This document shows, piece after piece, positions 1 to 64,000 of a DNA stretch of 64,000 nucleotides. A program made the position numbers and the translations under genes. The notes below the pieces were generated by a model. That model ran no database searches. It had not been told where the DNA came from and worked only from the letters and a program-made list of their open reading frames with translations. Where the stretch lies: NCBI RefSeq assembly GCF_003991155.1, contig NZ_CP031293.1; one strand, written 5' to 3'. Source of the DNA: Escherichia coli (GTDB taxonomy: Bacteria > Pseudomonadota > Gammaproteobacteria > Enterobacterales > Enterobacteriaceae). Within the stretch, counting starts at the first letter, position 1, and every line of letters begins with the position of its first letter.

Positions 1-249
1 TATTTTTAAAATTATGCCTAAGACTGAATAACTCGTTATATTTAAAACCGTTAGTAATAATTTTACGCCTTACTTTTTCCAGTTTCATTTATTATCACTC
101 CTTGAGATCTTTAAATTATTATAGTGTATTTTTTAAGTGAGTCAATGCATCAGAGAAAGATCATCAGAAGAACTCTTTTTGTACTAAATAATTCGCATTT
201 TATGTTTAAAAATTGAGATATTCCTCATTGTCTGAAGCTGTTTTTTATT

Positions 250-1450
250 GCTTATACATGATCAAATACTCCTTACATAATTAAGGAGAACAAAATGGAA
301 CTTAAAAAATTGATGGAACATATTTCTATTATTCCCGATTACAGACAAGTCTGGAAAGTGGAACATAAATTGTCTGATATTCTACTGCTGACTATTTGTG
401 CCGTTATTTCGGGTGCAGAAGGTTGGGAAGATATAGAGGATTTTGGGGAAACACATCTCGATTTTTTAAAACAATACGGTGATTTTGAAAATGGTATTCC
501 TGTTCACGATACCATTGCCAGAGTTGTATCCTGTATCAGTCCTGCAAAATTTCACGAGTGCTTTATTAACTGGATGCGTGACTGCCATTCTTCAGATGAT
601 AAAGACGTCATCGTAATTGATGGAAAAACACTCTGGCATTATTATGACAAGAGTCGCCGCAAGGGAGCGATTCATGTCATTAGTGCGTTCTCAACAATGC
701 ACAGTCTGGTCATCGGACAGATCAAGACGGATGAGAAATCCAATGAGATTACAGCTATCCCAGAACTTCTTAACATGCTGGATATTAAAGGAAAAATCAT
801 CACAACTGATGCGATGGGTTGCCAGAAAGATATTGCAGAGAAGATACAAAACAGGGAGGTGATTATTTATTCGCTGTAAAAGGAAACCAGGGGCGGCTAA
901 ATAAAGCCTTCGAGGAAAAATTTCCGCTGAAAGAATTAAATAATCCAGAGCATGACAGTTACGCAATGAGTGAAAAGAGTCACGGCAGAGAAGAAATCCG
1001 TCTTCACATTGTTTGCGATGTCCCTGATGAACTTATTGATTTCACGTTTGAATGGAAAGGTCTGAAGAAATTATGCGTGGCAGTCTCCTTTCGGTCAATA
1101 ATAGCAGAACAAAAGAAAGAGCCAGAAATGACGGTCAGATATTATATCAGTTCTGCTGATTTAACCGCAGAGAAGTTCGCCACAGCAATCCGAAACCACT
1201 GGCACGTGGAGAATAAGCTGCACTGGCGTCTGGACGTGGTAATGAATGAAGACGACTGCAAAATAAGAAGAGGAAACGCCGCAGAATTATTTTCAGGGAT
1301 ACGGCACATCGCTATTAATATTTTAACGAATGATAAGGTATTCAAGGCAGGGTTAAGACGTAAGATGCGAAAAGCTGCCATGGACAGAAACTATCTCGCG
1401 TCAGTCCTTGCGGGGAGCGGGCTTTCGTAATCTTTCCCTGGAGTGAGTAT
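250..1450 (+). mobile_element. ISAs1-family (H-repeat) insertion element; boundaries approximate
   Basis: Contains the H-repeat-associated transposase reading frame (295-1430); flanks are AT-rich non-coding DNA on the left and a 5'-truncated gene on the right. Terminal inverted repeats not mapped. Confidence 0.55.
295..1430 (+). pseudogene. ISAs1-family / H-repeat-associated transposase, frameshifted
   Basis: ORFs 295-879 ([18 protein letters not shown]...) and 819-1430 ([23 protein letters not shown]...) together match the ~378-aa H-repeat protein family (YhhI/YdcC type). The frame breaks in the A-run at 848-851 (caaaac), consistent with a 1-bp deletion. Confidence 0.8.
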
Positions 1451-1603
1451 TTTGATTTACTGAAATATCTTATTAGAAACGGATATATTGATGAAACATA
1501 TAATGACTATATAACATATTTCTATGAAAACAGTTTAAACCGGAGTGACAAAGCTTTTTTAAGAAGTATTTCCGATAAAAAAGGGAAAGATTTTTCTTAT
1601 GCT

Positions 1604-3448
1604 TTGAATAACCCCTCATTAATAGCAAGTCGATTACAACTTTATGATTATAGCCAGCAAGAAACGTTAAATTTTGATTTGTTGGATCACCTCTTGGATT
1701 CATTGACTCAACATACAACACAACTTAAGACATTTATATCTCAACTGAAAAAAGATAAAAATCTCCGATTTATTAAAGAGTACATGGACACTGAACGTAA
1801 TATTTCAAGGTTAATCCCTTTATTAAATCAGCAGTGGAGTGATTTTTTTCAATTGATGTTGAATGAAAAATTATATACACAACAACAAATAAAATCATAT
1901 TCCCTGGACAGTCTTTATTTTTCAAATCAAGACACTTTATTAAAAGTCAACCATAATGGCTGTCTATCACAGTATATATCTGAACATAAAACATATCTAA
2001 ATATAGAACAGCCTCAAATTCAAATGCTAATAGATAAGTTTAAATGTTTAGATATTTTATTTAAGAATTTATCATATAACAACTCAGAAGCATCTTTATT
2101 TTCAGCCGTATATAAAGAGTCACTTTATGAACTTAATTATCATAATTTAAAAGAGCTTATTTGCTATGAATACAAATGTGCAGACGAAGATAAAATCAAA
2201 CACCAAAACTTCACCATATTACTAAGCAATGCATCAACATATCTTTATAAAAAGATAGATAAAAATATCGAAAAATATATAGCTATAGTTCTCGAAAATT
2301 GTGAGAATAGTATAGCTGATGCTGAAAATGCAGTTGTTGTAATTATTAATAAATCAGGAATTGATGAGGAAATAAAAAAATCATACATAGCAAAACTCAA
2401 TAATAGATTGAGTGACTTAAGTAAAATAGATGAATCAAATATGTGGTCTTACTTATTAGACCAACGAAAAATAGAGTATACTGCTGAGAATATTATTTTT
2501 TATTTTTCTCAGCATAGTGAATTAGATGAAACAATAATTAAATTTATAGATAGCGAAAAATCTATTACACTAGACTATTATAGTGGGTTTACAGACGATA
2601 TCAAAGAGAGATTTTTCGACAAGGTCATCATTTGTGAACAAATTAGCGATAACAAATACTTCGAGATATTATCTTCATTAGACTATTGCTATGAATCATT
2701 TGATATATCCGGTTTGCAGGATGCGAAGATAAAAGTACTTATCGACACTAATATAATTCGAATGTCCATTCTGAATCTAGAGTTTCTAAGAACTACATAT
2801 CCTAATAACCTTATGCATTATATAAATAAAAATATAATCGACTATATTAAACTACAGACAGGTGAATCTGCTGTTAGTGACACAAATGAAATTTTGAACG
2901 TCTTAGAATTAGATATTGATGATTCACAAAAAGAAAAGCTATCAATGATAGTAGATACTCCAATCTCTATTCAAAATAATAAATACTCAACTCTCTTTAA
3001 GAAACACATCCTCACAAATAAATTAGATATAAATGACATCCCTTATCTCATAGAAAATTATGGCACATTAGTAGCACTTCAATCGACAATTCTAATCATT
3101 TTAAGTGGTCACGTCAATGAGGTAAAAGATCATGCTGATAAATTATCGATTAACTTGTTAGAGGTCTTAATAAAGGATGCTCATTTTATCCATGATGATA
3201 ATGTAGAATTATTTGTAAAGCAGATAACTAACATGAATAAAATACAAATCAAGAAGTTTCTAAAACTGATTAATTCTTCTGAGTTAACTATCTTATTAGA
3301 TAAAAAATTGGCATCGATAAAAATAAGCTCGTCTAATGAAAAAATACTTAAGAGTTTCATAACAAATGGATTAATAAAATCCTACAGCCAAAGTACTGAA
3401 GATCCTGAATCATACATAATAGATTTCCCTGAGGAGTTTCTTGATTAA
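1604..3448 (+). CDS. Hypothetical protein, very AT-rich (N/K/I/L-rich); reading frame is open upstream to 1358, so likely 5'-truncated by the IS
   Basis: 614-aa ORF starting at a TTG. The same frame stays open back through the 3' end of the ISAs1 element to a stop at 1355-1357. No recognisable motifs. Confidence 0.5.
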   Translation: MNNPSLIASRLQLYDYSQQETLNFDLLDHLLDSLTQHTTQLKTFISQLKKDKNLRFIKEYMDTERNISRLIPLLNQQWSDFFQLMLNEKLYTQQQIKSYSLDSLYFSNQDTLLKVNHNGCLSQYISEHKTYLNIEQPQIQMLIDKFKCLDILFKNLSYNNSEASLFSAVYKESLYELNYHNLKELICYEYKCADEDKIKHQNFTILLSNASTYLYKKIDKNIEKYIAIVLENCENSIADAENAVVVIINKSGIDEEIKKSYIAKLNNRLSDLSKIDESNMWSYLLDQRKIEYTAENIIFYFSQHSELDETIIKFIDSEKSITLDYYSGFTDDIKERFFDKVIICEQISDNKYFEILSSLDYCYESFDISGLQDAKIKVLIDTNIIRMSILNLEFLRTTYPNNLMHYINKNIIDYIKLQTGESAVSDTNEILNVLELDIDDSQKEKLSMIVDTPISIQNNKYSTLFKKHILTNKLDINDIPYLIENYGTLVALQSTILIILSGHVNEVKDHADKLSINLLEVLIKDAHFIHDDNVELFVKQITNMNKIQIKKFLKLINSSELTILLDKKLASIKISSSNEKILKSFITNGLIKSYSQSTEDPESYIIDFPEEFLD

Positions 3449-3492
3449 TGCTAATCTTTAACAAGATGTCATAAATACACTTCAACAAAGAA

Positions 3493-3528
3493 AAAACCAC
3501 CAGCATCTCAATTGCTGGTGGTTTTTCT
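3493..3528 (+). terminator. Rho-independent terminator downstream of the AT-rich gene
   Basis: aaaaaaccaccagcatctcaattgctggtggtttttc: GC stem ccaccagca/tgctggtgg followed by a T-run. Confidence 0.6.
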
Positions 3529-3577
3529 TCTCCTAATTATCAGGAATCACCTCACGTAGCGGTCGGATGCAGTAGAA

Positions 3578-3677
3578 AAATTGGTGGTCATTCTGGTGGT
3601 CTTGACAATCTCGATTTTTTGTTTTAGCTTACCAATCAGCCAGTTAATGGCTACGGCGATCCCAGTCAGAGGAGCCC
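3578..3677 (+). repeat. att-like repeat copy A (about 70 bp of island arm plus the last ~17 nt of tRNA-Asn)
   Basis: ttggtggtcattctggtggtcttgacaatctcgattttttgttttagcttaccaatcagccagttaatggctacggcgatcccagtcagaggagcc; the 3' end matches the tRNA-Asn acceptor/T-arm end (cagtcagaggagcc). Confidence 0.75.
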
Positions 3678-3683
3678 AATTTC

Positions 3684-3710
3684 TGAAAAACCCGCTTTTA
3701 TAGCGGGCTT
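3684..3710 (-). terminator. Hairpin terminator downstream of cbl
   Basis: cccgcttttatagcggg stem with flanking A/T runs, immediately 3' of the cbl stop on the minus strand. Confidence 0.5.
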
Positions 3711-3714
3711 TTCG

Positions 3715-4665
3715 CTATATCTGATAATCAATTTCCTCTTCACTGTTTTCCATCACCTGGCGCTTGATATCCTCAACTGACAGTCCTGCATTACAAAGTT
3801 CCAGAAAGCGCCAGACATAGTTACGTTGAAGTTGCCCTCGCTTCAGTCCCAACCAGACAGTATTAGCATCGAAAAGATGCCTCGTATCCAGACGGATTAA
3901 ATTCTTTTCCTCTTGTTCACCACTGGATTGTTCGGCAACTAATCCGATCCCCAGCCCAAGAGCAACATAGGTTTTAATGACATCAGAATCCTGCGCACTT
4001 AATACAATATCTGCCAGCAAACCTTTGCGGGCAAATGCGTCATCAATACGTGAGCGCCCCGTAATCCCCTGTCGGTAAGTAATTAACGGCCACTTCGCTA
4101 TTGATTCCAGCGTCAACGGTGTAATTTGCGTCAAGGGATGATCGAGTGGAACAAGCAAACTATGGTGCCAACGAAACCACGGGAAGGCGACGAGCTGCGG
4201 GTCATTACTCAAACGCTCGCTGGCGATACCAATATCAGCTTCGCCATTTTGCAACAACGTCGCAATTTCCTGTGGTGTACCCTGGATTAGCTCCAGCCGA
4301 ACCTCCGGGAAAAGTTCGCGAAAAGCTTTAATGACCTCAGGCAAGCTATAACGTGCCTGAGTATGCGTCGTTGCAATAGTGAGAACGCCAGACGTATCGT
4401 TGGTAAACAGGTCTGCAAGCCGACGAACATTACTGGCTTCATTCAGAATACGTTCTGCAATGACCAGTAATGCTTTGCCCGGTTCAGTCATGCCCAGCAG
4501 TCGCTTACCTCGTCGAACAAATATTTCGATGCCAAGTTCATCCTCCAGTTCCCGAATATGACGGCTAACGCCTGACTGTGAGGTAAAAAGCATATTCGCA
4601 ACCTCTGTCAGGTTGTAATCCTGACGTGCAGCCTCGCGGATTATCTTTAGTTGTTGGAAATTCAC
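3715..4665 (-). CDS. cbl: LysR-family regulator Cbl (CysB-like)
   Basis: 316-aa ORF MNFQQLKIIREAARQDYNLTEVANMLFTSQSGVSRHIRELEDELGIEIFVRRGKR...; N-terminal HTH plus LysR substrate-binding region; sits next to nac as in E. coli. Confidence 0.85.
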   Translation of the reverse strand: MNFQQLKIIREAARQDYNLTEVANMLFTSQSGVSRHIRELEDELGIEIFVRRGKRLLGMTEPGKALLVIAERILNEASNVRRLADLFTNDTSGVLTIATTHTQARYSLPEVIKAFRELFPEVRLELIQGTPQEIATLLQNGEADIGIASERLSNDPQLVAFPWFRWHHSLLVPLDHPLTQITPLTLESIAKWPLITYRQGITGRSRIDDAFARKGLLADIVLSAQDSDVIKTYVALGLGIGLVAEQSSGEQEEKNLIRLDTRHLFDANTVWLGLKRGQLQRNYVWRFLELCNAGLSVEDIKRQVMENSEEEIDYQI

Positions 4666-4766
4666 GGTAAACTCCGGGCAGTTCAGATATCCCGTTATTG
4701 TTAAAGTCTAATGCCCGGCATAACAAATAATAAAAACCCGCATCTTATTCCATCCCGATATAACGC

Positions 4767-5684
4767 TTAGCTCACCAATTGCCACTGCCTTTTTTCCATC
4801 ACTGGAGAATTCATCACTGACATTAACAACTCTTTCACTGCTTGCGCCTGTGGTGATAAGTTCGCTCTGGCGGGTAAATTTAATGACAAAGAGAGACTCA
4901 TGGAAGGAGTGGTAATGCGTGACATCCAACCATTTACTGCGCCACATAACGAACGCGCGGCCGATTCGGGTAATACTGCAACGCCCATGCCGCTGGCAAT
5001 CGCTGCGGTAAGCGTGGCAATAGACTCAATTTCACCAATGACTTTTGCCGTGAGTCGCCGTAGGGAAAAAGCCTCATCAACACGAAGTCTAATAGCACTG
5101 TAATCACTTGGGAGAAAAAGGTTCATTTGCGCAATAGCATTAACATCAACGCTTTGCCCCGGGCAATCTTGAGTTCCTACCAGAAAAAGATCTTCTTTCA
5201 GTAAAGCCTGACTGGATACACCAGCCACAGGGGAATGCTCATAAATCACCGCCATATCGAGTTGGTGATTTATCAGTTTTTCGTTAAGTACTGCACCGCT
5301 ATTTTCATGAAGATAAATAACGACCTCCGGGAATTCAGCGCGAACCGCCTGTAATAAGGGCATGGTGATGGATGACGCAGCGGTTCCTGGCGCAAAGCCA
5401 ATCGAGACTTGCCCCGATAATGCCTGACCAACGTTATGCACCGCCAGTTGGGCCTGCTCACACTGACGTAAAATGGCCCGCGCATGGGTATAGAGAATTT
5501 TTCCGGCGTCAGTTGGCGTAACACCCCGTTTTGTGCGAATCAAAAGTTGTTGATTTAACTCACCTTCCAGTGTGGCAACCTGCTGACTGAGCGCTGGTTG
5601 TGCGATATGCAATACTTCAGCAGCCTGGGTCAGGCTACCAATATCTACAATTTTTACGAAGTATTTCAGGCGTCTGAAGTTCAT
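4767..5684 (-). CDS. nac: Nitrogen assimilation control protein Nac (LysR family)
   Basis: ORF 4767-5714; likely start at MNFRRLKYFVKIVDIGSLTQAAEVLHIAQPALSQQV... (5684); LysR HTH. Confidence 0.85.
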   Translation of the reverse strand: MNFRRLKYFVKIVDIGSLTQAAEVLHIAQPALSQQVATLEGELNQQLLIRTKRGVTPTDAGKILYTHARAILRQCEQAQLAVHNVGQALSGQVSIGFAPGTAASSITMPLLQAVRAEFPEVVIYLHENSGAVLNEKLINHQLDMAVIYEHSPVAGVSSQALLKEDLFLVGTQDCPGQSVDVNAIAQMNLFLPSDYSAIRLRVDEAFSLRRLTAKVIGEIESIATLTAAIASGMGVAVLPESAARSLCGAVNGWMSRITTPSMSLSLSLNLPARANLSPQAQAVKELLMSVMNSPVMEKRQWQLVS

Positions 5685-5961
5685 GTTGCCTCCGGTTTTT
5701 AAGAATCGGCCCAAGTGCCGCCATTACTTACAACCAGATTGCAAGATGCTTGCCAGTTTTATTTTGGCGTTGATGTACAAGCTAACCAACTGTCAAATAA
5801 GAGATTATGATAGTTTTGTCACTCGATCTTTTTATTAGAACTCGCGTTCTCTGCCCCAAGACATAAAGGTATGCACCACGATGGTTCATTACCAAAAAGA
5901 TTGAAAGCTCACCATTTTGTCGAAATTGGCAGCAAACAAACAAAAAAATGCATTTCACCCT

Positions 5962-5990
5962 TTGACATCACCATGCACTGCCATTAATAT
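5962..5990 (+). promoter_or_regulatory. Sigma70-like promoter for tRNA-Asn
   Basis: TTGACA (5962-5967), 17-bp spacer, TAATAT (5985-5990), about 18 bp upstream of the tRNA 5' end. Confidence 0.55.
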
Positions 5991-6008
5991 GCGCCCCGTT
6001 CACACGAT

Positions 6009-6084
6009 TCCTCTGTAGTTCAGTCGGTAGAACGGCGGACTGTTAATCCGTATGTCACTGGTTCGAGTCCAGTCAGAGGAGCCA
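6009..6084 (+). tRNA. tRNA-Asn (GTT anticodon)
   Basis: tcctctgtagttcagtcggtagaacggcggactgttaatccgtatgtcactggttcgagtccagtcagaggagcca; 76 nt, anticodon loop ctGTTaa. By recalled K-12 layout this is asnT-like by its downstream context and asnV-like by its upstream context. Confidence 0.95.
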
Positions 6085-6226
6085 AATTTTAGTCTTGAGA
6101 CATCTCTATAAGTCTCAGGATAGTTAAAAAACAAGAACTTATCTTTACCCGGTTGTCTCGCAAGAGGCTGCTGGGTTTCTTGACATCCATAGTTTTTAGG
6201 GGCCTAATCAGGGGCCTCACGGTTCG

Positions 6227-7513
6227 GTGAGCAAACGGAGCCCCCACGCTATGGCATTAACAGACACCGCTATTCGCAAGACTAAACCCTCTGACAAACC
6301 CTTCAAAATGACGGACAGTTCTGGACTGTACCTGTTGATCAAACCTAACGGCTCAAAACTCTGGTATATGAAGTACCGCATCGACGGCAAAGAGAAGAAA
6401 CTGGCCTTTGGCCCCTACCCGGAGATCTCCCTGTTGCAGGCTCGCCGCCTGCGCGAAACAGCACGCAATAACATTCATGCAGGCGTCGATCCGGCTGCGG
6501 TGAAGCAAACCGAGAAACAGAAGAGGAAAAACGGGCAGACGTTCAGCCAGATCGCCATCAACTGGCATAGCGAGCATAAACGCTGGTCTGAGCATTACGC
6601 GAAAACGGTTATGCGCAGGCTGGAAATGTACGTTTTCCCGGATATCGGGGATCGCCTTATCGAGGAGATCGAAACGGAGGATTTGTTATTCACGTTGCGC
6701 AAGGTAGAGAGTAAAGGCTTTCTGGAAATCACCGCGCGGCTGAAAAACTACGTCACCGATATCATGCACTACGCGATGAAAAAGAAACTGCTCAAAGCGA
6801 ACCCGGCGCTGTATCTGGACGGTGAGTTTGCCGCGCCAGAAACCAGTCACTACCCGGCCCTGTCGCTGGACAAATTGCCTGAGCTTTTAACCCGGACGGA
6901 TAGCTACTGCGGCAGGCTGCTGACAAAATACGCGCTTAAGCTGTCGCTGATTTTTTTTGTGCGCTCCAGCGAACTACGCTTTGCGCGCTGGAGTGAGATC
7001 GACTGGCAGCAGAAGTTATGGATAATCCCGGAAGAGCGCGAACAGATCGAAAACGTGCGCTTCTCTTACCGGGGGTCGAAAATGAAAATCCAGCACATTG
7101 TGCCGCTGTCGGATCAGGCGATTGCGATACTGAAACAGATCGAGGCCCTCTCCGGGCATCTGGCCTTTATTTTTCCCGGCGAATACGACCAGGACAAGTG
7201 CATGAGCGACAACACCGTCAACAAGGCGCTGCGCGTGATGGGTTACGACACCAAAAAGGATATCTGCGGGCATGGCTTCCGGGCAATGGCCTGTAGTGCG
7301 CTGAGCGAATCGGGATTATGGAGCAAAGAAGCCATTGAAAAGCAGATGAGCCACCAGGAAAGAAACAGCGTCCGTGCTGCCTATATTCACAAGGCTGAAT
7401 ATCTGGAGGAACGGATCGAGATGATGCAGTGGTGGTCAGATTATCTTGATGCAAACAGTGACGGGTATGTCTCGGCTTACCAGTATGCCCGCCGCCTAAA
7501 ACAGGCGTCGTAA
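6227..7513 (+). CDS. P4-type tyrosine integrase, island-associated
   Basis: 428-aa ORF directly 3' of tRNA-Asn. C-terminal ...HGFRAMACSALSESGLWSKEAIEKQMSHQERNSVRAAYIHKAEYLEERI... carries the catalytic H-x-x-R ... Y region. Possible alternative start at MALTDTAIRK (6251). Confidence 0.85.
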   Translation: MSKRSPHAMALTDTAIRKTKPSDKPFKMTDSSGLYLLIKPNGSKLWYMKYRIDGKEKKLAFGPYPEISLLQARRLRETARNNIHAGVDPAAVKQTEKQKRKNGQTFSQIAINWHSEHKRWSEHYAKTVMRRLEMYVFPDIGDRLIEEIETEDLLFTLRKVESKGFLEITARLKNYVTDIMHYAMKKKLLKANPALYLDGEFAAPETSHYPALSLDKLPELLTRTDSYCGRLLTKYALKLSLIFFVRSSELRFARWSEIDWQQKLWIIPEEREQIENVRFSYRGSKMKIQHIVPLSDQAIAILKQIEALSGHLAFIFPGEYDQDKCMSDNTVNKALRVMGYDTKKDICGHGFRAMACSALSESGLWSKEAIEKQMSHQERNSVRAAYIHKAEYLEERIEMMQWWSDYLDANSDGYVSAYQYARRLKQAS

Positions 7514-7636
7514 GTTAACAAAGCATCAGAGGGGGAAAAGGTATATTCCCCCTTTGTGCGTTTCAAATGTCGATGCTGACTGTAGCTTTTAAACTAAATT
7601 ACTGGATAAAAAGTAGCTTTTAAGCTACTATCTTTT

Positions 7637-7954
7637 ATGAAAACGATAAAGACCTACATAACTGCCGACGGGCGAGATCTGTATGCAGAGTTTTTTAAAG
7701 GGTTACGCGACCCCATCGCGAAGGCAAAGATCGCTTCCCGGATCAACCGGATGGCTTCGGACAATTTTGGCGACCATAAGCCCTGCCGGGAAGGTGTCTG
7801 GGAACTCAGGATAGATCAAGGGGCTGGGTATCGGGTTTATTACAGCCTGGTGGATGGAGAAGTCGTCCTGTTGATTCTGGCTGGCGACAAGCGTACGCAG
7901 GATGCAGATATAGATGAGGCTATTCGCTGCCTCAAAGACTATTTGAAGAGGTGA
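7637..7954 (+). CDS. Type II toxin, RelE/ParE superfamily (addiction module killer protein)
   Basis: 105-aa ORF MKTIKTYITADGRDLYAEFFKGLRDPIAKAKIASRINRMASDNFGDHKPCREGVWELRIDQGAGYRVYYSLVDGEVVLLILAGDKRTQ...; upstream of and 3 nt from an HTH antitoxin gene. Confidence 0.7.
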   Translation: MKTIKTYITADGRDLYAEFFKGLRDPIAKAKIASRINRMASDNFGDHKPCREGVWELRIDQGAGYRVYYSLVDGEVVLLILAGDKRTQDADIDEAIRCLKDYLKR

Positions 7955-7957
7955 TGT

Positions 7958-8266
7958 ATGGCGAAAGAACGTTTATATGATGATGTCATGGTGGAAGCGC
8001 TCCGGGAAGATCCTGCTTTTGCTCAGGCCTATCTGCATCAGGCATTTCTGGATATGGATGAAGATGGCGGTCAGGAAGCTTTTTTACTCGCGTTACGCCA
8101 TGTTGTTGAAGCGCGGGGAGGAATGGCGACGGTTGCCCAGAAAGCCGGTGTATCGCGTGAATCACTGTACCGCACGCTCTCCCCGACCGGCAACCCGACA
8201 CTGAAAACACTCCGCAGCGTCGTCCACGCCGCAGGTTTTCAGTTCTCTGCGCTGGCAAGTGCCTGA
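7958..8266 (+). CDS. HTH-type antitoxin (addiction module antidote protein)
   Basis: 102-aa ORF with C-terminal HTH (ATVAQKAGVSRESLYRTLSPTGNPTLKTLRSVVHAAG); adjacent to the toxin gene. Confidence 0.7.
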   Translation: MAKERLYDDVMVEALREDPAFAQAYLHQAFLDMDEDGGQEAFLLALRHVVEARGGMATVAQKAGVSRESLYRTLSPTGNPTLKTLRSVVHAAGFQFSALASA

Positions 8267-8388
8267 GTAGTTTTACATTTTGCAGCGATAATATAAATTG
8301 TAAATCATAATCCCTCCGTTGCTCTGTTCTGAGCAACGGATTACTTTGCATATTATCTGCTTTGCTAATCCATCAATTTTTAATTACC

Positions 8389-8682
8389 TTACATGGAAGC
8401 AACATACTCCATTAAATTATCTAATAAAAAATCAACCTTACTTATACCTTCATTTACATTATCGGCATAGATAAGTTCTACGAGCTTCATCCAACTTAAA
8501 TTGGAACGTACATTGTATTGTAAAAGGAGCCACTCTCTAAATCCCTCTAACATTTTACCGTCAAAGGAAAAATCCATCCCTAGTATAAAAGCCACAGTGT
8601 TTTCATAGTTATTTTCAAGTAGATACATATCGATATGCTTCTTAAAAAAAACAATTTTTTTTAGGAGGATATTTTTATTCAT
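8389..8682 (-). CDS. Putative immunity protein for the orphan Rhs C-terminal toxin
   Basis: 97-aa AT-rich ORF immediately 3' of the orphan Rhs toxin fragment (2-nt gap). Confidence 0.5.
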   Translation of the reverse strand: MNKNILLKKIVFFKKHIDMYLLENNYENTVAFILGMDFSFDGKMLEGFREWLLLQYNVRSNLSWMKLVELIYADNVNEGISKVDFLLDNLMEYVASM

Positions 8683-8684
8683 AA

Positions 8685-9299
8685 TTAAAATCCAAAATTG
8701 ATTGCATCAGGATATTGCCATAACTCTTTATATTCTTGTAATGGTAAACCGTCTGAGCCAGTAAAGGCATCATAAACCCGACCATCTTTTACTACAACGT
8801 CGTGATATGCCCAACCGGGATTCGTGCCTCTGTATTTACCTAATGAAGGAGCTCCGAAATCAGGTCTAATTCTTGCAATATCACCACCGATTTTCTTTTG
8901 TACCCACAATGCAAAATCTTCACAACCATTCCAGTTCTCAGAATTTTTAATATCCGCAGCCTTCCATACACAATCAGCGTTAAGGCCTAATGGATCAATC
9001 CAATTTAACGGATCTTTGACGTAACTGTATGGATTAATACCTCCCAACACCCCGGTTGGATCTGCCGAAATATACTGCGCAGTATCAGGATCATAGTACC
9101 GGAACCGGTTATAGTACAGTCCTGATTCGGCATCTTCATACTGCCCCGGAAAACGCAGGCGGCAGTCAGGTGCATCATCCCTGTTCCTGCCTTCTTCCCG
9201 GCCCCAGAGCTGTTGTTTTCCCCGCCAGACAATGGTGCCGCCCTCGGTCAGCAGTTCCTGGACACGGCCGACCGTATCCGTCACCGCGTAATGCAACAA
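8685..9299 (-). CDS. Orphan Rhs C-terminal fragment with a distinct toxin tip
   Basis: 204 aa: conserved end of the Rhs core (GRVQELLTE...RLRFPGQYED.ESGLYYNRFRYYDPDTAQYISADPTGVLGGINPYSYVKDPLNWIDPLGL) followed by a divergent ~95-aa C-terminus. About 300 bp (9000-9300) nearly identical to 10140-10440 in the main Rhs gene. Confidence 0.8.
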   Translation of the reverse strand: MLHYAVTDTVGRVQELLTEGGTIVWRGKQQLWGREEGRNRDDAPDCRLRFPGQYEDAESGLYYNRFRYYDPDTAQYISADPTGVLGGINPYSYVKDPLNWIDPLGLNADCVWKAADIKNSENWNGCEDFALWVQKKIGGDIARIRPDFGAPSLGKYRGTNPGWAYHDVVVKDGRVYDAFTGSDGLPLQEYKELWQYPDAINFGF

Positions 9300-9442
9300 G
9301 CCTTTCTCATAACGCGCCAGCGGTGTAAAACTTCCCGGTTCGTATATCCAGCGGATGGCGTTTTCATCATCTGGCTTGCCGTCCTGGCTGACCGGAATTT
9401 CTTGGTTAGATGACCGTCAGTTAAATGGATATTATCATTCCA

Positions 9443-9784
9443 TTAAAAATCGGAATGATCCATATATTCTATATGCTCATCAGAAAGTCCATCTGGATAT
9501 AACTCTCTTGGATAATCACTATCTAAAATTGCTAGGAAGTTATTTATAGTATTTTCCAATGCCTCATCTACTGTTTTTCCCCAGCCAATAGCACCTTCGG
9601 GACAATCATCAAATTTCCGTTTAATCATTACATTTGTAATCCCCATGTAACTCCCATCCTGAGACTCTCGTATTTTTATTTTTACTTTTGCGCTAGGGAT
9701 AACACCAAACATCCAAATTACAAACTCGGCTTCAACTTTCTCTACTTTAGATACACTGCGTATTTTCATTTGATGCCAGCCCAT
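9443..9784 (-). CDS. Putative immunity protein for the main Rhs toxin
   Basis: Small ORF 10 nt 3' of the Rhs stop; likely start at MGWHQMKIRS (9784). No motif-based support. Confidence 0.5.
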   Translation of the reverse strand: MGWHQMKIRSVSKVEKVEAEFVIWMFGVIPSAKVKIKIRESQDGSYMGITNVMIKRKFDDCPEGAIGWGKTVDEALENTINNFLAILDSDYPRELYPDGLSDEHIEYMDHSDF

Positions 9785-9794
9785 ATCTTTTCCT

Positions 9795-12700
9795 CTATAA
9801 ACGACCAAAAGAGACAATTTCCCCTGTATCTACCGCAACATCAATATATCTTCCGTTCTTTCTATATCTCCACACATTTTCAGTATAACCAGAAACTTTG
9901 GTTGGTTTTATTCTTCTCAAGTTCTCAGAAAAAACCTTAGCTTTATTTAGATATTGCTCTACCGTTTCTGCACCAACTTCACGACCATGTTTTCTGAAGT
10001 GCTCCAGTAATGACTCTGCCGGAGTATCCCAACTTCCTTTACTCCATAGTTTTTTACAATTTACTTCTTGCAGGAATGCAAATAATGCCGATAAACCTAA
10101 AGGGTCAATATAACTAAATGGGTTCTGTACATATGAATATGGATTTAATCCCCCAAGTAACCCAATGGGATCTGCCGAAATATACTGCGCCGTATCAGGA
10201 TCATAGTACCTGAACCGGTTATAGTACAGTCCTGATTCCGTATCTTCGTACTGCCCCGGAAAACGCAGGCGGCAGTCAGGCGCATCATCCTTGTTTCTGC
10301 CTTCTTCCCGGCCCCAAAGTTGCTGTTTTCCCCGCCAGACAATCGTGCCGTCTTCGGTCAGCAACTCCTGGACACGACCGACCGTATCCGTCACCGCGTA
10401 ATGCAGCAAGCCTTTCTCATAACGTGCCAGCGGTGTAAAACTTCCCGGTTCATATATCCAGCGAATGGCATTTTCATATTCTGGTTTGCCATCAGTACCA
10501 ACAGGAATTTCTTCGGTTAACTGATCGCCATTCCAGTGGAAATCCATTCCGGACTTATCACGGTTGGTACACCGTTTGCTGATGCGCCTGCCAAACGGGT
10601 CGTATTTATACTCCCAGCGTTCCCCCTCCGGCGTTTCAAGCCCGGTAAGCTGACTTCTGGCATCCCAGCGATAGCGCCATTCGAGCGGACGATAGCCGCC
10701 TTTATCGACCAGTTTCTCCACCAGGCGACCATTAGCATCGTACGTCCAGGTAATATTGTGCTCATTCACCACCCGGACAAATTTTCCCTCTTCCGGCTTT
10801 CCTGTGTCCGGGTTGATGCGGTGTGTCTGATGCCGCCAGCCTTTGTGCTCTCTGGAAACAACTCTTCCATGCCGCAACTGCTGGTGTGTCTCGCTTTCCA
10901 GCACCTCATTTACCCATGTCTGGCGGCGGGCAATATTCAGGTTTTTGTCATAAGTGAACAGTTCCTCACACAGCGGAAACTCCCGGGAATCGCCCGTCCA
11001 GGTGGCATGGCTTACCTGGTCGTTAACCGTCATATTGTTGAAGGCTGATCCCCGCAGCGAGTCTGATATTACCGTCAGGTTGTACGCCTTGTCATACAGC
11101 CACTGGCGCTCCAGGCTTTTGTTCCGTTCGTACGGCCCGGCCTGGTGGTCCCCGGCATTCTGCTTCGCTGGCATCCCTGTGCGCGTGTATGCCAGCGTCT
11201 GGTAAAACCCGGCCTCGCTCCGCCTGGACGTTTCCAGGCCGCGCAGGTCGTGCTCAAATGTCAGCGGGGCATGGTCCGCTATCTGCCAGGATGCCAGATG
11301 CCCCATCAGGTTTCGGGTAAAGCGTTCTGTGATACCTGCTGTGGTGCGCTGTGTGACCGTATCCAGGTCAGGGTCGTAACGGTATTCTGTGCGCCTGCCG
11401 TTCAGCGTTTCGGCAACAATCTGGTTTGCATCGTTATATTCAAATGTAACGGTGGCATCGTCATTCTTCGCTTCCACCAGACGACGCTGCGTGTCGTAAC
11501 GAAATGTGGTGACACTCAGAGTTCGGTCACTGTTGCCCTGTGTGACTTCCTCGTCCGTCACCTGGTCATTCACGTTGTAGCGGCGGTTAAGGTGAGTGCC
11601 GTCCGGGAAGCTGGTGCGAATACAACGCCCGACGGCATCGTAGGTGTAGTTCAGCGTGCGTCCGGTGAAGTCTGTTTCTGCTACAAGCTGCCCGGCTTTA
11701 TCATATTTAAGACGGTAGCGCTCGCCTTCGGCGTTGGTAATTTCGGTCAGGCGGGTCAGTTTATCGTAGCGACACGCCAGCCGCTCGCCGTCAGGACGCA
11801 CCAGAGCCGTGAGCAGATCGAATGCACCGTATTCGTAACGGGTGGTTTTGCCCTCGCCATCGGTAAAGCTTTCCGGTAGCTTTTCGCTGTTCTGGCGCAT
11901 CAGTTCCCGCACGCCGTCCGGGCGCTGGATTTCTTCCACGCAGCCCTGTGGCCCGGCGTGGATTTTGCTGTGACGAAACTGCGTGGTGAAGCCAAGTGGG
12001 TCTTTCACACTTAACAGTCGGCCCAGCATATCCTGTTCGGTCTGCGTGATGCCGCCGTCTGGCGCAACAGTCTCGCGCACCTGATGCAGGGCGTCATGAC
12101 TCCAGCACCAGGTGGCCCCGCCCGGCAGAATCCGTGCAAGCAAATCACCCTGTTCACTGTAGCTGAACTGCTGTTTCCGGCCCTGAGGGTCGATCAGGCT
12201 GATTATGCTGCCCCGATCATCATAGACCCATTGCCACGCCTGATTATCAGTTGTCGACAGCCGGGTTAACTGACCGGTATCATTATACTCGTAGAACAGG
12301 CCATAGCCGCCCGGCAGGGCAACCTGGATAACCTCACCTTCCCGGTTATAGCGGTACGCCGTGGTACGCCCCAGCGCATCGGTGCGTGACTGAAGCCGGG
12401 CATTATTCCAGACGGTAATTTCTTCCCGCCCCAGCGGATCGATACAGCGGGTGACCAGGCCGTCCTCGTTATACCAGTAACGGGTTTCGCCCCCTTCTGC
12501 ATCCAGGTAGGTGGTGCATTTTTCATCATCGTTATAGATAAAGCGGTCATCGAAGTAGCCTTCCGTTGACAGTGTGCTGACAGCGCGCCCCTGCGGATCA
12601 TAGCGGATATCCACACAGGTTTTGTCCGTATCCCGCCAGCGGGTCATAAAGCCTTCTGATGTGTACTCATGCCATAAATGCGAGAACTGGAAGGTATCGC

Positions 12701-13883
12701 ATTCTGCCATAAAACCATTGTCATCATACTGGCAGGTCACAAGACGCTGACGCTGCGGCGTTGCCAGGTCAATGCTCATCAGCTGAGCCTGTTGCCAGGC
12801 AAGGGCGAGCATATAGCCATCGCTGTGACGGATTTCTGTCAGCAGACCATCAGTGCGGATAAAATCAATCCGGTTGCCATAATTATCGAAGACAGCGGAC
12901 AACCGCCAGACGCCATTGCCTGCCGGGGAAAAGAGCTGTGTCTGCTGCGAACGGCGATCGAAAACGCTCACGCCATCGCGCAGGCTTCCCGTCAGCCGGT
13001 AGTACGCCTGGCGTGAGTTCACTGCACCGCGAAAGATACCGTCCTGCGGCAGGCGGTAATACAGTACAACGCCTTCACTGTCGGTAAAATGCAGCCGGTT
13101 ACCCTGTATCGTCAGCGACGCTGACCACTCATCGGTCCATTTCGGGCCGAAAATCCCGGTCCCCCTGGCCTGTGAGCGGTAAAAACGCGAGAGCGTCAGC
13201 GGCAGGGAACCCGGCAGCGAAAGCACGCTGAAATGCTGGAGAAAATCGCCGGTGCCAATATCCACAGGCTCACCGGGTTTGGTGCACAACTGAGCACCAA
13301 CACATTTACTCTGATCACCAGTTCCCTCGGTTTCACCTTTAATATTTGCGCCATCCTGGCCTTCGGGTATGACATCATCCGCCAACTTTTCTGCGTCACT
13401 GACAACATCGTCTGCTTTGTTTACCTTCAGCAGATCGGCGGTGAATTTCCCCGCCGCTGCTTCTTCTCGTGCCAGTTTACTGGCAGTCCGCATCGCTCTA
13501 AGACCCACGAACCCGCCTCGGGCCAGACCATATCCTCCCAGCGCCAGCGAGCCATGGTCATAAATCATGCCGCCAATTTCCTGGTTCCTGTTGCTCATTT
13601 CCAGACGGTACATGTCCAGATTGAAATCTCCCGCATGCTCCCGGAGATCTCCGCCCATGTTGTACATATCCTCGCCAATATCATCCATGCCCATCGCAGA
13701 AAGCATGGCGCCGTTCATCTGCATTTCTCCGGCATACTGCATGGTGGCCCCCTGGCCTATCATCGTCGCCATATCCGGGAACTGGTTCCAGAATGCTTTG
13801 GCAGCACCAATAGCCAAATCAAGCTGGACTGCCGAAGCTTCAATTTTCGCCCGACTTTCATCCATCTGGATCATCAACATCAT
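9795..13883 (-). CDS. Rhs-family YD-repeat toxin (core plus variable C-terminal toxin domain); frame open upstream to the IS boundary at 13994
   Basis: 1362-aa ORF with many YD repeats (YRYDxxGRL, YxYDxxGxL), the core-terminating ...RYYDPDTAQYISADPIGLLGGLNPYSYVQNPFSYIDPLGL motif, then a ~95-aa unrelated tip. N-terminus is not the canonical E. coli Rhs MSGKPAARQGD start and is Gly/Ala/Met-rich. Confidence 0.9.
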   Translation of the reverse strand: MMLMIQMDESRAKIEASAVQLDLAIGAAKAFWNQFPDMATMIGQGATMQYAGEMQMNGAMLSAMGMDDIGEDMYNMGGDLREHAGDFNLDMYRLEMSNRNQEIGGMIYDHGSLALGGYGLARGGFVGLRAMRTASKLAREEAAAGKFTADLLKVNKADDVVSDAEKLADDVIPEGQDGANIKGETEGTGDQSKCVGAQLCTKPGEPVDIGTGDFLQHFSVLSLPGSLPLTLSRFYRSQARGTGIFGPKWTDEWSASLTIQGNRLHFTDSEGVVLYYRLPQDGIFRGAVNSRQAYYRLTGSLRDGVSVFDRRSQQTQLFSPAGNGVWRLSAVFDNYGNRIDFIRTDGLLTEIRHSDGYMLALAWQQAQLMSIDLATPQRQRLVTCQYDDNGFMAECDTFQFSHLWHEYTSEGFMTRWRDTDKTCVDIRYDPQGRAVSTLSTEGYFDDRFIYNDDEKCTTYLDAEGGETRYWYNEDGLVTRCIDPLGREEITVWNNARLQSRTDALGRTTAYRYNREGEVIQVALPGGYGLFYEYNDTGQLTRLSTTDNQAWQWVYDDRGSIISLIDPQGRKQQFSYSEQGDLLARILPGGATWCWSHDALHQVRETVAPDGGITQTEQDMLGRLLSVKDPLGFTTQFRHSKIHAGPQGCVEEIQRPDGVRELMRQNSEKLPESFTDGEGKTTRYEYGAFDLLTALVRPDGERLACRYDKLTRLTEITNAEGERYRLKYDKAGQLVAETDFTGRTLNYTYDAVGRCIRTSFPDGTHLNRRYNVNDQVTDEEVTQGNSDRTLSVTTFRYDTQRRLVEAKNDDATVTFEYNDANQIVAETLNGRRTEYRYDPDLDTVTQRTTAGITERFTRNLMGHLASWQIADHAPLTFEHDLRGLETSRRSEAGFYQTLAYTRTGMPAKQNAGDHQAGPYERNKSLERQWLYDKAYNLTVISDSLRGSAFNNMTVNDQVSHATWTGDSREFPLCEELFTYDKNLNIARRQTWVNEVLESETHQQLRHGRVVSREHKGWRHQTHRINPDTGKPEEGKFVRVVNEHNITWTYDANGRLVEKLVDKGGYRPLEWRYRWDARSQLTGLETPEGERWEYKYDPFGRRISKRCTNRDKSGMDFHWNGDQLTEEIPVGTDGKPEYENAIRWIYEPGSFTPLARYEKGLLHYAVTDTVGRVQELLTEDGTIVWRGKQQLWGREEGRNKDDAPDCRLRFPGQYEDTESGLYYNRFRYYDPDTAQYISADPIGLLGGLNPYSYVQNPFSYIDPLGLSALFAFLQEVNCKKLWSKGSWDTPAESLLEHFRKHGREVGAETVEQYLNKAKVFSENLRRIKPTKVSGYTENVWRYRKNGRYIDVAVDTGEIVSFGRL

Positions 13884-13992
13884 GTCCCAGATACTTTGCT
13901 CTTCTTTTGTTTCTGGCTCTGGCGCAGGGTCAGCTTCGCTGGCGGAAATAGCGGCTTCAGGGGGCTGACCGATAATTAAACCCGTCGTATTA

Positions 13993-15244
<1,252 letters not shown>

Positions 15245-15252
15245 CCACTACA

Positions 15253-15453
15253 CATAGCAAGGGGAAAAGGTGGATGGGAGCCAACTAAGTTACAAAATTT
15301 TGATCCTGAATTTGGCAGAAAACTACAAGCAATAAATAACGCGTTAAGGAATGGACGGATAGAATTTGCTCATGCACAGGTTTTTTTACGCAATGATGGC
15401 TCTGTTAATGCTGCAGTAGGCATTGGTAGCGGAATACAGTGGAATACCTGGTA
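15253..15453 (+). pseudogene. C-terminal remnant of an unidentified gene truncated by IS3 copy 1
   Basis: Frame open from the IS boundary: ...KLQNFDPEFGRKLQAINNALRNGRIEFAHAQVFLRNDGSVNAAVGIGSGIQWNTW*, with no start codon. Confidence 0.45.
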
Positions 15454-15463
15454 ATAATAGTAT

Positions 15464-16426
15464 GTGTATATAACGAATAAAGGAGTCCATTTTATGGCAG
15501 CAAGCAAAACAAAAAACAGACTGGAAAAAATGCTTCCTCGCGTTTATAGCTGGGCACAGAGCGGCAGCCAATCAGTAACCGCCCCTGAGTTTAACTATAT
15601 GGAACAATATATTAATGGTCAATCTGAACTTTTCATGGCATTAATTCATTTATATGGACTTGGCATGAGTGAAGCTGCATTAAGCTTACTGGAAGCCAAA
15701 CAGTCTATGGCTTCTTCTGTTATCCATATGAGTTATGGATTCTCTCGAATGCTTCATTCTGATGGCATTAATATATTGAGTTTAAAAGAAAGCAAGGCAA
15801 CTATTACTTCAGGCTTGGATTTCGTCACACATAGTATGCTTGGAGCAATTGCGCTGGGTATGCCCGCTCTGACGAAAAAATTTCACCAGATTGTTTTTAC
15901 TGCTCTTGAGAAAGGGTATGGCATTGTAAATGCGCATGAAGATCCTGGCCCAGAAACTTTACGCTATGCTGCTATGGGACTTTCCATCATTAATGACTGG
16001 CTACAGATCCCCCTGGATTTAGATAAGCTGGGACTGCCACGCGATCCGGCCTGGGGGCTTCTGGTCAAACACTGGAATAACCCTGATCCCGTTAAATTAC
16101 AATCGGTTCTGTATGATGCCTGTGATATCCATATAGAACGTATCGCGTTAACAGAACGTGAAGTTTATACCGGTAACTTTGAATTTGGCTCTCCGTTTGA
16201 AGCCGTTCACCCAACAGAGATTCTGGCGGTATTGCGCCTGAGAGACATGCTGAATCTGCCCAATCCGACATTAGACCATCCGCTGATGAACACACCTTAT
16301 GCCCAAATCACCACCACTCCGGGCCAGGTCACTCAGCCGGACAGTCTGCTAGAAACCTTTCTGGCTAAGGCCCGTGAACGGGATCCAGAGGTCATGGCCG
16401 AATGGGATCGGGTTCAGGTGGATTAA
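15464..16426 (+). CDS. Hypothetical protein encoded upstream of a PAAR gene (possible T6SS effector-associated protein)
   Basis: 320-aa ORF; no recognisable catalytic motif; 27 nt upstream of the PAAR gene. Confidence 0.5.
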   Translation: MYITNKGVHFMAASKTKNRLEKMLPRVYSWAQSGSQSVTAPEFNYMEQYINGQSELFMALIHLYGLGMSEAALSLLEAKQSMASSVIHMSYGFSRMLHSDGINILSLKESKATITSGLDFVTHSMLGAIALGMPALTKKFHQIVFTALEKGYGIVNAHEDPGPETLRYAAMGLSIINDWLQIPLDLDKLGLPRDPAWGLLVKHWNNPDPVKLQSVLYDACDIHIERIALTEREVYTGNFEFGSPFEAVHPTEILAVLRLRDMLNLPNPTLDHPLMNTPYAQITTTPGQVTQPDSLLETFLAKARERDPEVMAEWDRVQVD

Positions 16427-16453
16427 TTTGGTACTGGATACAAAGGATAGATA

Positions 16454-16717
16454 ATGAAACCATTAATAACGCTTGGGGATAAAACATCTCATGGTGGTGT
16501 TGTAATTAGTGCCAGTGCAAATTTTTTGCATGAGGGACAGCCTGTCGCCTGTGATGGTGACCAGGTAACTTGTCCGATAGAAGGCCATGGGCCAGCAAAA
16601 ATCATAGCATCTGGACAGGGGTTTTCTATAAATGGGAAACAGGCTGCACATGATGGCGATAAAACAACCTGTGGGGCAACGCTGATAGCCAGTCATTTTA
16701 TTGTGCGTCATAAGTAA
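16454..16717 (+). CDS. PAAR-domain protein (type VI secretion spike tip)
   Basis: 87 aa: MKPLITLGDKTSHGGVVISASANFLHEGQPVACDGDQVTCPIEGHGPAKIIASGQGFSINGKQAAHDGDKTTCGATLIAS; three PAAR-like repeats (GD..HGG, CDGD...CP, HDGD..TCG). Confidence 0.8.
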   Translation: MKPLITLGDKTSHGGVVISASANFLHEGQPVACDGDQVTCPIEGHGPAKIIASGQGFSINGKQAAHDGDKTTCGATLIASHFIVRHK

Positions 16718-16841
16718 CTAATACCAAAATAACTCTATGATTAAAAAGGCTGATATATATGCTGGAAGTAGACAGACTACCGGAAACAGTACGACGGTGA
16801 CAGGGTGAACCAAAGGGTTAGGCGCATTTTAAAAAGGTGGT

Positions 16842-16928
16842 CATTCTGGTGGTCTTGACAAACTCGATTTTTTGTTTTAGCTTATCAATCAGCCTGTTAA
16901 AGGCTAAGGCGATCCCAGTCAGAGGAGC
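16842..16928 (+). repeat. att-like repeat copy B (island right end next to yeeJ)
   Basis: aaaaaggtggtcattctggtggtcttgacaaactcgattttttgttttagcttatcaatcagcctgttaaaggctaaggcgatcccagtcagaggagc; sits where asnT lies in recalled K-12 order (about 250 bp upstream of yeeJ). Confidence 0.75.
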
Positions 16929-17168
16929 AAAATTCTAAAAATTCGCTTTTTTAGCGCAATATCACTGACCTTAGTTGAGCATTGCTTTTTAATGGATAGC
17001 GGGTTTTTGACATCTTAAGCGCCCTCGACCTTTATGGTTGAGGGCGTTTTGCTATGAACGCCATCACCATTTTCCCCTCGATTATAAAACTTGAGTAATT
17101 CAGTAGTCTCCCCTCTTGCAACTCACACCCAAAACTGCTTAACGAAAAGTTATTAATTTTCAATCATA

Positions 17169-25223
<8,055 letters not shown>

Positions 25224-25483
25224 TTTTCCGCTATAATTTCTTAAAGAGTGCTCCATTCGGGGCACTCTTTTTTACATTCCCTCTACAGAACTTGCCCTTC
25301 TCTCACAGAAAATGAATAAATAAAAATGCGATACCGCCAGATTCGCGTTCGGTGTGACTATGGTTGTATCCGGTGAGTACAGCTTTGATCCAAAGGCTGG
25401 CTTCTGTGATGATTAACCAGCCTCAGGGTATTGATGACACCACCGTTCATAACAGATCGGCATTACTTTGCATACGTACTGCT

Positions 25484-26599
25484 TCATATTCTCGCCAAAA
25501 CACTTTTTAATGCCTTTGCGAATTCATCCAGACTTATATTGTCAATTTTTTGCCCAACGACGACTGACTCCGAAACATCGGCCATTGCTGGCCATCGCGT
25601 TTTGTAATCAGCATAAATTGCAACAACGGGGGTATTATAGGCACTTGCCATATGTAATATTGAGGTGTCAGGAGTTATTGCGATATAAGCATCTTTTATG
25701 ATTGCTGCTGAACGTTTAATCGAGGGTGATAAGGATAAACGGTAGACATTATTATAACAATCCACTAACACCCTGGCTTTTTCTTCCCCTTTTGGTCCAT
25801 GAACGATCACTATTGGTATATCTGTTTCACTTTGAATTTTTTCTATTATATTTTCTGCAATCGATAATAAAAATGTACGTTCCTGCGAGCTACCTTCTAA
25901 ATTAAGCGCAATGTAAGATCCTAACGATCGCATTTCCTCGCGCACCTCATCGAGTACATCCTTACTTAGTGGCAATTCATATATTGGCCTGACTGCTGGA
26001 AAACCCGCCTCACGCATCATAAATGCCCATGTCATGGGCACAGGAGCCCGGAGATTCTGATCCATCCGGGACGCGCTCTTACACAAAGGGGAATAGCACT
26101 TCATGGTTAAACCAACAACCTGAAAATTCGTTTTTGCTTTCAACTGACTGATAAATATCATCGTTTTCAGGTTCTTTTTACGCATCGCCTCTATACAAAG
26201 ATCCGGCGTACCGTATTGCTGTGTTATGTTCTTCGCTAAATCTTTTATTTCTTTTAATGTTGCGTGATCCTGCATAGTCATTGTGACTAATGTTAATTTA
26301 GTCTGTTCAAGTTTGAGCGCGTTAAAGACTTCTAAATTAATTGTCGACGTAACAATTAAAAGATGCTTAATTTTATGCAATTCAAGCGCCCTAATAACTG
26401 GAAAGATGGCCATAGCATCGCCAATCTGATCGGGAATATGGATAACAACAAACTCTGTTTTTTCAATATTGAAATTAAAAGCTTTATAATCGTAGTAACT
26501 AAATGCAATACGTCTCAACAATGATGCTAAAAACATAACTAACCCCGCTTCCCTACTGGTTATAATGCAATGCAGTTTATCAGACTCATCAGGGCGCAA
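25484..26599 (-). CDS. yeeL: Glycosyltransferase family 9 (heptosyltransferase-like)
   Basis: 371-aa ORF at the yeeL position downstream of yeeJ; appears uninterrupted here. Probable start at MFLASLLRR. Confidence 0.6.
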   Translation of the reverse strand: MRPDESDKLHCIITSREAGLVMFLASLLRRIAFSYYDYKAFNFNIEKTEFVVIHIPDQIGDAMAIFPVIRALELHKIKHLLIVTSTINLEVFNALKLEQTKLTLVTMTMQDHATLKEIKDLAKNITQQYGTPDLCIEAMRKKNLKTMIFISQLKAKTNFQVVGLTMKCYSPLCKSASRMDQNLRAPVPMTWAFMMREAGFPAVRPIYELPLSKDVLDEVREEMRSLGSYIALNLEGSSQERTFLLSIAENIIEKIQSETDIPIVIVHGPKGEEKARVLVDCYNNVYRLSLSPSIKRSAAIIKDAYIAITPDTSILHMASAYNTPVVAIYADYKTRWPAMADVSESVVVGQKIDNISLDEFAKALKSVLARI

Positions 26600-26850
26600 T
26601 TTTGTGCATATGCGGACTTTTATGTTTCATATCTCGAATCTGTGGATCCTCTGCTTAATCCTTAAACAACACCAGCAACTCCTGCGCTTTCATCTACCAT
26701 CGAATTTTTCATGTTGCCGTTAATCAGCCATAAAATCATTTGCAGATGCGCTCTGTCGAGGTAGTCTCATAAGGTTCGTTTATAGATCGACGGCAATGTG
26801 AGTTACCTTTTCCATACTAATTATAAAAAGACAGTACAAACAGGATCATT

Positions 26851-28167
26851 ATGGACTCCACGCTCATCTCCACTCGTCCCGATGAAGGGACGCTTTCGTT
26901 AAGTCGCGCCCGACGAGCTGCGTTAGGCAGTTTCGCTGGTGCCGTCGTCGACTGGTATGATTTTTTACTCTATGGCATTACCGCCGCACTGGTGTTTAAT
27001 CGCGAGTTTTTCCCGCAAGTAAGCCCGGCTATGGGAACGCTCGCCGCATTTGCCACCTTTGGTGTCGGATTCCTGTTCCGTCCGCTCGGCGGTGTCATTT
27101 TCGGTCACTTTGGCGACCGACTGGGACGTAAGCGCATGTTAATGCTGACCGTCTGGATGATGGGTATCGCGACAGCCTTGATTGGTATTCTTCCTTCATT
27201 CTCGACTATTGGGTGGTGGGCCCCCATTTTACTGGTGACGCTGCGTGCCATTCAGGGATTTGCCGTCGGCGGCGAATGGGGAGGCGCGGCGTTACTTTCC
27301 GTTGAAAGTGCACCGAAAAATAAAAAAGCCTTTTACAGTAGCGGTGTACAAGTTGGCTACGGAGTAGGTTTACTGCTTTCGACAGGACTGGTTTCATTGA
27401 TCAGTATGATGACGACTGACGAACAGTTTTTAAGCTGGGGCTGGCGGATTCCTTTCCTGTTTAGCATCGTACTGGTACTGGGGGCATTGTGGGTGCGTAA
27501 TGGCATGGAGGAGTCCGCGGAATTTGAACAACAGCAACATAATCAAGCGGCCGCGAAAAAACGCATCCCGGTTATCGAAGCACTATTACGACATCCCGGT
27601 GCTTTCCTGAAGATTATTGCGCTACGACTGTGCGAGTTGCTGACGATGTACATCGTTACCGCCTTTGCACTTAATTATTCAACCCAGAATATGGGGTTAC
27701 CGCGCGAACTTTTCCTTAATATTGGTTTGCTGGTCGGTGGATTAAGCTGCCTGACAATTCCCTGTTTTGCCTGGCTTGCCGATCGTTTTGGTCGCCGCAG
27801 GGTTTATATCACAGGCGCGTTGATCGGAACGTTGAGCGCATTTCCTTTCTTTATGGCGCTTGAAGCACAATCTATTTTCTGGATAGTTTTCTTCTCCATA
27901 ATGCTGGCAAACATTGCGCATGACATGGTGGTGTGCGTGCAACAACCGATGTTTACCGAAATGTTTGGTGCCAGTTATCGCTATAGTGGCGCTGGAGTCG
28001 GATATCAGGTTGCCAGTGTGGTTGGCGGTGGATTTACACCTTTTATTGCCGCTGCACTCATCACTTACTTTGCCGGGAACTGGCATAGCGTCGCTATTTA
28101 TTTGCTGGCTGGATGCCTGATTTCCGCAATGACCGCTTTGTTGATGAAAGACAATCAACGCGCTTAA
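26851..28167 (+). CDS. shiA: Shikimate transporter, MFS family
   Basis: 438-aa ORF with 12 predicted hydrophobic spans; MFS signature GHFGDRLGRKR; conserved position. Confidence 0.85.
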   Translation: MDSTLISTRPDEGTLSLSRARRAALGSFAGAVVDWYDFLLYGITAALVFNREFFPQVSPAMGTLAAFATFGVGFLFRPLGGVIFGHFGDRLGRKRMLMLTVWMMGIATALIGILPSFSTIGWWAPILLVTLRAIQGFAVGGEWGGAALLSVESAPKNKKAFYSSGVQVGYGVGLLLSTGLVSLISMMTTDEQFLSWGWRIPFLFSIVLVLGALWVRNGMEESAEFEQQQHNQAAAKKRIPVIEALLRHPGAFLKIIALRLCELLTMYIVTAFALNYSTQNMGLPRELFLNIGLLVGGLSCLTIPCFAWLADRFGRRRVYITGALIGTLSAFPFFMALEAQSIFWIVFFSIMLANIAHDMVVCVQQPMFTEMFGASYRYSGAGVGYQVASVVGGGFTPFIAAALITYFAGNWHSVAIYLLAGCLISAMTALLMKDNQRA

Positions 28168-28268
28168 TAGCCTGGCGAAGATCATCCGATCTTCGCCTTA
28201 CACTTTTGTTTCACATTCCTGTGACATACTATCGGAAGTGCGGTAATTGTATGGAACAGGAGACACAC

Positions 28269-29723
28269 ATGAATAATAAGGGCTCCGGTCTGACCCCAGC
28301 TCAGGCACTGGATAAACTCGACGCGCTGTATGAGCAATCTGTAGTCGCATTACGCAACGCCATTGGCAAATATATTAGAAGTGGCGAATTACCTGATGAA
28401 AACGCCCGCAAACAAGGTCTTTTTGTCTATCCATCACTGACCGTAACCTGGGACGGTAGCACAACCAATCCCCCCAAAACGCGCGCATTTGGTCGTTTTA
28501 CTCACGCAGGCAGCTACACCACCACGATTACTCGCCCTACTCTCTTTCGTTCGTATCTTAATGAACAACTTACGTTGCTGTATCAGGATTATGGTGCGCA
28601 TATCTCGGTGCAACCCTCGCAGCATGAAATCCCTTATCCTTATGTCATCGATGGCTCTGAATTGACACTTGATCGCTCAATGAGCGCTGGGTTAACTCGC
28701 TACTTCCCGACAACAGAACTGGCGCAAATTGGCGATGAAACTGCAGACGGCATTTATCATCCAACTGAATTCTCCCCGCTATCGCATTTTGATGCGCGCC
28801 GCGTCGATTTTTCCCTCGCGCGGTTGCGCCATTATACCGGTACGCCAGTTGAACATTTTCAGCCGTTCGTCTTGTTTACCAACTACACACGTTATGTGGA
28901 TGAATTCGTTCGTTGGGGATGCAGCCAGATCCTCGATCCTGATAGTCCCTACATTGCCCTTTCTTGTGCTGGCGGGAACTGGATCACCGCCGAAACCGAA
29001 GCGCCAGAAGAAGCCATTTCCGACCTTGCATGGAAAAAACACCAGATGCCAGCATGGCATTTAATTACCGCCGATGGTCAGGGTATTACTCTGGTGAATA
29101 TTGGCGTGGGACCGTCAAATGCTAAAACCATCTGCGATCATCTGGCGGTGCTACGCCCGGATGTCTGGTTGATGATTGGTCACTGTGGTGGCTTACGTGA
29201 AAGCCAGGCCATTGGAGATTATGTACTTGCACACGCTTATTTACGCGATGACCACGTTCTTGATGCGGTACTGCCGCCCGATATTCCTATTCCGAGCATT
29301 GCTGAAGTGCAACGTGCGCTTTATGACGCTACCAAGTTAGTCAGCGGCAGGCCCGGAGAGGAAGTTAAACAGAGGCTACGTACTGGCACTGTGGTAACCA
29401 CAGATGACAGGAACTGGGAATTACGTTACTCAGCTTCTGCACTTCGTTTTAACTTAAGCCGGGCCGTAGCAATTGATATGGAAAGTGCAACCATTGCCGC
29501 GCAAGGATATCGTTTCCGCGTGCCATACGGGACACTACTGTGTGTTTCAGATAAACCGTTGCATGGTGAGATTAAACTTCCCGGTCAGGCTAACCGTTTT
29601 TATGAAGGCGCTATTTCCGAACACCTGCAAATTGGCATTCGGGCGATCGATTTGCTGCGCGCAGAAGGCGACCGACTGCATTCACGTAAATTACGAACCT
29701 TTAATGAACCGCCGTTCCGGTAA
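28269..29723 (+). CDS. amn: AMP nucleosidase
   Basis: ORF 28113-29723; likely start at MNNKGSGLTPAQALDKLDALYEQSV (28269), giving about 484 aa. Confidence 0.85.
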   Translation: MNNKGSGLTPAQALDKLDALYEQSVVALRNAIGKYIRSGELPDENARKQGLFVYPSLTVTWDGSTTNPPKTRAFGRFTHAGSYTTTITRPTLFRSYLNEQLTLLYQDYGAHISVQPSQHEIPYPYVIDGSELTLDRSMSAGLTRYFPTTELAQIGDETADGIYHPTEFSPLSHFDARRVDFSLARLRHYTGTPVEHFQPFVLFTNYTRYVDEFVRWGCSQILDPDSPYIALSCAGGNWITAETEAPEEAISDLAWKKHQMPAWHLITADGQGITLVNIGVGPSNAKTICDHLAVLRPDVWLMIGHCGGLRESQAIGDYVLAHAYLRDDHVLDAVLPPDIPIPSIAEVQRALYDATKLVSGRPGEEVKQRLRTGTVVTTDDRNWELRYSASALRFNLSRAVAIDMESATIAAQGYRFRVPYGTLLCVSDKPLHGEIKLPGQANRFYEGAISEHLQIGIRAIDLLRAEGDRLHSRKLRTFNEPPFR

Positions 29724-29784
29724 TAAGTTCTGTTCCTTTTTATCAGGAATAGATGTGAAGGATTTAGTAAGTCATCCAGCAAAT

Positions 29785-29812
29785 AGCCTGCAATAAAGCA
29801 GGCTGTTTGCTT
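29785..29812 (+). terminator. Rho-independent terminator after amn
   Basis: agcctgcaataaagcaggct hairpin followed by gtttgctt. Confidence 0.5.
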
Positions 29813-30064
29813 CCTGGGGCGGATACGAGTTTTATTATAGCCTTAATGATTTCCATATATTAAAAGCAAGTATGCTTTCAAAACACAATTATAAAAAAAT
29901 CCGCCAACGACATTAGTTTTTATGAGATTAAATATAATATTATGGCTTTAGAATATTTTTATTTCTAATAGACGAGATTTTTCCTGTTATGATATAATAT
30001 GCCGAATTAACACATGTTAACGATTTACCAGTAATGTAAATAAATTTTCGAGGAGATCATTCCA

Positions 30065-30781
30065 GTGGGACGTAAATGGGCCAATATTGTTGCTAAAAAA
30101 ACGGCTAAAGACGGTGCAACGTCTAAAATTTATGCAAAATTCGGTGTAGAAATCTATGCTGCTGCTAAACAAGGTGAACCCGATCCAGAATTAAACACAT
30201 CTTTAAAATTCGTTATTGAACGAGCAAAGCAGGCACAAGTTCCAAAGCATGTTATTGATAAAGCAATTGATAAAGCCAAAGGCGGCGGAGATGAAACGTT
30301 CGTGCAGGGCCGTTATGAAGGCTTTGGTCCTAATGGCTCAATGATTATCGCCGAGACCTTGACTTCAAATGTTAACCGTACGATTGCTAACGTTCGCACA
30401 ATTTTCAATAAAAAAGGCGGCAATATCGGAGCGGCAGGTTCTGTCAGCTATATGTTTGACAATACGGGTGTGATTGTATTTAAAGGAACAGACCCTGACC
30501 ATATTTTTGAAATTTTACTTGAAGCTGAAGTTGATGTTCGTGATGTGACTGAAGAAGAAGGTAATATTGTTATTTATACTGAACCTACTGACCTTCATAA
30601 AGGAATCGCGGCTCTAAAAGCAGCTGGAATCACTGAGTTCTCAACAACAGAATTAGAAATGATTGCTCAATCTGAAGTTGAGCTTTCCCCAGAAGATTTA
30701 GAAATCTTTGAAGGGCTTGTTGATGCCCTTGAAGATGACGACGATGTTCAAAAAGTTTATCATAACGTCGCAAATCTCTAA
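30065..30781 (+). CDS. yeeN: YebC/PmpR-family transcriptional regulator
   Basis: 238-aa ORF with GTG start: [27 protein letters not shown]... Confidence 0.85.
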
Positions 30782-31238
30782 TTATATTTTAAAGAAATCT
30801 GTCTTTATGGCAGATTTCTTTAATCTCATATAATTCTTATAAAGAATATAATATCCAGCTCGTCATATTGATTATAAAACCCACGCTCCCAGAGAAATAA
30901 TATTTATTAAAATTCCAGGCCTTCTTTTTCTGATTACAGAAGGCAAAGTGGCAATTACGTATAGTTTCCCGATAAAGACGTGACAGCAACATCCCGCATA
31001 AGGCATTTTTCTCTTTATCTTTGTACGGTGCTTCATGGAACAGAGTTTTTGACCTTGCGAATCGTGATGTCTGTTGGGGGGCAATTTGCTCACTGAAGCG
31101 TGAGACTCGATTAAGCACACGAAACACAGAAATCAAAAAACCCGGTCACTTTTTTACAAGGTAACCGGGTAAAAATGATTTTATTTTTTAACTGTCTTGA
31201 GACTCATAGAGATGTCTCAAAACTAAAATTTGGCTCCT

Positions 31239-31338
31239 CTGACTGGGATCGCCGTAGCCTTTAACAGGCTGATTGATAAGCTAAAACAAAAAATCGAGTT
31301 TGTCAAGACCACCAGACTGACCACCATTTTTATTAGCG
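31239..31338 (-). repeat. att-like repeat copy C (tRNA-Asn 3' fragment plus island arm) bounding the defence-like cassette
   Basis: Minus-strand reading: tggtggtcagtctggtggtcttgacaaactcgattttttgttttagcttatcaatcagcctgttaaaggctacggcgatcccagtcagaggagccaaa. The adjacent 31196-31238 matches the hairpin downstream of the tRNA at 6085-6120. Confidence 0.75.
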
Positions 31339-31496
31339 TATATTTTCGCTATGGGCATACTGTCTATTCATTTAACACATGCACGTCTTATTAGAGCGAA
31401 AAGTGTACATTTCAAAAATGCTTTAATAGGATTTCTAGCTATGATGCTAAAGTATCACTACTTTTATGGATATAAACTAGACAGGAATGATGTGTT

Positions 31497-32414
31497 ATGA
31501 AGTCCAGATTTGGACCAAATGGGGTGCATTTATTCGACCGAAATACAGGTCTGAACGTCCTCCTGGAGGAGTTACGCCCAAAGGAATCTGTTTGGTCCAT
31601 TTCTCCACGCCAGGTCTCGATTGCACTTACCAATCTTTGTGACCTTCGCTGCGCACATTGTTTTGCGCCCAAGCATAAGGCATTGCTACATACTGACCAA
31701 GTGCTTACTTGGTTAAAAGAACTGGATACTGAAGGATGCCTCGGTATCGGATTTGGTGGTGGAGAACCAACACTGCATCCTGATTTCGTCGAAATATGTA
31801 AACGGGCTGCTGGGGAAACTCATCTTGCAGTCACATTTACGACTCATGGTCACCGTCTGACCCAGCCATTGGTTAAAAAACTCAAAGGCTCGATCCACTT
31901 TGCGCGCATTAGCGTTGACGGGATAGGTCATACCTACGAAGAACAACGTGGAAGGCAGTTTTCAAGTTTACTCAGAGGCATTGAGTCGATCGCGAAATTG
32001 TCGTCTTTTGGGATCAATGTCGTGATAAACGAGCGTACGATTTTTGAGCTTGACGCAGTGGCTGAGCTGGCGCAACAGTTTGGTGCTAGTGAATTGCTGT
32101 TGTTGCCTCAGCAAGCAACTAATGCAGTCGCAAGTATGGACGAATTGGTCGGCCGAGAGCTTCAAAACTGGGTCTCTAGCTATAGAGGAAAGGTTCGACT
32201 TGCAGTAAGTGAGGTGGGAGCGTCAGGGCTCCCCATATGTGACCCTCTTCCTAATGAAACAGGCCTTCAAGCCTACGCGCATATAGACGCTTCCGGGATA
32301 TTGCGCACGAGTTCTTATTCAACCACAGGTATGGATATTGAAGAAACTGGTGTTATGTCCGCGCTTAAACGGCTTAGAAATACCTTAGAGATTAAACAAG
32401 GGACACAATCATGA
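31497..32414 (+). CDS. Radical SAM enzyme (single 4Fe-4S cluster type, no SPASM extension)
   Basis: 305-aa ORF; CDLRCAHCF (CxxxCxxC, nt 31635-31658), GFGGGEPTLHP (GGEP SAM-binding motif), ARISVDG; stop overlaps the next start (ATGA at 32411-32414). Confidence 0.8.
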   Translation: MKSRFGPNGVHLFDRNTGLNVLLEELRPKESVWSISPRQVSIALTNLCDLRCAHCFAPKHKALLHTDQVLTWLKELDTEGCLGIGFGGGEPTLHPDFVEICKRAAGETHLAVTFTTHGHRLTQPLVKKLKGSIHFARISVDGIGHTYEEQRGRQFSSLLRGIESIAKLSSFGINVVINERTIFELDAVAELAQQFGASELLLLPQQATNAVASMDELVGRELQNWVSSYRGKVRLAVSEVGASGLPICDPLPNETGLQAYAHIDASGILRTSSYSTTGMDIEETGVMSALKRLRNTLEIKQGTQS

Positions 32415-32818
32415 AAATTTGGAACGGATACGGATCTGAGCATTCGATGAACTTAGTTCTCATCGGAAAATTCAAGCAAGAGCAAGATGCAGTGAAGGTC
32501 GAGAAGGATATTAAAACGCTCAGTACTCAGGCTGAGAAAGATGAATGTTACTCGATCCCTTTTGATGAGCCAGAGAATCAACGGTTTTCATATGAAATGC
32601 TCTCATTACTATGCAGCCTAAAACTCCACACTTTAGGACCAACCGATCTTGGTCAATTGGTGTCAGATCATCATCTAGATCGCGAAGGCGATAGAATAAC
32701 AATAACTACTGATGAGGCAGAGGTATCCGCGTTCGTGAAGCTGTTTGTCGAGGCTGGAGCAAAGGTCGAGATTTTCTCAGCGCATGACTATCCGTCCGAT
32801 TCCAGCGATGCCAGTTGA
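32411..32818 (+). CDS. Hypothetical 135-aa protein, translationally coupled between the radical SAM and NTPase genes
   Basis: Start overlaps the radical SAM stop; its own stop TGA overlaps the TTG at 32815. No recognisable motifs. Confidence 0.6.
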   Translation: MKIWNGYGSEHSMNLVLIGKFKQEQDAVKVEKDIKTLSTQAEKDECYSIPFDEPENQRFSYEMLSLLCSLKLHTLGPTDLGQLVSDHHLDREGDRITITTDEAEVSAFVKLFVEAGAKVEIFSAHDYPSDSSDAS

Positions 32819-35800
32819 CAGAGGATGCATTGATGCCTGAAGTAAATTGGAAAGTATTCAACGAACTGCCCGGTGCAGCAGATGTGAACTTCGAAAACCT
32901 TTGCCGCGCTCTGGTACGCCGACACTATGGTCGTTTCGGTCGCTTTAAGCAACTCGCAAATCAGCCTGGGGTGGAGTTTCACCTCGAGCTGACGGAGCCT
33001 TGTGATCTCGGTGCGCCACCAGGTTGGATTGGTTGGCAATGCAAGTGGTATGAACTGGTGAATGGACAAGATTTGGGAGCCTCCCGCCGCAACAAGATCA
33101 TCGAAGGTATCGAAAAGACGCGTAAGCATGTCCCTGGAGTGACCAATTGGAAGCTTTGGACTCATCACACGTTAACAAAAGGTGATCAAGAGTGGTTTTT
33201 CGCGCTAGAGCAAGACCGCTTCCCAGAATTGAAGTTAGAACTGCTCACAGCTACGGATATCGAAGATCTTTTGGTCGGACCGGGAGCGCTTTTACGAGAA
33301 ACCTACTTTGGTGAACTGGTTCTAACTCCAGAGCTAATTGCTGAGCAGTATAAGCTTGCAGTGGCCCCATTTAAGAACCGCTACCAGCCAGATGTTCATG
33401 TAGCGGTGGGGGCTGAGGAGAATATATTCAGGCATCTGTGCAGCCAAAACGCATGGGAATCTCTGGAAGAACTCTCAAACGCTTTAAAAAAGAATCATAC
33501 GAGCATTGCTTCGGTTACTGAGCAACTCAAAACTGAGCTCAGGGCTGAAGTTGAATTACTCCTGGCCCGGGTTATTGGGTTGACTGAGTTTATTGATGGC
33601 TTACACGCGGCGCTCGGCAAAGGTGACTTTAACTCTGTATATCAAGCGTTGGTTTCAAATCCGCGTCAGCCGGTACGTTATGACAGGCTACTTTCGAAAT
33701 TGCGTGGAGCGCGCTTTGACGGGGCTCCGTTAACCGCTAATTTGGTTGCAGATATCCACGCGGTTTCGTCAGTTCTCCGCAGTCTGGAGCAATCGATTAG
33801 TGCTCGGGCGGTTGCTGTTCTTGCGGCGGCGGGGGAAGGTAAGTCTGAACTTGCAGTCAAGGTAACACAGCCAGAAGGGGCGTTCCTAGGGGGAATCCTC
33901 CTATTAGGCAAGAATCTTCATTCAGGCCAGGGGCTTGATGATCTCGTATCTGCCTTCAAGATTTCTGGGAGACCAGCAGAAAGTTTTGACCGCCTGATTG
34001 AGGCCGTAGATGCGGCAGGCCAGCGTGCAGGTAAACGCATACCTATTGTTATTGACGGTCTGAATGAGGCGGAAGATCCGAGAAATTGGAAGGATGAATT
34101 ATCCCGAGTGGATGAGCTTCTAAAGAATTTTCCTTATGTCTTGTTAGTTGTCACTCTTCGCAATGAATTCGCCCAGATGTGTCTGCCTGAGGGGTTTCCC
34201 CAAGTTGAACATAATGGGTTTCAGGAAGATCCGAAGACAGCATTTGACAAGTATTTTGAGTACTACAAGATCGATGCTACTGATGCGGATCTACCAGTCG
34301 AACTCTTGCAGCACCCCTTAACACTGAGAATTTTTTGCGAAGTAGCAAATTCTCCTCGTCAGCATATTGTCGGAGTGGAAGCATTGCCCCGTTCGCTTGC
34401 AAGCCTGTTCGAAGCTCACTTTAACAAGGTTGCAGCACGAGTCGCTGAGCTTTCACCGACGATGCATCGCATTTATCAAGATGACGTTCAGGATGCACTA
34501 CTAACGATCGCGGGTCTTCTTTGGGATAACAATGCGAGAAGTGTGGATTTTCAGGCTACACGGATGGCAGTTCGGGATATGGGGTGGGACGACAGTATTA
34601 TTCGTGCACTGGAGTCTGAAGGCATTCTCGTTCGGACTATTTCTCCAGAAGGTAGGCAAGGAGTTGCGTTTGCATACGACCTAATGGCCGGACATATGAT
34701 GGCGCGCAACCTGCTTATGAAGCCTGAACTGGTGCAATGGCTACAAAGCGATGAAGGGAACGCAAAATTTAAATCTCATGGACCTGATTCGCATACCTTC
34801 GCTTATGACGTATTACGGGCTCTGGTTGATCTGTATCCGCAACACTCTGGTAGGCGGCAGCTTTGGCAAGACTTGTCGGATGATATACTCGTTATGAACG
34901 CTCTGCTATTGACGACGCAATCGGATCCAAGATATATCGGGCGGGCTACTGTTGAACGATTTGCTCAAGCTATGCAGGAGTCGAAGCGGTTTGCACAACT
35001 TGCCTTCGAGAGACTACGGAGCACTAGGGCTGCGCTGGCACATCCGTTTGATATGAGCTTTTTGCATGATGTGCTAATGGCTATGTCCAACACTCAGCGC
35101 GATCTTTTTTGGTCAGAGTGGATTCGTCAGAAATCTGAACAAGTTAAAGACGACTTAAAATTCTTGTCGACGAGATGGAAATCGGGTCATCTGGATGAGC
35201 GTGAACTTCGAAGAGTTCGCTGGGTAATGTGGACACTGACGACGACATCCAGAGCTTTGCGGGATATGGCTACCAAAGCCCTGTATGAATTTGCCATCAG
35301 GCGGCCAGAAGAGTTTTTCCGGTTAGCGACGGAGACAATTGTAGTTTCAGACCCATATGTCCCCGAGCGAGTGTTCGCCGCAGCCTACGGTGCAGTCCTG
35401 ACCACTTGGTCGGATATCGATGCGGTAGAGTTACATGATGCGTTGCCACGGTTCGCTCGTGAGATTTACCAAACCATGTTTGCACCTGGCGCTACAGCCC
35501 CTACCTGGCATGCATTACATCAGCAGTACTGTTTGGGAATCATTGCCATTGCGAGGATGGTCGATCCAAATTGTTTTTCAGAGGACGAAGCTGTTTATCT
35601 TCTTCCGCCATTTAGCCATCTGCCTAACGTATTTGAAAGCATTCAACCGTACGATCCAGAGATGATTGGGCGAGCGGAGAGCGCAGCGATTCAAATGGAC
35701 TTTGGTAACTATACGATTGGTGGACTTATTCCAGACAGAGCGAACTACGATGACAGTAATCCGGAGTACCAACAGGTGTTGCAGGCCATTGTTTCTCGAA

Positions 35801-36891
35801 TGCTGATGCTTGGTTATGACCCTGAGCAGTTTGAAGCTGTTGATCGGCAAATGTACTCCGGTTCTCGTATGGGAGATGACAAGCACAAAATCGATCGATA
35901 TGGCAAAAAGTACGGCTGGATAGCTTACTTCGAGATGTGGGGGATACGATACGCGCAGGGCCTCCTTTCCGAAGAACGCAGTGCTCGCCCATCAGATGCT
36001 GATATCGATCCAACGTTTCCGCAAAAAGTAGAGAGTATTAGTTTGTCACTCCCAGTCTTATTTAACGATCCGTCTGTGGATGATGGTGACTGGATCGTGG
36101 GAGGCCCGCTACCTGACTACCGTAGCATCCTTGAGATTACGGAGGTTGATGGTCTGACGGGGCCATGGATCCTACTTGACGGTTTTGTTGAGCAAAATGC
36201 TACCTCGGATGACCGACAGATTTTCACTTTCCTGCGAGGAGTATTCGTAGATAGCCAAGAAGTTGACAATCTATGTAGGTTGTTCATTGATCTTGAATAT
36301 CCTGGCAATAGCGCCATCCCTGATGCTCCTGGCTACTATTACACCTATGCGGGTGAGATGCCTTTCCCGACTATTCCGGGGCTGCTAGTCGCTAATGAAC
36401 AAGAGGATGATAGCGATGAAAATTTGGTGTTCGCAGAAAGATGGTCAGGCAATGGCGTTGCGGTAGATATCACAGTGCAGGACTACAACTGGGAGAGCTA
36501 CCATAGCGTGGAGAACCAAAGCAGCGGTGCGAGCCTGCCCTCAAAGCAACTTTGTGAGGCTTTGAATCTCAGATACTGTGCAAACAAATGGGATTTGCAT
36601 GATGCTGCAGGTGTAGCGTCACTTTACCGCAAAATTGACGAAAATGGTTCGGACGTCAGTGGCTCTGTCAGCTATCTACGTCGTGATCTACTTGACCGCT
36701 ATTTGATGCAATCCGGTAAGGTATTGGTATGGCTTATGTGGGGAGAGCGTGGTTTTCATTACCGGTCCAACAAGACACGCAATTTGCACAGGTATTACGT
36801 GAATCACCAACATATTCACAAGCGTATTCATATCCATCAGATAGCTTCGAGTACTAGTAACCCAAATATTGCGGATGGAGTCGCTATATGA
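32815..36891 (+). CDS. NACHT-like STAND NTPase with an N-terminal Mrr-like nuclease-fold domain and a long C-terminal region (NLR/Avs-like)
   Basis: 1358-aa ORF (TTG at 32815 or ATG at 32833). N-terminus FENLCRALVRRHYG...EPCDLGAPPGWIGWQCKWY resembles an Mrr-cat type D...QxK nuclease. Walker A VLAAAGEGKSE (nt 33823-33849, aa ~340); Walker B IPIVIDGLNEAED (aa ~410) then LLVVTLR. About 850 aa of C-terminus without enzymatic motifs. Confidence 0.8.
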   Translation: MTEDALMPEVNWKVFNELPGAADVNFENLCRALVRRHYGRFGRFKQLANQPGVEFHLELTEPCDLGAPPGWIGWQCKWYELVNGQDLGASRRNKIIEGIEKTRKHVPGVTNWKLWTHHTLTKGDQEWFFALEQDRFPELKLELLTATDIEDLLVGPGALLRETYFGELVLTPELIAEQYKLAVAPFKNRYQPDVHVAVGAEENIFRHLCSQNAWESLEELSNALKKNHTSIASVTEQLKTELRAEVELLLARVIGLTEFIDGLHAALGKGDFNSVYQALVSNPRQPVRYDRLLSKLRGARFDGAPLTANLVADIHAVSSVLRSLEQSISARAVAVLAAAGEGKSELAVKVTQPEGAFLGGILLLGKNLHSGQGLDDLVSAFKISGRPAESFDRLIEAVDAAGQRAGKRIPIVIDGLNEAEDPRNWKDELSRVDELLKNFPYVLLVVTLRNEFAQMCLPEGFPQVEHNGFQEDPKTAFDKYFEYYKIDATDADLPVELLQHPLTLRIFCEVANSPRQHIVGVEALPRSLASLFEAHFNKVAARVAELSPTMHRIYQDDVQDALLTIAGLLWDNNARSVDFQATRMAVRDMGWDDSIIRALESEGILVRTISPEGRQGVAFAYDLMAGHMMARNLLMKPELVQWLQSDEGNAKFKSHGPDSHTFAYDVLRALVDLYPQHSGRRQLWQDLSDDILVMNALLLTTQSDPRYIGRATVERFAQAMQESKRFAQLAFERLRSTRAALAHPFDMSFLHDVLMAMSNTQRDLFWSEWIRQKSEQVKDDLKFLSTRWKSGHLDERELRRVRWVMWTLTTTSRALRDMATKALYEFAIRRPEEFFRLATETIVVSDPYVPERVFAAAYGAVLTTWSDIDAVELHDALPRFAREIYQTMFAPGATAPTWHALHQQYCLGIIAIARMVDPNCFSEDEAVYLLPPFSHLPNVFESIQPYDPEMIGRAESAAIQMDFGNYTIGGLIPDRANYDDSNPEYQQVLQAIVSRMLMLGYDPEQFEAVDRQMYSGSRMGDDKHKIDRYGKKYGWIAYFEMWGIRYAQGLLSEERSARPSDADIDPTFPQKVESISLSLPVLFNDPSVDDGDWIVGGPLPDYRSILEITEVDGLTGPWILLDGFVEQNATSDDRQIFTFLRGVFVDSQEVDNLCRLFIDLEYPGNSAIPDAPGYYYTYAGEMPFPTIPGLLVANEQEDDSDENLVFAERWSGNGVAVDITVQDYNWESYHSVENQSSGASLPSKQLCEALNLRYCANKWDLHDAAGVASLYRKIDENGSDVSGSVSYLRRDLLDRYLMQSGKVLVWLMWGERGFHYRSNKTRNLHRYYVNHQHIHKRIHIHQIASSTSNPNIADGVAI

Positions 36892-37052
36892 GTTACGACT
36901 TCAGAAATCTTTCATCCGCAAACTTTGAGGATCTTGTGCGGGATCTTATCGAAAAAGAAGAAGGGTTCGCTTCGAAGCATTCTCTGTGGGGGCTGATAAT
37001 GATATTGATGGCCGACACGCACATGCTGGAGGGAATGTCAGTTTATAGGTAA
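36888..37052 (+). pseudogene. Short ORF resembling an Mrr-like N-terminal fragment (possible remnant of a further gene)
   Basis: 54 codons overlapping the NTPase stop (ATGA): MSYDFRNLSSANFEDLVRDLIEKEEGFASKH...; the FEDLV..L motif echoes the N-terminus of the NTPase protein; followed by ~1 kb with no ORF. Confidence 0.3.
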
Positions 37053-38005
37053 AACCTTATGAAGGGGCGTCGTTTAGTATACTGATGGCTATTATGAAGT
37101 GTGAGTGGTTGTCTAAAGATAAGCTAGCCCTCACACGCTGTATCAAGCGACCTCTTGTTAGCTTACTCCAGCTAGCAAGAGTAAACTTTCCCCACTCATA
37201 GGGCTATGTTTGAAGTCCGAGTCGGAAATTGGGGGGCAGAAGACATAAAAGGTCTCCTTAAGAAGTCTTCTTGTCTGTACAAAAACTCTTATTTTGACAA
37301 AGAGCATTGTAGTTATTAACAGGCTGATTAATAAATTTAAAAATAAGTCGTCAGGAACACCAGATTAGCTACCCAAATTCTCATGCCGTGGAAGCGGAAG
37401 AAAAATACTCCCCTGAATATCTTCATATCGGATATACATAATAAGCTTGAGGTTGTATATTTGAAGAATTGAGTAGCCAGAGCCTTGTTGACATAAAGCG
37501 ACACGAACAACATGTTACTTAAAATATCACGAGTATATATTCAGACTTGTTTATGTTGCGACATGGATTCTACAGGCAGCTGGCTGAAACAGTGAGTCAG
37601 AAAAATTTACAGGAGCGCCATAGTCATTAATGGATATCCGTAATATGCTGATGCAAAAGGGTAAGGAGTTTGCCGGTAATCTGCGGTGTTAGACGACAAT
37701 TACAAAACGACCTTAGGCGTCAATTACCGCTGAAAAAAGTGACAGATCACTTTCTATAAAATGCTGCCGTATGACCGACAGATTTATTCCGCTTTATAGC
37801 CATGACTGTTCGGTGCTCACTTCGCTGCGCTCCGCCTCAGTCCTGCCTAAAAAGCGTTGCAGGTTAGTTTGTATCGGCCTAATGAAAGGCTGTTTTAGCG
37901 AAGCGTAAATGTGACATCTTATCTGGTCTAATCTCTTTGCGATAATTGACGCAAAAGCATGGGCTGTAATTGTCACGCAATACTGCGGCAAGTCTCATGA
38001 TGATG

Positions 38006-38100
38006 CCTCTGACAGGGATCTCCGTAGCCATTAACTGGTCGATTGGTAAGCTAAAACAAAAAAATTGAATTTGTCAAGACAGCCATAATGACTACCATTT
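38006..38100 (-). repeat. att-like repeat copy D (degenerate), internal boundary of the composite island
   Basis: Minus-strand reading: tggtagtcattatggctgtcttgacaaattcaatttttttgttttagcttaccaatcgaccagttaatggctacggagatccctgtcagagg; the tRNA-derived end is truncated and diverged. Confidence 0.65.
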
Positions 38101-38264
38101 TCGTCTCTGCTTTTCCATCCTGAAATTAATGGCTATCATATTCGCAATAGACAACATCATCTTACTTGCACTCAACTATAACTAATGCTGAGTGCAAGAA
38201 ACGGGGATTATATCCCCTATCAAGGACCTGTTGAAATATTAGTCTGGAATTTCGAGGCTGTAAT

Positions 38265-38789
38265 TTAAATTGCTCCATTTGCCTTAGCATCAAGAATGAA
38301 TTTTTCATACTCGCGTTCTGCAACAACAACAGGGACTGTTTTGCGATTATATAATTGCATTAATAACAATGTACGATGCCTTCCATCAGAAACACCAAAT
38401 TCACTGTTAGATGCCTCTGGATATTCAACATACCCTTTTGATATATATTTTTTGATTTTATGCCATCTACGCGGATCAATGCAGAATGCTCCATCTCCTA
38501 ATTTTTTAAGAAAGGCTAGCCCATCGACATATACAATCCTGGTAGGACAATGCCGATAGCGTACAGGAAGGGTAAAGATAATATTTTCAAAAACAGGGAA
38601 AGTAAGACCTGAATCATCTTTAGGTATTGACTCAAAGGAATCAAAAGGATATTTTGTCATGTAATCATTTAGTTTTTCAATATCCATATTGGAAAACCAC
38701 GATACTTCCGGGAGAAATTTTTTATCTCTTTCTCTAATTTCTTTGATCGAATCTCCAAATATATCATCTAACCTCCACCCCTCTTTCAT
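38265..38789 (-). CDS. Hypothetical protein with a DGxHR motif (ParB/Srx-like fold suspected)
   Basis: 174-aa AT-rich ORF; ...EFGVSDGRHRTLLLMQL... resembles the DG(Q/H)HR core of ParB-like nuclease-domain proteins; last gene of the orphan Rhs array. Confidence 0.4.
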   Translation of the reverse strand: MKEGWRLDDIFGDSIKEIRERDKKFLPEVSWFSNMDIEKLNDYMTKYPFDSFESIPKDDSGLTFPVFENIIFTLPVRYRHCPTRIVYVDGLAFLKKLGDGAFCIDPRRWHKIKKYISKGYVEYPEASNSEFGVSDGRHRTLLLMQLYNRKTVPVVVAEREYEKFILDAKANGAI

Positions 38790-38833
38790 TTATGCTCCTA
38801 AAATAATGTGATATTAAAAATTCTGTTAATAAG

Positions 38834-39349
38834 TCAAATTTTATGAATACTAATAAGGGGTTTGCACCACTCAACCGAGAGAATATCTTCCATTTTATAA
38901 AAAACGCCATAATCACTTTGATTATAATGCTCAATTTTATCAGCCATTTGTAATCTAATTTTGTCTTTGTAAATTCTACTTCGGATCAAACTGGCGAAAT
39001 TATATATATCAACCCTCAGATTGATAATATTATTTCTATCTGGGCGTCTTTCATGTAACATATCACGAAAAGAAACAAGTAACGTAATTAATTTTTTAGC
39101 CTCATTATTTTTAATATATCCTTTTTTAAAGATGCATAATATTAATTTTGAAATTAAGCTGATTTTTATTTGTAAATTATAGATAGCATTATCGTTTGTC
39201 AGGCAGGTTATGACTTCAATTACTTCACGTGAGCGAATATAATTGTCCAGTGCTTCCCATTCATCCATTCCTCGATGCATTGAAAGTTCCAATTGCCTTA
39301 AAAAAGCATATAACCCCAATAAGAAGTCGCTATTGCAGTATATTTTCAT
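38834..39349 (-). CDS. Putative immunity protein for Rhs fragment B
   Basis: 171-aa AT-rich ORF overlapping by 4 nt the stop of the Rhs C-terminal fragment. Confidence 0.5.
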   Translation of the reverse strand: MKIYCNSDFLLGLYAFLRQLELSMHRGMDEWEALDNYIRSREVIEVITCLTNDNAIYNLQIKISLISKLILCIFKKGYIKNNEAKKLITLLVSFRDMLHERRPDRNNIINLRVDIYNFASLIRSRIYKDKIRLQMADKIEHYNQSDYGVFYKMEDILSVEWCKPLISIHKI

Positions 39350-40835
39350 GAATCACATCCTTTAATAAAACTCATTATTCGTGACCAAAAAGAGTCTTTT
39401 TTGTATATAGGGTTTTTATCGTTTAATGGTAAAGGATCGTCTGTTGGTATAACGGCTGTATTTCTTGGCCCAACATTTGTTTTAGTAAGTGAATCTTTGG
39501 AAGCATCAAACTCTACATAAGAACCATTCTTCCATGCCCCTGTTTCTGCACCTGCCGTTTTAGGATCTCCAAATGGCTCCACCTCAACGTGTACACCAAC
39601 AGGATTGCCTCTGGCAGGGTTGATAGACCCATCCTTGCTAATTCCATCAATACCCTCTGTTGAAGTATGATGTCTAACTCTAACAGTATCGTCACCAGTT
39701 AACCCTAACGGATCAATAATTTTTAGCGGATTAAATACATATCCATACAGGCAATCCCCACCTCTCAGCCCCATCGGATCAGCACACAGATACTGCCCCG
39801 TATCGCAATCATAATACCTGAATCGGTTATAGTACAGGCCTGACTCAACATCCTCGTACTGCCCCGGAAAACGTAACCGGCATGTGGGCGCATCTTCTTT
39901 ACTGATGCCTTCCTCACGCCCCCAGAGCTGCTGCTTGCCTTTCCAGACTATCAGACCCTCTTCGGTCAGCAGTTCTTGTACGCGGCCAGTTGTGTCTGTT
40001 ACCGCATAATGCAGTTGCCCCTTTTCATAACGCGCAAACGGCGTGAAATCTCCCGGCTCGTATATCCAGCGGATGGCGTTTTCATCTTCCGGTTTGCCGT
40101 CAGCGCCAACCGGAATTTCCGCCGTCAACTGGTCGCCGTTCCAGTGAAAATCCATGCCGCGTTTGTCGCGGCTGGTACAGCGCTTGCTGATGCGCCTGCC
40201 GAACGGGTCATACTTATATTCCCAGCGTTCGCCCTCCGGTGTTTCCAGTCCGGTCAACTGGCTGCGTGCATCCCATTTATAACGCCATTCCAGTGGGCGA
40301 TAACCCCCTTTATCCACCAGTTTCTGTACCAGCCTGCCGTTAACATCATATTTCCAGGTGATGTTGTGCGCATTCACCACCCGGACAAATCTCCCGTCTT
40401 CCCCTTTTCCGGTGTCCGGGTTGATGCGATGCGTCGAGTGCCGCCAGCCTTCATGTTCCCGCGATACCACACGACCATGCTGCTGTTGCTGGTGCGTCTC
40501 GCTTTCCAGTACGTTATTCACCCTGATCTGGCGACGGGTAATGTTCAGGTTTTTATCGTAAGTGAACAGCTCCTCGCACAGCGGAAACTGGCTGGAATCA
40601 CCCGTCCAGGTGGCGTGGCTTATCTGGTCGTTTGCCGTGATGGTGTTGAACATGGAGCCGCGCAGCGAGTCGGCGATTGCGGTGAGGTTATACGCTTTGT
40701 CGTAGCTTCGCTGCGTCGGGAGGTTTCCATGCCGCACAGGTCGTGCTCAAATGTCAGCGGGGCATGGTCCGCTATTCGCCATGACGTAAGATGCCCCATC
40801 AGGTCGCGGGTGAAGCGTTCTGTGATACCCTCAGC
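39346..40835 (-). pseudogene. 5'-truncated Rhs fragment B (last ~350 aa of core plus a distinct C-terminal toxin tip)
   Basis: ORF 39346-40737: ...GLYYNRFRYYDCDTGQYLCADPMGLRGGDCLYGYVFNPLKIIDPLGL then a unique ~120-aa tip. DNA 39690-40835 is homologous to 10150-11340 of the main Rhs gene, with a frame disruption near 40700-40760. Confidence 0.8.
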
Positions 40836-40850
40836 CTGTAATTTTACAGG

Positions 40851-41303
40851 TTAAATGGGGAATTTTTCTTCAATGAGCTTCAAGCCAAGTAATGCCATAT
40901 CATGAATATCTTCATCATGCGATTGAGCCGAAATTTTCAACCCGTTTACCATTCTTTTATCTGGGAAAGACATTGTTAATATAGTACACCAAAGCCTAAC
41001 GCTTTTTATTGTGTTAGGATTTTCGAGTATGTTAACGATATTTATAACAACATCATTAAAATCACACTTATAGAGAAAATCCTCAACAATTTGATATACT
41101 CCAAGACCATCACCCTCACCAAAAGATCGCAAAAATAAAGGTATTGCATCTTTATCGGGATGGGAAAGAAAGTAAATTCGTACCTCATCGTATTTATCTA
41201 TAAGATCCTGAGTAATATCACAATCCGCGGGCATTGGTTGATGTAGTGACAGGAACTCTAATGCTTCTTTTTTATTCATATTCATATATTTAATGATTCC
41301 CAA
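40851..41303 (-). CDS. Putative immunity protein for Rhs fragment A
   Basis: 150-aa ORF immediately 3' of Rhs C-terminal fragment A. Confidence 0.5.
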   Translation of the reverse strand: MGIIKYMNMNKKEALEFLSLHQPMPADCDITQDLIDKYDEVRIYFLSHPDKDAIPLFLRSFGEGDGLGVYQIVEDFLYKCDFNDVVINIVNILENPNTIKSVRLWCTILTMSFPDKRMVNGLKISAQSHDEDIHDMALLGLKLIEEKFPI

Positions 41304-41763
41304 AGTTTTTTATTCTGTCTGGCTAACTCATATAGTTGTTCAGTGATGACCTTTTTATCATAGCCTGCATTTGTTAAGATTTTTCTTAGGTCATCTATAT
41401 CCCTTTTCAAATATTGTTCTTTTGTCAAACCTCGAACAAATGCTCGTCTGAATGTCCAGGTAAGAGCATGTAAATCTTTACGCAGATTTATCGTAATTCC
41501 CTTACATTTTGTTGTGGGGCTTACCGCATCCTGAATGGCATGATGAGGTGTATGAGTTGCATTAAGCCCTGTTTTACCATTCGCATAAATTGAAGAACCA
41601 TATGTACCAACGTATAAATCTTCTCCTGGACCAGCTAACAATCCCAAGGGATCAATCCATACCAGTGGATTTGGAGCGTAATTGTAAAGGTTTACTCCCC
41701 CCGACAGTCCAATCGGATCAGCACACAGATACTGTCCTGTCTCGCAATCATAGTACCGGAACC
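41282..41763 (-). pseudogene. Rhs C-terminal fragment A, truncated at its 5' end by IS3 copy 2
   Basis: ORF 41282-41812 runs into the IS; ...YRFRYYDCETGQYLCADPIGLSGGVNLYNYAPNPLVWIDPLGL then a unique ~130-aa tip. Confidence 0.8.
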
Positions 41764-43013
<1,250 letters not shown>

Positions 43014-43016
43014 CCA

Positions 43017-43385
43017 CTACAATGAGAGCATAAGTACACCTGCCGTCATTTCTGGTACGGCAACGCCCCCCGGTGTATAAGCTGTCCCGTTAATGATGAT
43101 GTCACAGGCGGGTTTCAGGGGGGCGAGGTCGCTTTCGCGCAGTACCGGAGATGTGTTCATCTCCCCGGCATACTCATCTTCCACACACAGCGGTAGCGGC
43201 GGGTTTTCGATAAGTTGGGTTTGCCACTGACCATTTTCGTCCCGTTGCAGCCGGAAGCCCGTTTTCATGGCGATAACGCGGTGACGTTCGCTATGTTTAT
43301 CATCCATCGCATATTCTATCGCTGAAAACGGCGTCAGGTTACGAAATTCCATATTGCACCCCGATCCCGTCTGTACCTGTCGCAA
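43017..43385 (-). CDS. Hypothetical 121-aa protein (possible effector-associated adaptor); last codons now replaced by IS sequence
   Basis: MEFRNLTPFSAIEYAMDDKHSERHRVIAMKTGFRLQRDENGQWQ...; the reading frame runs 5 nt into IS copy 2. Confidence 0.5.
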   Translation of the reverse strand: MRQVQTGSGCNMEFRNLTPFSAIEYAMDDKHSERHRVIAMKTGFRLQRDENGQWQTQLIENPPLPLCVEDEYAGEMNTSPVLRESDLAPLKPACDIIINGTAYTPGGVAVPEMTAGVLMLSL

Positions 43386-43964
43386 AACATAATTCTACAG
43401 ATGGCACAGTATCCCCCTGATACAGGTAAAAACTTATTTCACGGAAACCGGCATAGCAAACTGGATGACACAATACCGGGCAAAACGATAAGTATGGTTA
43501 CTATATGAAACGGAATACTCCCGTTTCGTATTATTTTTTTTGACTGATATCAACGGGACGAATTAACTGACAGGATATTTACTGGAAAGTGTCTGCATAT
43601 TGCTCAATATATTTTTAATGGAAATGTATTCTCCATTAATATTTATGGTGTGATTGTGTTTCCCTGTGTGTCAGCTTCCGCTAAACCCCTTGCTGCAAAT
43701 TACCGATCATTGTATTGTTGCGCCGCGCCTGCAAAATCAGGCGTCGGGATTGGAACCCTGATAAGTGTTACAGGCGACATATAGCGCATTTTGCGTCTTT
43801 TTTATGTCGTGCGTCTGGCTGCATCTCAATGGTGGGCTGGACGGGGGCGTCGCAAGACGCGCCGGTTTCCTGTAACACCGGTAGTTCCAACCCCGTTCAG
43901 TTCACCACCAATGAGATTGGAACCTCTGGTGGTGGAATTACCACCCGTTACAGGAGGCTATCCT

Positions 43965-44426
43965 ATGGTTATCATCCTTTCCCCTGACTGCGACTTACTT
44001 TCCATCCCCTTCAGTGCCACCACGGATTTCACCGATCTGGCCGACTACTGCGATCGCTTCGCTGAAACCCTGATCGAATGCCACGATCCGGCGCTGAAAA
44101 TGGCGCTTTATGGCAGGATCAACGCCAGCCTTGCGCTGCTGCGTCCCTCGTTGGGCGAGCCGATCCCGCTGCACCTGATCGACCGTTTCATTGTGGACAC
44201 GCTTCCCGACGTTTCACCGCGCTTTGAACCCGGCGCAGGGCTGCTCTGTGACTACTGTCTGGCGCTGACGCAGGTATTAAGCGGGCGGTCGCTGCTGCCG
44301 GAAACCGAAACCACACTGACCGGGTTGCTGTGCGAACTGGTCTGGTATTTTGCCGCCGACCTTAAAGCGCCGCAGTGGCTGCGCACCGCTGATGGCTTAC
44401 AGGTTATTGACGGGGGGACGGTATGA
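43965..44426 (+). CDS. Hypothetical protein of the P4-like module
   Basis: ORF 43791-44426; probable start at 43965 (MVIILSPDCDLLS...) preceded by AGGAGG at 43952-43957. Confidence 0.5.
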   Translation: MVIILSPDCDLLSIPFSATTDFTDLADYCDRFAETLIECHDPALKMALYGRINASLALLRPSLGEPIPLHLIDRFIVDTLPDVSPRFEPGAGLLCDYCLALTQVLSGRSLLPETETTLTGLLCELVWYFAADLKAPQWLRTADGLQVIDGGTV

Positions 44427-44677
44427 TGCAACCGGACTGGCATCCCGCCGATATCATGGCAGCACTGCGAAAACGTGGTACGTCGCTGGCAGCGGTTTCC
44501 CGCAAAGCGGGACTGGCGTCCGCCACACTGGCAAACGCGCTGAGCCGCTCCTGGCCGCGTGGCGAAAAACTCATTGCGGATGCGCTGGAAACATCACCGG
44601 AAATTATCTGGCCGTCCAGATATTTCGATGATCAGGGCAACCGTATTGTAAGGCTCATGCGAAAGCAGTGCTCCTGA
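44423..44677 (+). CDS. Ner/Nlp-family small DNA-binding regulator
   Basis: 84 aa: ...WHPADIMAALRKRGTSLAAVSRKAGLASATLANALSRSWPRGEKLIADALETSPEIIWPSRY... Confidence 0.7.
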   Translation: MMQPDWHPADIMAALRKRGTSLAAVSRKAGLASATLANALSRSWPRGEKLIADALETSPEIIWPSRYFDDQGNRIVRLMRKQCS

Positions 44678-44826
44678 TGACAGAAGTGTCAGAAACACGA
44701 TTACAGTAAAATCAGGCTCTCCCGGCTCTCTGCCTGCTTCTGCTGGCGGAGAGCCGGGAGAAGACAAGCGAAGCGCGGCAGGATGCCATCCCGCTGTTGA
44801 TAACAGTCACAACCGGAGTCGTTTTT

Positions 44827-45099
44827 ATGCACATGTTTAATCCACCCCATCCGGGTGACGTCCTTCGCGATTATCTGGACGGCGTGAGCATCACGCAGGC
44901 CGCTTCCCGGCTTCAGGTATCGCGCTCGCGGTTATCCCGTATCCTCAATGGACATGCACCAGTGACGGCTGATATGGCGCTACGTCTGGCGGCGCTGCTG
45001 AATACCCGCGCTGAACTGTGGACGGGGATGCAGTCTGAGTATGGCCTCTGGCAGGCGTCACAAAAACCACGACCCGTTATCCGGTCATTGCGGGGTTAA
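44827..45099 (+). CDS. HigA/VapI-like HTH (XRE-family) protein
   Basis: MHMFNPPHPGDVLRDYLDGVSITQAASRLQVSRSRLSRILNGHAPVTADMALRLAALL...; no partner toxin ORF found. Confidence 0.65.
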   Translation: MHMFNPPHPGDVLRDYLDGVSITQAASRLQVSRSRLSRILNGHAPVTADMALRLAALLNTRAELWTGMQSEYGLWQASQKPRPVIRSLRG

Positions 45100-45864
45100 C
45101 TCAGCATTTTACATTCACAAATACACGATAAAATCAGGGGGAAAACCAATATCCAGAAAAATGAGTTTCCCCTTTCTGCGCCAGAAATAACGGTGTAATC
45201 TCCCTCCTGCATTGTCGCCTTCGGGCACCCTTTGGCTTCATGGTCTGCAAGAAGCCCCTGATTTATCAGGATGACCAGCCCTTACTACCGGTACGACCTC
45301 CGCAATACCGGAACGCGAAAGCGTTTGAGGCTAAGAGTACATACACCCGAACGGCTTCATCGTCATTGCTTAACGGCAACAGTCTTCACCGGCTGAACGG
45401 CTTTTCTTTGCCGGAATTTCCCGACTGCCCCATACCCAGCTGAAAACAGCGCCCTTTACATGACGGGCTGCGGCCTGCATTGCCGTCAGGCTTTGCTGCC
45501 GCGTGACCGTCATTCTGCACCAGAAACGCAACGTTTACCCCCTGCACCAGATGAGGCGTCACTTTGGTCGCGCCAGCGAAAAAGCAAAGTGACGCCGTAC
45601 AACATACCGCCGCAAGCCGCGCCAGTTCTGGCCTGCGTCCTGTTTCCGCCGTCTGACATGCCCTTTGGGGCGCTGTCAGTCCAGAGTAAAGGAGAAAAAG
45701 ATCGATACCGAGGGGGGCACGACGCCCCGGAGATACCCCTGCTTCGTCAGGCAGTCTGTACCGCGTACAGCCTGAAACTCCCTAAACCTCAACAATCAGC
45801 CACTCCGGCGTGAAGGTATCGTTCTGGCGCAGCCAAAAAGCACACGCCGGAGACTGTTTGTTTT

Positions 45865-46767
45865 TTGTTGCAGGGGGTAGTTATGAGCAAATTAAGCAGT
45901 GAAATGAAGGCGCTGGCGAAAAAAGCAGGCGGTAGTTTCAGAACGGTGGACTACCGTATCCATGCCACGAAGCGGTTCAGTCAGCATTTACGCGAACTGA
46001 ATATTCAGATCCAGCGGGTGGAGCAGATCAAAGTTCGCCATATCGAATGCTATATTCAGGAGCGGCTGGAGCAGGATATTGGCCTGCGCACGCTGCAAAA
46101 CGAAATGGCGGCGCTGCGGGCCGTGCTGAGGCTGGCGGGACGCCGGCAGGTGGTGGAGCATCCGCGCCTGACCAATAAGGCGCTGGGGCTGTCAGGTGCT
46201 TCGCGCAACGGCACGCGTCGCGCCATCACGCCGGAACATTATGAAAAAGTGATGGAGAACGCCCGCGCACAGGATGCGGGGCTGGCGGCAGCGGTGGAGA
46301 TCGCGCGACTGATGGGATTACGCTCGCAGGAGGCGGTACAGAGTTCACAGTCGCTGAAAACGTGGCTGAAAGCCATTTCCCGCGGCGAAACCCGGCTGAA
46401 AGTGGTGTTTGGCACCAAAGGCGGGCGTCCGCGTTACACGACGCTCCTGGACGCTGGCGCAGTCAGGAAGGCGGTGGAAAACGCATTACCGATCGCCAGA
46501 CAGCGCAATGGCAGGCTGATCGACAAGCCAGACCTTAAAACGGCGCTGGAGAGCTGGCACAAACAGGCCATTAAGGCGGGGCTGAAAGGGGAATTTTCCC
46601 CGCACTCGCTGCGTTATGCGTGGGCGCAGGACGCGATCCGCCATTATCTGGCGCAGGGATTCAGCGAAAAGGAATCGCTGGCGCTGACGGCGACGGATCT
46701 GGGTCATGGCGACGGTCGCGGCCGCTGGGTGAAACAGGTGTACGGCTACCGCTGGAAGGAGGAATAA
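45865..46767 (+). CDS. Integrase-like protein (putative tyrosine recombinase domain)
   Basis: 300-aa ORF; C-terminal ...FSPHSLRYAWAQDAIRHYLAQG...VYGYRW has an R/H/Y arrangement suggestive of a recombinase catalytic region. Start may be MSKLSSEM (45883). Confidence 0.45.
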   Translation: MLQGVVMSKLSSEMKALAKKAGGSFRTVDYRIHATKRFSQHLRELNIQIQRVEQIKVRHIECYIQERLEQDIGLRTLQNEMAALRAVLRLAGRRQVVEHPRLTNKALGLSGASRNGTRRAITPEHYEKVMENARAQDAGLAAAVEIARLMGLRSQEAVQSSQSLKTWLKAISRGETRLKVVFGTKGGRPRYTTLLDAGAVRKAVENALPIARQRNGRLIDKPDLKTALESWHKQAIKAGLKGEFSPHSLRYAWAQDAIRHYLAQGFSEKESLALTATDLGHGDGRGRWVKQVYGYRWKEE

Positions 46768-46841
46768 CGGCTTTCATGAATGGCGCAAAATAGTACGTTA
46801 CTGCGTAACGACAGCGATTTATCGTACCCTCTGTACCGGAT

Positions 46842-47520
46842 CTGGCGCAGGGGGCGAGCGGGTTTGTATTGTGAAAATATCGTTACAGCATGACGAATAA
46901 ATATCAATAGCTCAGATTTTCCTGCTGAACCAATGTAGCTCGCCGGAATATTATAGTGATTACCCGGTAATCACTCGAAACGATCCCGATTAATAGCTGG
47001 TGTTTCAATCGTTTTACCGATATTACAGGTACAGGGTCGGGAAATTTTAAAATGTAAACTCACCGAGGCATCACATTAATTCTGGCGCAGGATTATATCT
47101 GAATAATTCTCTCTGTGTTTTCCTGCATCCTGTGACATATATTGCATGGTCACAGAATGTCTCATGATTTTATAAAAAATGCTGCGACGGTTTTTGACAT
47201 CATAACCTGCTGCATATAGATTAATAATTTTCGGTGCTTCATGTTATTTTTTTGCGCTCTGTGATCGTTATCTGGTGGTGAAAATACAATCTGGTGCAGA
47301 CTGTCATGGTGCATTTCTGAATAAACTGGTTGCGCCAGAAAGGGAAAGGGCCATAAAGGTTAAGGGGCGATAAGGGTAACAGCGCCTGACCGGAAAGGGC
47401 CGAAAACCAAAGAGCCAGAAACTGGCGCAGTCCTGAATGTGTGAAGTGGCGAGACGCTGGCGCAGATAACCGATCTTCCGGGGCTGGTGCAGATTATTTC
47501 GTCTCTGTATATCTGGTGCA
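46842..47520. repeat. Iteron-like direct repeats CTGG(C/T)GCAG (at least 7 copies) in a 1.2-kb non-coding region
   Basis: Copies near 46842, 47082, 47291, 47422, 47455, 47483, 47512; short palindromes at 46964-46982 (gtgattacccggtaatcac) and 47129-47155. Confidence 0.6.
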
Positions 47521-47625
47521 GTTATAATATGTATCAGGGAAGGCTGTCCGGTATTTTATGACGCCTCTTTTAGAGTATATTAATTGGTATTTCCGTGAAA
47601 ATATCGCTTATTGATAGTTTTTCAT

Positions 47626-47655
47626 CTTCCGTGATTAACGCGTTAATCACGGAAG
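47626..47655. promoter_or_regulatory. Perfect 30-bp palindrome (operator-like) upstream of the integrase
   Basis: cttccgtgattaacgcgttaatcacggaag; followed by a second inverted repeat acctatcaa(N11)ttgataggt at 47662-47690. Confidence 0.55.
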
Positions 47656-47841
47656 ACTGTTACCTATCAAAAAAAGATATATTGATAGGTAACGGTCAAA
47701 TTTTATTTGGGGCCAAATAATTGTAGATACTTTCCGATTGGTAATAAAAAAGAACAACGGCAATACCTCTCAATACAAAAAAGCAGATCCCGGCCAATCA
47801 GGATCTGCTTTTCCATTTTAATGATTTCAGCTATTTATGAC

Positions 47842-49104
47842 TCAGGCTGCCTTATGCTGCCGCGCATAAATATACGGCGCGACATACCCCTCGCGGCACA
47901 CATCCAGATAATCCGACCACCACTGCATCATGGCCTTTCTGGCCTCCAGATGCTCCGCTTTATGCACATAGGCCGCCCGCACGCTGTTACGCTCCTAGTG
48001 GCTCATTTGCCGTTCCACCGTATCGCGTGACCAGAGATCCGACTCTACCAGGGCGCTACAGGCCATTGCGCGAAGTCCATGTCCGCACACATCGGTTTTC
48101 GTATCATACCCCATCAGGCGCAGCGCCCGGTTGGTTGTGTTTTCGCTCATTGGCTTGTACGGGTTATGGTCGCCGGGGAATACCAGATCCAGATGGCCGG
48201 AAAGCTCCTGTATCTGTTTCAGAATGGCAATCGCCTGGCGGGAGAGTGGCACGATATGCGGACTACGCATTTTTGCGCCACGCCCCGAAAACCGTACTTT
48301 GTCGATGGCCTCGCGGGTGGCGGGGATGGTCCAGATTTTGTGCCTGAAATCAATCTCGCTCCAGCGGGCGAAACGCAGTTCGCTGGAACGGATGAACAGG
48401 TGCAGTGTCAGCACCACCGCCAGCCGGGTTAACTCCCGGCCCTGCCGGTAATCGCCAATACGATCGAGCAATTCAGGCAACCGCTCCAGCGGTAAAGCGG
48501 GATAGTGATTCTTGACGGGAGAGGCGACTACACCATCCAGATGCTGCGCCGGGTTGCTTTCGGTCAGTCCCTGCTGAACGGCATAGCGCATGATGTTGCT
48601 GAGTTGCTGCCGGGTTCGGGACGCGACTTCCAGAAAGCCCTTATCCTCAATAACCCGCAGCAAAGCCGTGAAATCCTGCGTTTTAAGCGCAGCAACGGGC
48701 AGATGACCAATCGCCGGGAAGATATGGTTTTCCATACTGGCGAGAATACGGGCGGCATAATCAGCCGACCATTTTTTGTTGGTTTTGTGCCAGGCCAGCG
48801 CCACCGCCTTAAAGCACTTTTCAGGGGAGCAGGCGGATTTCTCTGCCATACGCTGTTGCGCCGGGTTGATATTCTGCGCCAGTAGCTTGCGGATACCGTC
48901 GCGCTGTTGCCTGGCTTCTGCCAATGAGACAAGCGGATATGCGCCAAGACTGACTCTGGATTCTTTTCCGTTGAAACGATATTTGAGATACCAGATGCGT
49001 GAACCACCCGGATTGACGAGCAGATACAGACCCTGAGAGTCGGAGAGTTTTACCGGACGGGAAGAAGACTTTAACTTGCGGATTTTAGAATCGTTTAAAG
49101 ACAT
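47842..49104 (-). pseudogene. P4-type integrase with an in-frame amber codon before the catalytic tyrosine
   Basis: ORF 47995-49206 ends ...VERQMSH at TAG (47995-47997); the same frame continues ERNSVRAAYVHKAEHLEARKAMMQWWSDYLD... to 47842. The integrase at 6227-7513 has CAG (Q) at the equivalent codon. Adjacent to tRNA-Asn. Confidence 0.8.
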
Positions 49105-49265
49105 TTGGGGGTCACTCCAGAATCGAACCAAACTGACCCCAGATCTGACCACCAAATTATCCCGATGCGGAGAGAAAATTAGATACGCACCGGGAAGGAT
49201 TTTCACGCTAACTTACTGAATCGTAAACAAATAGAGACGCATAGATAAGCATGAAAACTTGAATT

Positions 49266-49341
49266 TGGCTCCTCTGACTGGACTCGAACCAGTGACATAC
49301 GGATTAACAGTCCGCCGTTCTACCGACTGAACTACAGAGGA
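49266..49341 (-). tRNA. asnW: tRNA-Asn (GTT)
   Basis: Reverse complement is identical to the tRNA-Asn at 6009-6084; lies between the integrase and yeeO. Gene symbol from recalled K-12 synteny. Confidence 0.9.
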
Positions 49342-49354
49342 ATCGTGAGAACGA

Positions 49355-49385
49355 GGCGAATATTAGCGACGCTCATCCACAATGT
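49355..49385 (-). promoter_or_regulatory. Sigma70-like promoter for tRNA-Asn (minus strand)
   Basis: Minus-strand reading ctttgacattgtggatgagcgtcgctaatattcgcc: TTGACA, 17-bp spacer, TAATAT. Confidence 0.5.
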
Positions 49386-49441
49386 CAAAGCCTGTTTTTT
49401 AAATTTGAAATCGTTTGCTGAAATAATCTGCACTTTGTCGT

Positions 49442-50929
49442 TTATTCCGACACAACTGGCTTTTTTTCACACTTTTGCGGCTCAGGTCGAGGATATTTCC
49501 ACAGCCAACGTCCAGTAACCATTCGCCAGTAAAACAGCACGGCCCGCACAGCCCAGTCGGCAAACATTCCCATCCAGACACCAACTACACCCCAGCCAAG
49601 CATGATTCCCAGCACATAACCGACTACAACCCGGCAACCCCACATGCTCAACATAGAAACCCACATGGCGTAACGTGCATCGCGAGCACCCTTAAATCCA
49701 GCGGGTAGCACCCATGAGGCAGACCAAATAGGCATAAATAAAGCATTTAGCCAAATCAGAATCACAACGACATGTTTAACCTGTGGATCCTGGGTGTAAA
49801 ACGATGCCATAACCCCGGCAAAGGGAGCCGTTAGCCAGGCGATGGCCGTTAATCCAAGAGTGGACAGCCAGAACACATGCCGCAACTGAATCTCTGCTTG
49901 CGCTATCTGCCCTACCCCCAACCTTCGGCCTGTAATGATCGTAGAAGCAGAGCCGAGCGCACTTCCGGGTAAGTTGATAAGAGCCGCAATTGAAAACGCG
50001 ATAAAATTTCCGGCAATAACACTGGTCCCCATCCCGGCAACGAACATTTGGGTTAATAACCGACCACTGGTAAATAACACTGATTCGACACTCGCTGGAA
50101 TACCAATCCCCATGACTTCCCAGATAATGCTAAAATTCAGCGGGTTAAAATAGCTCTTTAACGAAATTCTTAGCGCAGGATTAAAACCAATCGCCAGCAC
50201 CCACAAAATTGCAACTGCGCCAATATAACGAGAAATGGTTAAACCCAACCCAGCCCCGACAAATCCCAGTCCCGGCCAGGAGAAAAGGCCGTAAATCAAT
50301 ATGCCGCTAATAATAATATTAAGAATATTCAGGCTACCGTTAATCAGTAGCGGTATTTTCGTATTCCCTGCACCACGAAGTGCCCCGCTACCAATCAAAG
50401 TGATGGCAGCTGCTGGATAACTGAGTACCGTCAGCTCCAGATAAGTCAACGCCAGTGCTTTAACTTCTGTCGTGGCATCACCCGCGACGAAATCAATAAT
50501 TTGTTCGCCAAAATGATGAATAAGCGTTGCCAACAGTACGGCAAACAACGTCATGATCACCAATGACTGCCGCGTCGCCACCCTCGCTCGTCGTCGATCC
50601 CGCTTACCGAGACAAAATGCCACAACGACAGTAGTACCAAGATCGATAGCAGCAAAAAAAGCCATAATGACCATATTGAAGCTGTCCGCCAATCCCACGC
50701 CGGCCATCGCATCTTTTCCCAGCCAGCTGACCAGAAAAGTGCTCAGGACCCCCATCAACAGGACACAGGCATTCTCCATGAAGATAGGAACAGCAAGCGG
50801 GGTTATCTCGCGCCAGAACAACACTTTGTAGCTCTTGCGTTTAGCGTGCCAGCGAGTGCCGTGAACAACCTGGCGTAAAGCAGAGGAGATATTCAAAGCC
50901 GACCTTAATTGCAGAAAGTGAAACCACAT
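49442..50929 (-). CDS. yeeO: MATE-family efflux transporter
   Basis: ORF 49442-51088; probable start at MWFHFLQLRSALNISSALRQ (50929); multiple transmembrane segments. Confidence 0.8.
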   Translation of the reverse strand: MWFHFLQLRSALNISSALRQVVHGTRWHAKRKSYKVLFWREITPLAVPIFMENACVLLMGVLSTFLVSWLGKDAMAGVGLADSFNMVIMAFFAAIDLGTTVVVAFCLGKRDRRRARVATRQSLVIMTLFAVLLATLIHHFGEQIIDFVAGDATTEVKALALTYLELTVLSYPAAAITLIGSGALRGAGNTKIPLLINGSLNILNIIISGILIYGLFSWPGLGFVGAGLGLTISRYIGAVAILWVLAIGFNPALRISLKSYFNPLNFSIIWEVMGIGIPASVESVLFTSGRLLTQMFVAGMGTSVIAGNFIAFSIAALINLPGSALGSASTIITGRRLGVGQIAQAEIQLRHVFWLSTLGLTAIAWLTAPFAGVMASFYTQDPQVKHVVVILIWLNALFMPIWSASWVLPAGFKGARDARYAMWVSMLSMWGCRVVVGYVLGIMLGWGVVGVWMGMFADWAVRAVLFYWRMVTGRWLWKYPRPEPQKCEKKPVVSE

Positions 50930-51045
50930 TTCAAATAATGAGGGAGAATCAGCAAAGCTGCAAAGATTTTCGCCAACAAATTGTCTGCAAATGCAACAAA
51001 CTGTTGATAGAAACGGCAAACGGTTGGGAAATTTAAAAATCGGGT

Positions 51046-51073
51046 TTGACAAAAGATTTTTCGCCGTTAAGAT
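51046..51073 (+). promoter_or_regulatory. Sigma70-like promoter for tRNA-Asn
   Basis: TTGACA (51046-51051), about 16-bp spacer, TAAGAT. Confidence 0.5.
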
Positions 51074-51089
51074 GTGCCTCAACAGCAAT

Positions 51090-51165
51090 TCCTCTGTAGT
51101 TCAGTCGGTAGAACGGCGGACTGTTAATCCGTATGTCACTGGTTCGAGTCCAGTCAGAGGAGCCA
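51090..51165 (+). tRNA. tRNA-Asn (GTT)
   Basis: Identical 76-nt sequence; upstream context yeeO (asnU-like), downstream context ldtA (asnV-like) by recalled K-12 order. Confidence 0.95.
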
Positions 51166-51171
51166 AATTCA

Positions 51172-51199
51172 AAAAAGCCTGCTTTCAAGCAGGCTTTTT
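51172..51199 (+). terminator. Rho-independent terminator after tRNA-Asn
   Basis: aaaaaagcctgctttcaagcaggctttttgc. Confidence 0.7.
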
Positions 51200-51220
51200 G
51201 CTTTCTAATTACCAACGCTC

Positions 51221-52156
51221 TTAAAACATCTGTCTTGAACCAGAACTAATTTGCACAGGCATTCCCGATCGACGTTGCAACGCAGCATTTGCGCGATTTA
51301 CATCAACTTCTTGCCCGTTGATAAACGCCCGCAAAGATGGGGTTACCGGCAATGGTACTTTTCGGTCAGACTCATATTCTGCACGATTGCGCGACAGCGG
51401 CTCATGAACTTCCAGCCACTTTGAACCATCCGGTTCCGTTGTGTATTTCACTGGCTGATCAATAATTTGTACACGAGTGCCTACAGGAACATTATCAAAC
51501 AGATATTTGATATCGTCATTGCGCAGACGAATACAGCCCTGACTTACCCGGAGCCCAATACCAAAATTGGCATTGGTACCGTGGATGGCATATAGCCTGC
51601 CAATATAAATCGCATACAGCCCCATGGGATTATCAGGCCCCGCAGGAACAAATGCGGGCAAACTCTCCCCTCGTTTCGCATATTCGCGCCGAGTGTTCGG
51701 CGTTGGCGTCCAGGTTGGAGCTTCTTGTTTACGTTCAACGGTAGTCACCCAGTTACGCGGGGTTTCTCGCCCAGCCTGGCCGATACCAATAGGAAAGACT
51801 TCCACAGTATTACTGTCTGGTGGGTAGTAATAAAGACGCATCTCAGCGACGTTAACCACAATCCCTTTACGAACAGTGGCGGGCAAAATCAGTTGCTGCG
51901 GAATGGTGAGTTGCGAACCTGACTTCGGCAAGAAAACATCAGCGCCCGGATTCGCTTCCAGCATGTTACTTAACCCTTGCCCGTATTGTGCGGCAAAAGT
52001 CTCCAGCGGCTGGGTATTGTGATCAGGAACAGTTACAGTAAACGACTGCCCCACTAAACGGCTACCCTCTGGAGGTAATGGATAAGTTACCGCCAGGCTA
52101 GTATGGCTGGCAAAAAGCAGAGCAAATGAGCAAAGAATATTTACACGACGCATCAT
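51221..52156 (-). CDS. ldtA: L,D-transpeptidase (YkuD domain)
   Basis: 311-aa ORF with signal peptide and catalytic region ...[29 protein letters not shown]...; synonym erfK. Confidence 0.85.
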
Positions 52157-52217
52157 GTCCCTTTCCTATGTCGCGAAAGCTATCCATTAAGTATAGCTTT
52201 TATCAGACTTTTCGTTT

Positions 52218-53297
52218 TTAACTGTTCAAATCAGAAGTCGTATTCCCCGGTAGAACAATATTACTGGCAGCAAGTTCGCCCATGTTGTTGTATATCGCAC
52301 AAGCAGCTTCGATGATGGGCATCGCCAGAGCTGCGCCACTCCCCTCACCTAAACGCATCTCCATATTGAGATAAGGCTCCAGCCCCAAATGCGACAGCGC
52401 TATACGCGCCCCTTTTTCTGCCGACAGGTGAGAAGGAATGAGATACGGTTTGATTGCAGGAGACATCTGGCAGGCTGCGAGCGCAGCAGCATAAGAAAGA
52501 AATCCATCCAGCAACACGGGTAAACCGCAGGAAGCAGCGCCTAACATCACGCCAGCCATTCCGACCAAATCAAATCCACCCACTTTTGCCAGAACATTAA
52601 CGCCATCCTGCGGATTTGGCTGATTCAACGTAATCGCCCGGCGCACAACATCAATTTTATTAGCCAGTTTATCTGTCGGCAGGTTTGCGCCAATCCCAAC
52701 CACTTCTTCAGGATCCCGGCCAGTGATTGTGCTGACTATTGCTGCTGCCGGTGTCGTGTTTGCCATCCCCAGTTCACCTACACCAAACAGCGTGACACCG
52801 TTTTTTGCCAGCTCCCGCGTATAACATATGACGTCCAAAAGCAACTTTTCAGCCTGACGGCGACTCATTGCCGGAGCTGAAGCAATATTGCCGCTACCTC
52901 GTGCGACACGCATGTTGATAAGCCCGGGGATAGGCTCAGCAGTATCAATACCAACATCAATTACGTGGACGTTAGCGCCCGCTTGTGCTGCCAGCACACA
53001 CACGCCGGTTGTTCCGCGGGTCATATTTTCAGCCTGAATGGCTGTGACTTCTTTTGGGGAAATAGCGACCCCTTCCTCCCAGACGCCGTGATCGGCACAC
53101 ATAACCAGTACCGCTTTTTTGCCCACATGCGGTATGCCATTCAACCCCGGCATTCCCGCCAGTTGTACGCCAAGCGCCTCCAGCCTTCCCAGGCTACCAA
53201 CAGGTTTGAGTAACCCGTCAATATGCCGTTGTGCACGCGACATAGCGGCAGGATCGATGGCAGGGATCGTATTCAGTAAATTGGCAAGTGTTTGCAT
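52218..53297 (-). CDS. cobT: Nicotinate-nucleotide--dimethylbenzimidazole phosphoribosyltransferase
   Basis: 359-aa [43 protein letters not shown]... Confidence 0.85.
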
Positions 53298-53308
53298 GTC
53301 ACGTCTCT

Positions 53309-54052
53309 TTATAGCAGTGCCAGCAGGAAGACCAGTTCACCAAGCTCTATGGCTGCTCCCAGCGTATCGCCGGTTTGCCCGCCCAGCGTACGTTTGAGAA
53401 GCTGACCGAGGATGAAAATCGCCACCATCGTCACCACCATAGCAGCCACACCATGCATACCCGGCAATAATACGGCAGCAAAAATAGCGGCTAAGCCGAG
53501 TGTGACGCAGGTTTGTCGCCCATCAATTTTGCCAATGAACACATTGCCAAGCCCTTCTTCCCGCGCATAACGATGACGATACATCAATAATGCGGCAGTC
53601 CCGCGGCTGACCGCACATGCTGCCGCCAGCGATGCAAGGATCGGTTCGCCACGCAGAGCCAACTCGCTTAACACCAGAATCTTTGCCAGTACCACAAAAA
53701 TCAATGCCAGACCGCCGTGGGTGCCTAAACGGCTATCACGCATGATTTCCAACATGCGATCGCGGCTACGTGCAGAAAATACGCCATCACAGGTATCAGC
53801 GAGGCCGTCCAGGTGGAATCCCCCGGTCATCAGCGCCAGCATAAGTACGCTAAACAGTGCCGCCAGTGGTACGTCACACCATGCCTGCAGCACCATGAAG
53901 ACCAGCCCGCTAATCGCGCCAAGCAATAATCCAATCAAAGGAAAAGTAATAATACCGCGAGAATAATGCTCGAAATCCAGTCCCTGGGACCAGCGACGCG
54001 GTACAGGCAGACGCGTAATAAATGAGAGCATCGCCCAAAATAATTTACTCAT
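53309..54052 (-). CDS. cobS: Adenosylcobinamide-GDP ribazoletransferase (cobalamin synthase)
   Basis: ORF 53309-54088; start likely [18 protein letters not shown] (54052); polytopic membrane protein. Confidence 0.85.
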
Positions 54053-54594
54053 TTGATTTTTACTCCAATACACGAAACCACCAGCCATACTTCATTTGCC
54101 GCAGCGGCCAACTGCTGGTTTACCCGCCCGGCAATATCACGAAAATGTCGTGCCAGACGACTCTCCGGCACAATCCCCATTCCCACTTCGTTAGTCACTA
54201 ATACAACCTTTGCGGGGCAACGTTGGCAGGCAGCAATCAACGACTGAATCTCAGCATTAATCGCCTGTTCCATCGCCTGATAATCCCATTCATCAGGGTC
54301 TTTATCGCCGCCATAATCAAACAACAGATTAGTCACCATTGTGGTAACGCATTCCAGCAACACAGCCTCATTCGGGTTAATGTCTGCATGAATTAATTCA
54401 TCAAGATGTTGCCAGCGCTCCACTGTGCGCCAGTGCGCCGGGCGGCCTTTCCGATGATGTTCTATCCGTGCAGCCATCTCATCATCAAGGATTTGCGAGG
54501 TGGCGATATACAGAACCTGTGAAGAGTCCCCAATAAGCGCTTCTGCGTGGCGACTCTTCCCGCTCCGTGCTCCACCTGTCACCAAAATCATCAT
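54049..54594 (-). CDS. cobU: Adenosylcobinamide kinase / adenosylcobinamide-phosphate guanylyltransferase
   Basis: 181 aa; P-loop [11 protein letters not shown]. Confidence 0.85.
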
Positions 54595-54727
54595 ACCGAC
54601 TCCTGATTCAATTGTATGATGGTATTCATTGAACAGAACAATGGATCCCCCACCGTTGCTGACCGCAAAACATTTACGCGATTAATACTGCGCGTAATAT
54701 AATTAAAAATCCAGCATTCTCAATCCA

Positions 54728-55234
54728 TTACGAAAGAAGATGGCATTGCGGAATAGCCAGACTTCCTCGTGTTAACGTCCGACAAAATGCGTCATTGACA
54801 GCGGTTTCTCTGGCATGACAGATTTCATTCAGATAATGGATTAATGCTACAGCCCCACCAGCCGGACCAGTCAGCAAACGGGCATTGTGTTCTGTAATCA
54901 AAATTACCGTCGTTCCCTCAGAATGAGCGAGCCATTCTGGTACGGATATCTCGCTTTCAGCTGCTATCAATAGCAGCACTGAATAATCGCTATACGCATC
55001 TGATAACGATTGCACAGGCCCACCGTCAAAAGGCTGGAAATCTTGCTGCCAGTCCTCACCAACCAAACAGGTTATTGGCAATATTTCCGCCAGATGTTTC
55101 GCCAGATCCACATCTCCAGATAAGAGGCAAAAAAGAGCTATCGATTCGGGTTTTATCGTTTTCATGCCCCTCGCCCTCCACTTAATTTCCTGTAATGGCG
55201 GTCTGGTTGATAAGCCATGAAACAAGATTGCCAC
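54728..55234 (-). CDS. Hypothetical protein at the position where the cbi operon would begin
   Basis: 168-aa ORF immediately downstream of a cobalamin riboswitch; no P-loop or other CbiA-like motif recognised. Confidence 0.35.
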   Translation of the reverse strand: MAILFHGLSTRPPLQEIKWRARGMKTIKPESIALFCLLSGDVDLAKHLAEILPITCLVGEDWQQDFQPFDGGPVQSLSDAYSDYSVLLLIAAESEISVPEWLAHSEGTTVILITEHNARLLTGPAGGAVALIHYLNEICHARETAVNDAFCRTLTRGSLAIPQCHLLS

Positions 55235-55299
55235 ACCTTAAGTGCAGCCCTGGTGCCTGTCGGCACTGCGATGAAAGAACTAAATGATGCCGCCATACC

Positions 55300-55530
55300 C
55301 TGATCCTTTCAGGGTGGTAGGGGTATAAAGACGCGCCTGTACTCTACCGGACGCTTCCGGGCAACCCACTTCCCACCGAAGTTGTTGGTATTGACTGACT
55401 GGCTGGTCTTCTGGCTTAGCGTCATCCTCTCCCGACCTTCCCAATCTCGCGATCAGTGGCATTTTCGGGTTTGTCAGCATTACAGCAGCGGGGGCTGCGA
55501 GGGATTTTCACCCTCTTCCCAGGCACAAAT
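55300..55530 (-). promoter_or_regulatory. Cobalamin (B12) riboswitch
   Basis: Minus-strand reading contains GGTGAAAATCCC, GCAGCCCCCGCTGCTGTAA and a B12-box-like AAGCCAGAAGACCAGCC (14 of 16 to consensus). Confidence 0.6.
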
Positions 55531-55649
55531 GTGCCACACCTGTCAGCGTATGTTATGAGCTGATTTCACTTTTCCCATAACAGGGAAATAACGTTAATTA
55601 TTCATTCCAGAGTTTATTTAAACCGTCCTCTTTTTTTGGGGCATTTACT

Positions 55650-56564
55650 CTATACCGTTTCCATCGCCGCATTATCACTCACTTGCTGTCGATACACCTG
55701 CGGCGTAACCTGATAAGTCTGACGGAAAACTTTGCAAAAATAACTTGTTTGCGAAAAACCTAAATTACGCGCAATGCTGGCGATGCTCCAGTCACTATGG
55801 CACAGTAACTCACGAGCGCTGGCCATCCGTTGTTGGTTTACCCACGCATTAAACCCGATTCCATGGTATTTCTTAAATAACTTACTGAAATAATAAGGGC
55901 TTAGATAAACGTGCGAGGCGACATCTTCCAGACGCAAATCGTCTGATAAATGCGCATCAATATAACGTAAAGCTTTTTTCATTTTATTGTCGTGGGGACC
56001 AGGCGCACGAGTCTGGCGCAACGAATCTGACTGAGATTTGTTCTCTTTAATAACCACAAAATTGAGTTGTTTTTTTAGGCAATTTTCTACAATCAACTTC
56101 AACAAATCCGCAGAGGCCATAACTCTTGAGTAATCCATCTCAGGGACTTTGCGAAATTCATTAAGTAATTCGGGATCTGCCTGCCAGCAATCATCGACAT
56201 TCAGAATATCGACCAAATCGACATCATCATTACGCAGACGAACTTGCCCGCACAATACAAAACCAACTAAATGTCCGGCGATTACCAGTGGAATAGAGAA
56301 ATCGGTTAATCCGGCATGACAGCGATAAATACAAGGCTGATCGGATTTAGAGGCTTCCAGCCCCCCACAACGATCGCTCATGCGACATCGAGTGCTCATC
56401 TGAGGGTGTTGCCGCATCATCTGACAAAATGGAGTGAAGTTAAACAGCTCGGAAATTTCATCGCCGTGAATATTGACCACGACAACCGCAAGGCTGGTCG
56501 CCTGCGCAAAATCCTGCGCGATTTTATTAATGAGTTCTGAATTAAGTGTCGCCGCAGAAATCAT
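55650..56564 (-). CDS. pocR: AraC-family regulator of the pdu/cob regulon
   Basis: 304-aa ORF with C-terminal AraC HTH (...LRLEDVASHVYLSPYYFSKLFKKYHGIGFNAWVNQQRMASARELL...); divergent from the pdu operon. Confidence 0.8.
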   Translation of the reverse strand: MISAATLNSELINKIAQDFAQATSLAVVVVNIHGDEISELFNFTPFCQMMRQHPQMSTRCRMSDRCGGLEASKSDQPCIYRCHAGLTDFSIPLVIAGHLVGFVLCGQVRLRNDDVDLVDILNVDDCWQADPELLNEFRKVPEMDYSRVMASADLLKLIVENCLKKQLNFVVIKENKSQSDSLRQTRAPGPHDNKMKKALRYIDAHLSDDLRLEDVASHVYLSPYYFSKLFKKYHGIGFNAWVNQQRMASARELLCHSDWSIASIARNLGFSQTSYFCKVFRQTYQVTPQVYRQQVSDNAAMETV

Positions 56565-56766
56565 GATAAAACCTCCCAGTTAATTTATTGTTATAGCAAA
56601 ACAATTGTTTTACATTTAATCTTCACATCATCCTTGATGATTTACTGACGAGAAGCACAAAGGACAATAACAAAAGCCTCCGTGAAGCGGGAGACTTTTT
56701 AATAAGTTCGGAAAGCAGATCACAAACAGTAAAAAAATAAACGTTTATAACTGCCAGATTATTTCA

Positions 56767-57576
56767 TTATTCGCTGATTTCTTTAGGCGTTACACTATTG
56801 ACAGGTAAATTCTTTGCAATGAGATAGCGATAAATCGCCGCACCAACACATGCCCCAATGATCGGTGCAATAATGGGTACAATGAAATAAGGAATATTGC
56901 GTCCACCAGTCATCGCAATTTCCCCCCAACCCGCAAACCAGGTGAAAATTTTAGGTCCAAAATCACGCGCTGGATTCATGGCAAAACCGGTTAATGGTCC
57001 GGTAGAAGCACCAATAACAGCAACCAGAATACCAATAAGTAAAGGCGCAAGCGGTCCTTTGGGTACGCCATTACCGTCATCGGTCAACGCCATAATCAAC
57101 CCCATTAACATGGACGTTATGACCACTTCGACCAACGCAGCTTGCCATACATTAATCGCCGCTGCTGGATAAGTACTGAAGATACTGGCGAGTTGTAAAC
57201 TTTCTGCGCTACCACGCACTATATTGTGAGCAGATTCAAAATCGATAAACAAACTGCTGTAGAGAGAATATGCCAGAACCGCACCACCAAAGGCACCCGC
57301 TAATTGCGCCACACAAAATGGCAGCACTTTACGGGCTGGGAAAGAGGCAAACAGCCACAGAGCAATGGTAACTGCCGGGTTGAGATGAGCGCCGGAAATA
57401 CCTGCCGTAAGGTAAACAGCAAGCGAAATCCCTAACCCCCATATGATACAAATTTCCCACAGTCCCAGACTTGCCCCGGCAACTTTCAGGGCGCACAAAC
57501 AACCAATGCCAAAAAAGAGGAACAGTCCGGTGCCCAAAAACTCGGCAACGCATTGCGCCTTGAGTGAATCATTCAT
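56767..57576 (-). CDS. pduF: Propanediol diffusion facilitator (MIP/aquaglyceroporin family)
   Basis: ORF 56767-57615; start likely MNDSLKAQ (57576); two NPA motifs (HLNPAVT, MNPARD). Confidence 0.8.
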   Translation of the reverse strand: MNDSLKAQCVAEFLGTGLFLFFGIGCLCALKVAGASLGLWEICIIWGLGISLAVYLTAGISGAHLNPAVTIALWLFASFPARKVLPFCVAQLAGAFGGAVLAYSLYSSLFIDFESAHNIVRGSAESLQLASIFSTYPAAAINVWQAALVEVVITSMLMGLIMALTDDGNGVPKGPLAPLLIGILVAVIGASTGPLTGFAMNPARDFGPKIFTWFAGWGEIAMTGGRNIPYFIVPIIAPIIGACVGAAIYRYLIAKNLPVNSVTPKEISE

Positions 57577-58009
57577 AGTGACACCTTCTTTACGGAGTTT
57601 TTCTTTATCAGCCAACTATGCGCTGATTGTTGTGTATACCGAGCGCAACTATAAAAAATTGCTCTGCAGAAAATATTGCCAACATGCATGACAGACTCGT
57701 GTAAAAATCGTGCTAACATAACAAATTATTGTCATTGCCGAATCATGCAACACAGCTTTAATCAGTGTTGAAGTAATAATTTCCACCAAACTTTTACAAT
57801 AAAAAATTGCCATCATGACATAATAAAATTGAAACAAATATCACAGTTCCTTCCTCGAACCAAACTCAACGAAATATTATTCGCGATTAAACTCACTAGC
57901 CAACGCAATTAATTCACATTGAAACATCCACAAAACAACCAATAAATTAACAACATATAGTTCATAAAAGCAATTTTATTATATTTGTTCTCTAGGTAAT
58001 GACTCCAAC

Positions 58010-58513
58010 TTATTGATAGTGTTTTATGTTCAGATAATGCCCGATGACTTTGTCATGCAGCTCCACCGATTTTGAAAACGACAGCGACTTCCGTCCCAGC
58101 CGTGCCAGGTGCTGCCTCAGATTCAGGTTATGCCGCTCAATTCGCTGCGTATATCGCTTGCTGATTACGTGCAGCTTTCCCTTCAGGCGGGATTCATACA
58201 GCGGCCAGCCATCCGTCATCCATATCACCACGTCAAAGGGTGACAGCAGGCTCATAAGACGCCCCAGCGTCGCCATAGTGCGTTCACCGAATACGTGCGC
58301 AACAACCGTCTTCCGGAGCCTGTCATACGCGTAAAACAGCCAGCGCTGGCGCGATTTAGCCCCGACGTATCCCCACTGTTCGTCCATTTCCGCGCAGACG
58401 ATGACGTCACTGCCCGGCTGTATGCGCGAGGTTACCGACTGCGGCCTGAGTTTTTTAAATGGCGGAAAATCGTGTTGAGGCCAACGCCCATAATGCGGGC
58501 GGTTGCCCGGCAT
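58010..58513 (-). CDS. insB: IS1 InsB (transposase catalytic part)
   Basis: 167 aa: [64 protein letters not shown]... Confidence 0.9.
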
Positions 58514-58707
58514 CCAACGCCATTCATGGCCATATCAATGATTTTCTGGTGCGTACCGGGTTGAGAAGCGGTGTAAGTGAACTGCAGTTGCCATGTTTTA
58601 CGGCAATGAGAGCAGAGATAGCGCTGATGTCCGGCGGTGCTTTTGCCGTTACGCACCACTCCGTCAGTAGCTGAACAGGAGGGACAGCTGATAGAAACAG
58701 AAGCCAC
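58432..58707 (-). CDS. insA: IS1 InsA
   Basis: 91 aa: [43 protein letters not shown]... Confidence 0.9.
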
Positions 58708-58863
58708 TGGAGCACCTCAAAAACACCATCATACACTAAATCAGTAAGTTGGCAGCATCACCTGTTCTCTATTAATTTTTCTCATTAGCCGAGTAAGTCA
58801 GCCATTCTTTTTCCTCGCTTTTTTTTATAGTCATATCGTCAAAAAAATCCAGGCGAGGTCTTT

Positions 58864-59148
58864 ATGCAACAAGAAGCGTTAGGAATGGTAGAAACCAAAG
58901 GCTTAACTGCCGCCATAGAGGCCGCAGATGCCATGGTGAAGTCGGCAAATGTTTTGCTGGTCGGCTACGAAAAAATAGGTTCCGGGCTGGTGACCGTCAT
59001 CGTTCGTGGTGATGTCGGGGCGGTAAAAGCGGCAACAGACGCGGGTGCCGCAGCTGCGCGTAACGTCGGCGAAGTAAAAGCCGTACACGTTATTCCCCGC
59101 CCACATACCGATGTCGAAAAAATCTTACCAAAGGGAATTAACCCATGA
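58864..59148 (+). CDS. pduA: Bacterial microcompartment shell protein (BMC domain)
   Basis: 94 aa: [57 protein letters not shown]... Confidence 0.9.
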
Positions 59149-59957
59149 GCAGCAATGAACTGGTCGAACAGATCATGGCGCAGGTCATCGCTCGCGTAGC
59201 GACGCCAGAGCATGAGGTTCTCCCGAAAACCACTCATCAAATACGAGAGACGGCTATGGCAGAAAAAAGCTGCACGTTAACAGAATTTGTTGGCACCGCT
59301 ATTGGCGACACTGTAGGTCTGGTCATTGCGAACGTTGATAGCGCCCTGTTGGACGCGATGAAACTTGAAAAACGCTATCGTTCCATTGGCATTCTGGGGG
59401 CGCGTATTGGCGCAGGGCCACACATTATGGCCGCTGATGAAGCGGTAAAAGCCACCAACACTGAAGTTATTAGCATTGAACTTCCTCGCGATACTAAAGG
59501 CGGTGCCGGACACGGCTCATTGATCCTCTTAGGTGGCAACGATGTTTCCGACGTGAAACGCGGTATTGAAGTTGCCCTGAAAGAACTCGATCGGACCTTT
59601 GGTGATGTCTATGCCAACGAAGCCGGGCATCTTGAACTGCAATACACCGCCCGCGCCAGCTATGCACTGGAAAAAGCGTTTGGCGCTCCACTGGGACGGG
59701 CTTGCGGCGTTATTGTCGGCGCTCCGGCTGCGGTGGGTGTTCTGATGGCCGACACCGCGCTGAAGTCCGCCAATGTGGATGTCGTGGCATACAGCTCCCC
59801 CGCTCAAGGCACCAGCTACAGCAACGAAGTCATTCTGATTATCTCGGGTGACTCCGGCGCAGTCCGCCAGGCGGTCATCTCCGCACGCGCAATCGGTAAA
59901 ACCGTGCTTTCGACTCTCGGCGATACACCGAAAAACGATCGCCCTTCCTACATCTGA
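59145..59957 (+). CDS. pduB: Microcompartment shell protein, tandem BMC domains
   Basis: 270-aa ORF overlapping the pduA stop; [24 protein letters not shown]... Confidence 0.85.
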
Positions 59958-59975
59958 ATTCTCTGAGGCAGATTT

Positions 59976-61640
59976 ATGAGATCGAAAAGATTTGAAGCAC
60001 TGGCAAAACGCCCGGTCAACCAGGACGGTTTCGTTAAAGAGTGGATTGAAGAAGGCTTCATTGCGATGGAAAGCCCGAACGATCCTAAACCGTCAATCAA
60101 AATTGTTAACGGCGTCGTTACCGAACTGGATGGAAAACCCGCCAGTCAGTTTGACCTGATCGACCACTTTATCGCCCGCTACGGCATCAATCTCGCGCGC
60201 GCAGAAGAAGTCATCGCGATGGATTCGGTAAAACTTGCCAATATGTTGTGCGATCCAAATGTCAAACGTAGCGATATCGTTCCCCTTACCACAGCAATGA
60301 CGCCTGCAAAAATCGTCGAAGTGGTTTCGCAGATGAACGTGGTAGAGATGATGATGGCGATGCAGAAAATGCGCGCCCGTCGAACACCATCACAACAGGC
60401 TCACGTCACCAACATCAAAGATAACCCGGTACAAATTGCCGCCGACGCAGCTGAAGGCGCATGGCGCGGGTTTGATGAACAGGAAACCACTGTTGCCGTT
60501 GCTCGCTATGCACCGTTCAACGCCATCGCCCTGCTGGTCGGCTCACAGGTGGGACGTCCGGGCGTCTTGACCCAGTGTTCACTGGAAGAAGCCACCGAAC
60601 TGAAACTCGGTATGTTAGGCCACACCTGTTACGCCGAAACAATTTCTGTCTATGGTACAGAACCTGTTTTCACCGATGGCGATGATACCCCGTGGTCAAA
60701 AGGATTTCTCGCGTCATCCTATGCTTCTCGCGGCTTAAAAATGCGCTTTACTTCCGGCTCCGGCTCTGAAGTACAGATGGGTTACGCGGAAGGCAAATCA
60801 ATGCTTTATCTCGAGGCTCGATGCATTTACATCACCAAAGCCGCAGGCGTTCAGGGTCTGCAGAATGGTTCGGTAAGCTGCATCGGTGTTCCATCAGCTG
60901 TGCCATCAGGCATCCGCGCAGTATTAGCGGAAAACTTAATTTGCTCATCGCTGGATCTGGAATGCGCCTCCAGTAATGACCAGACCTTTACCCACTCGGA
61001 TATGCGCCGTACCGCACGTTTCCTGATGCAATTTCTGCCGGGTACCGACTTTATCTCGTCCGGTTTTTCCGCTGTGCCGAACTACGACAACATGTTTGCT
61101 GGTTCAAACGAAGATGCTGAAGACTTCGATGATTACAACGTCATTCAGCGTGACCTGAAGGTTGATGGCGGGCTGCGACCAGTACGCGAAGAAGATGTTA
61201 TCGCAATCCGCAATAAAGCCGCTCGCGCTTTACAGGCTGTCTTTGCCGGTATGGGACTACCGCCAATTACCGATGAAGAAGTCGAAGCGGCAACCTATGC
61301 CCACGGTTCGAAAGATATGCCTGAGCGCAATATTGTGGAAGACATCAAGTTCGCCCAGGAGATTATCAATAAAAACCGTAACAGCCTGGAAGTGGTGAAA
61401 GCCCTGGCGCAAGGCGGTTTTACCGATGTCGCCCAGGACATGCTCAACATGCAAAAAGCAAAACTGACCGGCGATTATCTCCATACCTCAGCCATCATCG
61501 TCGATGACGGACAAGTGCTCTCAGCGGTCAATGACATCAATGATTACGCCGGACCAGCTACAGGTTACCGCCTGCAAGGGGAACGCTGGGAAGAGATCAA
61601 AAATATTCCCGGTGCACTTGATCCCAACGAAATTGACTAA
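59976..61640 (+). CDS. pduC: B12-dependent propanediol dehydratase, large subunit
   Basis: 554 aa: MRSKRFEALAKRPVNQDGFVKEWIEEGFIAMESPNDPKPSIKIVNGVVTELDGK... Confidence 0.9.
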   Translation: MRSKRFEALAKRPVNQDGFVKEWIEEGFIAMESPNDPKPSIKIVNGVVTELDGKPASQFDLIDHFIARYGINLARAEEVIAMDSVKLANMLCDPNVKRSDIVPLTTAMTPAKIVEVVSQMNVVEMMMAMQKMRARRTPSQQAHVTNIKDNPVQIAADAAEGAWRGFDEQETTVAVARYAPFNAIALLVGSQVGRPGVLTQCSLEEATELKLGMLGHTCYAETISVYGTEPVFTDGDDTPWSKGFLASSYASRGLKMRFTSGSGSEVQMGYAEGKSMLYLEARCIYITKAAGVQGLQNGSVSCIGVPSAVPSGIRAVLAENLICSSLDLECASSNDQTFTHSDMRRTARFLMQFLPGTDFISSGFSAVPNYDNMFAGSNEDAEDFDDYNVIQRDLKVDGGLRPVREEDVIAIRNKAARALQAVFAGMGLPPITDEEVEAATYAHGSKDMPERNIVEDIKFAQEIINKNRNSLEVVKALAQGGFTDVAQDMLNMQKAKLTGDYLHTSAIIVDDGQVLSAVNDINDYAGPATGYRLQGERWEEIKNIPGALDPNEID

Positions 61641-61649
61641 GGGTGAGAA

Positions 61650-62318
61650 ATGGAAATTAACGAAAAATTACTGCGTCAGATTATCGAAGGCGTGCTGGCA
61701 GAAATGCAAACCAGCGACAAGTCCGTTTCATTTCGTGCACCTGTCTCTGCAACTGTCTCTTCAGTGCCAGATACCGGAAATTTTCTGACCGAAATTGGCG
61801 AAGCCCAACAAGGCACTCAGCAAGATGAAGTCATTATTGCTGTAGGCCCGGCGTTCGGCCTGGCGCAAACCGTCAATATCATCGGTATTCCGCATAAAAA
61901 CATTTTGCGCGAAGTGATTGCCGGTATCGAAGAAGAAGGCATTAAAGCCCGTGTGATTCGCTGCTTTAAATCGTCCGATGTCGCATTCGTAGCAGTCGAA
62001 GGCGATCGTCTTAGTGGTTCAGGTATTGCTATCGGTATTCAGTCGAAAGGCACAACGGTTATCCACCAGCAGGGACTTCCCCCCTTGTCTAACCTGGAAC
62101 TTTTCCCACAAGCGCCTTTGTTGACGCTGGATACTTATCGTCAGATTGGCAAAAACGCCGCGCGTTATGCGAAGCGCGAGTCTCCACAACCGGTGCCGAC
62201 CCTCAACGATCAAATGGCGCGACCGAAATACCAGGCCAAATCTGCCATTTTGCATATTAAAGAGACGAAGTACGTGGTCACTGGCAAAAAACCGCAAGAA
62301 CTGCGCGTGACGTTTTAA
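61650..62318 (+). CDS. pduD: Propanediol dehydratase, medium subunit
   Basis: 222-aa ORF following pduC. Confidence 0.85.
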
Positions 62319-62332
62319 CAAAGGAAACCTTC

Positions 62333-62851
62333 ATGAATACCGATGCAATTGAGTCGATGGTCAGGGACGTGTTGAACCGCATGAACAGTTTACAGGGTGC
62401 AGCTCCTGTTTCTGCGGTCCCCAGCGCGTCAATACAGAGCGCCAAAGTGACGGATTACCCGCTGGCAAATAAACATCCGGAATGGGTTAAAACAGCAACC
62501 AATAAAACGCTCGACGATTTCACTCTGGAAAATGTGCTCAGCGATAACGTCACCGCCCAGGATATGCGCATTACCCCTGAAACATTGCGTATTCAGGCCG
62601 CGATTGCCAGAGATGCTGGTCGCGATCGCCTGGCGATGAATTTCGAACGCGCCGCTGAGCTTACCTCAGTACCGGATGATCGCATCCTCGAAATCTACAA
62701 TGCGTTACGCCCTTATCGTTCGACTAAGCAAGAACTTATTGCCATTGCTGACGATCTTGAACGGCGTTATCAGGCCAAAATTTGTGCTGCATTTGTCCGT
62801 GAAGCTGCGGAACTTTATGTCGAGCGCAAAAAACTGAAAGGCGACGATTAA
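62333..62851 (+). CDS. pduE: Propanediol dehydratase, small subunit
   Basis: 172-aa ORF following pduD. Confidence 0.85.
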   Translation: MNTDAIESMVRDVLNRMNSLQGAAPVSAVPSASIQSAKVTDYPLANKHPEWVKTATNKTLDDFTLENVLSDNVTAQDMRITPETLRIQAAIARDAGRDRLAMNFERAAELTSVPDDRILEIYNALRPYRSTKQELIAIADDLERRYQAKICAAFVREAAELYVERKKLKGDD

Positions 62852-62887
62852 GGACGAACTATGCGATATGACGATTAAGGACGAACT

Positions 62888-64000
62888 ATGCGATATATAG
62901 CAGGCATTGATATCGGCAACTCATCAACAGAGGTTGCGCTGGCAACGCTCAGTGCAACTGGAGAGTTGTCGTTCGTGAGTAGCGCCCTGGCGGAAACCAC
63001 CGGAATTAAAGGTACGTTGCGTAACGTCCATGGTATTCAGGAGGCGCTCGCACAGGCAACGAAAAAAGTCGGCATCAATGTTAGCGATATTTCGCTTATT
63101 CGTATCAACGAAGCAACTCCGGTCATTGGTGATGTGGCGATGGAAACCATCACTGAAACTATCATCACCGAATCAACCATGATCGGTCACAACCCGAAAA
63201 CGCCGGGCGGAGTGGGGCTGGGCGTAGGGCTCACCATCACTCCGCAAGAGTTATTAACATGCCCGGCGGACACACCCTACATTCTGGTGGTGTCATCGGC
63301 ATTTGATTTTGCCGATATCGCAACAATGATAAACGCCTCCGTACGCGCCGGATATCAGCTGACTGGCGTTATTCTGCAACGCGACGATGGCGTACTGGTC
63401 AATAACCGCCTGGAAATTCCTCTCCCTATTGTTGATGAAGTCCTCTACATCGATCGTATTCCGCTCGGCATGCTGGCTGCGATTGAAGTTGCCGTTCCCG
63501 GGAAAGTTATCGAAACCCTGTCTAACCCGTATGGGATTGCCACCGTTTTCGCCCTCAATGCTGAAGAGACTAAAAATATTGTTCCTGTCGCGCGGGCGCT
63601 AATCGGCAACCGTTCAGCAGTGGTAGTGAAAACGCCTTCTGGCGACGTTAAAGCCCGTTCGATACCCGCCGGAAATATCGAACTGCTTTCTGCCGGGCGC
63701 ACAACGCGGGTTGATGTAGCTGCTGGTGCCGATGCCATTATGAAAGCGGTCGGTGAGTGCCCAAAACTGGAAAACGTGACGGGAGAACCTGGCTCCAACA
63801 TCGGCGGAATGCTGGAACATGTTCGCCAGACCATGGCTGAACTGACCAACAAACCCAGCCACGAAATTTTTATTCAGGATTTGCTGGCGATAGATACCTC
63901 TGTCCCCGTCAACGTAACCGGTGGTCTGGCAGGTGAATTTTCACTGGAACAGGCTGTGGGTATTGCCTCTATGGTGAAATCCGACCGTCTGCAAATGGCG
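62888..64000 (+). CDS. pduG: Diol dehydratase reactivase, large subunit (3' partial, runs off the window)
   Basis: Frame open from ATG 62888 (MRYIAGIDIGNSSTEVALATL...) to the window end; position after pduE. Opposite-strand ORFs here are judged spurious. Confidence 0.75.
   Translation, partial: MRYIAGIDIGNSSTEVALATLSATGELSFVSSALAETTGIKGTLRNVHGIQEALAQATKKVGINVSDISLIRINEATPVIGDVAMETITETIITESTMIGHNPKTPGGVGLGVGLTITPQELLTCPADTPYILVVSSAFDFADIATMINASVRAGYQLTGVILQRDDGVLVNNRLEIPLPIVDEVLYIDRIPLGMLAAIEVAVPGKVIETLSNPYGIATVFALNAEETKNIVPVARALIGNRSAVVVKTPSGDVKARSIPAGNIELLSAGRTTRVDVAAGADAIMKAVGECPKLENVTGEPGSNIGGMLEHVRQTMAELTNKPSHEIFIQDLLAIDTSVPVNVTGGLAGEFSLEQAVGIASMVKSDRLQMA

Follow-up and report, generated by a model that had tools for sequence, protein, structure and literature searches.

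The CTGG(C/T)GCAG repeats (CTGGYGCAG) that lie downstream of a tyrosine-recombinase-fold gene in an Escherichia coli genomic island appear to be the right arm of a group of DNA sites placed on both sides of that gene, which putatively encodes a relaxase of the MOB_M/MpsA type. The reading that we put forward, and to which we give roughly even chances, is that the non-coding gap holding these repeats forms the 3' flank of such a mobilization module on a tRNA-Asn island, the motif representing relaxase-binding repeats that flank a predicted transfer origin. Judged from sequence comparison, the repeats behave like conserved cis-acting sites.

In the window, i.e. the whole stretch of 64,000 nucleotides that was analysed, the gap occupies positions 46768-47841, between the intact gene for the 294-aa protein (45883-46767, + strand) and a P4-type integrase pseudogene with an internal stop (47842-49104, - strand), which adjoins tRNA-Asn (49266-49341). 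An earlier note, made from the sequence alone, had described a 1.2-kb non-coding region here that no ORF explains. The gap is indeed non-coding (its longest ORF has at most 53 aa, and RefSeq annotates no gene in it), while its measured length is 1,074 bp; it is AT-rich, with 41% GC. The same note's count of at least seven repeat copies between 46842 and 47520 agrees with an exact search, which finds exactly seven at 46842-47521, all on the + strand and starting at 46842, 47082, 47291, 47422, 47457, 47484 and 47513. Dinucleotide shuffles of this region alone (~1,075 bp) give 0.008 expected copies and never more than one, and in the full 64-kb window 16 copies are observed against about one expected from whole-window shuffles. 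The spacings of the seven copies are irregular (240, 209, 131, 35, 27 and 29 bp), the repeat unit is 9-11 bp long, and the copies are not embedded in longer duplicated blocks, the repeat families reaching just 10-17 nt.

The motif set extends well beyond the span first described, so that sites are spread across 2.3 kb with the gene included. Further + strand copies start at 45824, 46454 and 46648, the latter two inside the gene, and - strand copies start at 45176, 45515 and 45542. These three - strand copies (45176-45550) form the left arm of a polar distribution and lie in a conserved, GC-rich and hairpin-rich region upstream of an EFASI element (Rfam RF02957, 99 bits; 45697-45825, + strand), the 3' end of which is abutted by the first + strand copy (45824-45832). 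The two arms are also related through their flanks: copy 2 of the gap (CTGGCGCAG at 47082-47090, inside the extended match CATTAATTCTGGCGCAGGA) has flanks that match the reverse complement of those at the - strand copy at 45176.

What the earlier note had not recognised is that the neighbouring integrase-like gene is of the PF12835 type, treated in the literature as an atypical conjugative relaxase; this makes DNA transfer, in place of replication, the likeliest function. Its product scores 1e-58 against PF12835 and 9e-38 against PF12834, and its translation reads as a core-binding-like N-terminal domain followed by the full catalytic R..K..HxxR..H..Y set. The link of this protein to a proven relaxase is the Pfam signature PF12835, which is the signature used for MpsA, the atypical "MOB_M" relaxase of SGI1 (PMC10484663). 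A conserved hairpin-rich region (45430-45690) and then EFASI precede the gene, and EFASI was found directly upstream of it in 14 of the 14 loci checked. The Rfam motifs EFASI and STAXI are structured elements that occur close to integrase-like genes and to genes of conjugation leading regions.

The earlier note had named absence of the repeats from related elements among the things that would refute its reading; they are present there. Across ten loci of eight genera (Escherichia, Serratia, Klebsiella, Cedecea, Pseudocitrobacter, Salmonella, Erwinia and one further enterobacterium) the motif is enriched 37-fold in the module, at 3.87 versus 0.105 copies per kb. Its polarity is strict, with 27 of 27 copies on the - strand to the left of EFASI and 59 of 59 on the + strand from EFASI onward. 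In each lineage an upstream - strand copy shares extended flanks with a downstream + strand copy (Escherichia, CATTAWTTCTGGYGCAGGA; other genera, GCCG..GAACTGGCGCAG). Copies within the gene fall in different reading frames and are kept at 63-76% protein identity, and C<->T changes in them swap Ala<->Val while leaving the motif intact. The PF12835 gene is the only gene always found together with the motif.

Copy 1 of the gap (CTGGCGCAG, 46842-46850) belongs to an Escherichia-specific part and is present in related E. coli loci, sometimes shifted by ~19 nt. Copy 3 (CTGGTGCAG, 47291-47299), which is 96% conserved versus 80% for its flanks, is probably the counterpart of the copy found directly after the stop codon in other genera. 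The last four copies form a direct array (47422-47521, + strand; spacings 35, 27 and 29 bp) in which the first, second and fourth are conserved and the third (47484) is variable. Within Escherichia the motif columns are 100% conserved versus 77% for flanks at the 47422 copy and 93% versus 64% at the 47457 copy; the motif-versus-flank test as a whole is borderline (p = 0.05). In many E. coli copies of the module the relaxase-like gene or the integrase is pseudogenised, so the conservation seen inside this species may be due in part to recent shared descent.

Between copy 3 and the array lies a purine-rich core (GGGAAAGGGCC...TAAGGGTAACAGCGCC...GGAAAGGGCC; 47305-47421, + strand), the most conserved stretch of the gap with an identity of 0.90-0.95 per 25-nt bin, which in other genera stands immediately 3' of the relaxase-like gene. 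It fits neither a CsrA sponge, GGA motifs being few, nor a G-quadruplex, as the loops between its G-runs are at least 13 nt long and are not conserved across genera. At the far end a terminator hairpin (AAAAGCAGATCC/GGATCTGCTTTT, 47779-47812) serves both of the convergent transcription units, with greater strength on the int (-) strand, and is kept in all genera. In the other genera the region between the two convergent genes is just a ~200-bp tail containing the purine-rich core and two to four motif copies 26-32 bp apart, and the segment 46768-47305 as well as the hairpin modules described below are missing. Comparison of these loci indicates that Escherichia has enlarged an ancestral ~200-bp tail by a ~520-bp insertion, with two extra copies and operator-like palindromes, and by one to three tandem hairpin modules. 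Some of these additions may be decaying in part, the integrase of the window being a pseudogene.

One may also consider that the region is largely non-functional debris, its repeats and perfect palindromes having arisen without selection in a decaying island, through duplication in tandem, through small insertions and through "correction" of quasi-palindromes by template switching. Such an origin would account for the Escherichia-specific parts, for a module copy number that varies from one to three, for the pseudogenised integrases and often also relaxase-like genes, and for the unconserved third copy of the array. It leaves unexplained, however, the conservation of the motif across genera, its strict polarity, its copies inside the gene and the highly conserved purine-rich core, and we regard it as improbable. 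Should the repeats not bind the 294-aa protein, the region would be no more than the 3' tail of an island gene, enlarged and in part decayed. Dispersal as a REP-, ERIC- or MITE-like repeat is excluded, since in the 485 E. coli genomes that carry the region it occupies one or two places per genome, all of them chromosomal and at equivalent island ends.

The palindromes of the gap bear on a different alternative. The 9-bp-arm palindrome GTGATTACCCGGTAATCAC that had been placed at 46964-46982 is real, its true position being eight bases to the left, at 46956-46974; its arms can be extended to 10 nt (46955-46975), and it is conserved across Escherichia loci. A perfect 30-bp palindrome lies at 47626-47655, just as reported, and the further inverted repeat reported at 47662-47690 is about right, its arms of 16 nt (94% complementary) running over 47655-47670 and 47682-47697. 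GTGATT-N-AATCAC palindromes occur in the window only at 46956-46974 and at the 30-bp palindrome, versus 0.03 expected. Two more symmetrical sequences are the palindrome CGTTACTGCGTAACG (46796-46810), just 3' of the stop codon, and the inverted repeat CATCCTGTGAC/GTCACAGAATG (47126-47159), which has a 12-nt spacer.

Dimeric HTH proteins typically have operators that are perfect palindromes with a very short centre, the GTGATT..AATCAC type is confined to the gap within the window, HigA-like and Ner-like genes lie 2 kb upstream, and in E. albertii copies of CGTTACTGCGTAACG stand on both sides of a small regulator-like ORF inserted in the same gap. Repeats and palindromes could thus be operators for island regulators (a Ner/SfsB-like HTH protein, a HigA-like HTH protein or orf153), the gap being a regulatory region. 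Yet the motif is kept in loci that lack the Ner-like gene, orf153 or HigA, no motif copy is found near the main promoter and immunity region of the island (43500-43830), and the gap is flanked by two gene ends and offers no obvious regulatory target. Moreover, two copies of the hairpin module in one genome carry different palindromes (TTAAC..GTTAA versus TTTGC..GCAAA), which favours selection on symmetry or structure over the sequence preference of one protein. Operators therefore seem to us an explanation of low probability. A LexA box at 47505-47521 can be dismissed, as it reads CTG-N11-CAG and is one base off, and so can Chi, which is matched at 7 of 8 positions in one copy only (GCTGGTGC at 47483), the C variant failing to fit.

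The hairpin module (47594-47735, + strand) comprises three helices, of which helix 1 is the 30-bp palindrome, helix 2 spans 47655-47697 and helix 3 spans 47703-47720, and other E. coli carry one to three such modules in tandem. Helix 1 is 98% paired, with changes on both sides at 6 of 14 pairs, and in helix 2 G.T pairs favour the + strand by 30 versus 9. No match to STAXI or any other Rfam model was obtained for these modules even at E<=10, and the gap as a whole (46768-47841) has no Rfam 15 match at gathering score and only chance-level ones at E<=10.

The motif might instead act in RNA, as part of a long 3' UTR or of a 3'-derived small RNA of the relaxase-like gene, with CUGGYGCAG as a protein-binding or base-pairing element. 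In support of this, 10 of the 10 downstream and in-gene copies are on the sense strand of the gene, mobilization of SGI1 requires a module-encoded sRNA (PMC9299015), promoter-like sites are present at 47194-47222 (10/12 matches), a TATAAT follows immediately after the 47513 copy, helix 2 shows the + strand bias just given, and in other genera an upstream GCGCCAG could be the pairing partner of CUGGCGC. However, the three copies of the left arm run antisense to the leader, so that a single RNA reading cannot cover both arms. Were the CTGCACCAG conserved upstream to pair with the CTGGCGCAG conserved at the EFASI end, the centre would always hold an A.C mismatch, and the two show no co-variation; long-range pairing of the upstream CUGCACCAG with CUGGCGCAG at the EFASI end was rejected for the same central A.C mismatch, which is constant in all genera. 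The fold of 47300-47535 is no more stable than shuffles (z = -1.4; opposite strand z = +1.5), both-side changes were seen in 0 of 32 predicted pairs, and the gap lacks an Rfam family match. An RNA-level role for the motif thus appears unlikely, if somewhat less so than debris or operators. A role as target of the C4/CI-like antisense RNA of the island was likewise rejected, because the motif has no complement in the C4 region (43825-43912) or in its a/b targets, where GATTGGAAC/GTTACAGG are found.

The earlier note had interpreted the pattern as a replication origin or a densely regulated switch region of a satellite-phage-like element within a P4-like module. The surroundings do have P4-type features, namely a P4-like integrase at tRNA-Asn, an isrK/C4 immunity region resembling the CI RNA of P4, and Ash-like and Ner-like genes; likeness to P4 at the DNA level, in contrast, is limited to int (blastn of 43301-49400 against P4). 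An origin, or a cis replication region, built of iterons like ori/crr of P4 would require an initiator that binds CTGGYGCAG and opens an adjacent AT-rich stretch. Short repeats of 8-9 bp with irregular spacing, in AT-rich non-coding DNA that follows the final gene of a leftward-operon-like unit, on an island with a P4-type integrase and CI/C4-type RNA immunity, recall such a region. The crr of P4 likewise comes just 3' of the gene that ends the left operon and has 8-bp repeats in both orientations, and the purine-rich core could, in principle, help an R-loop primer to form. The P4 iterons, however, are bound by the alpha primase-helicase and run in both orientations within one cluster, while the repeats studied here have another sequence and a strictly polar orientation; the crr of P4 lies beside attP and the gap at the 3' end of int. 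Between 46768 and 47842 the type-I iteron TGTTCACC has no exact copy and one copy with a single mismatch, DnaA boxes are missing from the gap, and no alpha primase, Rep or other replication gene is present in the module according to RefSeq annotation, in E. coli as in the other genera. The combination that marks an iteron-type plasmid origin (regular tandem iterons of 17-22 bp, DnaA boxes, an AT-rich unwinding element and a rep gene alongside) is not seen either. With a strict switch of strand, the motif copies carry on into the gene and the leader upstream of it; in its ancestral form the region is a tail of ~200 bp confined between two convergent genes, and the gap has no match in 50,697 phage records. 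We consider an origin very improbable. A resemblance to the P4 cos site near 46851 (GGGGCGAGCGGG) gave no significant alignment to the P4 ends.

A switch fares no better. If the segment between inverted motif copies were invertible, different orientations would be expected among loci; in 14 of 14 loci EFASI and the gene face the same way relative to int. A switch that is excised by the tyrosine recombinase was also rejected, since length differences are bounded by AATAATTT and not by the motif. Multi-repeat sites do lie beside small tyrosine recombinases in the crs/rsd of the Salmonella virulence plasmid pSDL2 and in the TnpI IRS of Tn4430, and the present region resembles them in having several direct and inverted repeats next to a tyrosine-recombinase gene of ~260-300 aa. 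Unlike in those systems, we found no core site with two inverted half-sites 6-8 bp apart, the sites extend over 2.3 kb including the gene, and polymorphism by inversion or deletion bounded by the motif is absent, inter-module deletions ending in AATAATTT.

The known systems that come closest to a mobilization module are those of SGI1 and of the MOB_M class (MpsA, TcpM, MobK), with which the 294-aa protein shares PF12835, an intact tyrosine-recombinase catalytic set and a position adjoining an island integrase, the P4-type int being 1.07 kb away. A 2026 preprint reports MOB_M relaxases as the commonest relaxases of bacterial chromosomes, 96% of them having an integrase nearby (bioRxiv 10.64898/2026.01.13.699239). 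The mpsA gene of SGI1 has directly 5' of it, within a primary transcript of 650-700 nt, an sRNA and a GC-rich oriT of 125 bp that is rich in inverted repeats (PMC6414798, PMC9299015); here a conserved leader of ~650-700 nt with GC-rich inverted repeats and a structured element, EFASI, takes up the corresponding place before the gene, so that these may be positional equivalents of oriT and sgm-sRNA. The oriT of MobK combines an essential G-rich tract with inverted and direct repeats and with short repeated motifs (PMC8152469), and a G-rich tract and short repeated motifs are likewise present in our region. The differences are that SGI1 has the order oriT - sgm-sRNA - mpsA - mpsB, whereas here there is no separate mpsB and an N-terminal PF12834 domain is fused in the protein, and that SGI1 and pIGRK have oriT upstream of the gene, whereas the array studied here is downstream, without characterised precedent. 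To our knowledge, only three MOB_M relaxases have been studied, a nick site or binding motif has been defined for none of them, and a polar 9-mer that recurs across the whole module is not known from SGI1, pCW3 or pIGRK.

On the mobilization reading the module would run from a conserved promoter-like region near 45190 through a ~680-bp GC-rich, hairpin-rich leader, EFASI, the 294-aa relaxase-like enzyme, the purine-rich core and the direct-repeat array to the terminator shared with the convergent integrase gene. CTGGYGCAG would be an orientation-dependent site at the DNA level that marks the whole module, its copies pointing left on the left side of the EFASI/hairpin region and right from EFASI on. 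Each 9-11-bp copy might serve as a half-site for the relaxase-like protein, and the 26-35-bp spacing of the array, roughly three helical turns, would allow several protomers to be loaded; together with the inverted upstream copies the array could then form a looped relaxosome around the transfer origin, and it may also permit autoregulation of the relaxase-like gene. The binder of the motif could instead be a host factor. More tentatively, and with well below even probability, CTGGYGCAG could be the recognition and possibly the nicking half-site of the MOB_M relaxase, with the polarity switch at 45551-45823 (hairpin region plus EFASI) as the transfer origin.

If this last proposal holds, the T6SS/Rhs and defence islands that many Enterobacteriaceae carry at tRNA-Asn and tRNA-Asp would be mobilizable, and the EFASI of Rfam would be part of an oriT/relaxosome region, either as DNA or as an sgm-like RNA. 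The strictly polar conserved 9-mer is a cheaply testable candidate for the missing cis element of MOB_M and hints at the position of the transfer origin; it would bear on whether the large T6SS/Rhs and anti-phage (Avs2) islands at these two tRNA genes in E. coli and its relatives still transfer by conjugation, and on the role of EFASI.

Motif discovery around homologues at 42-48% identity found no CTGGYGCAG array, one locus having a related CTGGTACC doublet at about -70, in the same upstream position; the multi-copy array thus appears to be specific to a clade and no hallmark of the family. As in the MOB_M class, more distant homologues occur in conjugation-gene contexts: one that adjoins TraG_N has the order STAXI-EFASI-gene, and another is plasmid-borne, its neighbours being TraG_N and a topoisomerase gene. 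The mob genes of a Pantoea-type relative have STAXI upstream and once more downstream, a positional precedent for a structured, repeated element 3' of such genes.

The gap to the right of the 294-aa gene, 1,074 bp between its two flanking genes (window 46768-47841), contains seven exact copies of CTGGYGCAG on the + strand (46842, 47082, 47291, 47422, 47457, 47484 and 47513), on which reading, pattern search and repeat search agree. Shuffling the 1,075-bp region gives a mean expectation of 0.008 copies, and in the entire window 16 copies are observed vs. about 1 in shuffles. The repeat search also found the perfect 30-bp palindrome at 47626-47655 and, after it, an inverted repeat (47655-47670/47682-47697). 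The palindrome GTGATTACCCGGTAATCAC exists as well, although at 46956-46974, 8 bases to the left of where the earlier note had placed it. No ORF explains the gap: none exceeds 53 aa, and RefSeq annotates no gene. While the observation of repeats and palindromes is thus confirmed, the replication origin proposed for them is not supported. The gap region, when searched, held neither a P4 iteron nor a DnaA box, no initiator gene is present in the island annotation or in other genera, and there is no similarity to P4 except in int. The repeats are also short, irregularly spaced, polar and partly located in a gene, all of which argues against an origin.

CTGGYGCAG belongs to a whole module, in a polar manner, from the upstream leader through EFASI and the PF12835 gene (the 294-aa gene) to the 3' array. 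Nine other-species loci were retrieved via the protein, and ten loci enter the counts. The motif occurs at matching relative positions in Serratia, Klebsiella indica, Cedecea, Pseudocitrobacter, Salmonella arizonae, Erwinia and one further enterobacterium, at a density of 3.87 per kb within the module vs. 0.105 per kb outside it. Upstream of EFASI all 27 copies lie on the - strand, and from EFASI onward all 59 lie on the + strand. Two or three copies fall inside the gene, in differing reading frames, and are kept at 63-76% protein identity; some C<->T changes in them replace Ala by Val, or the reverse, and leave the motif intact. Lineage by lineage, one upstream - copy and one downstream + copy share extended flanks. 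The motif co-occurs exclusively with the PF12835 gene, its sole constant companion, some motif-bearing loci being without the Ner-like gene, the 153-aa ORF (orf153) or HigA.

One may also consider that the motif acts in RNA, but this is not our first choice. In the left arm the copies lie antisense to the leader, the conserved leader copy and the EFASI-end copy have a central mismatch in all genera, the fold of the array region is no better than that of shuffled sequences, none of 32 predicted pairs in the short-tail alignment changed on both sides, and the gap matches no Rfam model. The right arm alone may act in RNA: there are promoter-like sites at 47194-47222, and the copy at 47513 is followed by a TATAAT.

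The neighbouring 294-aa gene ("integrase domain-containing protein", 45883-46767, + strand) is the key to reading the gap. Its product matches PF12835 (1e-58) and PF12834 (9e-38), and the general phage-integrase model only weakly, and retains the catalytic R, K, HxxR, H and Y residues. PF12835 is the signature of "DTR-like" integrases in the Burrus-lab classification, which names MpsA, the atypical relaxase of SGI1, as its example (PMC10484663). A 2026 preprint names this class MOB_M and finds it to be the commonest chromosomal relaxase class, with an integrase near 96% of its members (bioRxiv 10.64898/2026.01.13.699239). On the Pfam signature quoted for MpsA, we regard the protein as a putative relaxase. 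Among homologues at 42-48% identity, some lie beside TraG_N in the order STAXI-EFASI-gene, and others are plasmid-borne, with TraG_N and a topoisomerase gene alongside. One such plasmid, from Erwinia sp. (NZ_CP155072.1, 50 kb; locus L025), carries a PF12835-type homologue of 43% identity at 6995-7888, near TraG_N and a topoisomerase gene, and is typed "non-mobilizable" by MOB-suite, consistent with standard typing overlooking the PF12835-type relaxase class. Of 50 homologue-carrying plasmids 37 are typed non-mobilizable.

EFASI (45697-45825), which Rfam places among sRNAs of unknown function, directly precedes the 294-aa gene, in the same place and orientation in 14/14 related loci checked. 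The roughly 680 bp upstream of the gene contain GC-rich hairpins behind a promoter-like site, conserved across genera; in the roughly 500 bp before EFASI (45190-45690) such hairpins follow a promoter-like TGTAAT/TATAAT, and one example, GGCGTCACTTTG...CAAAGTGACGCC, has an inner stem that differs between genera. In SGI1, oriT is a GC-rich stretch of 125 bp with many inverted repeats just upstream of mpsA (PMC6414798). A primary RNA of 650-700 nt crosses it, and the 3' part of this RNA, located between oriT and mpsA, is sgm-sRNA, which transfer requires (PMC9299015). With the predicted oriT on one side and the relaxase-like gene on the other, EFASI occupies exactly the position of the sgm-sRNA core in SGI1, and it may belong to a MOB_M oriT/relaxosome region. 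Each CTGGYGCAG copy would be a half-site for the putative relaxase, a protein with a core-binding-like as well as a catalytic domain. The direct array, with a spacing of about three helical turns, would load several protomers and, together with the inverted copies beyond the hairpin/EFASI region, would fold the DNA to form a relaxosome, the transfer origin that it surrounds being predicted within 45551-45823. The gap is best classed as an array of clade-specific cis elements within a MOB_M-type mobilization module. We consider it of moderate interest because the array is a candidate recognition site, open to testing, for a relaxase class without one.

In other genera the tail after the gene is only about 200 bp long: CTGGTGCAA directly after the stop codon, a purine-rich core, 1-3 further copies spaced 26-32 bp apart and a hairpin terminating the convergent int. 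No part of the gap is better conserved than the core (window 47305-47421), which is followed by the repeat array (47422-47521; spacings 35, 27 and 29 bp). Escherichia has an insertion of about 520 bp (46768-47290) with two extra copies and three palindromes, and, 3' of the array, a three-hairpin module of about 140-230 bp, present in 1-3 tandem copies in other E. coli. The array is enlarged, and possibly decaying, in Escherichia. Across 11 module copies, pairing in helix 1 (the 30-bp palindrome) reaches 98%, and both sides have changed in 6 of its 14 pairs; helices 2 and 3 are looser. Since two modules in one genome differ in palindrome sequence, it seems that symmetry or structure matters, not the sequence preference of one protein. 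Template-switch correction of quasi-palindromes could, alternatively, produce such a pattern free of selection. In helix 2 the balance of G.T pairs is towards the + strand (30 vs. 9), in sequences that are few and related. In E. albertii (locus L012, about 2960-3330) the same gap has an inserted small, regulator-like ORF on the - strand (MAMSNAERQARYRRHARKR...), flanked by copies of the palindrome CGTTACTGCGTAACG, of which the window retains one at 46796-46810; the gap behaves as a hotspot for small insertions.

The gap occurs in 485 of 5,426 complete E. coli genomes, mostly at 80-90% identity (many RefSeq genomes carry it at 100%), in 1-2 places per genome, chromosomal without exception, as is the source of the window. 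Among plasmids only a fragmentary match was observed, to one Salmonella plasmid, and a search of 50,697 phage records gave no match. To the right, convergent with the 294-aa gene, lies the gene of a P4-type integrase (47842-49104, - strand; a pseudogene per RefSeq) with an internal TAG near 47996-47998, adjoining tRNA-Asn (49266-49341). The integrase or relaxase-like gene is frameshifted in many related E. coli loci too, so that this end of the island is probably immobile in most of its copies. The window has three identical tRNA-Asn genes (6009-6084, 49266-49341 and 51090-51165); the asn tRNA cluster is a multiple integration hotspot, and in other strains related ends of islands lie at asnT, asnW and aspV.

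Farther left of the 294-aa gene are a HigA-like HTH, a Ner/SfsB-like HTH, the 153-aa unknown ORF, an Ash-like ORF and the isrK/C4 RNA pair (43725-43990), an antisense immunity unit of the P4/P1 type. Repeated target boxes, GATTGGAAC...GTTACAGG, flank these RNAs (43749-43775 and 43915-43957), the second overlapping the ribosome-binding site of the 153-aa ORF. Two identical "isrC" Rfam matches (14063-14185 and 41832-41954, 145 bits each) probably mark IS copies and not a gene for an sRNA, since an annotated IS3-family transposase has its 5' end at the second. The cargo of the island consists of T6SS/Rhs genes. Other genera share the backbone C4 - orf153 - Ner - EFASI - PF12835 gene - P4-type int - tRNA, on which this cargo is replaced by an Avs2 anti-phage gene in Cedecea colo (L016, 90-3101; 1092 bits) and by an unannotated ORF of about 1,000 aa in three further related loci (L014, L017 and L018).

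Follow-up and report, generated by a model that had tools for sequence, protein, structure and literature searches.

The window analysed here, a 64,000-nucleotide stretch of Escherichia coli DNA (contig NZ_CP031293.1), contains on its minus strand a P4/CP4-57-like tyrosine integrase gene of 420 codons (47842..49104) with an internal amber codon, which we recognized as a pseudogene from its reading frame, its Pfam and NCBIfam matches, and its annotation by PGAP. The frame is 1263 nt long, with its ATG at 49104 and its end at 47842. Codon 370 (47995..47997, minus strand) is TAG, where orthologs, a paralog in the window, and sister genomes have CAG (Gln); the difference corresponds to a C-to-T change at 47997 on the minus strand, or G to A on the plus strand. 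Across this region the minus strand reads GAA CGG CAA ATG AGC CAC TAG GAG CGT AAC AGC GTG CGG GCG GCC TAT GTG, which encodes ...VERQMSH before the amber codon and, in the same frame after it, ERNSVRAAYVHKAEHLEARKAMMQWWSDYLD..., for a total of 50 codons up to the normal stop. A preliminary description of this DNA had reported the TAG at this position, its VERQMSH context, and the 50-codon in-frame tail, all of which proved correct when we re-read the frame. The predicted product of the TAG allele is 369 aa long, and the amber codon sits nine codons ahead of the tyrosine of an RAAY motif (Tyr379; TAT at 47968..47970, minus strand), which is now untranslated and which is presumed, on the basis of homology and motif spacing, to be the catalytic nucleophile.

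We searched for conserved domains using as the query the protein with Gln restored at codon 370. This protein contains the Pfam domains PF13356 (Arm-DNA-bind_3; aa 3-87, 6e-24), PF22022 (Phage_int_M, the central domain; aa 98-191, 1e-26), and PF00589 (Phage_integrase, the catalytic domain; aa 224-384, 4e-16), so codon 370, now a stop, is one of the codons of the catalytic domain. In the PDB, the N-terminal 81 residues match 3jtz, a "CP4-like integrase" domain (E=5e-33); the full-length protein matches N-terminal and central-domain structures only, and a PDB sequence search with the catalytic domain alone gave no meaningful match. The NCBIfam model PRK09692 scores 231 bits, under its curated cutoff of 434. 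The canonical tyrosine recombinase pattern is HxxR-H-Y, and the motifs encoded here are IRSSELR (238), GHGLR (341-345), H369, and RAAY (376-379), spaced as HGLR...(23 aa)...H369...(9 aa)...Y379. Because no solved catalytic domain was matched, the assignment of Tyr379 rests on the Pfam coverage and on this HxxR...H...Y spacing. The three-domain Pfam match, the N-terminal PDB match, and an adjoining tRNA-Asn gene agree with the earlier classification of the gene as a P4-like, tRNA-adjacent integrase, and the claim that the mutation removes the catalytic tyrosine is upheld by the position of the stop, within the PF00589 match and upstream of the tyrosine assigned by homology. The arm-binding, core-binding, and Phage_integrase domains of the family are all encoded, and the full catalytic set does not occur in one translated polypeptide, as the TAG precedes Tyr379. 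Since the translated catalytic tyrosine is missing, the gene is a pseudogene of the P4/CP4-57 family and not a functional member of it.

The asnW island and the neighbouring asn tRNA loci

The integrase start lies 161 nt from a tRNA-Asn gene upstream of it (anticodon GTT; 49266..49341, minus strand; found by ARAGORN), which occupies the asnW position and is the integration target; beyond this tRNA come yeeO and then a second tRNA-Asn, as in annotated relatives. The att core at the tRNA end, CCAGTCAGAGGAGCCAAATT, joins the final 16 nt of the tRNA to four further bases (49262..49281, minus strand), and the far island end carries an exact 20-bp direct repeat of it (31227..31246, minus strand); the chance expectation for the 16-mer with at most 2 mismatches is 0.02 matches. 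An island-end sequence of ~19 nt precedes the distal core, and the same sequence is found before two other att relics in the window. The att repeats and the PGAP annotation of an identical copy delimit a genomic island of ~18 kb (31227..49281) between yeeN and tRNA-Asn, which shows insertion at a tRNA 3' end, an adjacent integrase, and tRNA-derived direct repeats, as tRNA-linked islands do. Its presence among strains is variable, with full-length copies at ~100% identity in only 21 of 5,426 complete genomes. Its overall GC content (47.9%) does not differ from that of the surrounding window (47.4%) and is mosaic, ranging from 41% to 55%.

We compiled the island contents from the PGAP annotation of the identical copy and from PADLOC, PHROGs, and Pfam searches. 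At the distal end lies a plus-strand radical-SAM, DUF6375, and Avs2 cassette (31497-36891), in which a 1352-aa NACHT protein matches Avs2 (E=7.5e-116) and the radical-SAM protein gives a partial match to prokaryotic viperin models (E=5e-20). This trio is also found, at 91-93% identity, in MLI107 and APEC20/16, which lack the rest of the island. The cassette is followed by Rhs tip and immunity fragments, an IS3 element, and a DUF2169 stub, and the island also holds a P4-like regulatory remnant with an ash-family gene, a Ner-like HTH gene, and a HigA antitoxin gene. A second tyrosine-recombinase-like gene, encoding 294 aa (45883..46767, plus strand), is intact in the window; it matches PF12834 (Phage_int_SAM_2, 9e-38) and PF12835 (Integrase_1, 1e-58) and encodes the motifs HSLR...GHGDG...YGY, and its ortholog is frameshifted in N3, NCTC9080, and PCN033, whether the P4-like integrase is intact or not. 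On gene content, we rejected the possibility that the island is the HPI or pks. Related islands in O145:H28 strains carry T6SS genes, so the asnW island looks like a degraded derivative. The PHROGs search detected no AlpA/Xis-type directionality factor (RDF) among the annotated and unannotated small island ORFs; the related HPI integrase requires the directionality factor Hef to excise (PMC2704930).

The IS3-family element of the island (41764..43021, plus strand) is a direct repeat of a copy at 13995-15252, with 99.9% identity over 1258 bp. In 7 of the 28 complete genomes that carry the TAG allele (e.g., 2016C-3878), there is a single IS3 copy and the ~27.8 kb between the two copies has been lost. 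This IS3-to-IS3 deletion takes the core genes yeeJ, shiA, amn, and yeeN together with the distal att site and fuses two islands, the second of which is the asnT-side island (6085-16934), adjoining a tRNA-Asn gene at 6009-6084. The asnT-side att cores are at 6069-6088, where the sequence is the same as that of the asnW core, and at 16915-16934 (distal, one mismatch).

The asnT-side island carries the paralogous P4-like integrase, which is intact, shares 54% amino acid identity with the product of the pseudogene, and lies 43 kb from it on the plus strand (6251..7513). Its open frame extends over 6227-7513, and the real start is probably the ATG at 6251, which fits the 1263-nt PGAP CDS in strain MRY15-117, where the paralog is the intact CDS WP_072693178.1. 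The paralog frame reads ...EKQMSHQERNSVRAAYIHKAE and ...QMSHQERNSVRAAYIHKAE, with CAG at the codon equivalent to 370, which bears out the earlier statement that this frame has CAG at the matching codon and RAAY just after it.

Other features of the window bear on the history of this chromosomal region. On the yeeN side of the distal asnW att site, positions 30782-31226 resemble, at ~75% identity, the part of the asnT-side island where its integrase end starts and include a trace of the integrase 5' end; from this similarity, the segment is probably a relic of an older tandem island. The genes cbl and nac (3715-5714) lie between an att-like relic, CCAGTCAGAGGAGCCCAATT (3662-3681), and the first tRNA-Asn (6009-6084), and ahead of the relic stands the island-end sequence that also precedes the other two repeats. 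In K-12, cbl and nac are located between asnU and asnV, and the different placement in the window suggests an asn-tRNA-repeat translocation as well as another island beyond 3662 on the left. In MRY15-117 (NZ_AP017617.1), the asn-tRNA region at ~1.13-1.18 Mb is inverted and displaced relative to the K-12 order, and the regions at 0.7 and 2.56 Mb are collinear with K-12, which implies a large inversion spanning the terminus side in this strain. Between the two islands, a plus-strand ORF (17169-25223) encodes a YeeJ-like Ig-domain adhesin of 2684 aa with internal tandem repeats of ~690 bp at 88% identity (20276-20962 versus 20885-21571). An IS1 copy at 57995-58762, flanked by a duplicated 9-bp target (TGTTCTCTA), has inserted between pduF and pduA, in the propanediol operon control region; it is absent from seven sister loci and from 2016C-3878 and therefore appears private to this strain.

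Amber and glutamine alleles among E. coli genomes

We found a match to a 1.8-kb region covering the gene in 28 complete E. coli genomes, each with one mismatch to the window. In all of them this mismatch is at 48924, a synonymous TTG/CTG difference at Leu61 that is private to the window. For a 61-mer with the TAG at its centre, exact matches occur in the same 28 of 5,426 complete E. coli genomes and in none other. The sources of the carriers span several countries and include humans, cattle, dogs, cats, pigs, sheep, mink, chicken, and wastewater, and PGAP labels the gene in them [quoted passage not shown] The 369-aa product is also encoded, without any difference, on 86 contigs of a larger public protein collection. 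These counts bear on whether the stop might be a sequencing or assembly error in a gene that is really intact in this strain. No RefSeq complete genome matches the window perfectly (100%) across the gene, which could be taken as a sign of such an error; however, the odd base is the one at 48924, not the TAG. The TAG itself recurs in 28 complete genomes that were sequenced independently of one another, in PacBio, Illumina, and ONT projects from several countries, and on the 86 contigs of the wider collection, and CAG and TAG are both discrete, repeatedly observed states. An error is effectively refuted by this recurrence, and we regard the chance of one as negligible; the amber codon is real.

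The exact Gln370 protein, otherwise the same as that of the window, is found on 73 contigs of the larger collection, and we sampled seven of these loci (L016-L022). All seven have the same context, pdu–cobUST–ldtA–yeeO–tRNA-Asn–int–island, and differ from the window within the gene only at 47997 and 48924; for L017, L019, and L021, these are the only differences from the window across 14 kb. The existence of near-identical CAG sisters indicates that the mutation is a recent polymorphism inside one lineage: the C-to-T change is the derived state, it is very recent, and the lineage is still segregating both alleles. The presence of CAG in these sister genomes and in every ortholog also confirms the single C-to-T origin proposed in the preliminary description. 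Among the TAG carriers, MRY15-117, MRY15-131, and CREC-544 are documented as ST457, and a Brazilian ST457 isolate typed in the same literature, P2C1, belongs to phylogroup F (PMC5430464; PMC9860340). The best explanation of the distribution is that TAG has been inherited vertically in a subclade of a lineage with documented members of ST457, phylogroup F. Fixation of TAG across the whole lineage was considered and rejected, as CAG is about equally common in the wider collection.

A close ortholog of the integrase gene (at least 90% nucleotide identity) is present in ~477 of 5,426 genomes, and codon 370 is CAG in all orthologs examined (~93.5-94% nucleotide identity; one at 84%). When the window allele was compared with intact orthologs, dN/dS was 0.04-0.08, and the 50 codons after the stop have 0 nonsynonymous and 4-8 synonymous differences from those of the close intact orthologs (~93-94% nucleotide identity) PCN033, NCTC9087, and JNE070796. 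Both results agree with a very recent change: purifying selection acted on the integrase until a short time ago, and further decay has not had time to set in. The integrase is intact in PCN033 and 19KM1776, in NCTC9087, in JNE070796, and in N64. Elsewhere it is damaged in other ways: N3 has a 1-bp deletion, NCTC9080 and A23 have a CAG-to-TAG change at codon 177, and in 980-2 only the first 504 nt of the gene remain, adjoining an IS3 element. The lesion in the window is thus one of several independent inactivations of this integrase. The codon-177 TAG is common to two unrelated-looking strains, NCTC9080 (L004) and A23 (L009), and either marks a second lineage or has arisen more than once.

An alternative reading is that the amber codon is leaky or bypassed, so that some functional integrase would still be made by read-through with tRNA-Gln(CUG), by a suppressor, or by re-initiation at GTG375. 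UAG is the E. coli stop codon most prone to misreading as Gln, and a little reading of the UAG by tRNA-Gln would be enough to restore some wild-type protein, which counts against a loss of function. The 50 codons downstream of the amber codon are still undamaged, and TAGGAGCGTAACAGCGTG puts an AGGAG 9 nt ahead of an in-frame GTG (Val375). This candidate re-initiation site (47982-47996, minus strand), in which the AGGAG overlaps the amber codon, would give a predicted 46-aa peptide starting MRAAY. However, the undamaged tail is explained by the recency of the mutation, and basal read-through is typically well below 1%. The AGGAG is also present in CAG alleles, so it was not created by the amber mutation; re-initiation at GTG375 would be possible in principle, and nothing suggests that it is used. 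To our knowledge, split function of a tyrosine recombinase has not been reported for this integrase family. Suppression was checked for the supE type in the TAG carrier MRY15-117, and this suppressor, whose possible presence had been raised with the preliminary description, is absent there: the glnV and glnX copies have wild-type CTG anticodons. A tRNA-Gln(CUA) occurs in 155 genomes, and among the 12 matches listed all are K-12 laboratory strains. The stop is restricted to one near-clonal allele, and diverged homologs all have CAG, a distribution that argues against programmed read-through or natural amber suppression. A frameshift and an early stop hit the same gene in other lineages, so nothing suggests that the integrase is being kept. 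On this evidence, we consider it very unlikely that the amber codon is leaky or bypassed.

Mobility of the island and comparison with known systems

Taken together, the data lead us to favor with good confidence the view that the amber codon is a nonsense mutation of recent origin that deprived a decaying, tRNA-Asn-linked genomic island of integrase function. A C-to-T transition turned Gln370 (CAG) into amber (TAG), and translation now ends nine codons short of Tyr379, the residue expected to attack the DNA backbone. The 369-aa product retains the DNA-binding domains and the Arg and His catalytic residues and would not cleave DNA, as it should be unable to form the covalent 3'-phosphotyrosyl intermediate. 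Catalysis has most likely been lost, judging by homology to other tyrosine recombinases, and because the 369-aa product would not cleave, the island would lack excision and integration by its own integrase. We infer from this a loss of self-excision.

Whether this loss immobilizes the island depends in part on its paralog, since the intact asnT-side integrase could act in trans on the shared 20-bp core and excise the asnW island alone or as a composite, in which case the lesion would not fix it in place. The paralog is intact and 43 kb away, the core sequence is identical at both asnW island ends and at the asnT-side tRNA end, and the asnT-side distal repeat differs by one mismatch. There is a precedent in Enterobacter hormaechei, where several circular forms were observed for an island whose intB2 is truncated, and a functional intB paralog was held responsible for them (PMC2801613); the HPI can insert in any asn tRNA locus (PMC3202238). 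With both att cores intact and a paralog using the same core, excision in trans may occur. However, the two integrases in the window are only 54% identical at the amino acid level, compared with 95% in the E. hormaechei precedent, and arm-type sites are probably integrase-specific. Moreover, the PHROGs screen of ORFs recognized no RDF in the island, and the island occupies the same site in every genome sampled. We therefore judge excision by the paralog to be unlikely, although less so than a leaky amber codon.

Returning to loss of function in a decaying island, we also note that the sampled genomes in which the integrase is intact all have the island at one and the same site, so there is no sign of mobility before the mutation. 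The constant site and the lack of a visible RDF indicate that the island may already have been immobile, with the mutation representing neutral decay. The amber codon is best read as a neutral or mildly favored step in the usual "homing" of chromosomal islands. In the same island, the IS3 insertion, the Rhs and T6SS gene fragments, and the lack of a recognizable excisionase are other such steps, and the IS3-mediated deletions in relatives are another. That the amber codon "fixes the island in place," as the preliminary description proposed, is no more than plausible.

A different consequence would follow if the tyrosine-less 369-aa integrase were made and, through its retained arm- and core-binding domains, occupied the asn-tRNA att cores shared with the intact paralog as a catalytically dead blocker. 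The two resident islands would then excise less, and further asn-tRNA islands such as the HPI or pks would find it harder to enter; we think this highly improbable. In a weaker variant, likewise highly improbable, rare Gln read-through of the UAG would leave a trickle of wild-type integrase.

Overall, the original observation was accurately described, and its molecular inference, a single C-to-T change with loss of the tyrosine, is right. The finding is also less special than first implied, as PGAP flags the pseudogene and the same integrase has decayed independently elsewhere. The amber codon is an ordinary instance of decay of a mobile element, one already flagged in public annotation, and the general point that islands lose integrases and become fixed is long established. 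The TAG does provide a clean single-base marker that divides the ST457-type lineage into two subclades, and the near-isogenic natural CAG and TAG strains are a handy pair for asking whether this class of asn-tRNA island still excises.

Both asnT and asnW are E. coli island hotspots, with the HPI found at asnT and pks at asnW (PMC7545054). The integrase in the window has the three-domain architecture of P4/CP4-57-type integrases such as HPI IntB, the pks-island integrase at asnW, and intP4 of GI-pheV, and, as with other tRNA-linked island integrases, its gene is immediately 3' of tRNA-Asn and a repeat of the tRNA 3' end lies at the far end of the island. Unlike functional P4/CP4-57 integrases, it is truncated ahead of the catalytic tyrosine, and unlike the HPI and pks, the asnW island has as its cargo an Avs2 defence cassette, Rhs fragments, and a T6SS remnant. 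A close parallel is intB2 of EhGI1 (Paauw et al. 2010, PMC2801613), which is likewise a P4-like integrase at an asn tRNA disabled by mutation, with a functional paralog at a neighbouring asn-tRNA site that has the same direct repeat. The paralogs in E. hormaechei are 95% identical, and the circles were shown by PCR (PMC2801613), whereas the paralogs in the window are 54% identical.

Stabilization of islands through loss of the integrase, the repeats, or transfer genes is well described (PMC3202238; PMC2606025). The asnW island resembles stabilized HPIs in being a tRNA-Asn-linked island that is inherited vertically after losing a component of site-specific recombination. The HPI of Yersinia enterocolitica Ye8081 is reported to have lost precise excision (Bach et al. 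1999). Its int gene reportedly has a premature stop. In E. coli, the HPI became fixed through loss of its right-hand direct repeat (PMC2606025; PMC3202238). In contrast to the E. coli HPI, the asnW island keeps both att repeats, and its lesion is in the integrase.

Follow-up and report, generated by a model that had tools for sequence, protein, structure and literature searches.

Organization of the locus

The window analysed here is a stretch of 64,000 nucleotides from Escherichia coli (contig NZ_CP031293.1), and the locus described lies between the regulator gene pocR and the cobalamin salvage genes cobU, cobS and cobT. On the minus strand, pocR is followed by a cobalamin riboswitch, a mini-ORF, a 145-residue ORF and a spacer (Table 1). 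The PocR protein shares 88–90% amino-acid identity with the PocR proteins of Citrobacter and Salmonella. A sequence-only reading of this DNA had described a riboswitch-like element after pocR, a 168-residue ORF and, after a gap of 133 nt, cobU–cobS–cobT, and had suggested that the corrin-ring genes were deleted while the salvage and propanediol genes were kept. The gap and the gene order beyond it are as it had reported.

Table 1. Positions of the features of the locus in the window and the basis of each assignment.
Feature	Positions	Strand	Basis or description
pocR, AraC-type regulator of pdu/cob	55650–56564	minus	ORF list and PGAP annotation of identical strain; upstream neighbour of the leader
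Cobalamin riboswitch aptamer (RF00174)	55384–55558	minus	Rfam covariance model, full-length match (model positions 1–189 of 189)
Expression platform	55297–55383	minus	82–85% nucleotide identity to Salmonella/Citrobacter cob leaders, up to the cbiA ATG
RBS hairpin ACCCUGA-AAGGA-UCAGGGU	55297–55315	minus	Encloses the Shine–Dalgarno sequence of the cbiA start codon
cbiA' mini-ORF, 44 codons	55162–55296	minus	Opens at the retained cbiA start codon (ATG GCG GCA); TGA overlaps the ATG of the next ORF (ATGA)
cbiG', codons 1–119 of the 145-residue ORF	54809–55165	minus	Homologous to the CbiG N-terminal domain
Tail of the 145-residue ORF, codons 120–145 and stop	54728–54808	minus	cbiP-like matches in the +1 frame
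Spacer, decayed cbiP 3' end (codons ~458–506) with stops and frameshifts	54595–54727	minus	blastx and blastn
cobU, first retained salvage gene	54049–54594	minus	ORF list and PGAP annotation
cobS	53309–54052		Follows cobU
cobT	52218–53297		Follows cobS

Riboswitch and leader

The Rfam model RF00174 scores 109.4 bits in the leader (E = 1.7e-26; gathering score 31.5), and the aptamer begins 91 nt past the pocR stop. This covariance-model scan, which the sequence-only reading had proposed as its check, bears out the riboswitch, and the three strings quoted for it (GGTGAAAATCCC, GCAGCCCCCGCTGCTGTAA and AAGCCAGAAGACCAGCC) are all found in the sequence; the upper limit of 55530 given there omits the first 28 nt of the aptamer. 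Among five Escherichia lineages the aptamer has a mean pairwise identity of 94% with no indels. Intact copies also occur in E. fergusonii (113 bits), E. albertii, the Escherichia sp. lineage L008 and Enterobacteriaceae bacterium RIT691, and the orthologous aptamers score 103–113 bits.

The expression platform is as well conserved within Escherichia (94% identity, no indels), and the RBS hairpin is predicted alike by the single-sequence and alignment folds. Work by Richter-Dahlfors, Ravnum and Andersson reportedly established that the Salmonella riboswitch acts on the translation of cbiA. By analogy with that system, the hairpin conserved with Salmonella would be the platform that links ligand binding to expression here. 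The fold energy of the whole leader is like that of shuffled sequences (z = -1.0). A long-range pairing of 55318–55328 with the ORF start region, predicted by alifold, was dropped because covariation was absent, and a terminator-like hairpin inside the mini-ORF (55230–55248) is weak, with a poorly conserved stem.

The 145-residue ORF

The 168-residue ORF does exist as a mechanical reading from GTG 55234 to the stop at 54728, but its probable form is shorter. The true start is almost certainly ATG 55165, which is the start used by PGAP and the precise point at which homology to CbiG begins (MKTIKPESIALF versus MNTVKPESIALF); GTG 55234 is not conserved in other Escherichia species. Residues 1–119 of the resulting 145-residue protein match positions 1–126 of the NCBIfam profile NF004463 (cobalt-precorrin-5A hydrolase, CbiG) with E = 1e-19, and align with residues 1–119 of Citrobacter CbiG at 46% identity over 119 residues (blastx, E = 1.5e-24), with hydrophobic core positions conserved. 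Searches with tblastn and blastx against CbiG from more than 40 Enterobacterales gave E values of 1e-18 to 1e-28, with alignments that always start from residue 1. The statement in the sequence-only reading that the ORF has no recognisable Cbi motif was thus mistaken. By the homology of its N-terminal domain the ORF descends from cbiG, and its composition identifies it as a deletion product in which cbiG codons 1–119 are joined to DNA probably derived from cbiP.

The protein does not score as a full-length CbiG: the NF004463 score is 70.9 bits against a cut-off of 546, and only the first 126 of 351 profile positions are matched. A Pfam scan of the ORF gave no match to CbiG_N, CbiG_mid or CbiG_C, and only a meaningless match to Nup96. 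The CbiG N-domain motifs GATGIAVR and SGHAGGAN, the most conserved of the family, read AAESEISV and TGPAGGAV in E. coli; the corresponding pairs are ANSATAV and SSSGKAT in E. fergusonii and GAPSALKA and AEGKQAS in RIT691. Only one of the three CbiG domains is left and both motifs are degraded, so the protein does not function as a cobalt-precorrin-5A hydrolase. It has 145 residues where CbiG has 351, lacks the mid and C-terminal (CobE-like) domains, and is left in a cell with no pathway to supply the substrate.

An AF2 model of cbiG' has an α/β fold with a pLDDT of 77. A Foldseek search of the PDB returned nothing significant; the highest TM-score in the list belongs to a CbiG homolog (PDB entry 3eeq; TMq 0.53, E = 0.49). 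A PDB sequence search with the family profile gave only chance matches to gp41. A search of representatives of 1.8 billion proteins found only Escherichia-type proteins and broken ordinary CbiG, with no independent stand-alone CbiG_N family, and a full-text literature search turned up no account of the ORF. Each of the 30 full-length E. coli matches sampled coincides with an annotated CDS; the PGAP product name is 'hypothetical protein' in many strains and 'cobalamin biosynthesis protein' elsewhere.

The missing cbi operon and its deletion endpoints

That E. coli has lost the cbi genes is textbook knowledge, and their loss is said to have been long known from the work of Lawrence and Roth in 1995/1996. 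In all other genera fetched, pocR and cobU are separated by a full cbi operon, the arrangement that the sequence-only reading had described for relatives such as Salmonella. In all pocR-bearing Enterobacterales fetched outside Escherichia, cbiG lies 6.6–7.5 kb after pocR, behind cbiA–F, while in Escherichia cbiG' lies about 490 nt after pocR and only some 700 nt separate the riboswitch from cobU. Compared with the Salmonella and Citrobacter operons, about 13 kb is absent, comprising cbiA through cbiF and the mid and C-terminal parts of cbiG through cbiP. A search for cbi genes elsewhere in the genome agreed with their loss: a 3.9-kb cbiA–D probe from Citrobacter (C. sedlakii) gave no blastn match in any of 5,426 complete E. 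coli genomes, a search that a very divergent cluster would escape. Among these genomes is strain 2016C-3878, whose sequence across the locus is 100% identical to that of the window.

Three deletions can be read from the sequence. The first probably fused the opening codons of cbiA to the final ~100 nt ahead of cbiG, the second linked cbiG codon ~119 to a distal 3' portion of cbiP, and the third, a small one, lies within the cbiP remnant. On the cbiP side the remnants are collinear and end at the cobU ATG. The tail of the ORF is probably cbiP-derived DNA read out of frame: 'SMTHFVGR' in the +1 frame (54775–54798) resembles CbiP 361–368, and 'GLFHNTAFVR..NGLR' (lineage L014; 'WLFRNAIFFRNGLR' in the window), from ~54759, resembles CbiP 441–457. 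An in-frame match of the tail to CbiP 445–458 was set aside; the +1-frame match was preferred because it runs directly into the significant remnant of CbiP 458–506. In the spacer, blastx matches VRNGLRTLDFYFHYAQY to CbiP 458–474 (65%) and LLRSVTMEHPLFWSINTIIQLNREPV to CbiP 481–506, ending at the cobU ATG. The junction of the cbiP end with cobU aligns by blastn at 75–79%; in Citrobacter and Salmonella the stop codon of cbiP and the ATG of cobU overlap. Judged by its stops, its frameshifts and three indels among lineages (6, 1 and 11 nt), the cbiP remnant is clearly dead. A promoter scan found a promoter-like TTGAGA-16-TATATT in the spacer (54696–54723).

On the cbiA/cbiF side the alignments yielded only non-significant or weak similarity. 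The body of the mini-ORF compares with the cbiA 5' end at 28–33% (p ≥ 0.09, not significant) and with the cbiF 3' end at 38% (p ~0.015). A blastx hint that this region resembles CbiG residues 298–342 was judged to be chance (E ~0.9). The mini-ORF is open, of equal length and with the identical ATGA overlap in all five Escherichia lineages. Its E. fergusonii equivalent has 49 codons and ends 20 nt within the ORF, an overlap that resembles the canonical cbiF/cbiG overlap, and in RIT691 the mini-ORF and ORF are fused in frame. With its conserved stop/start overlap, the layout is that of a translationally coupled pair, and coupling is predicted.

Distribution and linkage

The same layout is found in E. 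albertii, the Escherichia sp. lineage L008/L009, E. whittamii (L012), the L013 and L014 lineages and E. fergusonii, where we count seven loci in all (L094 and six more). A related stump occurs in Enterobacteriaceae bacterium RIT691, a single genome with no ATG at the cbiG position. The architecture is fixed across the genus, including E. fergusonii, and does not represent a strain-level loss. The core of the sequence-only reading, that corrin-ring genes were deleted while salvage and propanediol genes were kept, is right; what it did not foresee is that the ORF is itself a product of the deletion and that the loss is genus-wide. It had also held that a conserved native first gene at this position would speak against deletion. 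The ORF is indeed conserved and under purifying selection, but the deletion is not thereby refuted.

Within E. coli, pduC is present in 642 and the riboswitch with the ORF in 644 of the 5,426 genomes. The stump is kept in the 12% of genomes that retain pdu, and the other 88% have lost the riboswitch and the ORF's 5' portion by deletion without obvious harm. Both the ORF and the riboswitch remain intact throughout E. fergusonii and in RIT691, neither of which has adjacent cobUST, and in E. albertii despite a cobU pseudogene and a missing cobT. The ORF is thus inherited together with pdu and not with cobUST.

Selection on the ORF and alternative explanations

Pairwise NG86 estimates of dN/dS are 0.35–0.62 for the whole ORF and about 0.2–0.57 for its CbiG part, compared with 0.04 for pocR and about 0.15 (0.13–0.20) for cobU. 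Nonsynonymous change in the ORF is about fivefold faster than in pocR, and the constraint is weak. Bootstrap upper limits are below 1 in three of the five pairs tested; in the other two the 95% interval extends to about 1.1 (for the whole ORF in one, for the CbiG part in both). Lineage-private changes number 35 nonsynonymous to 30 synonymous on 270 and 84 sites, respectively. These data, with the indel and stop counts given below, argue that the ORF is not decaying freely and that selection keeps its frame and, weakly, its sequence. In our view it is reasonably probable that the locus is the stump of a Salmonella/Citrobacter-type pocR–riboswitch–cbi–cobUST operon, cut in the ancestor of Escherichia, in which the retained chimeric ORF is probably made under riboswitch control and has a pdu-linked role.

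An alternative, which we consider unlikely, is that the ORFs serve only as a translated spacer: they would be kept open so that ribosomes follow RNA polymerase to cobU, preventing Rho-dependent termination and passing B12 control to cobUST, with the peptides themselves irrelevant. Codon-position substitutions are even in the mini-ORF (20/18/25) and in the ORF tail (15/19/16), which indicates that neither is under amino-acid constraint, yet both are free of stops and indels. The conserved ATGA overlap and the action of the riboswitch on cbiA translation reported for Salmonella would also fit, and because the mini-ORF and tail are so unconstrained, part of the frame conservation may indeed serve translation rather than the protein. 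A pure spacer would not, however, be expected to show the dN/dS values of the CbiG part, nor the third-position excess that is found in that part only (39/30/64, p = 9e-4). The ORF and riboswitch also persist in genomes where cobUST is absent or broken, and the ORF ends 133 nt short of cobU, with the promoter-like site in the gap.

That the ORF is neutral wreckage, an unexpressed pseudogene fragment left open by chance, seems improbable to us. Its degraded signature motifs, the absence of a Pfam match, an amino-acid divergence fivefold above that of its neighbours, its loss from most E. coli genomes and the plainly dead cbiP remnant beside it are what such a fragment would present. Under a neutral simulation that assumes a star tree, however, the probability that five lineages remain free of stops is about 1e-3, even with E. 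fergusonii (51% amino-acid divergence) left out. Across the 569 nt of mini-ORF and ORF there is one indel, in-frame, compared with seven in 225 nt of equally diverged non-coding flanks, a rate at which about 18 would be expected. dN/dS is below 1, and there is a synonymous excess both on terminal branches, including the E. albertii branch where cobU is broken (nine nonsynonymous to 12 synonymous lineage-private changes), and within E. fergusonii (polymorphism of three to six). Unlike the cbiP remnant, which has the features of an unconstrained pseudogene, cbiG' is open in all lineages, with an omega of ~0.2–0.57 and a deficit of indels. Lastly, an unrelated or newly inserted gene in place of the cbi genes, which the missing Pfam match and the 'hypothetical protein' label might have suggested, is so improbable as to need no further discussion, being refuted by the clear CbiG homology from residue 1, the cbiA-derived and cbiP-derived DNA on its two flanks and the absence of mobile-element features.

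A possible role for the CbiG fragment

Returning to the reading of an expressed, pdu-linked fragment, production of the cbiG' protein most likely continues under the control of the riboswitch. RNA polymerase starting at the PocR-controlled cob promoter would traverse the leader; at low adenosylcobalamin, the cbiA RBS would be open and the mini-ORF translated; and the ATGA overlap would hand ribosomes to cbiG', so that a small protein of CbiG_N fold would appear only with low B12 and propanediol. Ongoing translation may also help transcription to reach cobUST. Since the frame is kept, the sequence is weakly kept and the ORF is inherited with pdu and not with cobUST, we think that cbiG' either keeps a residual function or has gained a new one, connected with the B12-dependent use of propanediol. 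More speculatively, and as a possibility that we rate as doubtful, the CbiG N-terminal domain may have been domesticated in Escherichia as a small riboswitch-gated, PocR-induced protein that serves B12-dependent propanediol metabolism, kept with pdu after the loss of cobUST in E. fergusonii, E. albertii and RIT691. One conceivable function of such a protein would be to bind corrinoids, incomplete or complete, or to pass them on at times of adenosylcobalamin shortage.

Comparison with known systems

The locus shares with the Salmonella and Citrobacter cob operons the position after pocR, the aptamer and RBS hairpin at the cbiA start (82–85% nucleotide identity) and the chromosomal site of cobUST, adjoining ldtA. 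It differs in that the riboswitch-controlled start codon opens a 44-codon mini-ORF and not cbiA. In E. coli btuB, B12 control requires both leader and coding sequence. Leaders with a coupled upstream ORF under a riboswitch or attenuator, such as that of btuB, resemble the present one in having a start codon within an RBS hairpin and overlapping stop and start codons; here, however, the upstream ORF is the fossil of a biosynthetic gene and not a dedicated leader peptide, and the coupling is predicted from sequence alone.

The locus is ordinary in kind and modestly interesting in its details. It indicates how the cbi operon was cut, where the breakpoints lie and that the cut goes back as far as the genus itself, and it offers a natural example of a riboswitch that has outlived the genes it regulated and is still under strong constraint. 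In some species only an enzyme fragment remains between the riboswitch and the unrelated ldtA. The pdu genes have been linked to gut colonization and inflammation by pathogenic E. coli; if the fragment is made and used, it would be an instance of a domain from a biosynthetic enzyme reused as an accessory to a pathway that consumes B12. For annotation, neither CDS label fits, and 'cobalamin biosynthesis protein' can mislead predictions of B12-synthesis pathways.

E. coli K-12, whose cobUST locus was reportedly described by Lawrence and Roth (1995/1996), has the same cobUST genes and flank. It retains the last ~170 nt of the ORF and the cbiP-derived spacer, annotated by PGAP as 'cobalamin biosynthesis protein, incomplete'. 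Further deletion has removed pdu, pocR, the riboswitch and the beginning of the ORF from K-12, as from some 88% of genomes of the species; the break in K-12 carries an IS5 element, and in other strains a pduV remnant is fused to the ORF or adjoins cobU.

Layout of the locus

Window 54500–55700 is 100% identical to E. coli strain 2016C-3878, in which PGAP annotates the riboswitch and a 145-aa 'hypothetical protein' whose start ATG corresponds to position 55165. The window sequence, together with this match and its annotation, shows that the motifs, open reading frame, spacer length and gene order described in the sequence-only reading are all real, and a covariance-model scan identified the B12 riboswitch-like element as the Rfam cobalamin aptamer. 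The same reading gave the frame 168 residues. This frame does exist, but its start at GTG 55234 is a mechanical extension, since conservation of that codon does not extend to other species and similarity to known proteins sets in at the ATG. The STnc230 sRNA was noted between pocR and pduF (56625–56708, plus strand); it is kept at the same place in loci from E. fergusonii (L094), E. albertii (L005) and an Escherichia sp. (L008).

Features of the locus in minus-strand order
Feature	Position	Strand	Remarks
pduF	56767–57615	minus	before pocR
pocR	55650–56564	minus	after pduF
Cobalamin riboswitch aptamer (Rfam)	55384–55558	minus	109.4 bits, gathering score 31.5; full model
145-aa ORF	55165 (ATG) to 54728 (stop)	minus	3' of riboswitch
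Spacer	133 nt	minus	between ORF and cobU
cobU	54049–54594	minus	after spacer; then cobS, cobT, ldtA, tRNA-Asn

Origin of the reading frame

NCBIfam profile NF004463 (cobalt-precorrin-5A hydrolase, CbiG) matches ORF residues 1–119 over profile positions 1–126 of 351 (E 1e-19), with a score far below the family cut-off; a Pfam scan of the ORF gave no match. Eighty loci around PocR homologues were compared, taken from a collection that includes a single genome for each species. In Citrobacter, Salmonella, Klebsiella, Yersinia, Phytobacter and others, the ORF invariably matched the beginning of cbiG best, 6.6–7.5 kb downstream of pocR and behind cbiA–F; in the Escherichia loci the distance from pocR to the match is about 490 nt. 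The ORF is 42–49% identical to CbiG 1–119, compared with 88–90% for PocR and 82–83% for CobU against the same genera. Structure prediction gives an α/β domain of moderate confidence (pLDDT 77); the highest TM-score among the PDB matches belongs to the Sulfolobus CbiG homolog 3eeq (TMq 0.53), a match that is not significant (E 0.49). The motifs GATGIAVR and SGHAGGAN, invariant in real CbiG, are gone, and a precorrin hydrolase function is excluded for the product. Among 1.8 billion representative proteins, the search turned up no further stand-alone family like it. In Hafnia paralvei (L058) only ~1 kb separates pocR from the start of cbiG, and the tail of cbiF that precedes cbiG is intact; the cbi gene order or content there therefore differs from the Salmonella type.

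Both flanks of the ORF also descend from the cbi operon. On the upstream side, the sequence is homologous (82–85%) to the cob leader of Salmonella and Citrobacter across the aptamer and RBS hairpin, exactly as far as the cbiA start codon, which is retained (ATG GCG GCA at 55296). From this codon runs a 44-codon frame, the mini-ORF, whose TGA overlaps the ATG of the 145-aa ORF (ATGA); its body has no significant similarity to the cbiA 5' end and only weak similarity to the cbiF 3' end. At the other side, the cobU ATG is overlapped by the cbiP stop in Citrobacter and Salmonella. The Escherichia spacer translates, with stops and frameshifts, to recognisable CbiP 458–506: VRNGLRTLDFYFHYAQY matches CbiP VRKGLAPLDPTFQYAQY, and ...TIIQLNREPV matches ...TIMQQHREPV, finishing at the cobU ATG. 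Weaker hits collinear with these, to CbiP 441–457 and 361–368, extend back into the final 25 codons of the ORF and are in a different reading frame from it. As CbiG homology covers residues 1–119 and cbiP remnants reach into the tail, the alignments indicate a chimera of cbiG codons 1–119 (cbiG') and out-of-frame cbiP DNA. Relative to Salmonella, in which the cbiA start is ~14.1 kb from cobU, roughly 13 kb is missing. An alignment fold pairs UUUAUACCCCU (55318–55328), just 5' of the cbiA RBS hairpin, with GGGGCAUGAAA (55158–55170), which surrounds the ORF start codon, in all five lineages, with no covariation.

The loss of cbi and retention of cobUST in E. coli has reportedly long been known from Lawrence & Roth. 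In keeping with the deletion proposed from sequence, no cbi genes were found elsewhere: sensitive blastn with a 3.9-kb C. sedlakii cbiA–cbiD probe gave no match in any of 5,426 complete E. coli genomes, 2016C-3878 among them. At the DNA level, a cluster of the enterobacterial type is thus excluded from those genomes; a very divergent one would escape such a search. 'Escherichia sp. MOD1-EC7003' (L045) has a full cbi operon after pocR (cbiG 7.5 kb downstream) and a PocR only 84% identical to that of E. coli; this genome either has been placed in the wrong genus or comes from a lineage whose operon is intact. We rate the E. coli locus as operon decay leaving a riboswitch-led remnant, which is a known kind. 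The riboswitch is already annotated by PGAP, which in some cases labels the CDS 'cobalamin biosynthesis protein'; our literature search found no description of the chimeric cbiG'-'cbiP ORF, of the coupled cbiA-derived mini-ORF, or of genus-wide conservation or selection of the two.

Distribution

The distribution shows that the stump is of ancient date and is inherited together with pdu. The order pdu–pduF–pocR–riboswitch–mini-ORF–cbiG' is common to E. albertii, one Escherichia sp. lineage (L008/L009), E. whittamii (L012), two other Escherichia lineages (L013 and L014) and E. fergusonii (seven loci, L094 and six further places). In E. fergusonii the mini-ORF has 49 codons and cbiG' 156 aa (49% identical), followed directly by ldtA without cobUST in between (L094–L100). 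E. albertii (L005–L007, about 10436–11880) has a cobU pseudogene, of which only residues 39–97 align (61%), and lacks cobT; it retains cobS, the riboswitch, cbiG' and the pdu genes seen at the locus in intact form. Enterobacteriaceae bacterium RIT691 carries pdu, pocR and the riboswitch, with the cbiA-position ATG running in frame into a remnant of the cbiG N-domain; nac and cbl come next at the locus, without cobUST. This remnant ends at about the same CbiG residue as that of Escherichia, and the deletion events behind the two may be shared. The riboswitches of all these lineages score 103–113 bits.

Among the 5,426 E. coli genomes, 642 have pduC, 644 the riboswitch and 5' part of the ORF, and 643 the entire pocR-to-cobU segment. 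The rest carry nested deletions: the K-12 type has IS5 at the break and ~170 nt of the ORF left, in 203 genomes a remnant of pduV has been fused into the ORF, and in others pduV adjoins cobU.

E. fergusonii pocR is unusually divergent from that of E. coli (88.7% aa, dS above 1.4), and a glycyl-radical (choline-type) microcompartment cluster lies just past ldtA; E. albertii cobS likewise has an unusually high dS against E. coli (1.2–1.3). An E. coli-identical pocR–cbiG' contig in a 'Citrobacter sp.' MAG (L011) and a 383-nt pocR fragment (98% aa identity) in a Streptomyces assembly (L072) look like contamination.

Selection and decay

The riboswitch and RBS hairpin are conserved, and the two reading frames and their overlap are preserved. 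The cbiP remnant is decaying and the remaining regions are not.

Divergence among five diverged Escherichia lineages (mean pairwise identity; substitutions at codon positions 1/2/3)
Region	Identity	Indels	Substitutions
Aptamer	94%	0	
Expression platform	94%	0	
Mini-ORF	80%	0	20/18/25
ORF, CbiG part	84%	1 (3 nt, in frame)	39/30/64 (p=9e-4)
ORF tail	73%	0	15/19/16
Non-coding flanks (225 nt)	81–84%	7	

The mini-ORF and ORF (569 nt) show one indel, compared with ~18 expected at the flank rate, and a neutral star-tree simulation gave a chance of ~1.3e-3 that all five lineages are stop-free. Pairwise dN/dS is 0.35–0.62 for the whole ORF and 0.20–0.57 for the CbiG part, including E. fergusonii comparisons; the bootstrap upper limit was below 1 in three of five pairs tested. 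Lineage-private changes in the CbiG part number 35 nonsynonymous to 30 synonymous on 270:84 sites (omega ~0.36), with 9 to 12 on the E. albertii branch, and E. fergusonii polymorphism (seven sequences) comprises three nonsynonymous and six synonymous changes. For diverged pairs, dN/dS is 0.03–0.06 for pocR, 0.02–0.08 for cobS and 0.13–0.20 for cobU. Nonsynonymous change in the ORF, ~5-fold faster than in pocR, and the loss of the CbiG motifs count against constraint. Taken together, these pairwise and codon-count comparisons show weak protein-level constraint on the CbiG-derived part.

Proposed mechanism

In Salmonella, adenosylcobalamin binding keeps the cbiA Shine–Dalgarno sequence locked in a hairpin, and by analogy the same would hold here. 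At low B12 the mini-ORF would be translated and the ATGA overlap would hand ribosomes on to cbiG', so that a small CbiG_N-fold protein, and cobUST in species keeping them, may be expressed under joint PocR/propanediol and B12 control. A pure anti-polarity spacer, its frames kept open for translation alone, would account for the unconstrained yet unbroken mini-ORF and tail, but leaves unexplained the codon-level constraint and the persistence of cbiG' without cobUST in E. fergusonii, RIT691 and, effectively, E. albertii; this persistence argues that cbiG' is not merely a translated spacer. The statistics on stops, indels and dN/dS speak against neutral wreckage, and homology excludes a foreign gene.

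In the window strain, IS1 insA/insB (58010–58707, minus strand) lies inside the pduF–pduA spacer (57616–58863), in the divergent pduF/pocR–pduA regulatory region, and could cut the pdu operon off from its PocR-dependent promoter. Strain 2016C-3878, otherwise 100% identical at the locus, has no IS1 there and a spacer of 510 nt.

Other features of the window

Two identical copies of the isrC sRNA (14063–14185 and 41832–41954) lie inside an identical direct repeat of at least 300 nt (13995–14294 and 41764–42063), 27.8 kb apart. This duplication, with C4 antisense RNA (43825–43912), isrK (43725–43803) and EFASI (45697–45825) nearby, suggests two CP4-44/flu-type or P4-like islands. At 20260–21777 a 609-nt unit occurs in three tandem copies (64–79% identical to the reference copy), which probably correspond to domains repeated within the gene of a large surface protein.

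Follow-up and report, generated by a model that had tools for sequence, protein, structure and literature searches.

A recent IS1 insertion between the predicted divergent promoters of the pduF–pocR and pdu transcription units in Escherichia coli

The spacer that separates the divergent pduF and pduA genes of this Escherichia coli strain is interrupted by a complete and recently acquired copy of IS1. As judged from promoters mapped by homology with Salmonella, the element sits almost mid-way within a back-to-back promoter pair. This position suggests that PocR-dependent induction of the pdu operon has probably been lost or strongly reduced, with pocR and pduF still expressed. Throughout, the window denotes the whole 64-kb stretch of DNA that was analysed, and all coordinates refer to it unless spacer positions are specified. 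The element and its boundaries are composed of the following features:

57995–58762, minus strand: complete IS1, 768 bp, bounded by 9-bp repeats and two terminal repeats
57986–57994, no strand: left copy of the target duplication, TGTTCTCTA, spacer positions 410–418 of the uninterrupted 510 bp
58763–58771, no strand: right copy of the target duplication, TGTTCTCTA, an exact repeat
57995–58017, plus strand: IRR, the 23-bp right terminal inverted repeat of IS1, GGTAATGACTCCAACTTATTGAT, on the pduF side
58762–58740, minus strand: IRL, the 23-bp left terminal inverted repeat of IS1, GGTGATGCTGCCAACTTACTGAT, on the pduA side
58432–58707, minus strand: insA, 91 aa, GTG start
58010–58707, minus strand: InsAB′ transposase, 232 aa, reconstructed through a −1 frameshift at the A6C motif (58450–58456)
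58728–58755, minus strand: inward promoter of IS1, in IRL (CTGCCA-16-TATGAT), directed away from pduA, from a consensus promoter scan

An earlier reading made from the sequence alone had described a complete IS1 flanked by a direct repeat, and both 9-bp copies and both terminal repeats were indeed found. The terminal repeats gave two matches in the 64-kb window where shuffled sequences predicted none, and TGTTCTCTA occurs in the window exactly twice, at 57986–57994 and 58763–58771. Two details of that description had to be corrected: the element counts 768 bp instead of 767, and the right copy of the repeat ends at 58771 instead of 58770. The 232-aa InsAB′ fusion scored 243.8 bits against the NCBIfam model NF033558, ‘IS1 family transposase’ (cutoff 100). 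The criteria tested for membership of the IS1 family (length, imperfect ends of ~23 bp, the insA/insB′ A6C frameshift and a target duplication of 9 bp, sometimes 8) all agree with the element, whose duplication is 9 bp. Its intact reading frames and its identity with other copies suggest that it may be active in transposition.

Position of the insertion relative to the divergent promoters

The genes that flank the insertion are pocR, pduF and pduA, which stand in the canonical order and orientation:

55650–56564, minus strand: pocR, AraC-family activator, intact; 553.3 bits against NF047788 (equivalog, cutoff 500)
56767–57576, minus strand: pduF, propanediol facilitator, intact; PduF is a MIP channel
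58864–59148, plus strand: pduA, ATG at 58864; PduA is 98% identical to Salmonella PduA

The genes pocR, pduF and pduA–E are intact and identical to those of relatives. Two RNA elements were detected in the same neighbourhood, outside the interrupted spacer. A match to the enterobacterial Rfam sRNA STnc230 (76.3 bits, gathering score 50) lies at 56625–56708 on the plus strand, in the pocR–pduF spacer and opposite in strand to both genes, and a cobalamin riboswitch (109 bits) lies at 55384–55650 on the minus strand, only ~90 bp after pocR. The cbi genes are absent, and the riboswitch is followed by a small ORF and by cobU, cobS and cobT. An Rfam search of the pduF–pduA spacer returned no RNA family.

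Transcription start sites were mapped by homology with S. Typhimurium SL1344. In that strain, two dRNA-seq studies place the pduA start 26 nt upstream of the ATG, behind a −10 element TATAGT. The start of pduF is divergent; it precedes the gene by 353 nt and is 146 bp from the pduA start. The Salmonella pduA promoter is listed as AACAGCAAGTCAGCCATTCTTTTTCCTCGCATCTTCTTATAGTCCCAACTA (PMC3293720, PMC3963941). The spacers of E. coli, other Escherichia, Salmonella-type loci, Pseudocitrobacter, Intestinirhabdus and one further enterobacterium were aligned, the Salmonella loci having been gathered via the exact PduA sequence. The alignment yielded three promoter features:

58794–58831, plus strand: core pdu promoter block AAGTCAGCCATTCTTTTTCCTCGC...TATAGT, nearly invariant across genera, with the −10 TATAGT at 58826–58831; contiguous with pduA
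58838, plus strand: predicted pdu operon start (G), ~25 nt before the ATG, homology-mapped from SL1344
57915–57928, minus strand: distal pduF–pocR start (P1), approximate, mapped from Salmonella to 57915 or 57928 depending on the alignment used

The core block, which spans −44 to −7, shows the highest conservation within the spacer in the cross-genus alignment, and the published Salmonella sequence from −50 to +1 aligns with the invariant E. coli block including the −10 TATAGT. Because this block is invariant across genera, the predicted assignment of the pdu start to position 58838 appears firm. A start at −44, taken from the 5′ end of pduA RNA in a CsrA study, was dropped, as the dRNA-seq start at −26 is the one correctly placed behind the invariant TATAGT. 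The consensus promoter scan did not call the native pdu promoter, although it did call the promoter of IS1 itself. The hexamer TATAGT is found, conserved and outward-pointing, at both ends of the spacer (spacer positions 72–77 and 473–478; the spacer comprises window 57577–57994 and 58772–58863). The latter is the mapped pduA −10, and the minus-strand copy ~70 bp before pduF may mark the proximal promoter of that gene.

Counted from the predicted pdu start, IS1 ends at −76 and the native sequence still joined to pduA begins at −75; the opposite end of IS1 is at about −67 to −80 from the mapped pduF–pocR start. The insertion, which had been noticed as lying between the divergent pduF and pduA genes, is therefore also located between the two divergent starts that were mapped from the Salmonella dRNA-seq data. 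Its distance from pduA was likewise as described, with the last IS1 base at −102 from the start codon and 101 bases in between.

Displaced regulatory elements and the predicted effect on pdu expression

PocR is necessary for microcompartment formation (PMC4245221), and the pdu promoter has been reported to give ~50 units without PocR vs ~3,500 with it (PMC11264322). [quoted passage not shown] Within the aligned pdu spacers, three conserved elements besides the core promoter bear on where PocR might act:

57721–57732, no strand: palindrome ACAAATTATTGT, resembling PocR box I of the Salmonella cob promoter, conserved across genera; on the pduF side
57970–57987, no strand: conserved element GCAATTTTATTATATTTG (GCAA-N10-TTG), before the insertion at −91 to −74 relative to the pdu start; stays on the pduF side
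58769–58781, plus strand: conserved element CTATTAATTTTTC, at about −69 to −57 from the pdu start; kept on the pduA side

Insertion of IS1 together with the duplication moves every conserved element upstream of the insertion 777 bp further from pduA. Among these is GCAATTTTATTATATTTG, whose counterpart in Salmonella reads GCAA-N10-TTGC. Everything upstream of −75 is thereby separated from the operon, including this conserved element and the only palindrome resembling a PocR box, in keeping with the proposal of the sequence-only reading that the operon is cut off from part of its native control region. The comparison with uninterrupted spacers of Salmonella and other pdu-positive loci, to which that reading had pointed, gave the same picture: the core promoter is retained on the pduA side and the upstream elements are displaced.

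PMC11264322 gives primers and distances by which the Salmonella cob PocR boxes were located, box I being AATAGCAATATTTTGCTATT. The Salmonella counterpart of the palindrome matches cob box I at 17/20 positions vs a shuffle maximum of 16, and ACAAATTATTGT is the only relative of box I in the pdu spacer that scores above chance. The best match of the spacer to cob box II was 26/48, which is within chance (shuffles: mean 24, maximum 27), and the location of box II by similarity was set aside, as its score was no better than that of the shuffles. The E. coli cob promoter was also set aside as a second example of PocR boxes; the riboswitch stretch (55384–55650) does not align with the cob promoter of Salmonella and is devoid of the palindrome of PocR box I.

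Two other placements of box II were considered. Counting the published 215 bp from the palindrome puts a candidate box II at Salmonella spacer positions 377–424, ending exactly at the homologue of the IS1 target. If instead box II occupies −45 to −92, as a copy of the cob geometry would have it, the candidate box contains the IS1 target. With either placement, the pdu promoter would lose putative PocR-binding DNA. The structure of the insertion, its recency and its position relative to the homology-mapped start are shown by the data, whereas the place where PocR binds at the pdu promoter and the effect on expression are inferred.

In the most likely scenario, an IS1 copy resident in the lineage jumped very recently into the AT-rich pduF–pduA spacer, duplicating 9 bp, and landed between two divergent PocR-dependent promoters, namely the distal pduF–pocR promoter and that of the pdu operon. 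The core promoter, from −75 to the start, is still joined to pduA, and the DNA further upstream is shifted by 777 bp, displacing the GCAA-N10-TTG element (−91 to −74) and the sole palindrome of the spacer that is like a PocR box. PocR, an AraC-type activator, needs a position just upstream of the −35, and the pdu promoter is almost silent without PocR. The pdu operon would then no longer be properly inducible by 1,2-propanediol, and pocR and pduF would retain their own promoters. The insertion leaves intact the pduF-proximal spacer and the promoter region next to pocR, so that production of PocR should continue.

An alternative is that the insertion is nearly neutral. The strongest conservation of the spacer lies downstream of the insertion, in the −44 to −7 block and the −69 to −57 element, and binding adjacent to the −35 or overlapping it is common among AraC-family activators. 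If the contacts needed by PocR and RNA polymerase all fall within the retained DNA from −75 to +1, the operon would remain inducible; in a milder version, CTATTAATTTTTC and the invariant block, both still with pduA, might hold part of the PocR site, such that some induction is kept. Against near-neutrality, the 48-bp cob PocR box reaches to ~−92 and requires a second upstream box as well, the GCAA-N10-TTG element (−91 to −74) has been severed from the promoter, and the insertion, being unique among 640 spacer-bearing genomes, gives no sign of long-term tolerance. Because the similarity to box II is at chance level and two conserved stretches are still with pduA, we consider loss or strong reduction of induction no more than probable, and near-normal induction unlikely.

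A second alternative is that the insertion activates the operon through a promoter formed at its pduA-facing end, for which one candidate was identified:

58749–58778, plus strand: candidate hybrid promoter, TTGGCA in IRL (58749–58754), an 18-bp spacer across the duplication, then TAATTT; read from the sequence

Two papers state that IS1 ends carry an outward −35 and that hybrid promoters can arise where a −10 is suitably placed (PMC8764528 citing Prentki 1986; PMC9330008). In the present strain an outward TTGGCA is situated 8 bp from the tip of IRL, and the hexamers behind it are TTAATT at 17 bp and TAATTT at 18 bp. The latter, the best −10 candidate at spacings of 16–18 bp, matches at 3/6 positions and has the critical A2 and T6. 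Together these elements could form a hybrid promoter that would transcribe pdu constitutively, without PocR or propanediol. This candidate was not called by the consensus promoter scan (threshold 9/12), its spacer is 18 bp, and such hexamers are expected by chance in a flank of 27.5% G+C. InsA binds the ends of IS1 and would cover the outward −35. Moreover, a study of ST131 in which IS1 lay upstream of three genes found expression up in one, down in one and unchanged in one, depending on geometry (PMC8764528), meaning that only 1/3 of the insertions raised expression. The outward promoter that the sequence-only reading had offered as an alternative thus stands as regards its −35, which is present, and has in TAATTT a weak candidate for its −10; activation in this manner appears unlikely. 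Since the pdu promoter is activator-dependent, loss of function is to be expected sooner than activation.

The hybrid promoter could nevertheless be compatible with a simultaneous loss of induction. Here, IS1 would uncouple the bidirectional PocR region: propanediol sensing and auto-induction of pocR and pduF would be kept, and the 21-gene microcompartment operon would be silent or expressed at a low constitutive level from the IS1-flank hybrid promoter. We consider this combined state a long shot. If true, the uncoupling would amount to a natural rewiring of regulation, and selection to avoid the cost of making microcompartments might have favoured it. On the opposite side of the element (57995–58020 with flank 57970–57994, minus strand), an outward TTGGAG is followed after a 19-bp spacer by a perfect TATAAT, and the two may form a weak hybrid promoter directed at pduF–pocR.

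Recency and distribution of the insertion

The insertion was dated by comparison with E. coli MRY15-117, the nearest sequenced relative. This strain is collinear with window 1–57994 without gaps, only 3 of the 57,994 bp being mismatched, and is identical to window 58763–64000 (5,238 bp); the alignments of the left and right flanks overlap on one copy of the 9-mer. With both flanks otherwise collinear, IS1 and its duplication constitute the sole structural difference from MRY15-117 in 64 kb. The only base differences in the 63 kb of flanking sequence are at positions 13556, 42457 and 48924. By our own arithmetic, the two ends of IS1 would carry the same 9-mer by chance with a probability of ~4^-9, and the single copy in MRY15-117 indicates a true target duplication produced by a clean, recent and simple transposition.

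All 768 of 768 bases of the element are identical to chromosome and plasmid copies of the same lineage (2016C-3878, CREC-544 and the MRY15-117 plasmid), showing that donor copies were available; matching copies on E. coli chromosomes and plasmids are annotated in RefSeq as ‘IS1-like element IS1B family’. G+C content is 27.5% around the target site vs 53% within IS1. IS1 is known to prefer AT-rich targets, and the target here fits. The view that this is a simple, recent insertion was upheld by the duplication, by the identity with sibling IS1 copies and by its absence from near-clonal relatives and from 5,426 complete genomes. An assembly artefact, in which a repeat was collapsed or misplaced here, is a most improbable explanation: IS1 is multicopy in the lineage and repeats often cause assembly errors, but misassembly would not precisely duplicate 9 bp that relatives have only once, nor leave both flanks perfectly collinear with a relative.

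The left IS1 junction was found in 0/5,426 complete E. coli genomes, 784 of which matched the adjacent flank, and the 510-bp pduF–pduA spacer was uninterrupted in 639 of the 640 genomes that hold it. The junction is marked by the k-mer TATATTTGTTCTCTAGGTAATGACTCCAACT. An exact search of metagenome contigs for the junction gave no match, and the literature searched contained no mention of IS1 together with pduA. Pdu propanediol use is encoded in roughly 12–14% of complete E. coli genomes.

Among complete genomes, the sole record covering the whole query was that of E. coli 17MR471. As the best whole-region match it was considered as a second instance of the same insertion and rejected, since the IS1 there is a different one, situated within pocR. 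In this other pdu-positive strain (2402–4093 of the extracted locus) an independent IS1 splits pocR, from which it follows that the control module has been struck by IS1 at least twice. In E. coli WB61 (NZ_CP020025.1, 5732–6106 of the extracted locus) only spacer positions 405–510 are left, abutting a fragment of an IS3-family transposase, and the remaining spacer is followed by pduA and a partial pduB. The WB61 breakpoint, at spacer position 405, is 5–13 bp from the IS1 target, and this part of the spacer may be a local hot spot for mobile elements. Elsewhere in the window, two copies of an IS3-family element (13995–15252 and 41764–43021) lie beside RHS-repeat genes, and according to the annotation of a relative the region also carries three tRNA-Asn genes and integrase-bearing islands.

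Propanediol use by the Pdu microcompartment is a gut-fitness trait. Differing from its nearest sequenced relative by one IS1 and 3 SNPs over 64 kb, the strain is a natural and almost isogenic promoter mutant. It is suited to defining the extent of upstream sequence that the PocR-dependent pdu promoter requires, the published boxes there being candidates. Otherwise it is a routine case of IS-driven regulatory variation.

Comparison with known systems

The Salmonella pdu/cob control region is a close counterpart. With divergent pduF–pocR and pdu promoters that depend on PocR (Chen et al. 1995, via PMC10433801), it shares with the E. coli region the gene order, the invariant pduA core promoter and a box-I-like palindrome in the same place. 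The divergent starts are 146 bp apart in Salmonella and map to ~133–146 bp apart in E. coli, depending on the alignment, and the spacer is 524 bp in Salmonella vs 510 bp in E. coli. The two systems differ in that cbi genes and recognisable cob promoter boxes are missing from the E. coli lineage, and in that the region is split by IS1 in the present strain.

Mobile elements have struck the same control module independently in 17MR471 and WB61, at different positions. The insertion in 17MR471 destroys the activator gene, and WB61 retains a decayed remnant with only pduA and part of pduB.

The arrangement also resembles IS1 insertions that change expression, for example those at afa and osmB in E. 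coli ST131, at acrEF, and in the hybrid promoters of bla TEM-1 (Prentki 1986). Here too IS1 lies within ~100 bp of the first gene, and the end with the outward −35 faces that gene. The present case differs from these in lacking a strong −10 at the right spacing and in that the target promoter is activator-dependent. With respect to the IS1 family, the element is alike throughout (768 bp, 23-bp ends, A6C frameshift, 9-bp duplication and AT-rich target) and differs only in its site. Insertion of an IS into an activator-dependent promoter region is a well-known kind of mutation, and only the site is new.

Follow-up and report, generated by a model that had tools for sequence, protein, structure and literature searches.

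The last part of the analysed window (the window being the whole 64-kb stretch of DNA) contains pduE and pduG, two neighbouring genes on the plus strand, and at their junction lies a perfect head-to-tail pair of GACGATTAAGGACGAACTATGCGATAT. The second copy supplies the beginning of pduG and the first copy creates a very short additional reading frame in front of it. The features of the junction are the following:

62333..62851, plus strand: pduE, diol dehydratase small subunit, 172 aa, taken from the ORF list; it ends in ...K-G-D-D-TAA
62843..62869, plus strand: repeat copy 1, consisting of GAC GAT (D-D of PduE), TAA (pduE stop) and, at 62861-62869, ATG CGA TAT
62849-62854, plus strand: Shine-Dalgarno (SD) sequence UAAGGA of copy 1, overlapping the pduE stop and followed by a 6-nt spacer and ATG
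62861..62878, plus strand: mini-ORF MRYDD* (ATG CGA TAT GAC GAT TAA), by translation
62869..62870, no strand: novel joint …GCGATAT/GACGATT…, diagnostic of the derived allele
62870..62896, plus strand: repeat copy 2, identical to copy 1, whose GAC GAT TAA terminates the mini-ORF
62876-62881, plus strand: SD sequence UAAGGA of copy 2, overlapping the mini-ORF stop codon
62888-62896, plus strand: ATG CGA TAT of copy 2, codons 1-3 of pduG
62888..64000, plus strand: pduG, diol dehydratase reactivase large subunit, beginning MRYIAGIDIGN...; the first 371 codons are present and the window end cuts the gene

The two perfect copies of 27 bp at 62843-62896, which the original prediction had reported, were confirmed in the sequence and by TRF (period 27, 2.0 copies, match 100 %, score 108). 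The similarity stops at both flanks (c/t before, a/g after), which leaves exactly 2.0 copies. This is the sole tandem repeat in the window with a score of at least 50, and the expectation for a perfect adjacent 27-nt repeat arising by chance in 64 kb is only about 3.6e-12. The duplicated parts are also those predicted, i.e. the pduE stop, the Shine-Dalgarno site and the first three codons of pduG. The two alleles can be told apart by short sequences, GAACTATGCGATATGACGATTAAGGACG for the two-copy joint and AAAGGCGACGATTAAGGACGAACTATGCGATATATAGC for the single-copy arrangement. Comparison of the duplication borders (AAAGGC/GACGAT versus GCGATAT/ATAGCA) found no bases in common, and an origin by slippage between microhomologies was rejected on this ground.

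The identities given to pduE and pduG hold against the NCBI annotation, and PduG residues 1-370 align with residues 1-370 of the crystallised reactivase DdrA (2D0O_A, E = 7.5e-199, phmmer against PDB). This one-to-one match from the first residue, together with the NCBI annotation pipeline, which calls the second ATG in the two-copy genomes, bears out 62888 as the real start of pduG. Annotation puts pduE at the same position, with the same end, whether a genome has one copy or two; TAA and the two codons before it (62843-62851) fall within copy 1, and the PduE protein is unaltered. The five-codon upstream ORF (M-R-Y-D-D-stop) is likewise present as described. It shares the frame of pduG and stops 9 nt before the pduG ATG; the two in-frame ATGs (62861 and 62888) are 27 nt apart, with a TAA between them. 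Neither the 611 E. coli genomes with a single copy nor any of the Escherichia species representatives has the mini-ORF.

Distribution of the two-copy allele

A 48-nt query spanning the joint matched 29 of the 5,426 complete E. coli genomes, once per genome, and the same 29 genomes carry an identical two-copy stretch of 551 bp. One independent metagenome contig matched a 28-nt joint pattern. The carriers come from different laboratories, hosts and countries and were sequenced with different technologies. Four of them have been published as ST457, namely MRY15-117 and MRY15-131 (PacBio and Illumina), CREC-544 (PacBio) and AR13438 (Illumina and Nanopore). The original prediction had left room for an artefact of assembly, and nothing beyond this general possibility speaks for an error of assembly or polishing in the window. 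It is refuted by the identical joint in 29 complete assemblies, obtained with three sequencing strategies, and in the metagenome contig. Moreover, reads of every type are longer than a 27-bp repeat, which therefore does not make the assembly ambiguous. We regard the chance that the duplication is an artefact as practically nil.

We also ran the comparison with other pdu operons that had been proposed as a check. In the remaining 611 pdu-positive genomes of E. coli, and in all five Escherichia species representatives, there is a single copy (TAA, 9 nt, ATG), and the duplication is therefore the derived state. Four single-copy genomes are identical to the two-copy stretch over the 551 bp save for a 27-bp gap. 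A search for recurrence in other lineages or species, covering 640 E. coli genomes with pdu and 80 species representatives, found none. Three-copy alleles were not found either, the copy number being exactly two in each of the 29 carriers. Over 5.2 kb of pdu, the 29 carriers do not differ from one another. Downstream of the allele, at least three haplotypes occur; it has been kept through several recombination events around the locus, and of 30 genomes sampled from this globally distributed lineage 29 have it. At the level of genome comparison, the 27-bp duplication is thus established as genuine and heritable, as having arisen once from the single-copy Escherichia arrangement, and as a marker of the ST457 lineage of E. 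coli together with recombinants derived from it. The 28-nt joint can serve as a clean single-locus marker of the ST457 pdu haplotype (29 of 5,426 complete genomes, no false positives).

The strain UID2309220009 has one copy, yet it shows 0 mismatches over 24.5 kb against the two-copy haplotype and has the full 'group A' island architecture in common with the two-copy genomes. It also shares with them a derived SNP, T at window position 32591, where hap2 and two outgroups have G. SNPs over 75 kb around pdu-his-rfb-wca were uninformative for placing it: the first 25 kb had 0 SNPs, and the following 50 kb added 3 private SNPs plus 1 indel. Two of these private SNPs and the indel lie at GATC/CCAGG (Dam/Dcm) sites and are probably nanopore errors. 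The radical-SAM island, used as structural and SNP marker, gave a weak answer. One polarised SNP and the shared architecture tentatively suggest that the strain is, most simply, a precise revertant. Given the nanopore-type errors at Dam/Dcm sites in this genome, assembly collapse or recombination could also explain its single copy.

Tandem repeats are inherently prone to precise loss. This tendency, and an otherwise identical single-copy strain that groups with the two-copy strains by a derived SNP, would fit a reversible copy-number switch, similar to a contingency locus, producing heterogeneous PduG expression. Such a switch is nevertheless extremely unlikely. All carriers have the same copy number, with a single one-copy relative, and a phase-variable contingency repeat was rejected on this pattern; two units of 27 nt are far from typical contingency repeats. 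Exact re-gain of a copy without microhomology is very improbable, which leaves at most a one-way loss.

Translational geometry and its predicted effect

The duplication moves the pduG start from +9 nt to +36 nt from the pduE stop. In the two-copy allele, the pduE stop is followed at +9 by the ATG of the mini-ORF, and the mini-ORF stop is followed at +9 by the ATG of pduG; both steps lie within the stop-to-start range of about -8 to +10 nt used as the criterion for coupling (PMC10666635). The predicted SD:anti-SD energy is -5.8 kcal/mol at both starts. The predicted energy for opening the pduG initiation region is 6.4 kcal/mol with one copy versus 7.7 kcal/mol with two. The fold of the RNA at 62810-62930 was no better than that of shuffled sequences (z = 0.42), the junction had no match to any Rfam family and the site is not spanned by inverted repeats that would form a hairpin; regulation based on RNA structure was rejected on these three results. 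The duplication creates no promoter- or terminator-like site, and the idea that it had given the operon a new internal promoter or terminator was accordingly dismissed. A leader-peptide attenuator of the trpL/hisL/ermCL type was rejected too, as there are no alternative hairpins, no terminator-like site downstream and no Rfam family.

Across other genera, the pduE-pduG spacer ranges from about 4 to more than 150 nt, and within Enterobacterales from 9 to more than 150 nt. The insertions found in this spacer in other genera are, we assume, ERIC elements.

Gene pairs with spacers of +9 to +12 nt and an SD in the spacer form a recognised class in E. coli, for which the choice between reinitiation and independent initiation has been left open (PMC10666635). 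In the same work, reinitiation fell by 40-80 % at +14 nt and was nearly abolished at +38 nt. Short upstream ORFs are able to deliver ribosomes to a coupled gene (PMC12548453). PduG is naturally about five-fold scarcer than PduE (76 vs 376 per compartment, PMC7181861). At +36 nt, direct termination-reinitiation from pduE to pduG would be largely lost. The inserted five-codon cistron has an identical SD and ATG, and its stop stands at the ancestral +9 from the pduG ATG. Translation of pduG could then proceed by independent initiation at its unchanged SD and ATG, or by ribosomes that end the mini-ORF and restart 9 nt downstream. The mini-ORF itself may be supplied by ribosomes that come from pduE or that load anew at the first SD. 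With start sites only 27 nt apart, initiating ribosomes would compete. Translational coupling may change, as the original prediction suggested, but the duplication rebuilds the local stop-SD-start geometry instead of abolishing it, and no large effect is expected. On balance, PduG output would change modestly and the allele would be near neutral, and as a tandem repeat it could precisely lose one copy again.

We therefore consider it likely that the duplication is a lineage-marking change of single origin and close to neutral, in which the mini-ORF possibly relays ribosomes. Judged from the sequence, the duplication probably has little effect on the operon. If pairs of the +9 class use independent initiation, the start of the mini-ORF would mainly compete with that of pduG, and PduG could fall.

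The window strain carries IS1 93 bp upstream of pduA. The insertion is private to this one strain and may matter more for pdu expression than the duplication does; the position of the pdu promoter relative to IS1 is a consensus-level hint.

A mildly deleterious lesion under relaxed selection is also unlikely as an explanation. By this account, the mini-ORF start occludes that of pduG and direct coupling to pduE is broken at +36 nt, so that PduG goes down, reactivation of the dehydratase is impaired and the pdu locus is in early decay, in a lineage for which propanediol is a rare substrate. The near abolition of reinitiation at about +38 nt (PMC10666635) would agree with this, as would two starts lying closer than one ribosome footprint and the rise of 1.3 kcal/mol in opening energy at the pduG start region. 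The IS1 of the window strain and the lack of cbi B12-synthesis genes beside E. coli pdu loci point in the same direction. Against it, all 21 genes from pduA to pduV are intact, without pseudogene flags, in the two-copy genomes, the 5.2-kb block is free of substitutions among 28 genomes, the stop of the mini-ORF restores the +9 spacing of the ancestor and the IS1 is found in no other strain.

Another reading is adaptive: the duplication would have been selected for an altered ratio of PduGH reactivase to PduCDE dehydratase, allowing better use of 1,2-propanediol in the ST457 niche. The ratio could rise, if a second ribosome entry feeds pduG, or fall by occlusion. Near-fixation in the lineage and persistence through the surrounding recombinations would fit selection; the arrangement is similar to that of engineered leader cistrons, which stabilise downstream translation, and a natural minigene boosts its downstream gene in axe-txe (PMC8708949). 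Clonal lineages, however, fix neutral changes by hitch-hiking, and the duplication has not recurred in the other 611 pdu-positive E. coli genomes. The predicted shift in accessibility of the initiation site is small, and the very variable spacer across genera argues against tight constraint. One member of the lineage seemingly lost the copy without any other change, and IS1 in the pdu control region of the window strain hints at weak selection on pdu. We find adaptive tuning an improbable explanation. That a lineage with worldwide success has fixed the allele would fit hitch-hiking, a weak benefit and a weak cost equally well.

The boldest version, which we hold to be very unlikely, would see in the duplication a natural, newly born and working ribosome-relay cistron, made from native sequence in a single step and comparable to a bicistronic design or a MIRU within an E. 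coli operon. It would measurably reset the reactivase:dehydratase ratio and segregate in pandemic ST457 as a tuning allele, reversible by precise loss of a copy, as apparently happened in UID2309220009. In our preferred reading as a near-neutral lineage marker, the duplication is an ordinary small mutation. Its practical value is modest and it reveals no new kind of system, yet it offers an example of a mini-cistron arising without damage to the operon.

Comparison with known systems

The junction repeat is close to a VNTR-like clonal marker. Its copies are perfect and head-to-tail, the relatives are single-copy, and it is limited to one clonal lineage, in which it is stably inherited and apparently able to lose a copy precisely. 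Duplications of the slippage type usually have microhomology at their borders, whereas this one does not. It differs from a VNTR-like marker also in copying a complete stop-SD-start module, which gives it a defined translational consequence.

The units of mycobacterial interspersed repetitive units (MIRUs) measure 46-101 bp. As in MIRUs (PMC12548453), a repeat unit stands between the genes of an operon, its length is a multiple of 3 (here 27 bp) and an internal small ORF is placed so that it could pass ribosomes on, minimising the impact of the insertion. MIRUs, in contrast, are a dispersed and apparently mobile family with -4-nt overlaps and variable copy number, while here there is one locus, native sequence, spacings of +9 nt and two copies. 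With its joint found once per genome and its 27-bp unit of native sequence spaced at +9, the duplication was rejected as an intergenic repeat of the MIRU type.

In the bicistronic designs (BCD) of synthetic biology, the leader usually exceeds five codons and finishes with an overlapping stop/start. BCD leaders and ribosome-delivering upstream ORFs (PMC12548453) share with the junction a short leader ORF that has an SD and a start of its own. In such designs the SD of the main gene lies at the end of the leader; here it overlaps the leader stop (62876-62881) and may position ribosomes in a similar way. Unlike BCD leaders, the leader in our case has five codons and a 9-nt gap between stop and start, lies inside an operon after pduE and not at a 5′ end, and is of accidental origin.

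A very short ORF just upstream of a downstream cistron is known also from the axe-txe minigene (PMC8708949) and from toxic minigenes of the lambda-bar type; an action in cis is putative for our mini-ORF. In axe-txe, a two-codon mini-ORF precedes txe, and its frame and distance matter (PMC8708949). That ORF is conserved, while MRYDD, with five codons, is a recent by-product. The peptidyl-tRNA drop-off and toxicity of the lambda-bar-type minigenes have no counterpart in the evidence for MRYDD.

With its +9 spacing and an SD that overlaps the stop, the ancestral pduE-pduG junction is a textbook case of the E. coli gene pairs spaced by +9 to +12 nt, and the derived allele consists of two +9 junctions in series; a natural duplicated junction is not described in PMC10666635. 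Isogenic one-copy and two-copy alleles, differing only by the inserted stop-SD-start module, thus exist as a natural experiment. The contrast between them could help to decide between reinitiation and independent initiation for this class of gene pairs (PMC10666635).

The duplicated pduE-pduG junction

At the junction of pduE and pduG, GACGATTAAGGACGAACTATGCGATAT is present as two perfect adjacent copies (62843-62896), with the flanking bases outside the repeat pattern. This is the sole tandem repeat scoring at least 50 in the 64-kb window, where the chance expectation for a perfect adjacent 27-nt repeat is about 4e-12.

Elements of the duplicated junction
62333-62851: pduE (172 aa), its terminal GAC GAT TAA inside copy 1
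62849-62854: first SD, UAAGGA (copy 1), then a 6-nt spacer and ATG CGA TAT
62861-62878: mini-ORF (MRYDD-stop), ATG CGA TAT of copy 1 continuing into GAC GAT TAA of copy 2
62876-62881: second SD, UAAGGA (copy 2), identical to the first
62888: ATG start of pduG, supplied by copy 2

The two ATGs share a frame, with a TAA between them. The originally predicted frames (pduE stop, MRYDD ORF and pduG start at 62888) were confirmed by ORF translation, and two further lines of evidence support the pduG start. Residues 1-370 of PduG read from this ATG match residues 1-370 of 2D0O_A, the crystallised Klebsiella oxytoca reactivase large subunit (E = 7.5e-199), and the NCBI annotation pipeline places the pduG start at the same ATG in two-copy genomes.

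We found the junction in 640 of 5,426 complete E. coli genomes, 611 with one copy and 29 with two. The two-copy stretch is identical over 551 bp in all 29 (its one-copy counterpart is 524 bp), and four one-copy genomes differ from it solely by the 27-bp gap. A 48-nt query centred on the joint between the copies (62869/62870), designed so that no seeding is possible in one-copy DNA, found precisely the same 29 of the 5,426 genomes, at one site each. Their sources are humans, cattle, pigs, sheep, chickens, dogs, a cat, a mink, wastewater and surface water, from at least the USA, Japan, Korea, China and Thailand. Two-copy assemblies were made from PacBio+Illumina (MRY15-117, MRY15-131), PacBio only (CREC-544) and Illumina+Nanopore hybrid data (AR13438), and the metagenome contig OHAB01001143.1 has the joint as well, being 100 % identical to the window across 3.4 kb. 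The original prediction had allowed for an assembly artefact; judged from the assemblies, this is not credible and retains next to no probability, because the joint recurs in 29 genomes, with different technologies and in a metagenome contig. The duplication is real and lies on the E. coli chromosome.

Origin of the allele and the single-copy strain

A comparison with other pdu operons, suggested originally, gave one copy in the 611 E. coli genomes and in representatives of E. coli, E. albertii, E. whittamii and two further Escherichia clusters, where TAA-ggacgaact-ATG occurs once. The two-copy allele is therefore derived and has a single origin. Over the 5.2-kb pduA-pduG block, 28 of the 29 two-copy genomes are identical (5201/5201) and the remaining one has a 1-nt indel; the carrier is CUVET19-1704 (NZ_CP115358.1, matching 5,200 versus 5,201 bases), in which the indel is either a pdu frameshift or an assembly error. 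In a 25-kb comparison the two-copy genomes cluster tightly at 99.6-100 %, the next genomes being at about 95 %. ST457, labelled phylogroup F in one paper, is the published type of MRY15-117, MRY15-131, CREC-544 and AR13438. Our literature search found no paper on this allele; one mentions ST457 and pdu without connecting them.

A distinctive ST457 haplotype extends across the entire cob-pdu region in 27 two-copy genomes. The other two, UID2309220003 and 980-2 (the second haplotype), match these without difference between the cobalamin riboswitch and a point about 1.2 kb inside pduG, have a divergent 1.8-kb patch at cobS-cobU-hypothetical (15791-17589 of their stretches L087/L088), and from about 1.2 kb into pduG diverge by about 1 % for more than 20 kb (25303 onward). 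The metagenome contig agrees with the second haplotype over 7.2 kb, beyond which it diverges anew (from about 7262), giving a third downstream haplotype; the downstream breakpoint lies just past the window end. Recombination in the flanks is a feature of the his-rfb region, and the mosaic fits the pattern expected from flank recombination around a vertically inherited block. As it is found on three downstream haplotypes, the duplication is not brand new.

UID2309220009 (urine, Bangkok) has one copy (about 24053-24079 of its stretch L084), yet shows 0 mismatches to two-copy MRY15-117 across 24.5 kb and shares its protein accessions from cobT to tsuA. Flanking sequence of 75 kb did not place the strain, its private differences there being three SNPs and one indel. 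They include G-to-A changes at two GATC sites and a 1-nt deletion in CCAGG (L089 32049, 33555, 36129) and yield a frameshifted manC-like gene. Such GATC/CCAGG changes are typical of nanopore methylation-related basecalling, and the assembly is to be treated cautiously. The strain also carries a private yersiniabactin (HPI) island at tRNA-Asn beside ldtA. Two markers in another island helped to place it.

31189-37000: radical SAM, DUF6375 and 4,059-nt NACHT-domain genes, a three-gene island adjoining yeeN

Its 9.3-kb region (31189-40511) is identical in UID2309220009 and 20 two-copy genomes, shows 2-3 SNPs in the second haplotype and is missing from seven other two-copy genomes. UID2309220009 (L094 33078-39323) has the full island architecture of these 20, including the same IS3 and pseudogenes. 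Position 32591 is T in the window strain, MRY15-117 and UID2309220009, and G in the second-haplotype genomes and the distant outgroup islands of MLI107 and APEC20/16, the 21-nt context being otherwise identical. T is therefore derived, which groups UID2309220009 with some two-copy strains to the exclusion of others. On this one SNP and the shared structure, we lean towards a precise loss of one repeat copy (reversion) in UID2309220009; the alternatives are recombination and collapse of the repeat in a nanopore-only assembly. That the junction is a reversible switch is very improbable.

The three-gene island, which has the look of a putative defence system, is very rare in E. coli, occurring only in 20 ST457 genomes, UID2309220009 and the two second-haplotype genomes; the versions in MLI107 and APEC20/16 have 91-94 % identity. 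The same IS3-family element occurs twice in the window (13995-15252 and 41760-43021), flanking RHS/PAAR/Ig-like-protein islands around three tRNA-Asn genes. Genomes of the second haplotype have the second copy in inverted orientation, next to a deletion of about 6 kb that runs from DUF2169 into the integrase.

Surroundings of the duplication in the pdu locus

The genes cobT-cobS-cobU, a 438-nt hypothetical ORF, pocR and pduF occupy about 52000-57600, and an annotated cobalamin riboswitch (about 55384-55558) lies directly upstream of the small hypothetical ORF, followed by cobUST. In E. coli, cbi genes are absent from the pdu locus, and the operon terminates at pduV, without pduW and pduX. One insertion is particular to the window strain.

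57995-58762, minus strand: IS1 (InsA/InsB), 768 bp, in the pduF-pduA control region

A 9-bp target duplication, tgttctcta (57986-57994, 58763-58771), flanks the element, and the distance to the pduA ATG downstream is 93 bp. MRY15-117, UID2309220009 and the 20 genomes that match best in the 25-kb comparison all lack it at pduF-pduA. Between pduF and pduA a single forward promoter-like match was seen, just upstream of the insertion point, in a scan not above background. The IS1 may cut the operon off from its promoter or exert polarity on it; if a PocR-dependent promoter lies upstream, this polarity would affect the operon far more than the 27-bp duplication.

Insertions of 54-150 nt between pduE and pduG occur in several genera (Klebsiella michiganensis, Yersinia (two), Citrobacter amalonaticus S646, Intestinirhabdus alba), and some have the look of ERIC/IRU elements. 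The motif gaagtacgacgagaaaagg is common to three of them, and the S646 spacer has an 11-bp tandem duplicate (agtctgaagtt/agtctgaagta).

Translation of pduG and likeness to known systems

PduE and PduG sequences are unaltered by the duplication, and two-copy genomes have no pseudogene flags from pduA to pduV; a mildly deleterious lesion under relaxed selection is quite unlikely. A leader-peptide attenuator was excluded, because the duplication showed no significant RNA structure (fold z = 0.42), no inverted repeat, no newly created promoter- or terminator-like site and no Rfam match.

[quoted passage not shown] The ancestral spacer (+9 nt from stop to start, SD overlapping the stop) places the junction in an established E. 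coli class (203 gene pairs, +9 to +12 nt), where both independent initiation and weak coupling are considered (PMC10666635). In native E. coli pairs reinitiation drops by 40-80 % at +14 nt and is nearly gone at +38 nt (PMC10666635). The two-copy allele puts the pduE stop +36 nt from the pduG start, which alone should break any direct coupling. The inserted unit, on the other hand, is a complete stop-SD-start module: ribosomes leaving pduE would find an ATG at +9, as in the ancestor, translate five codons, stop at the TAA overlapping the second SD and find the pduG ATG again at +9.

SD (-5.8 kcal/mol to the anti-SD), spacer and first three codons are common to both starts, and opening the pduG start region is predicted to cost only slightly more with two copies (7.7 kcal/mol) than with one (6.4 kcal/mol). 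A ribosome footprint exceeds 27 nt; since the starts are 27 nt apart, fresh 30S loading should be mutually exclusive. The resulting loss could be offset by ribosomes handed on from the first site. Ribosome delivery by short upstream ORFs is an accepted idea, proposed for mycobacterial MIRUs (PMC12548453) and used in bicistronic designs in the literature, and in txe a two-codon minigene has a positive cis effect (PMC8708949).

Across other genera, pduE and pduG are separated by about 4 to over 150 nt (by 9 to over 150 nt in Enterobacterales), in some cases with repeat-element insertions, so the junction is tolerant of change. Because of this tolerance, and because the allele persisted through lineage expansion and recombination, we infer that the net effect on PduG is small; on balance we would expect a change of less than two-fold, and adaptive tuning is unlikely. 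Overall, the allele is probably a near-neutral, lineage-marking duplication whose mini-ORF may relay ribosomes. The one real point of interest is that one- and two-copy strains which are nearly isogenic exist in nature, a test case for translation at a +9-nt junction.

In kind, this is an ordinary short tandem duplication marking a clone. Its consequence resembles leader mini-cistron and ribosome-relay systems (BCD, MIRU, uORF delivery). However, compared with their defining features, the duplication is neither dispersed nor mobile, the mini-ORF stop and the pduG start do not overlap, and the relay function is putative.
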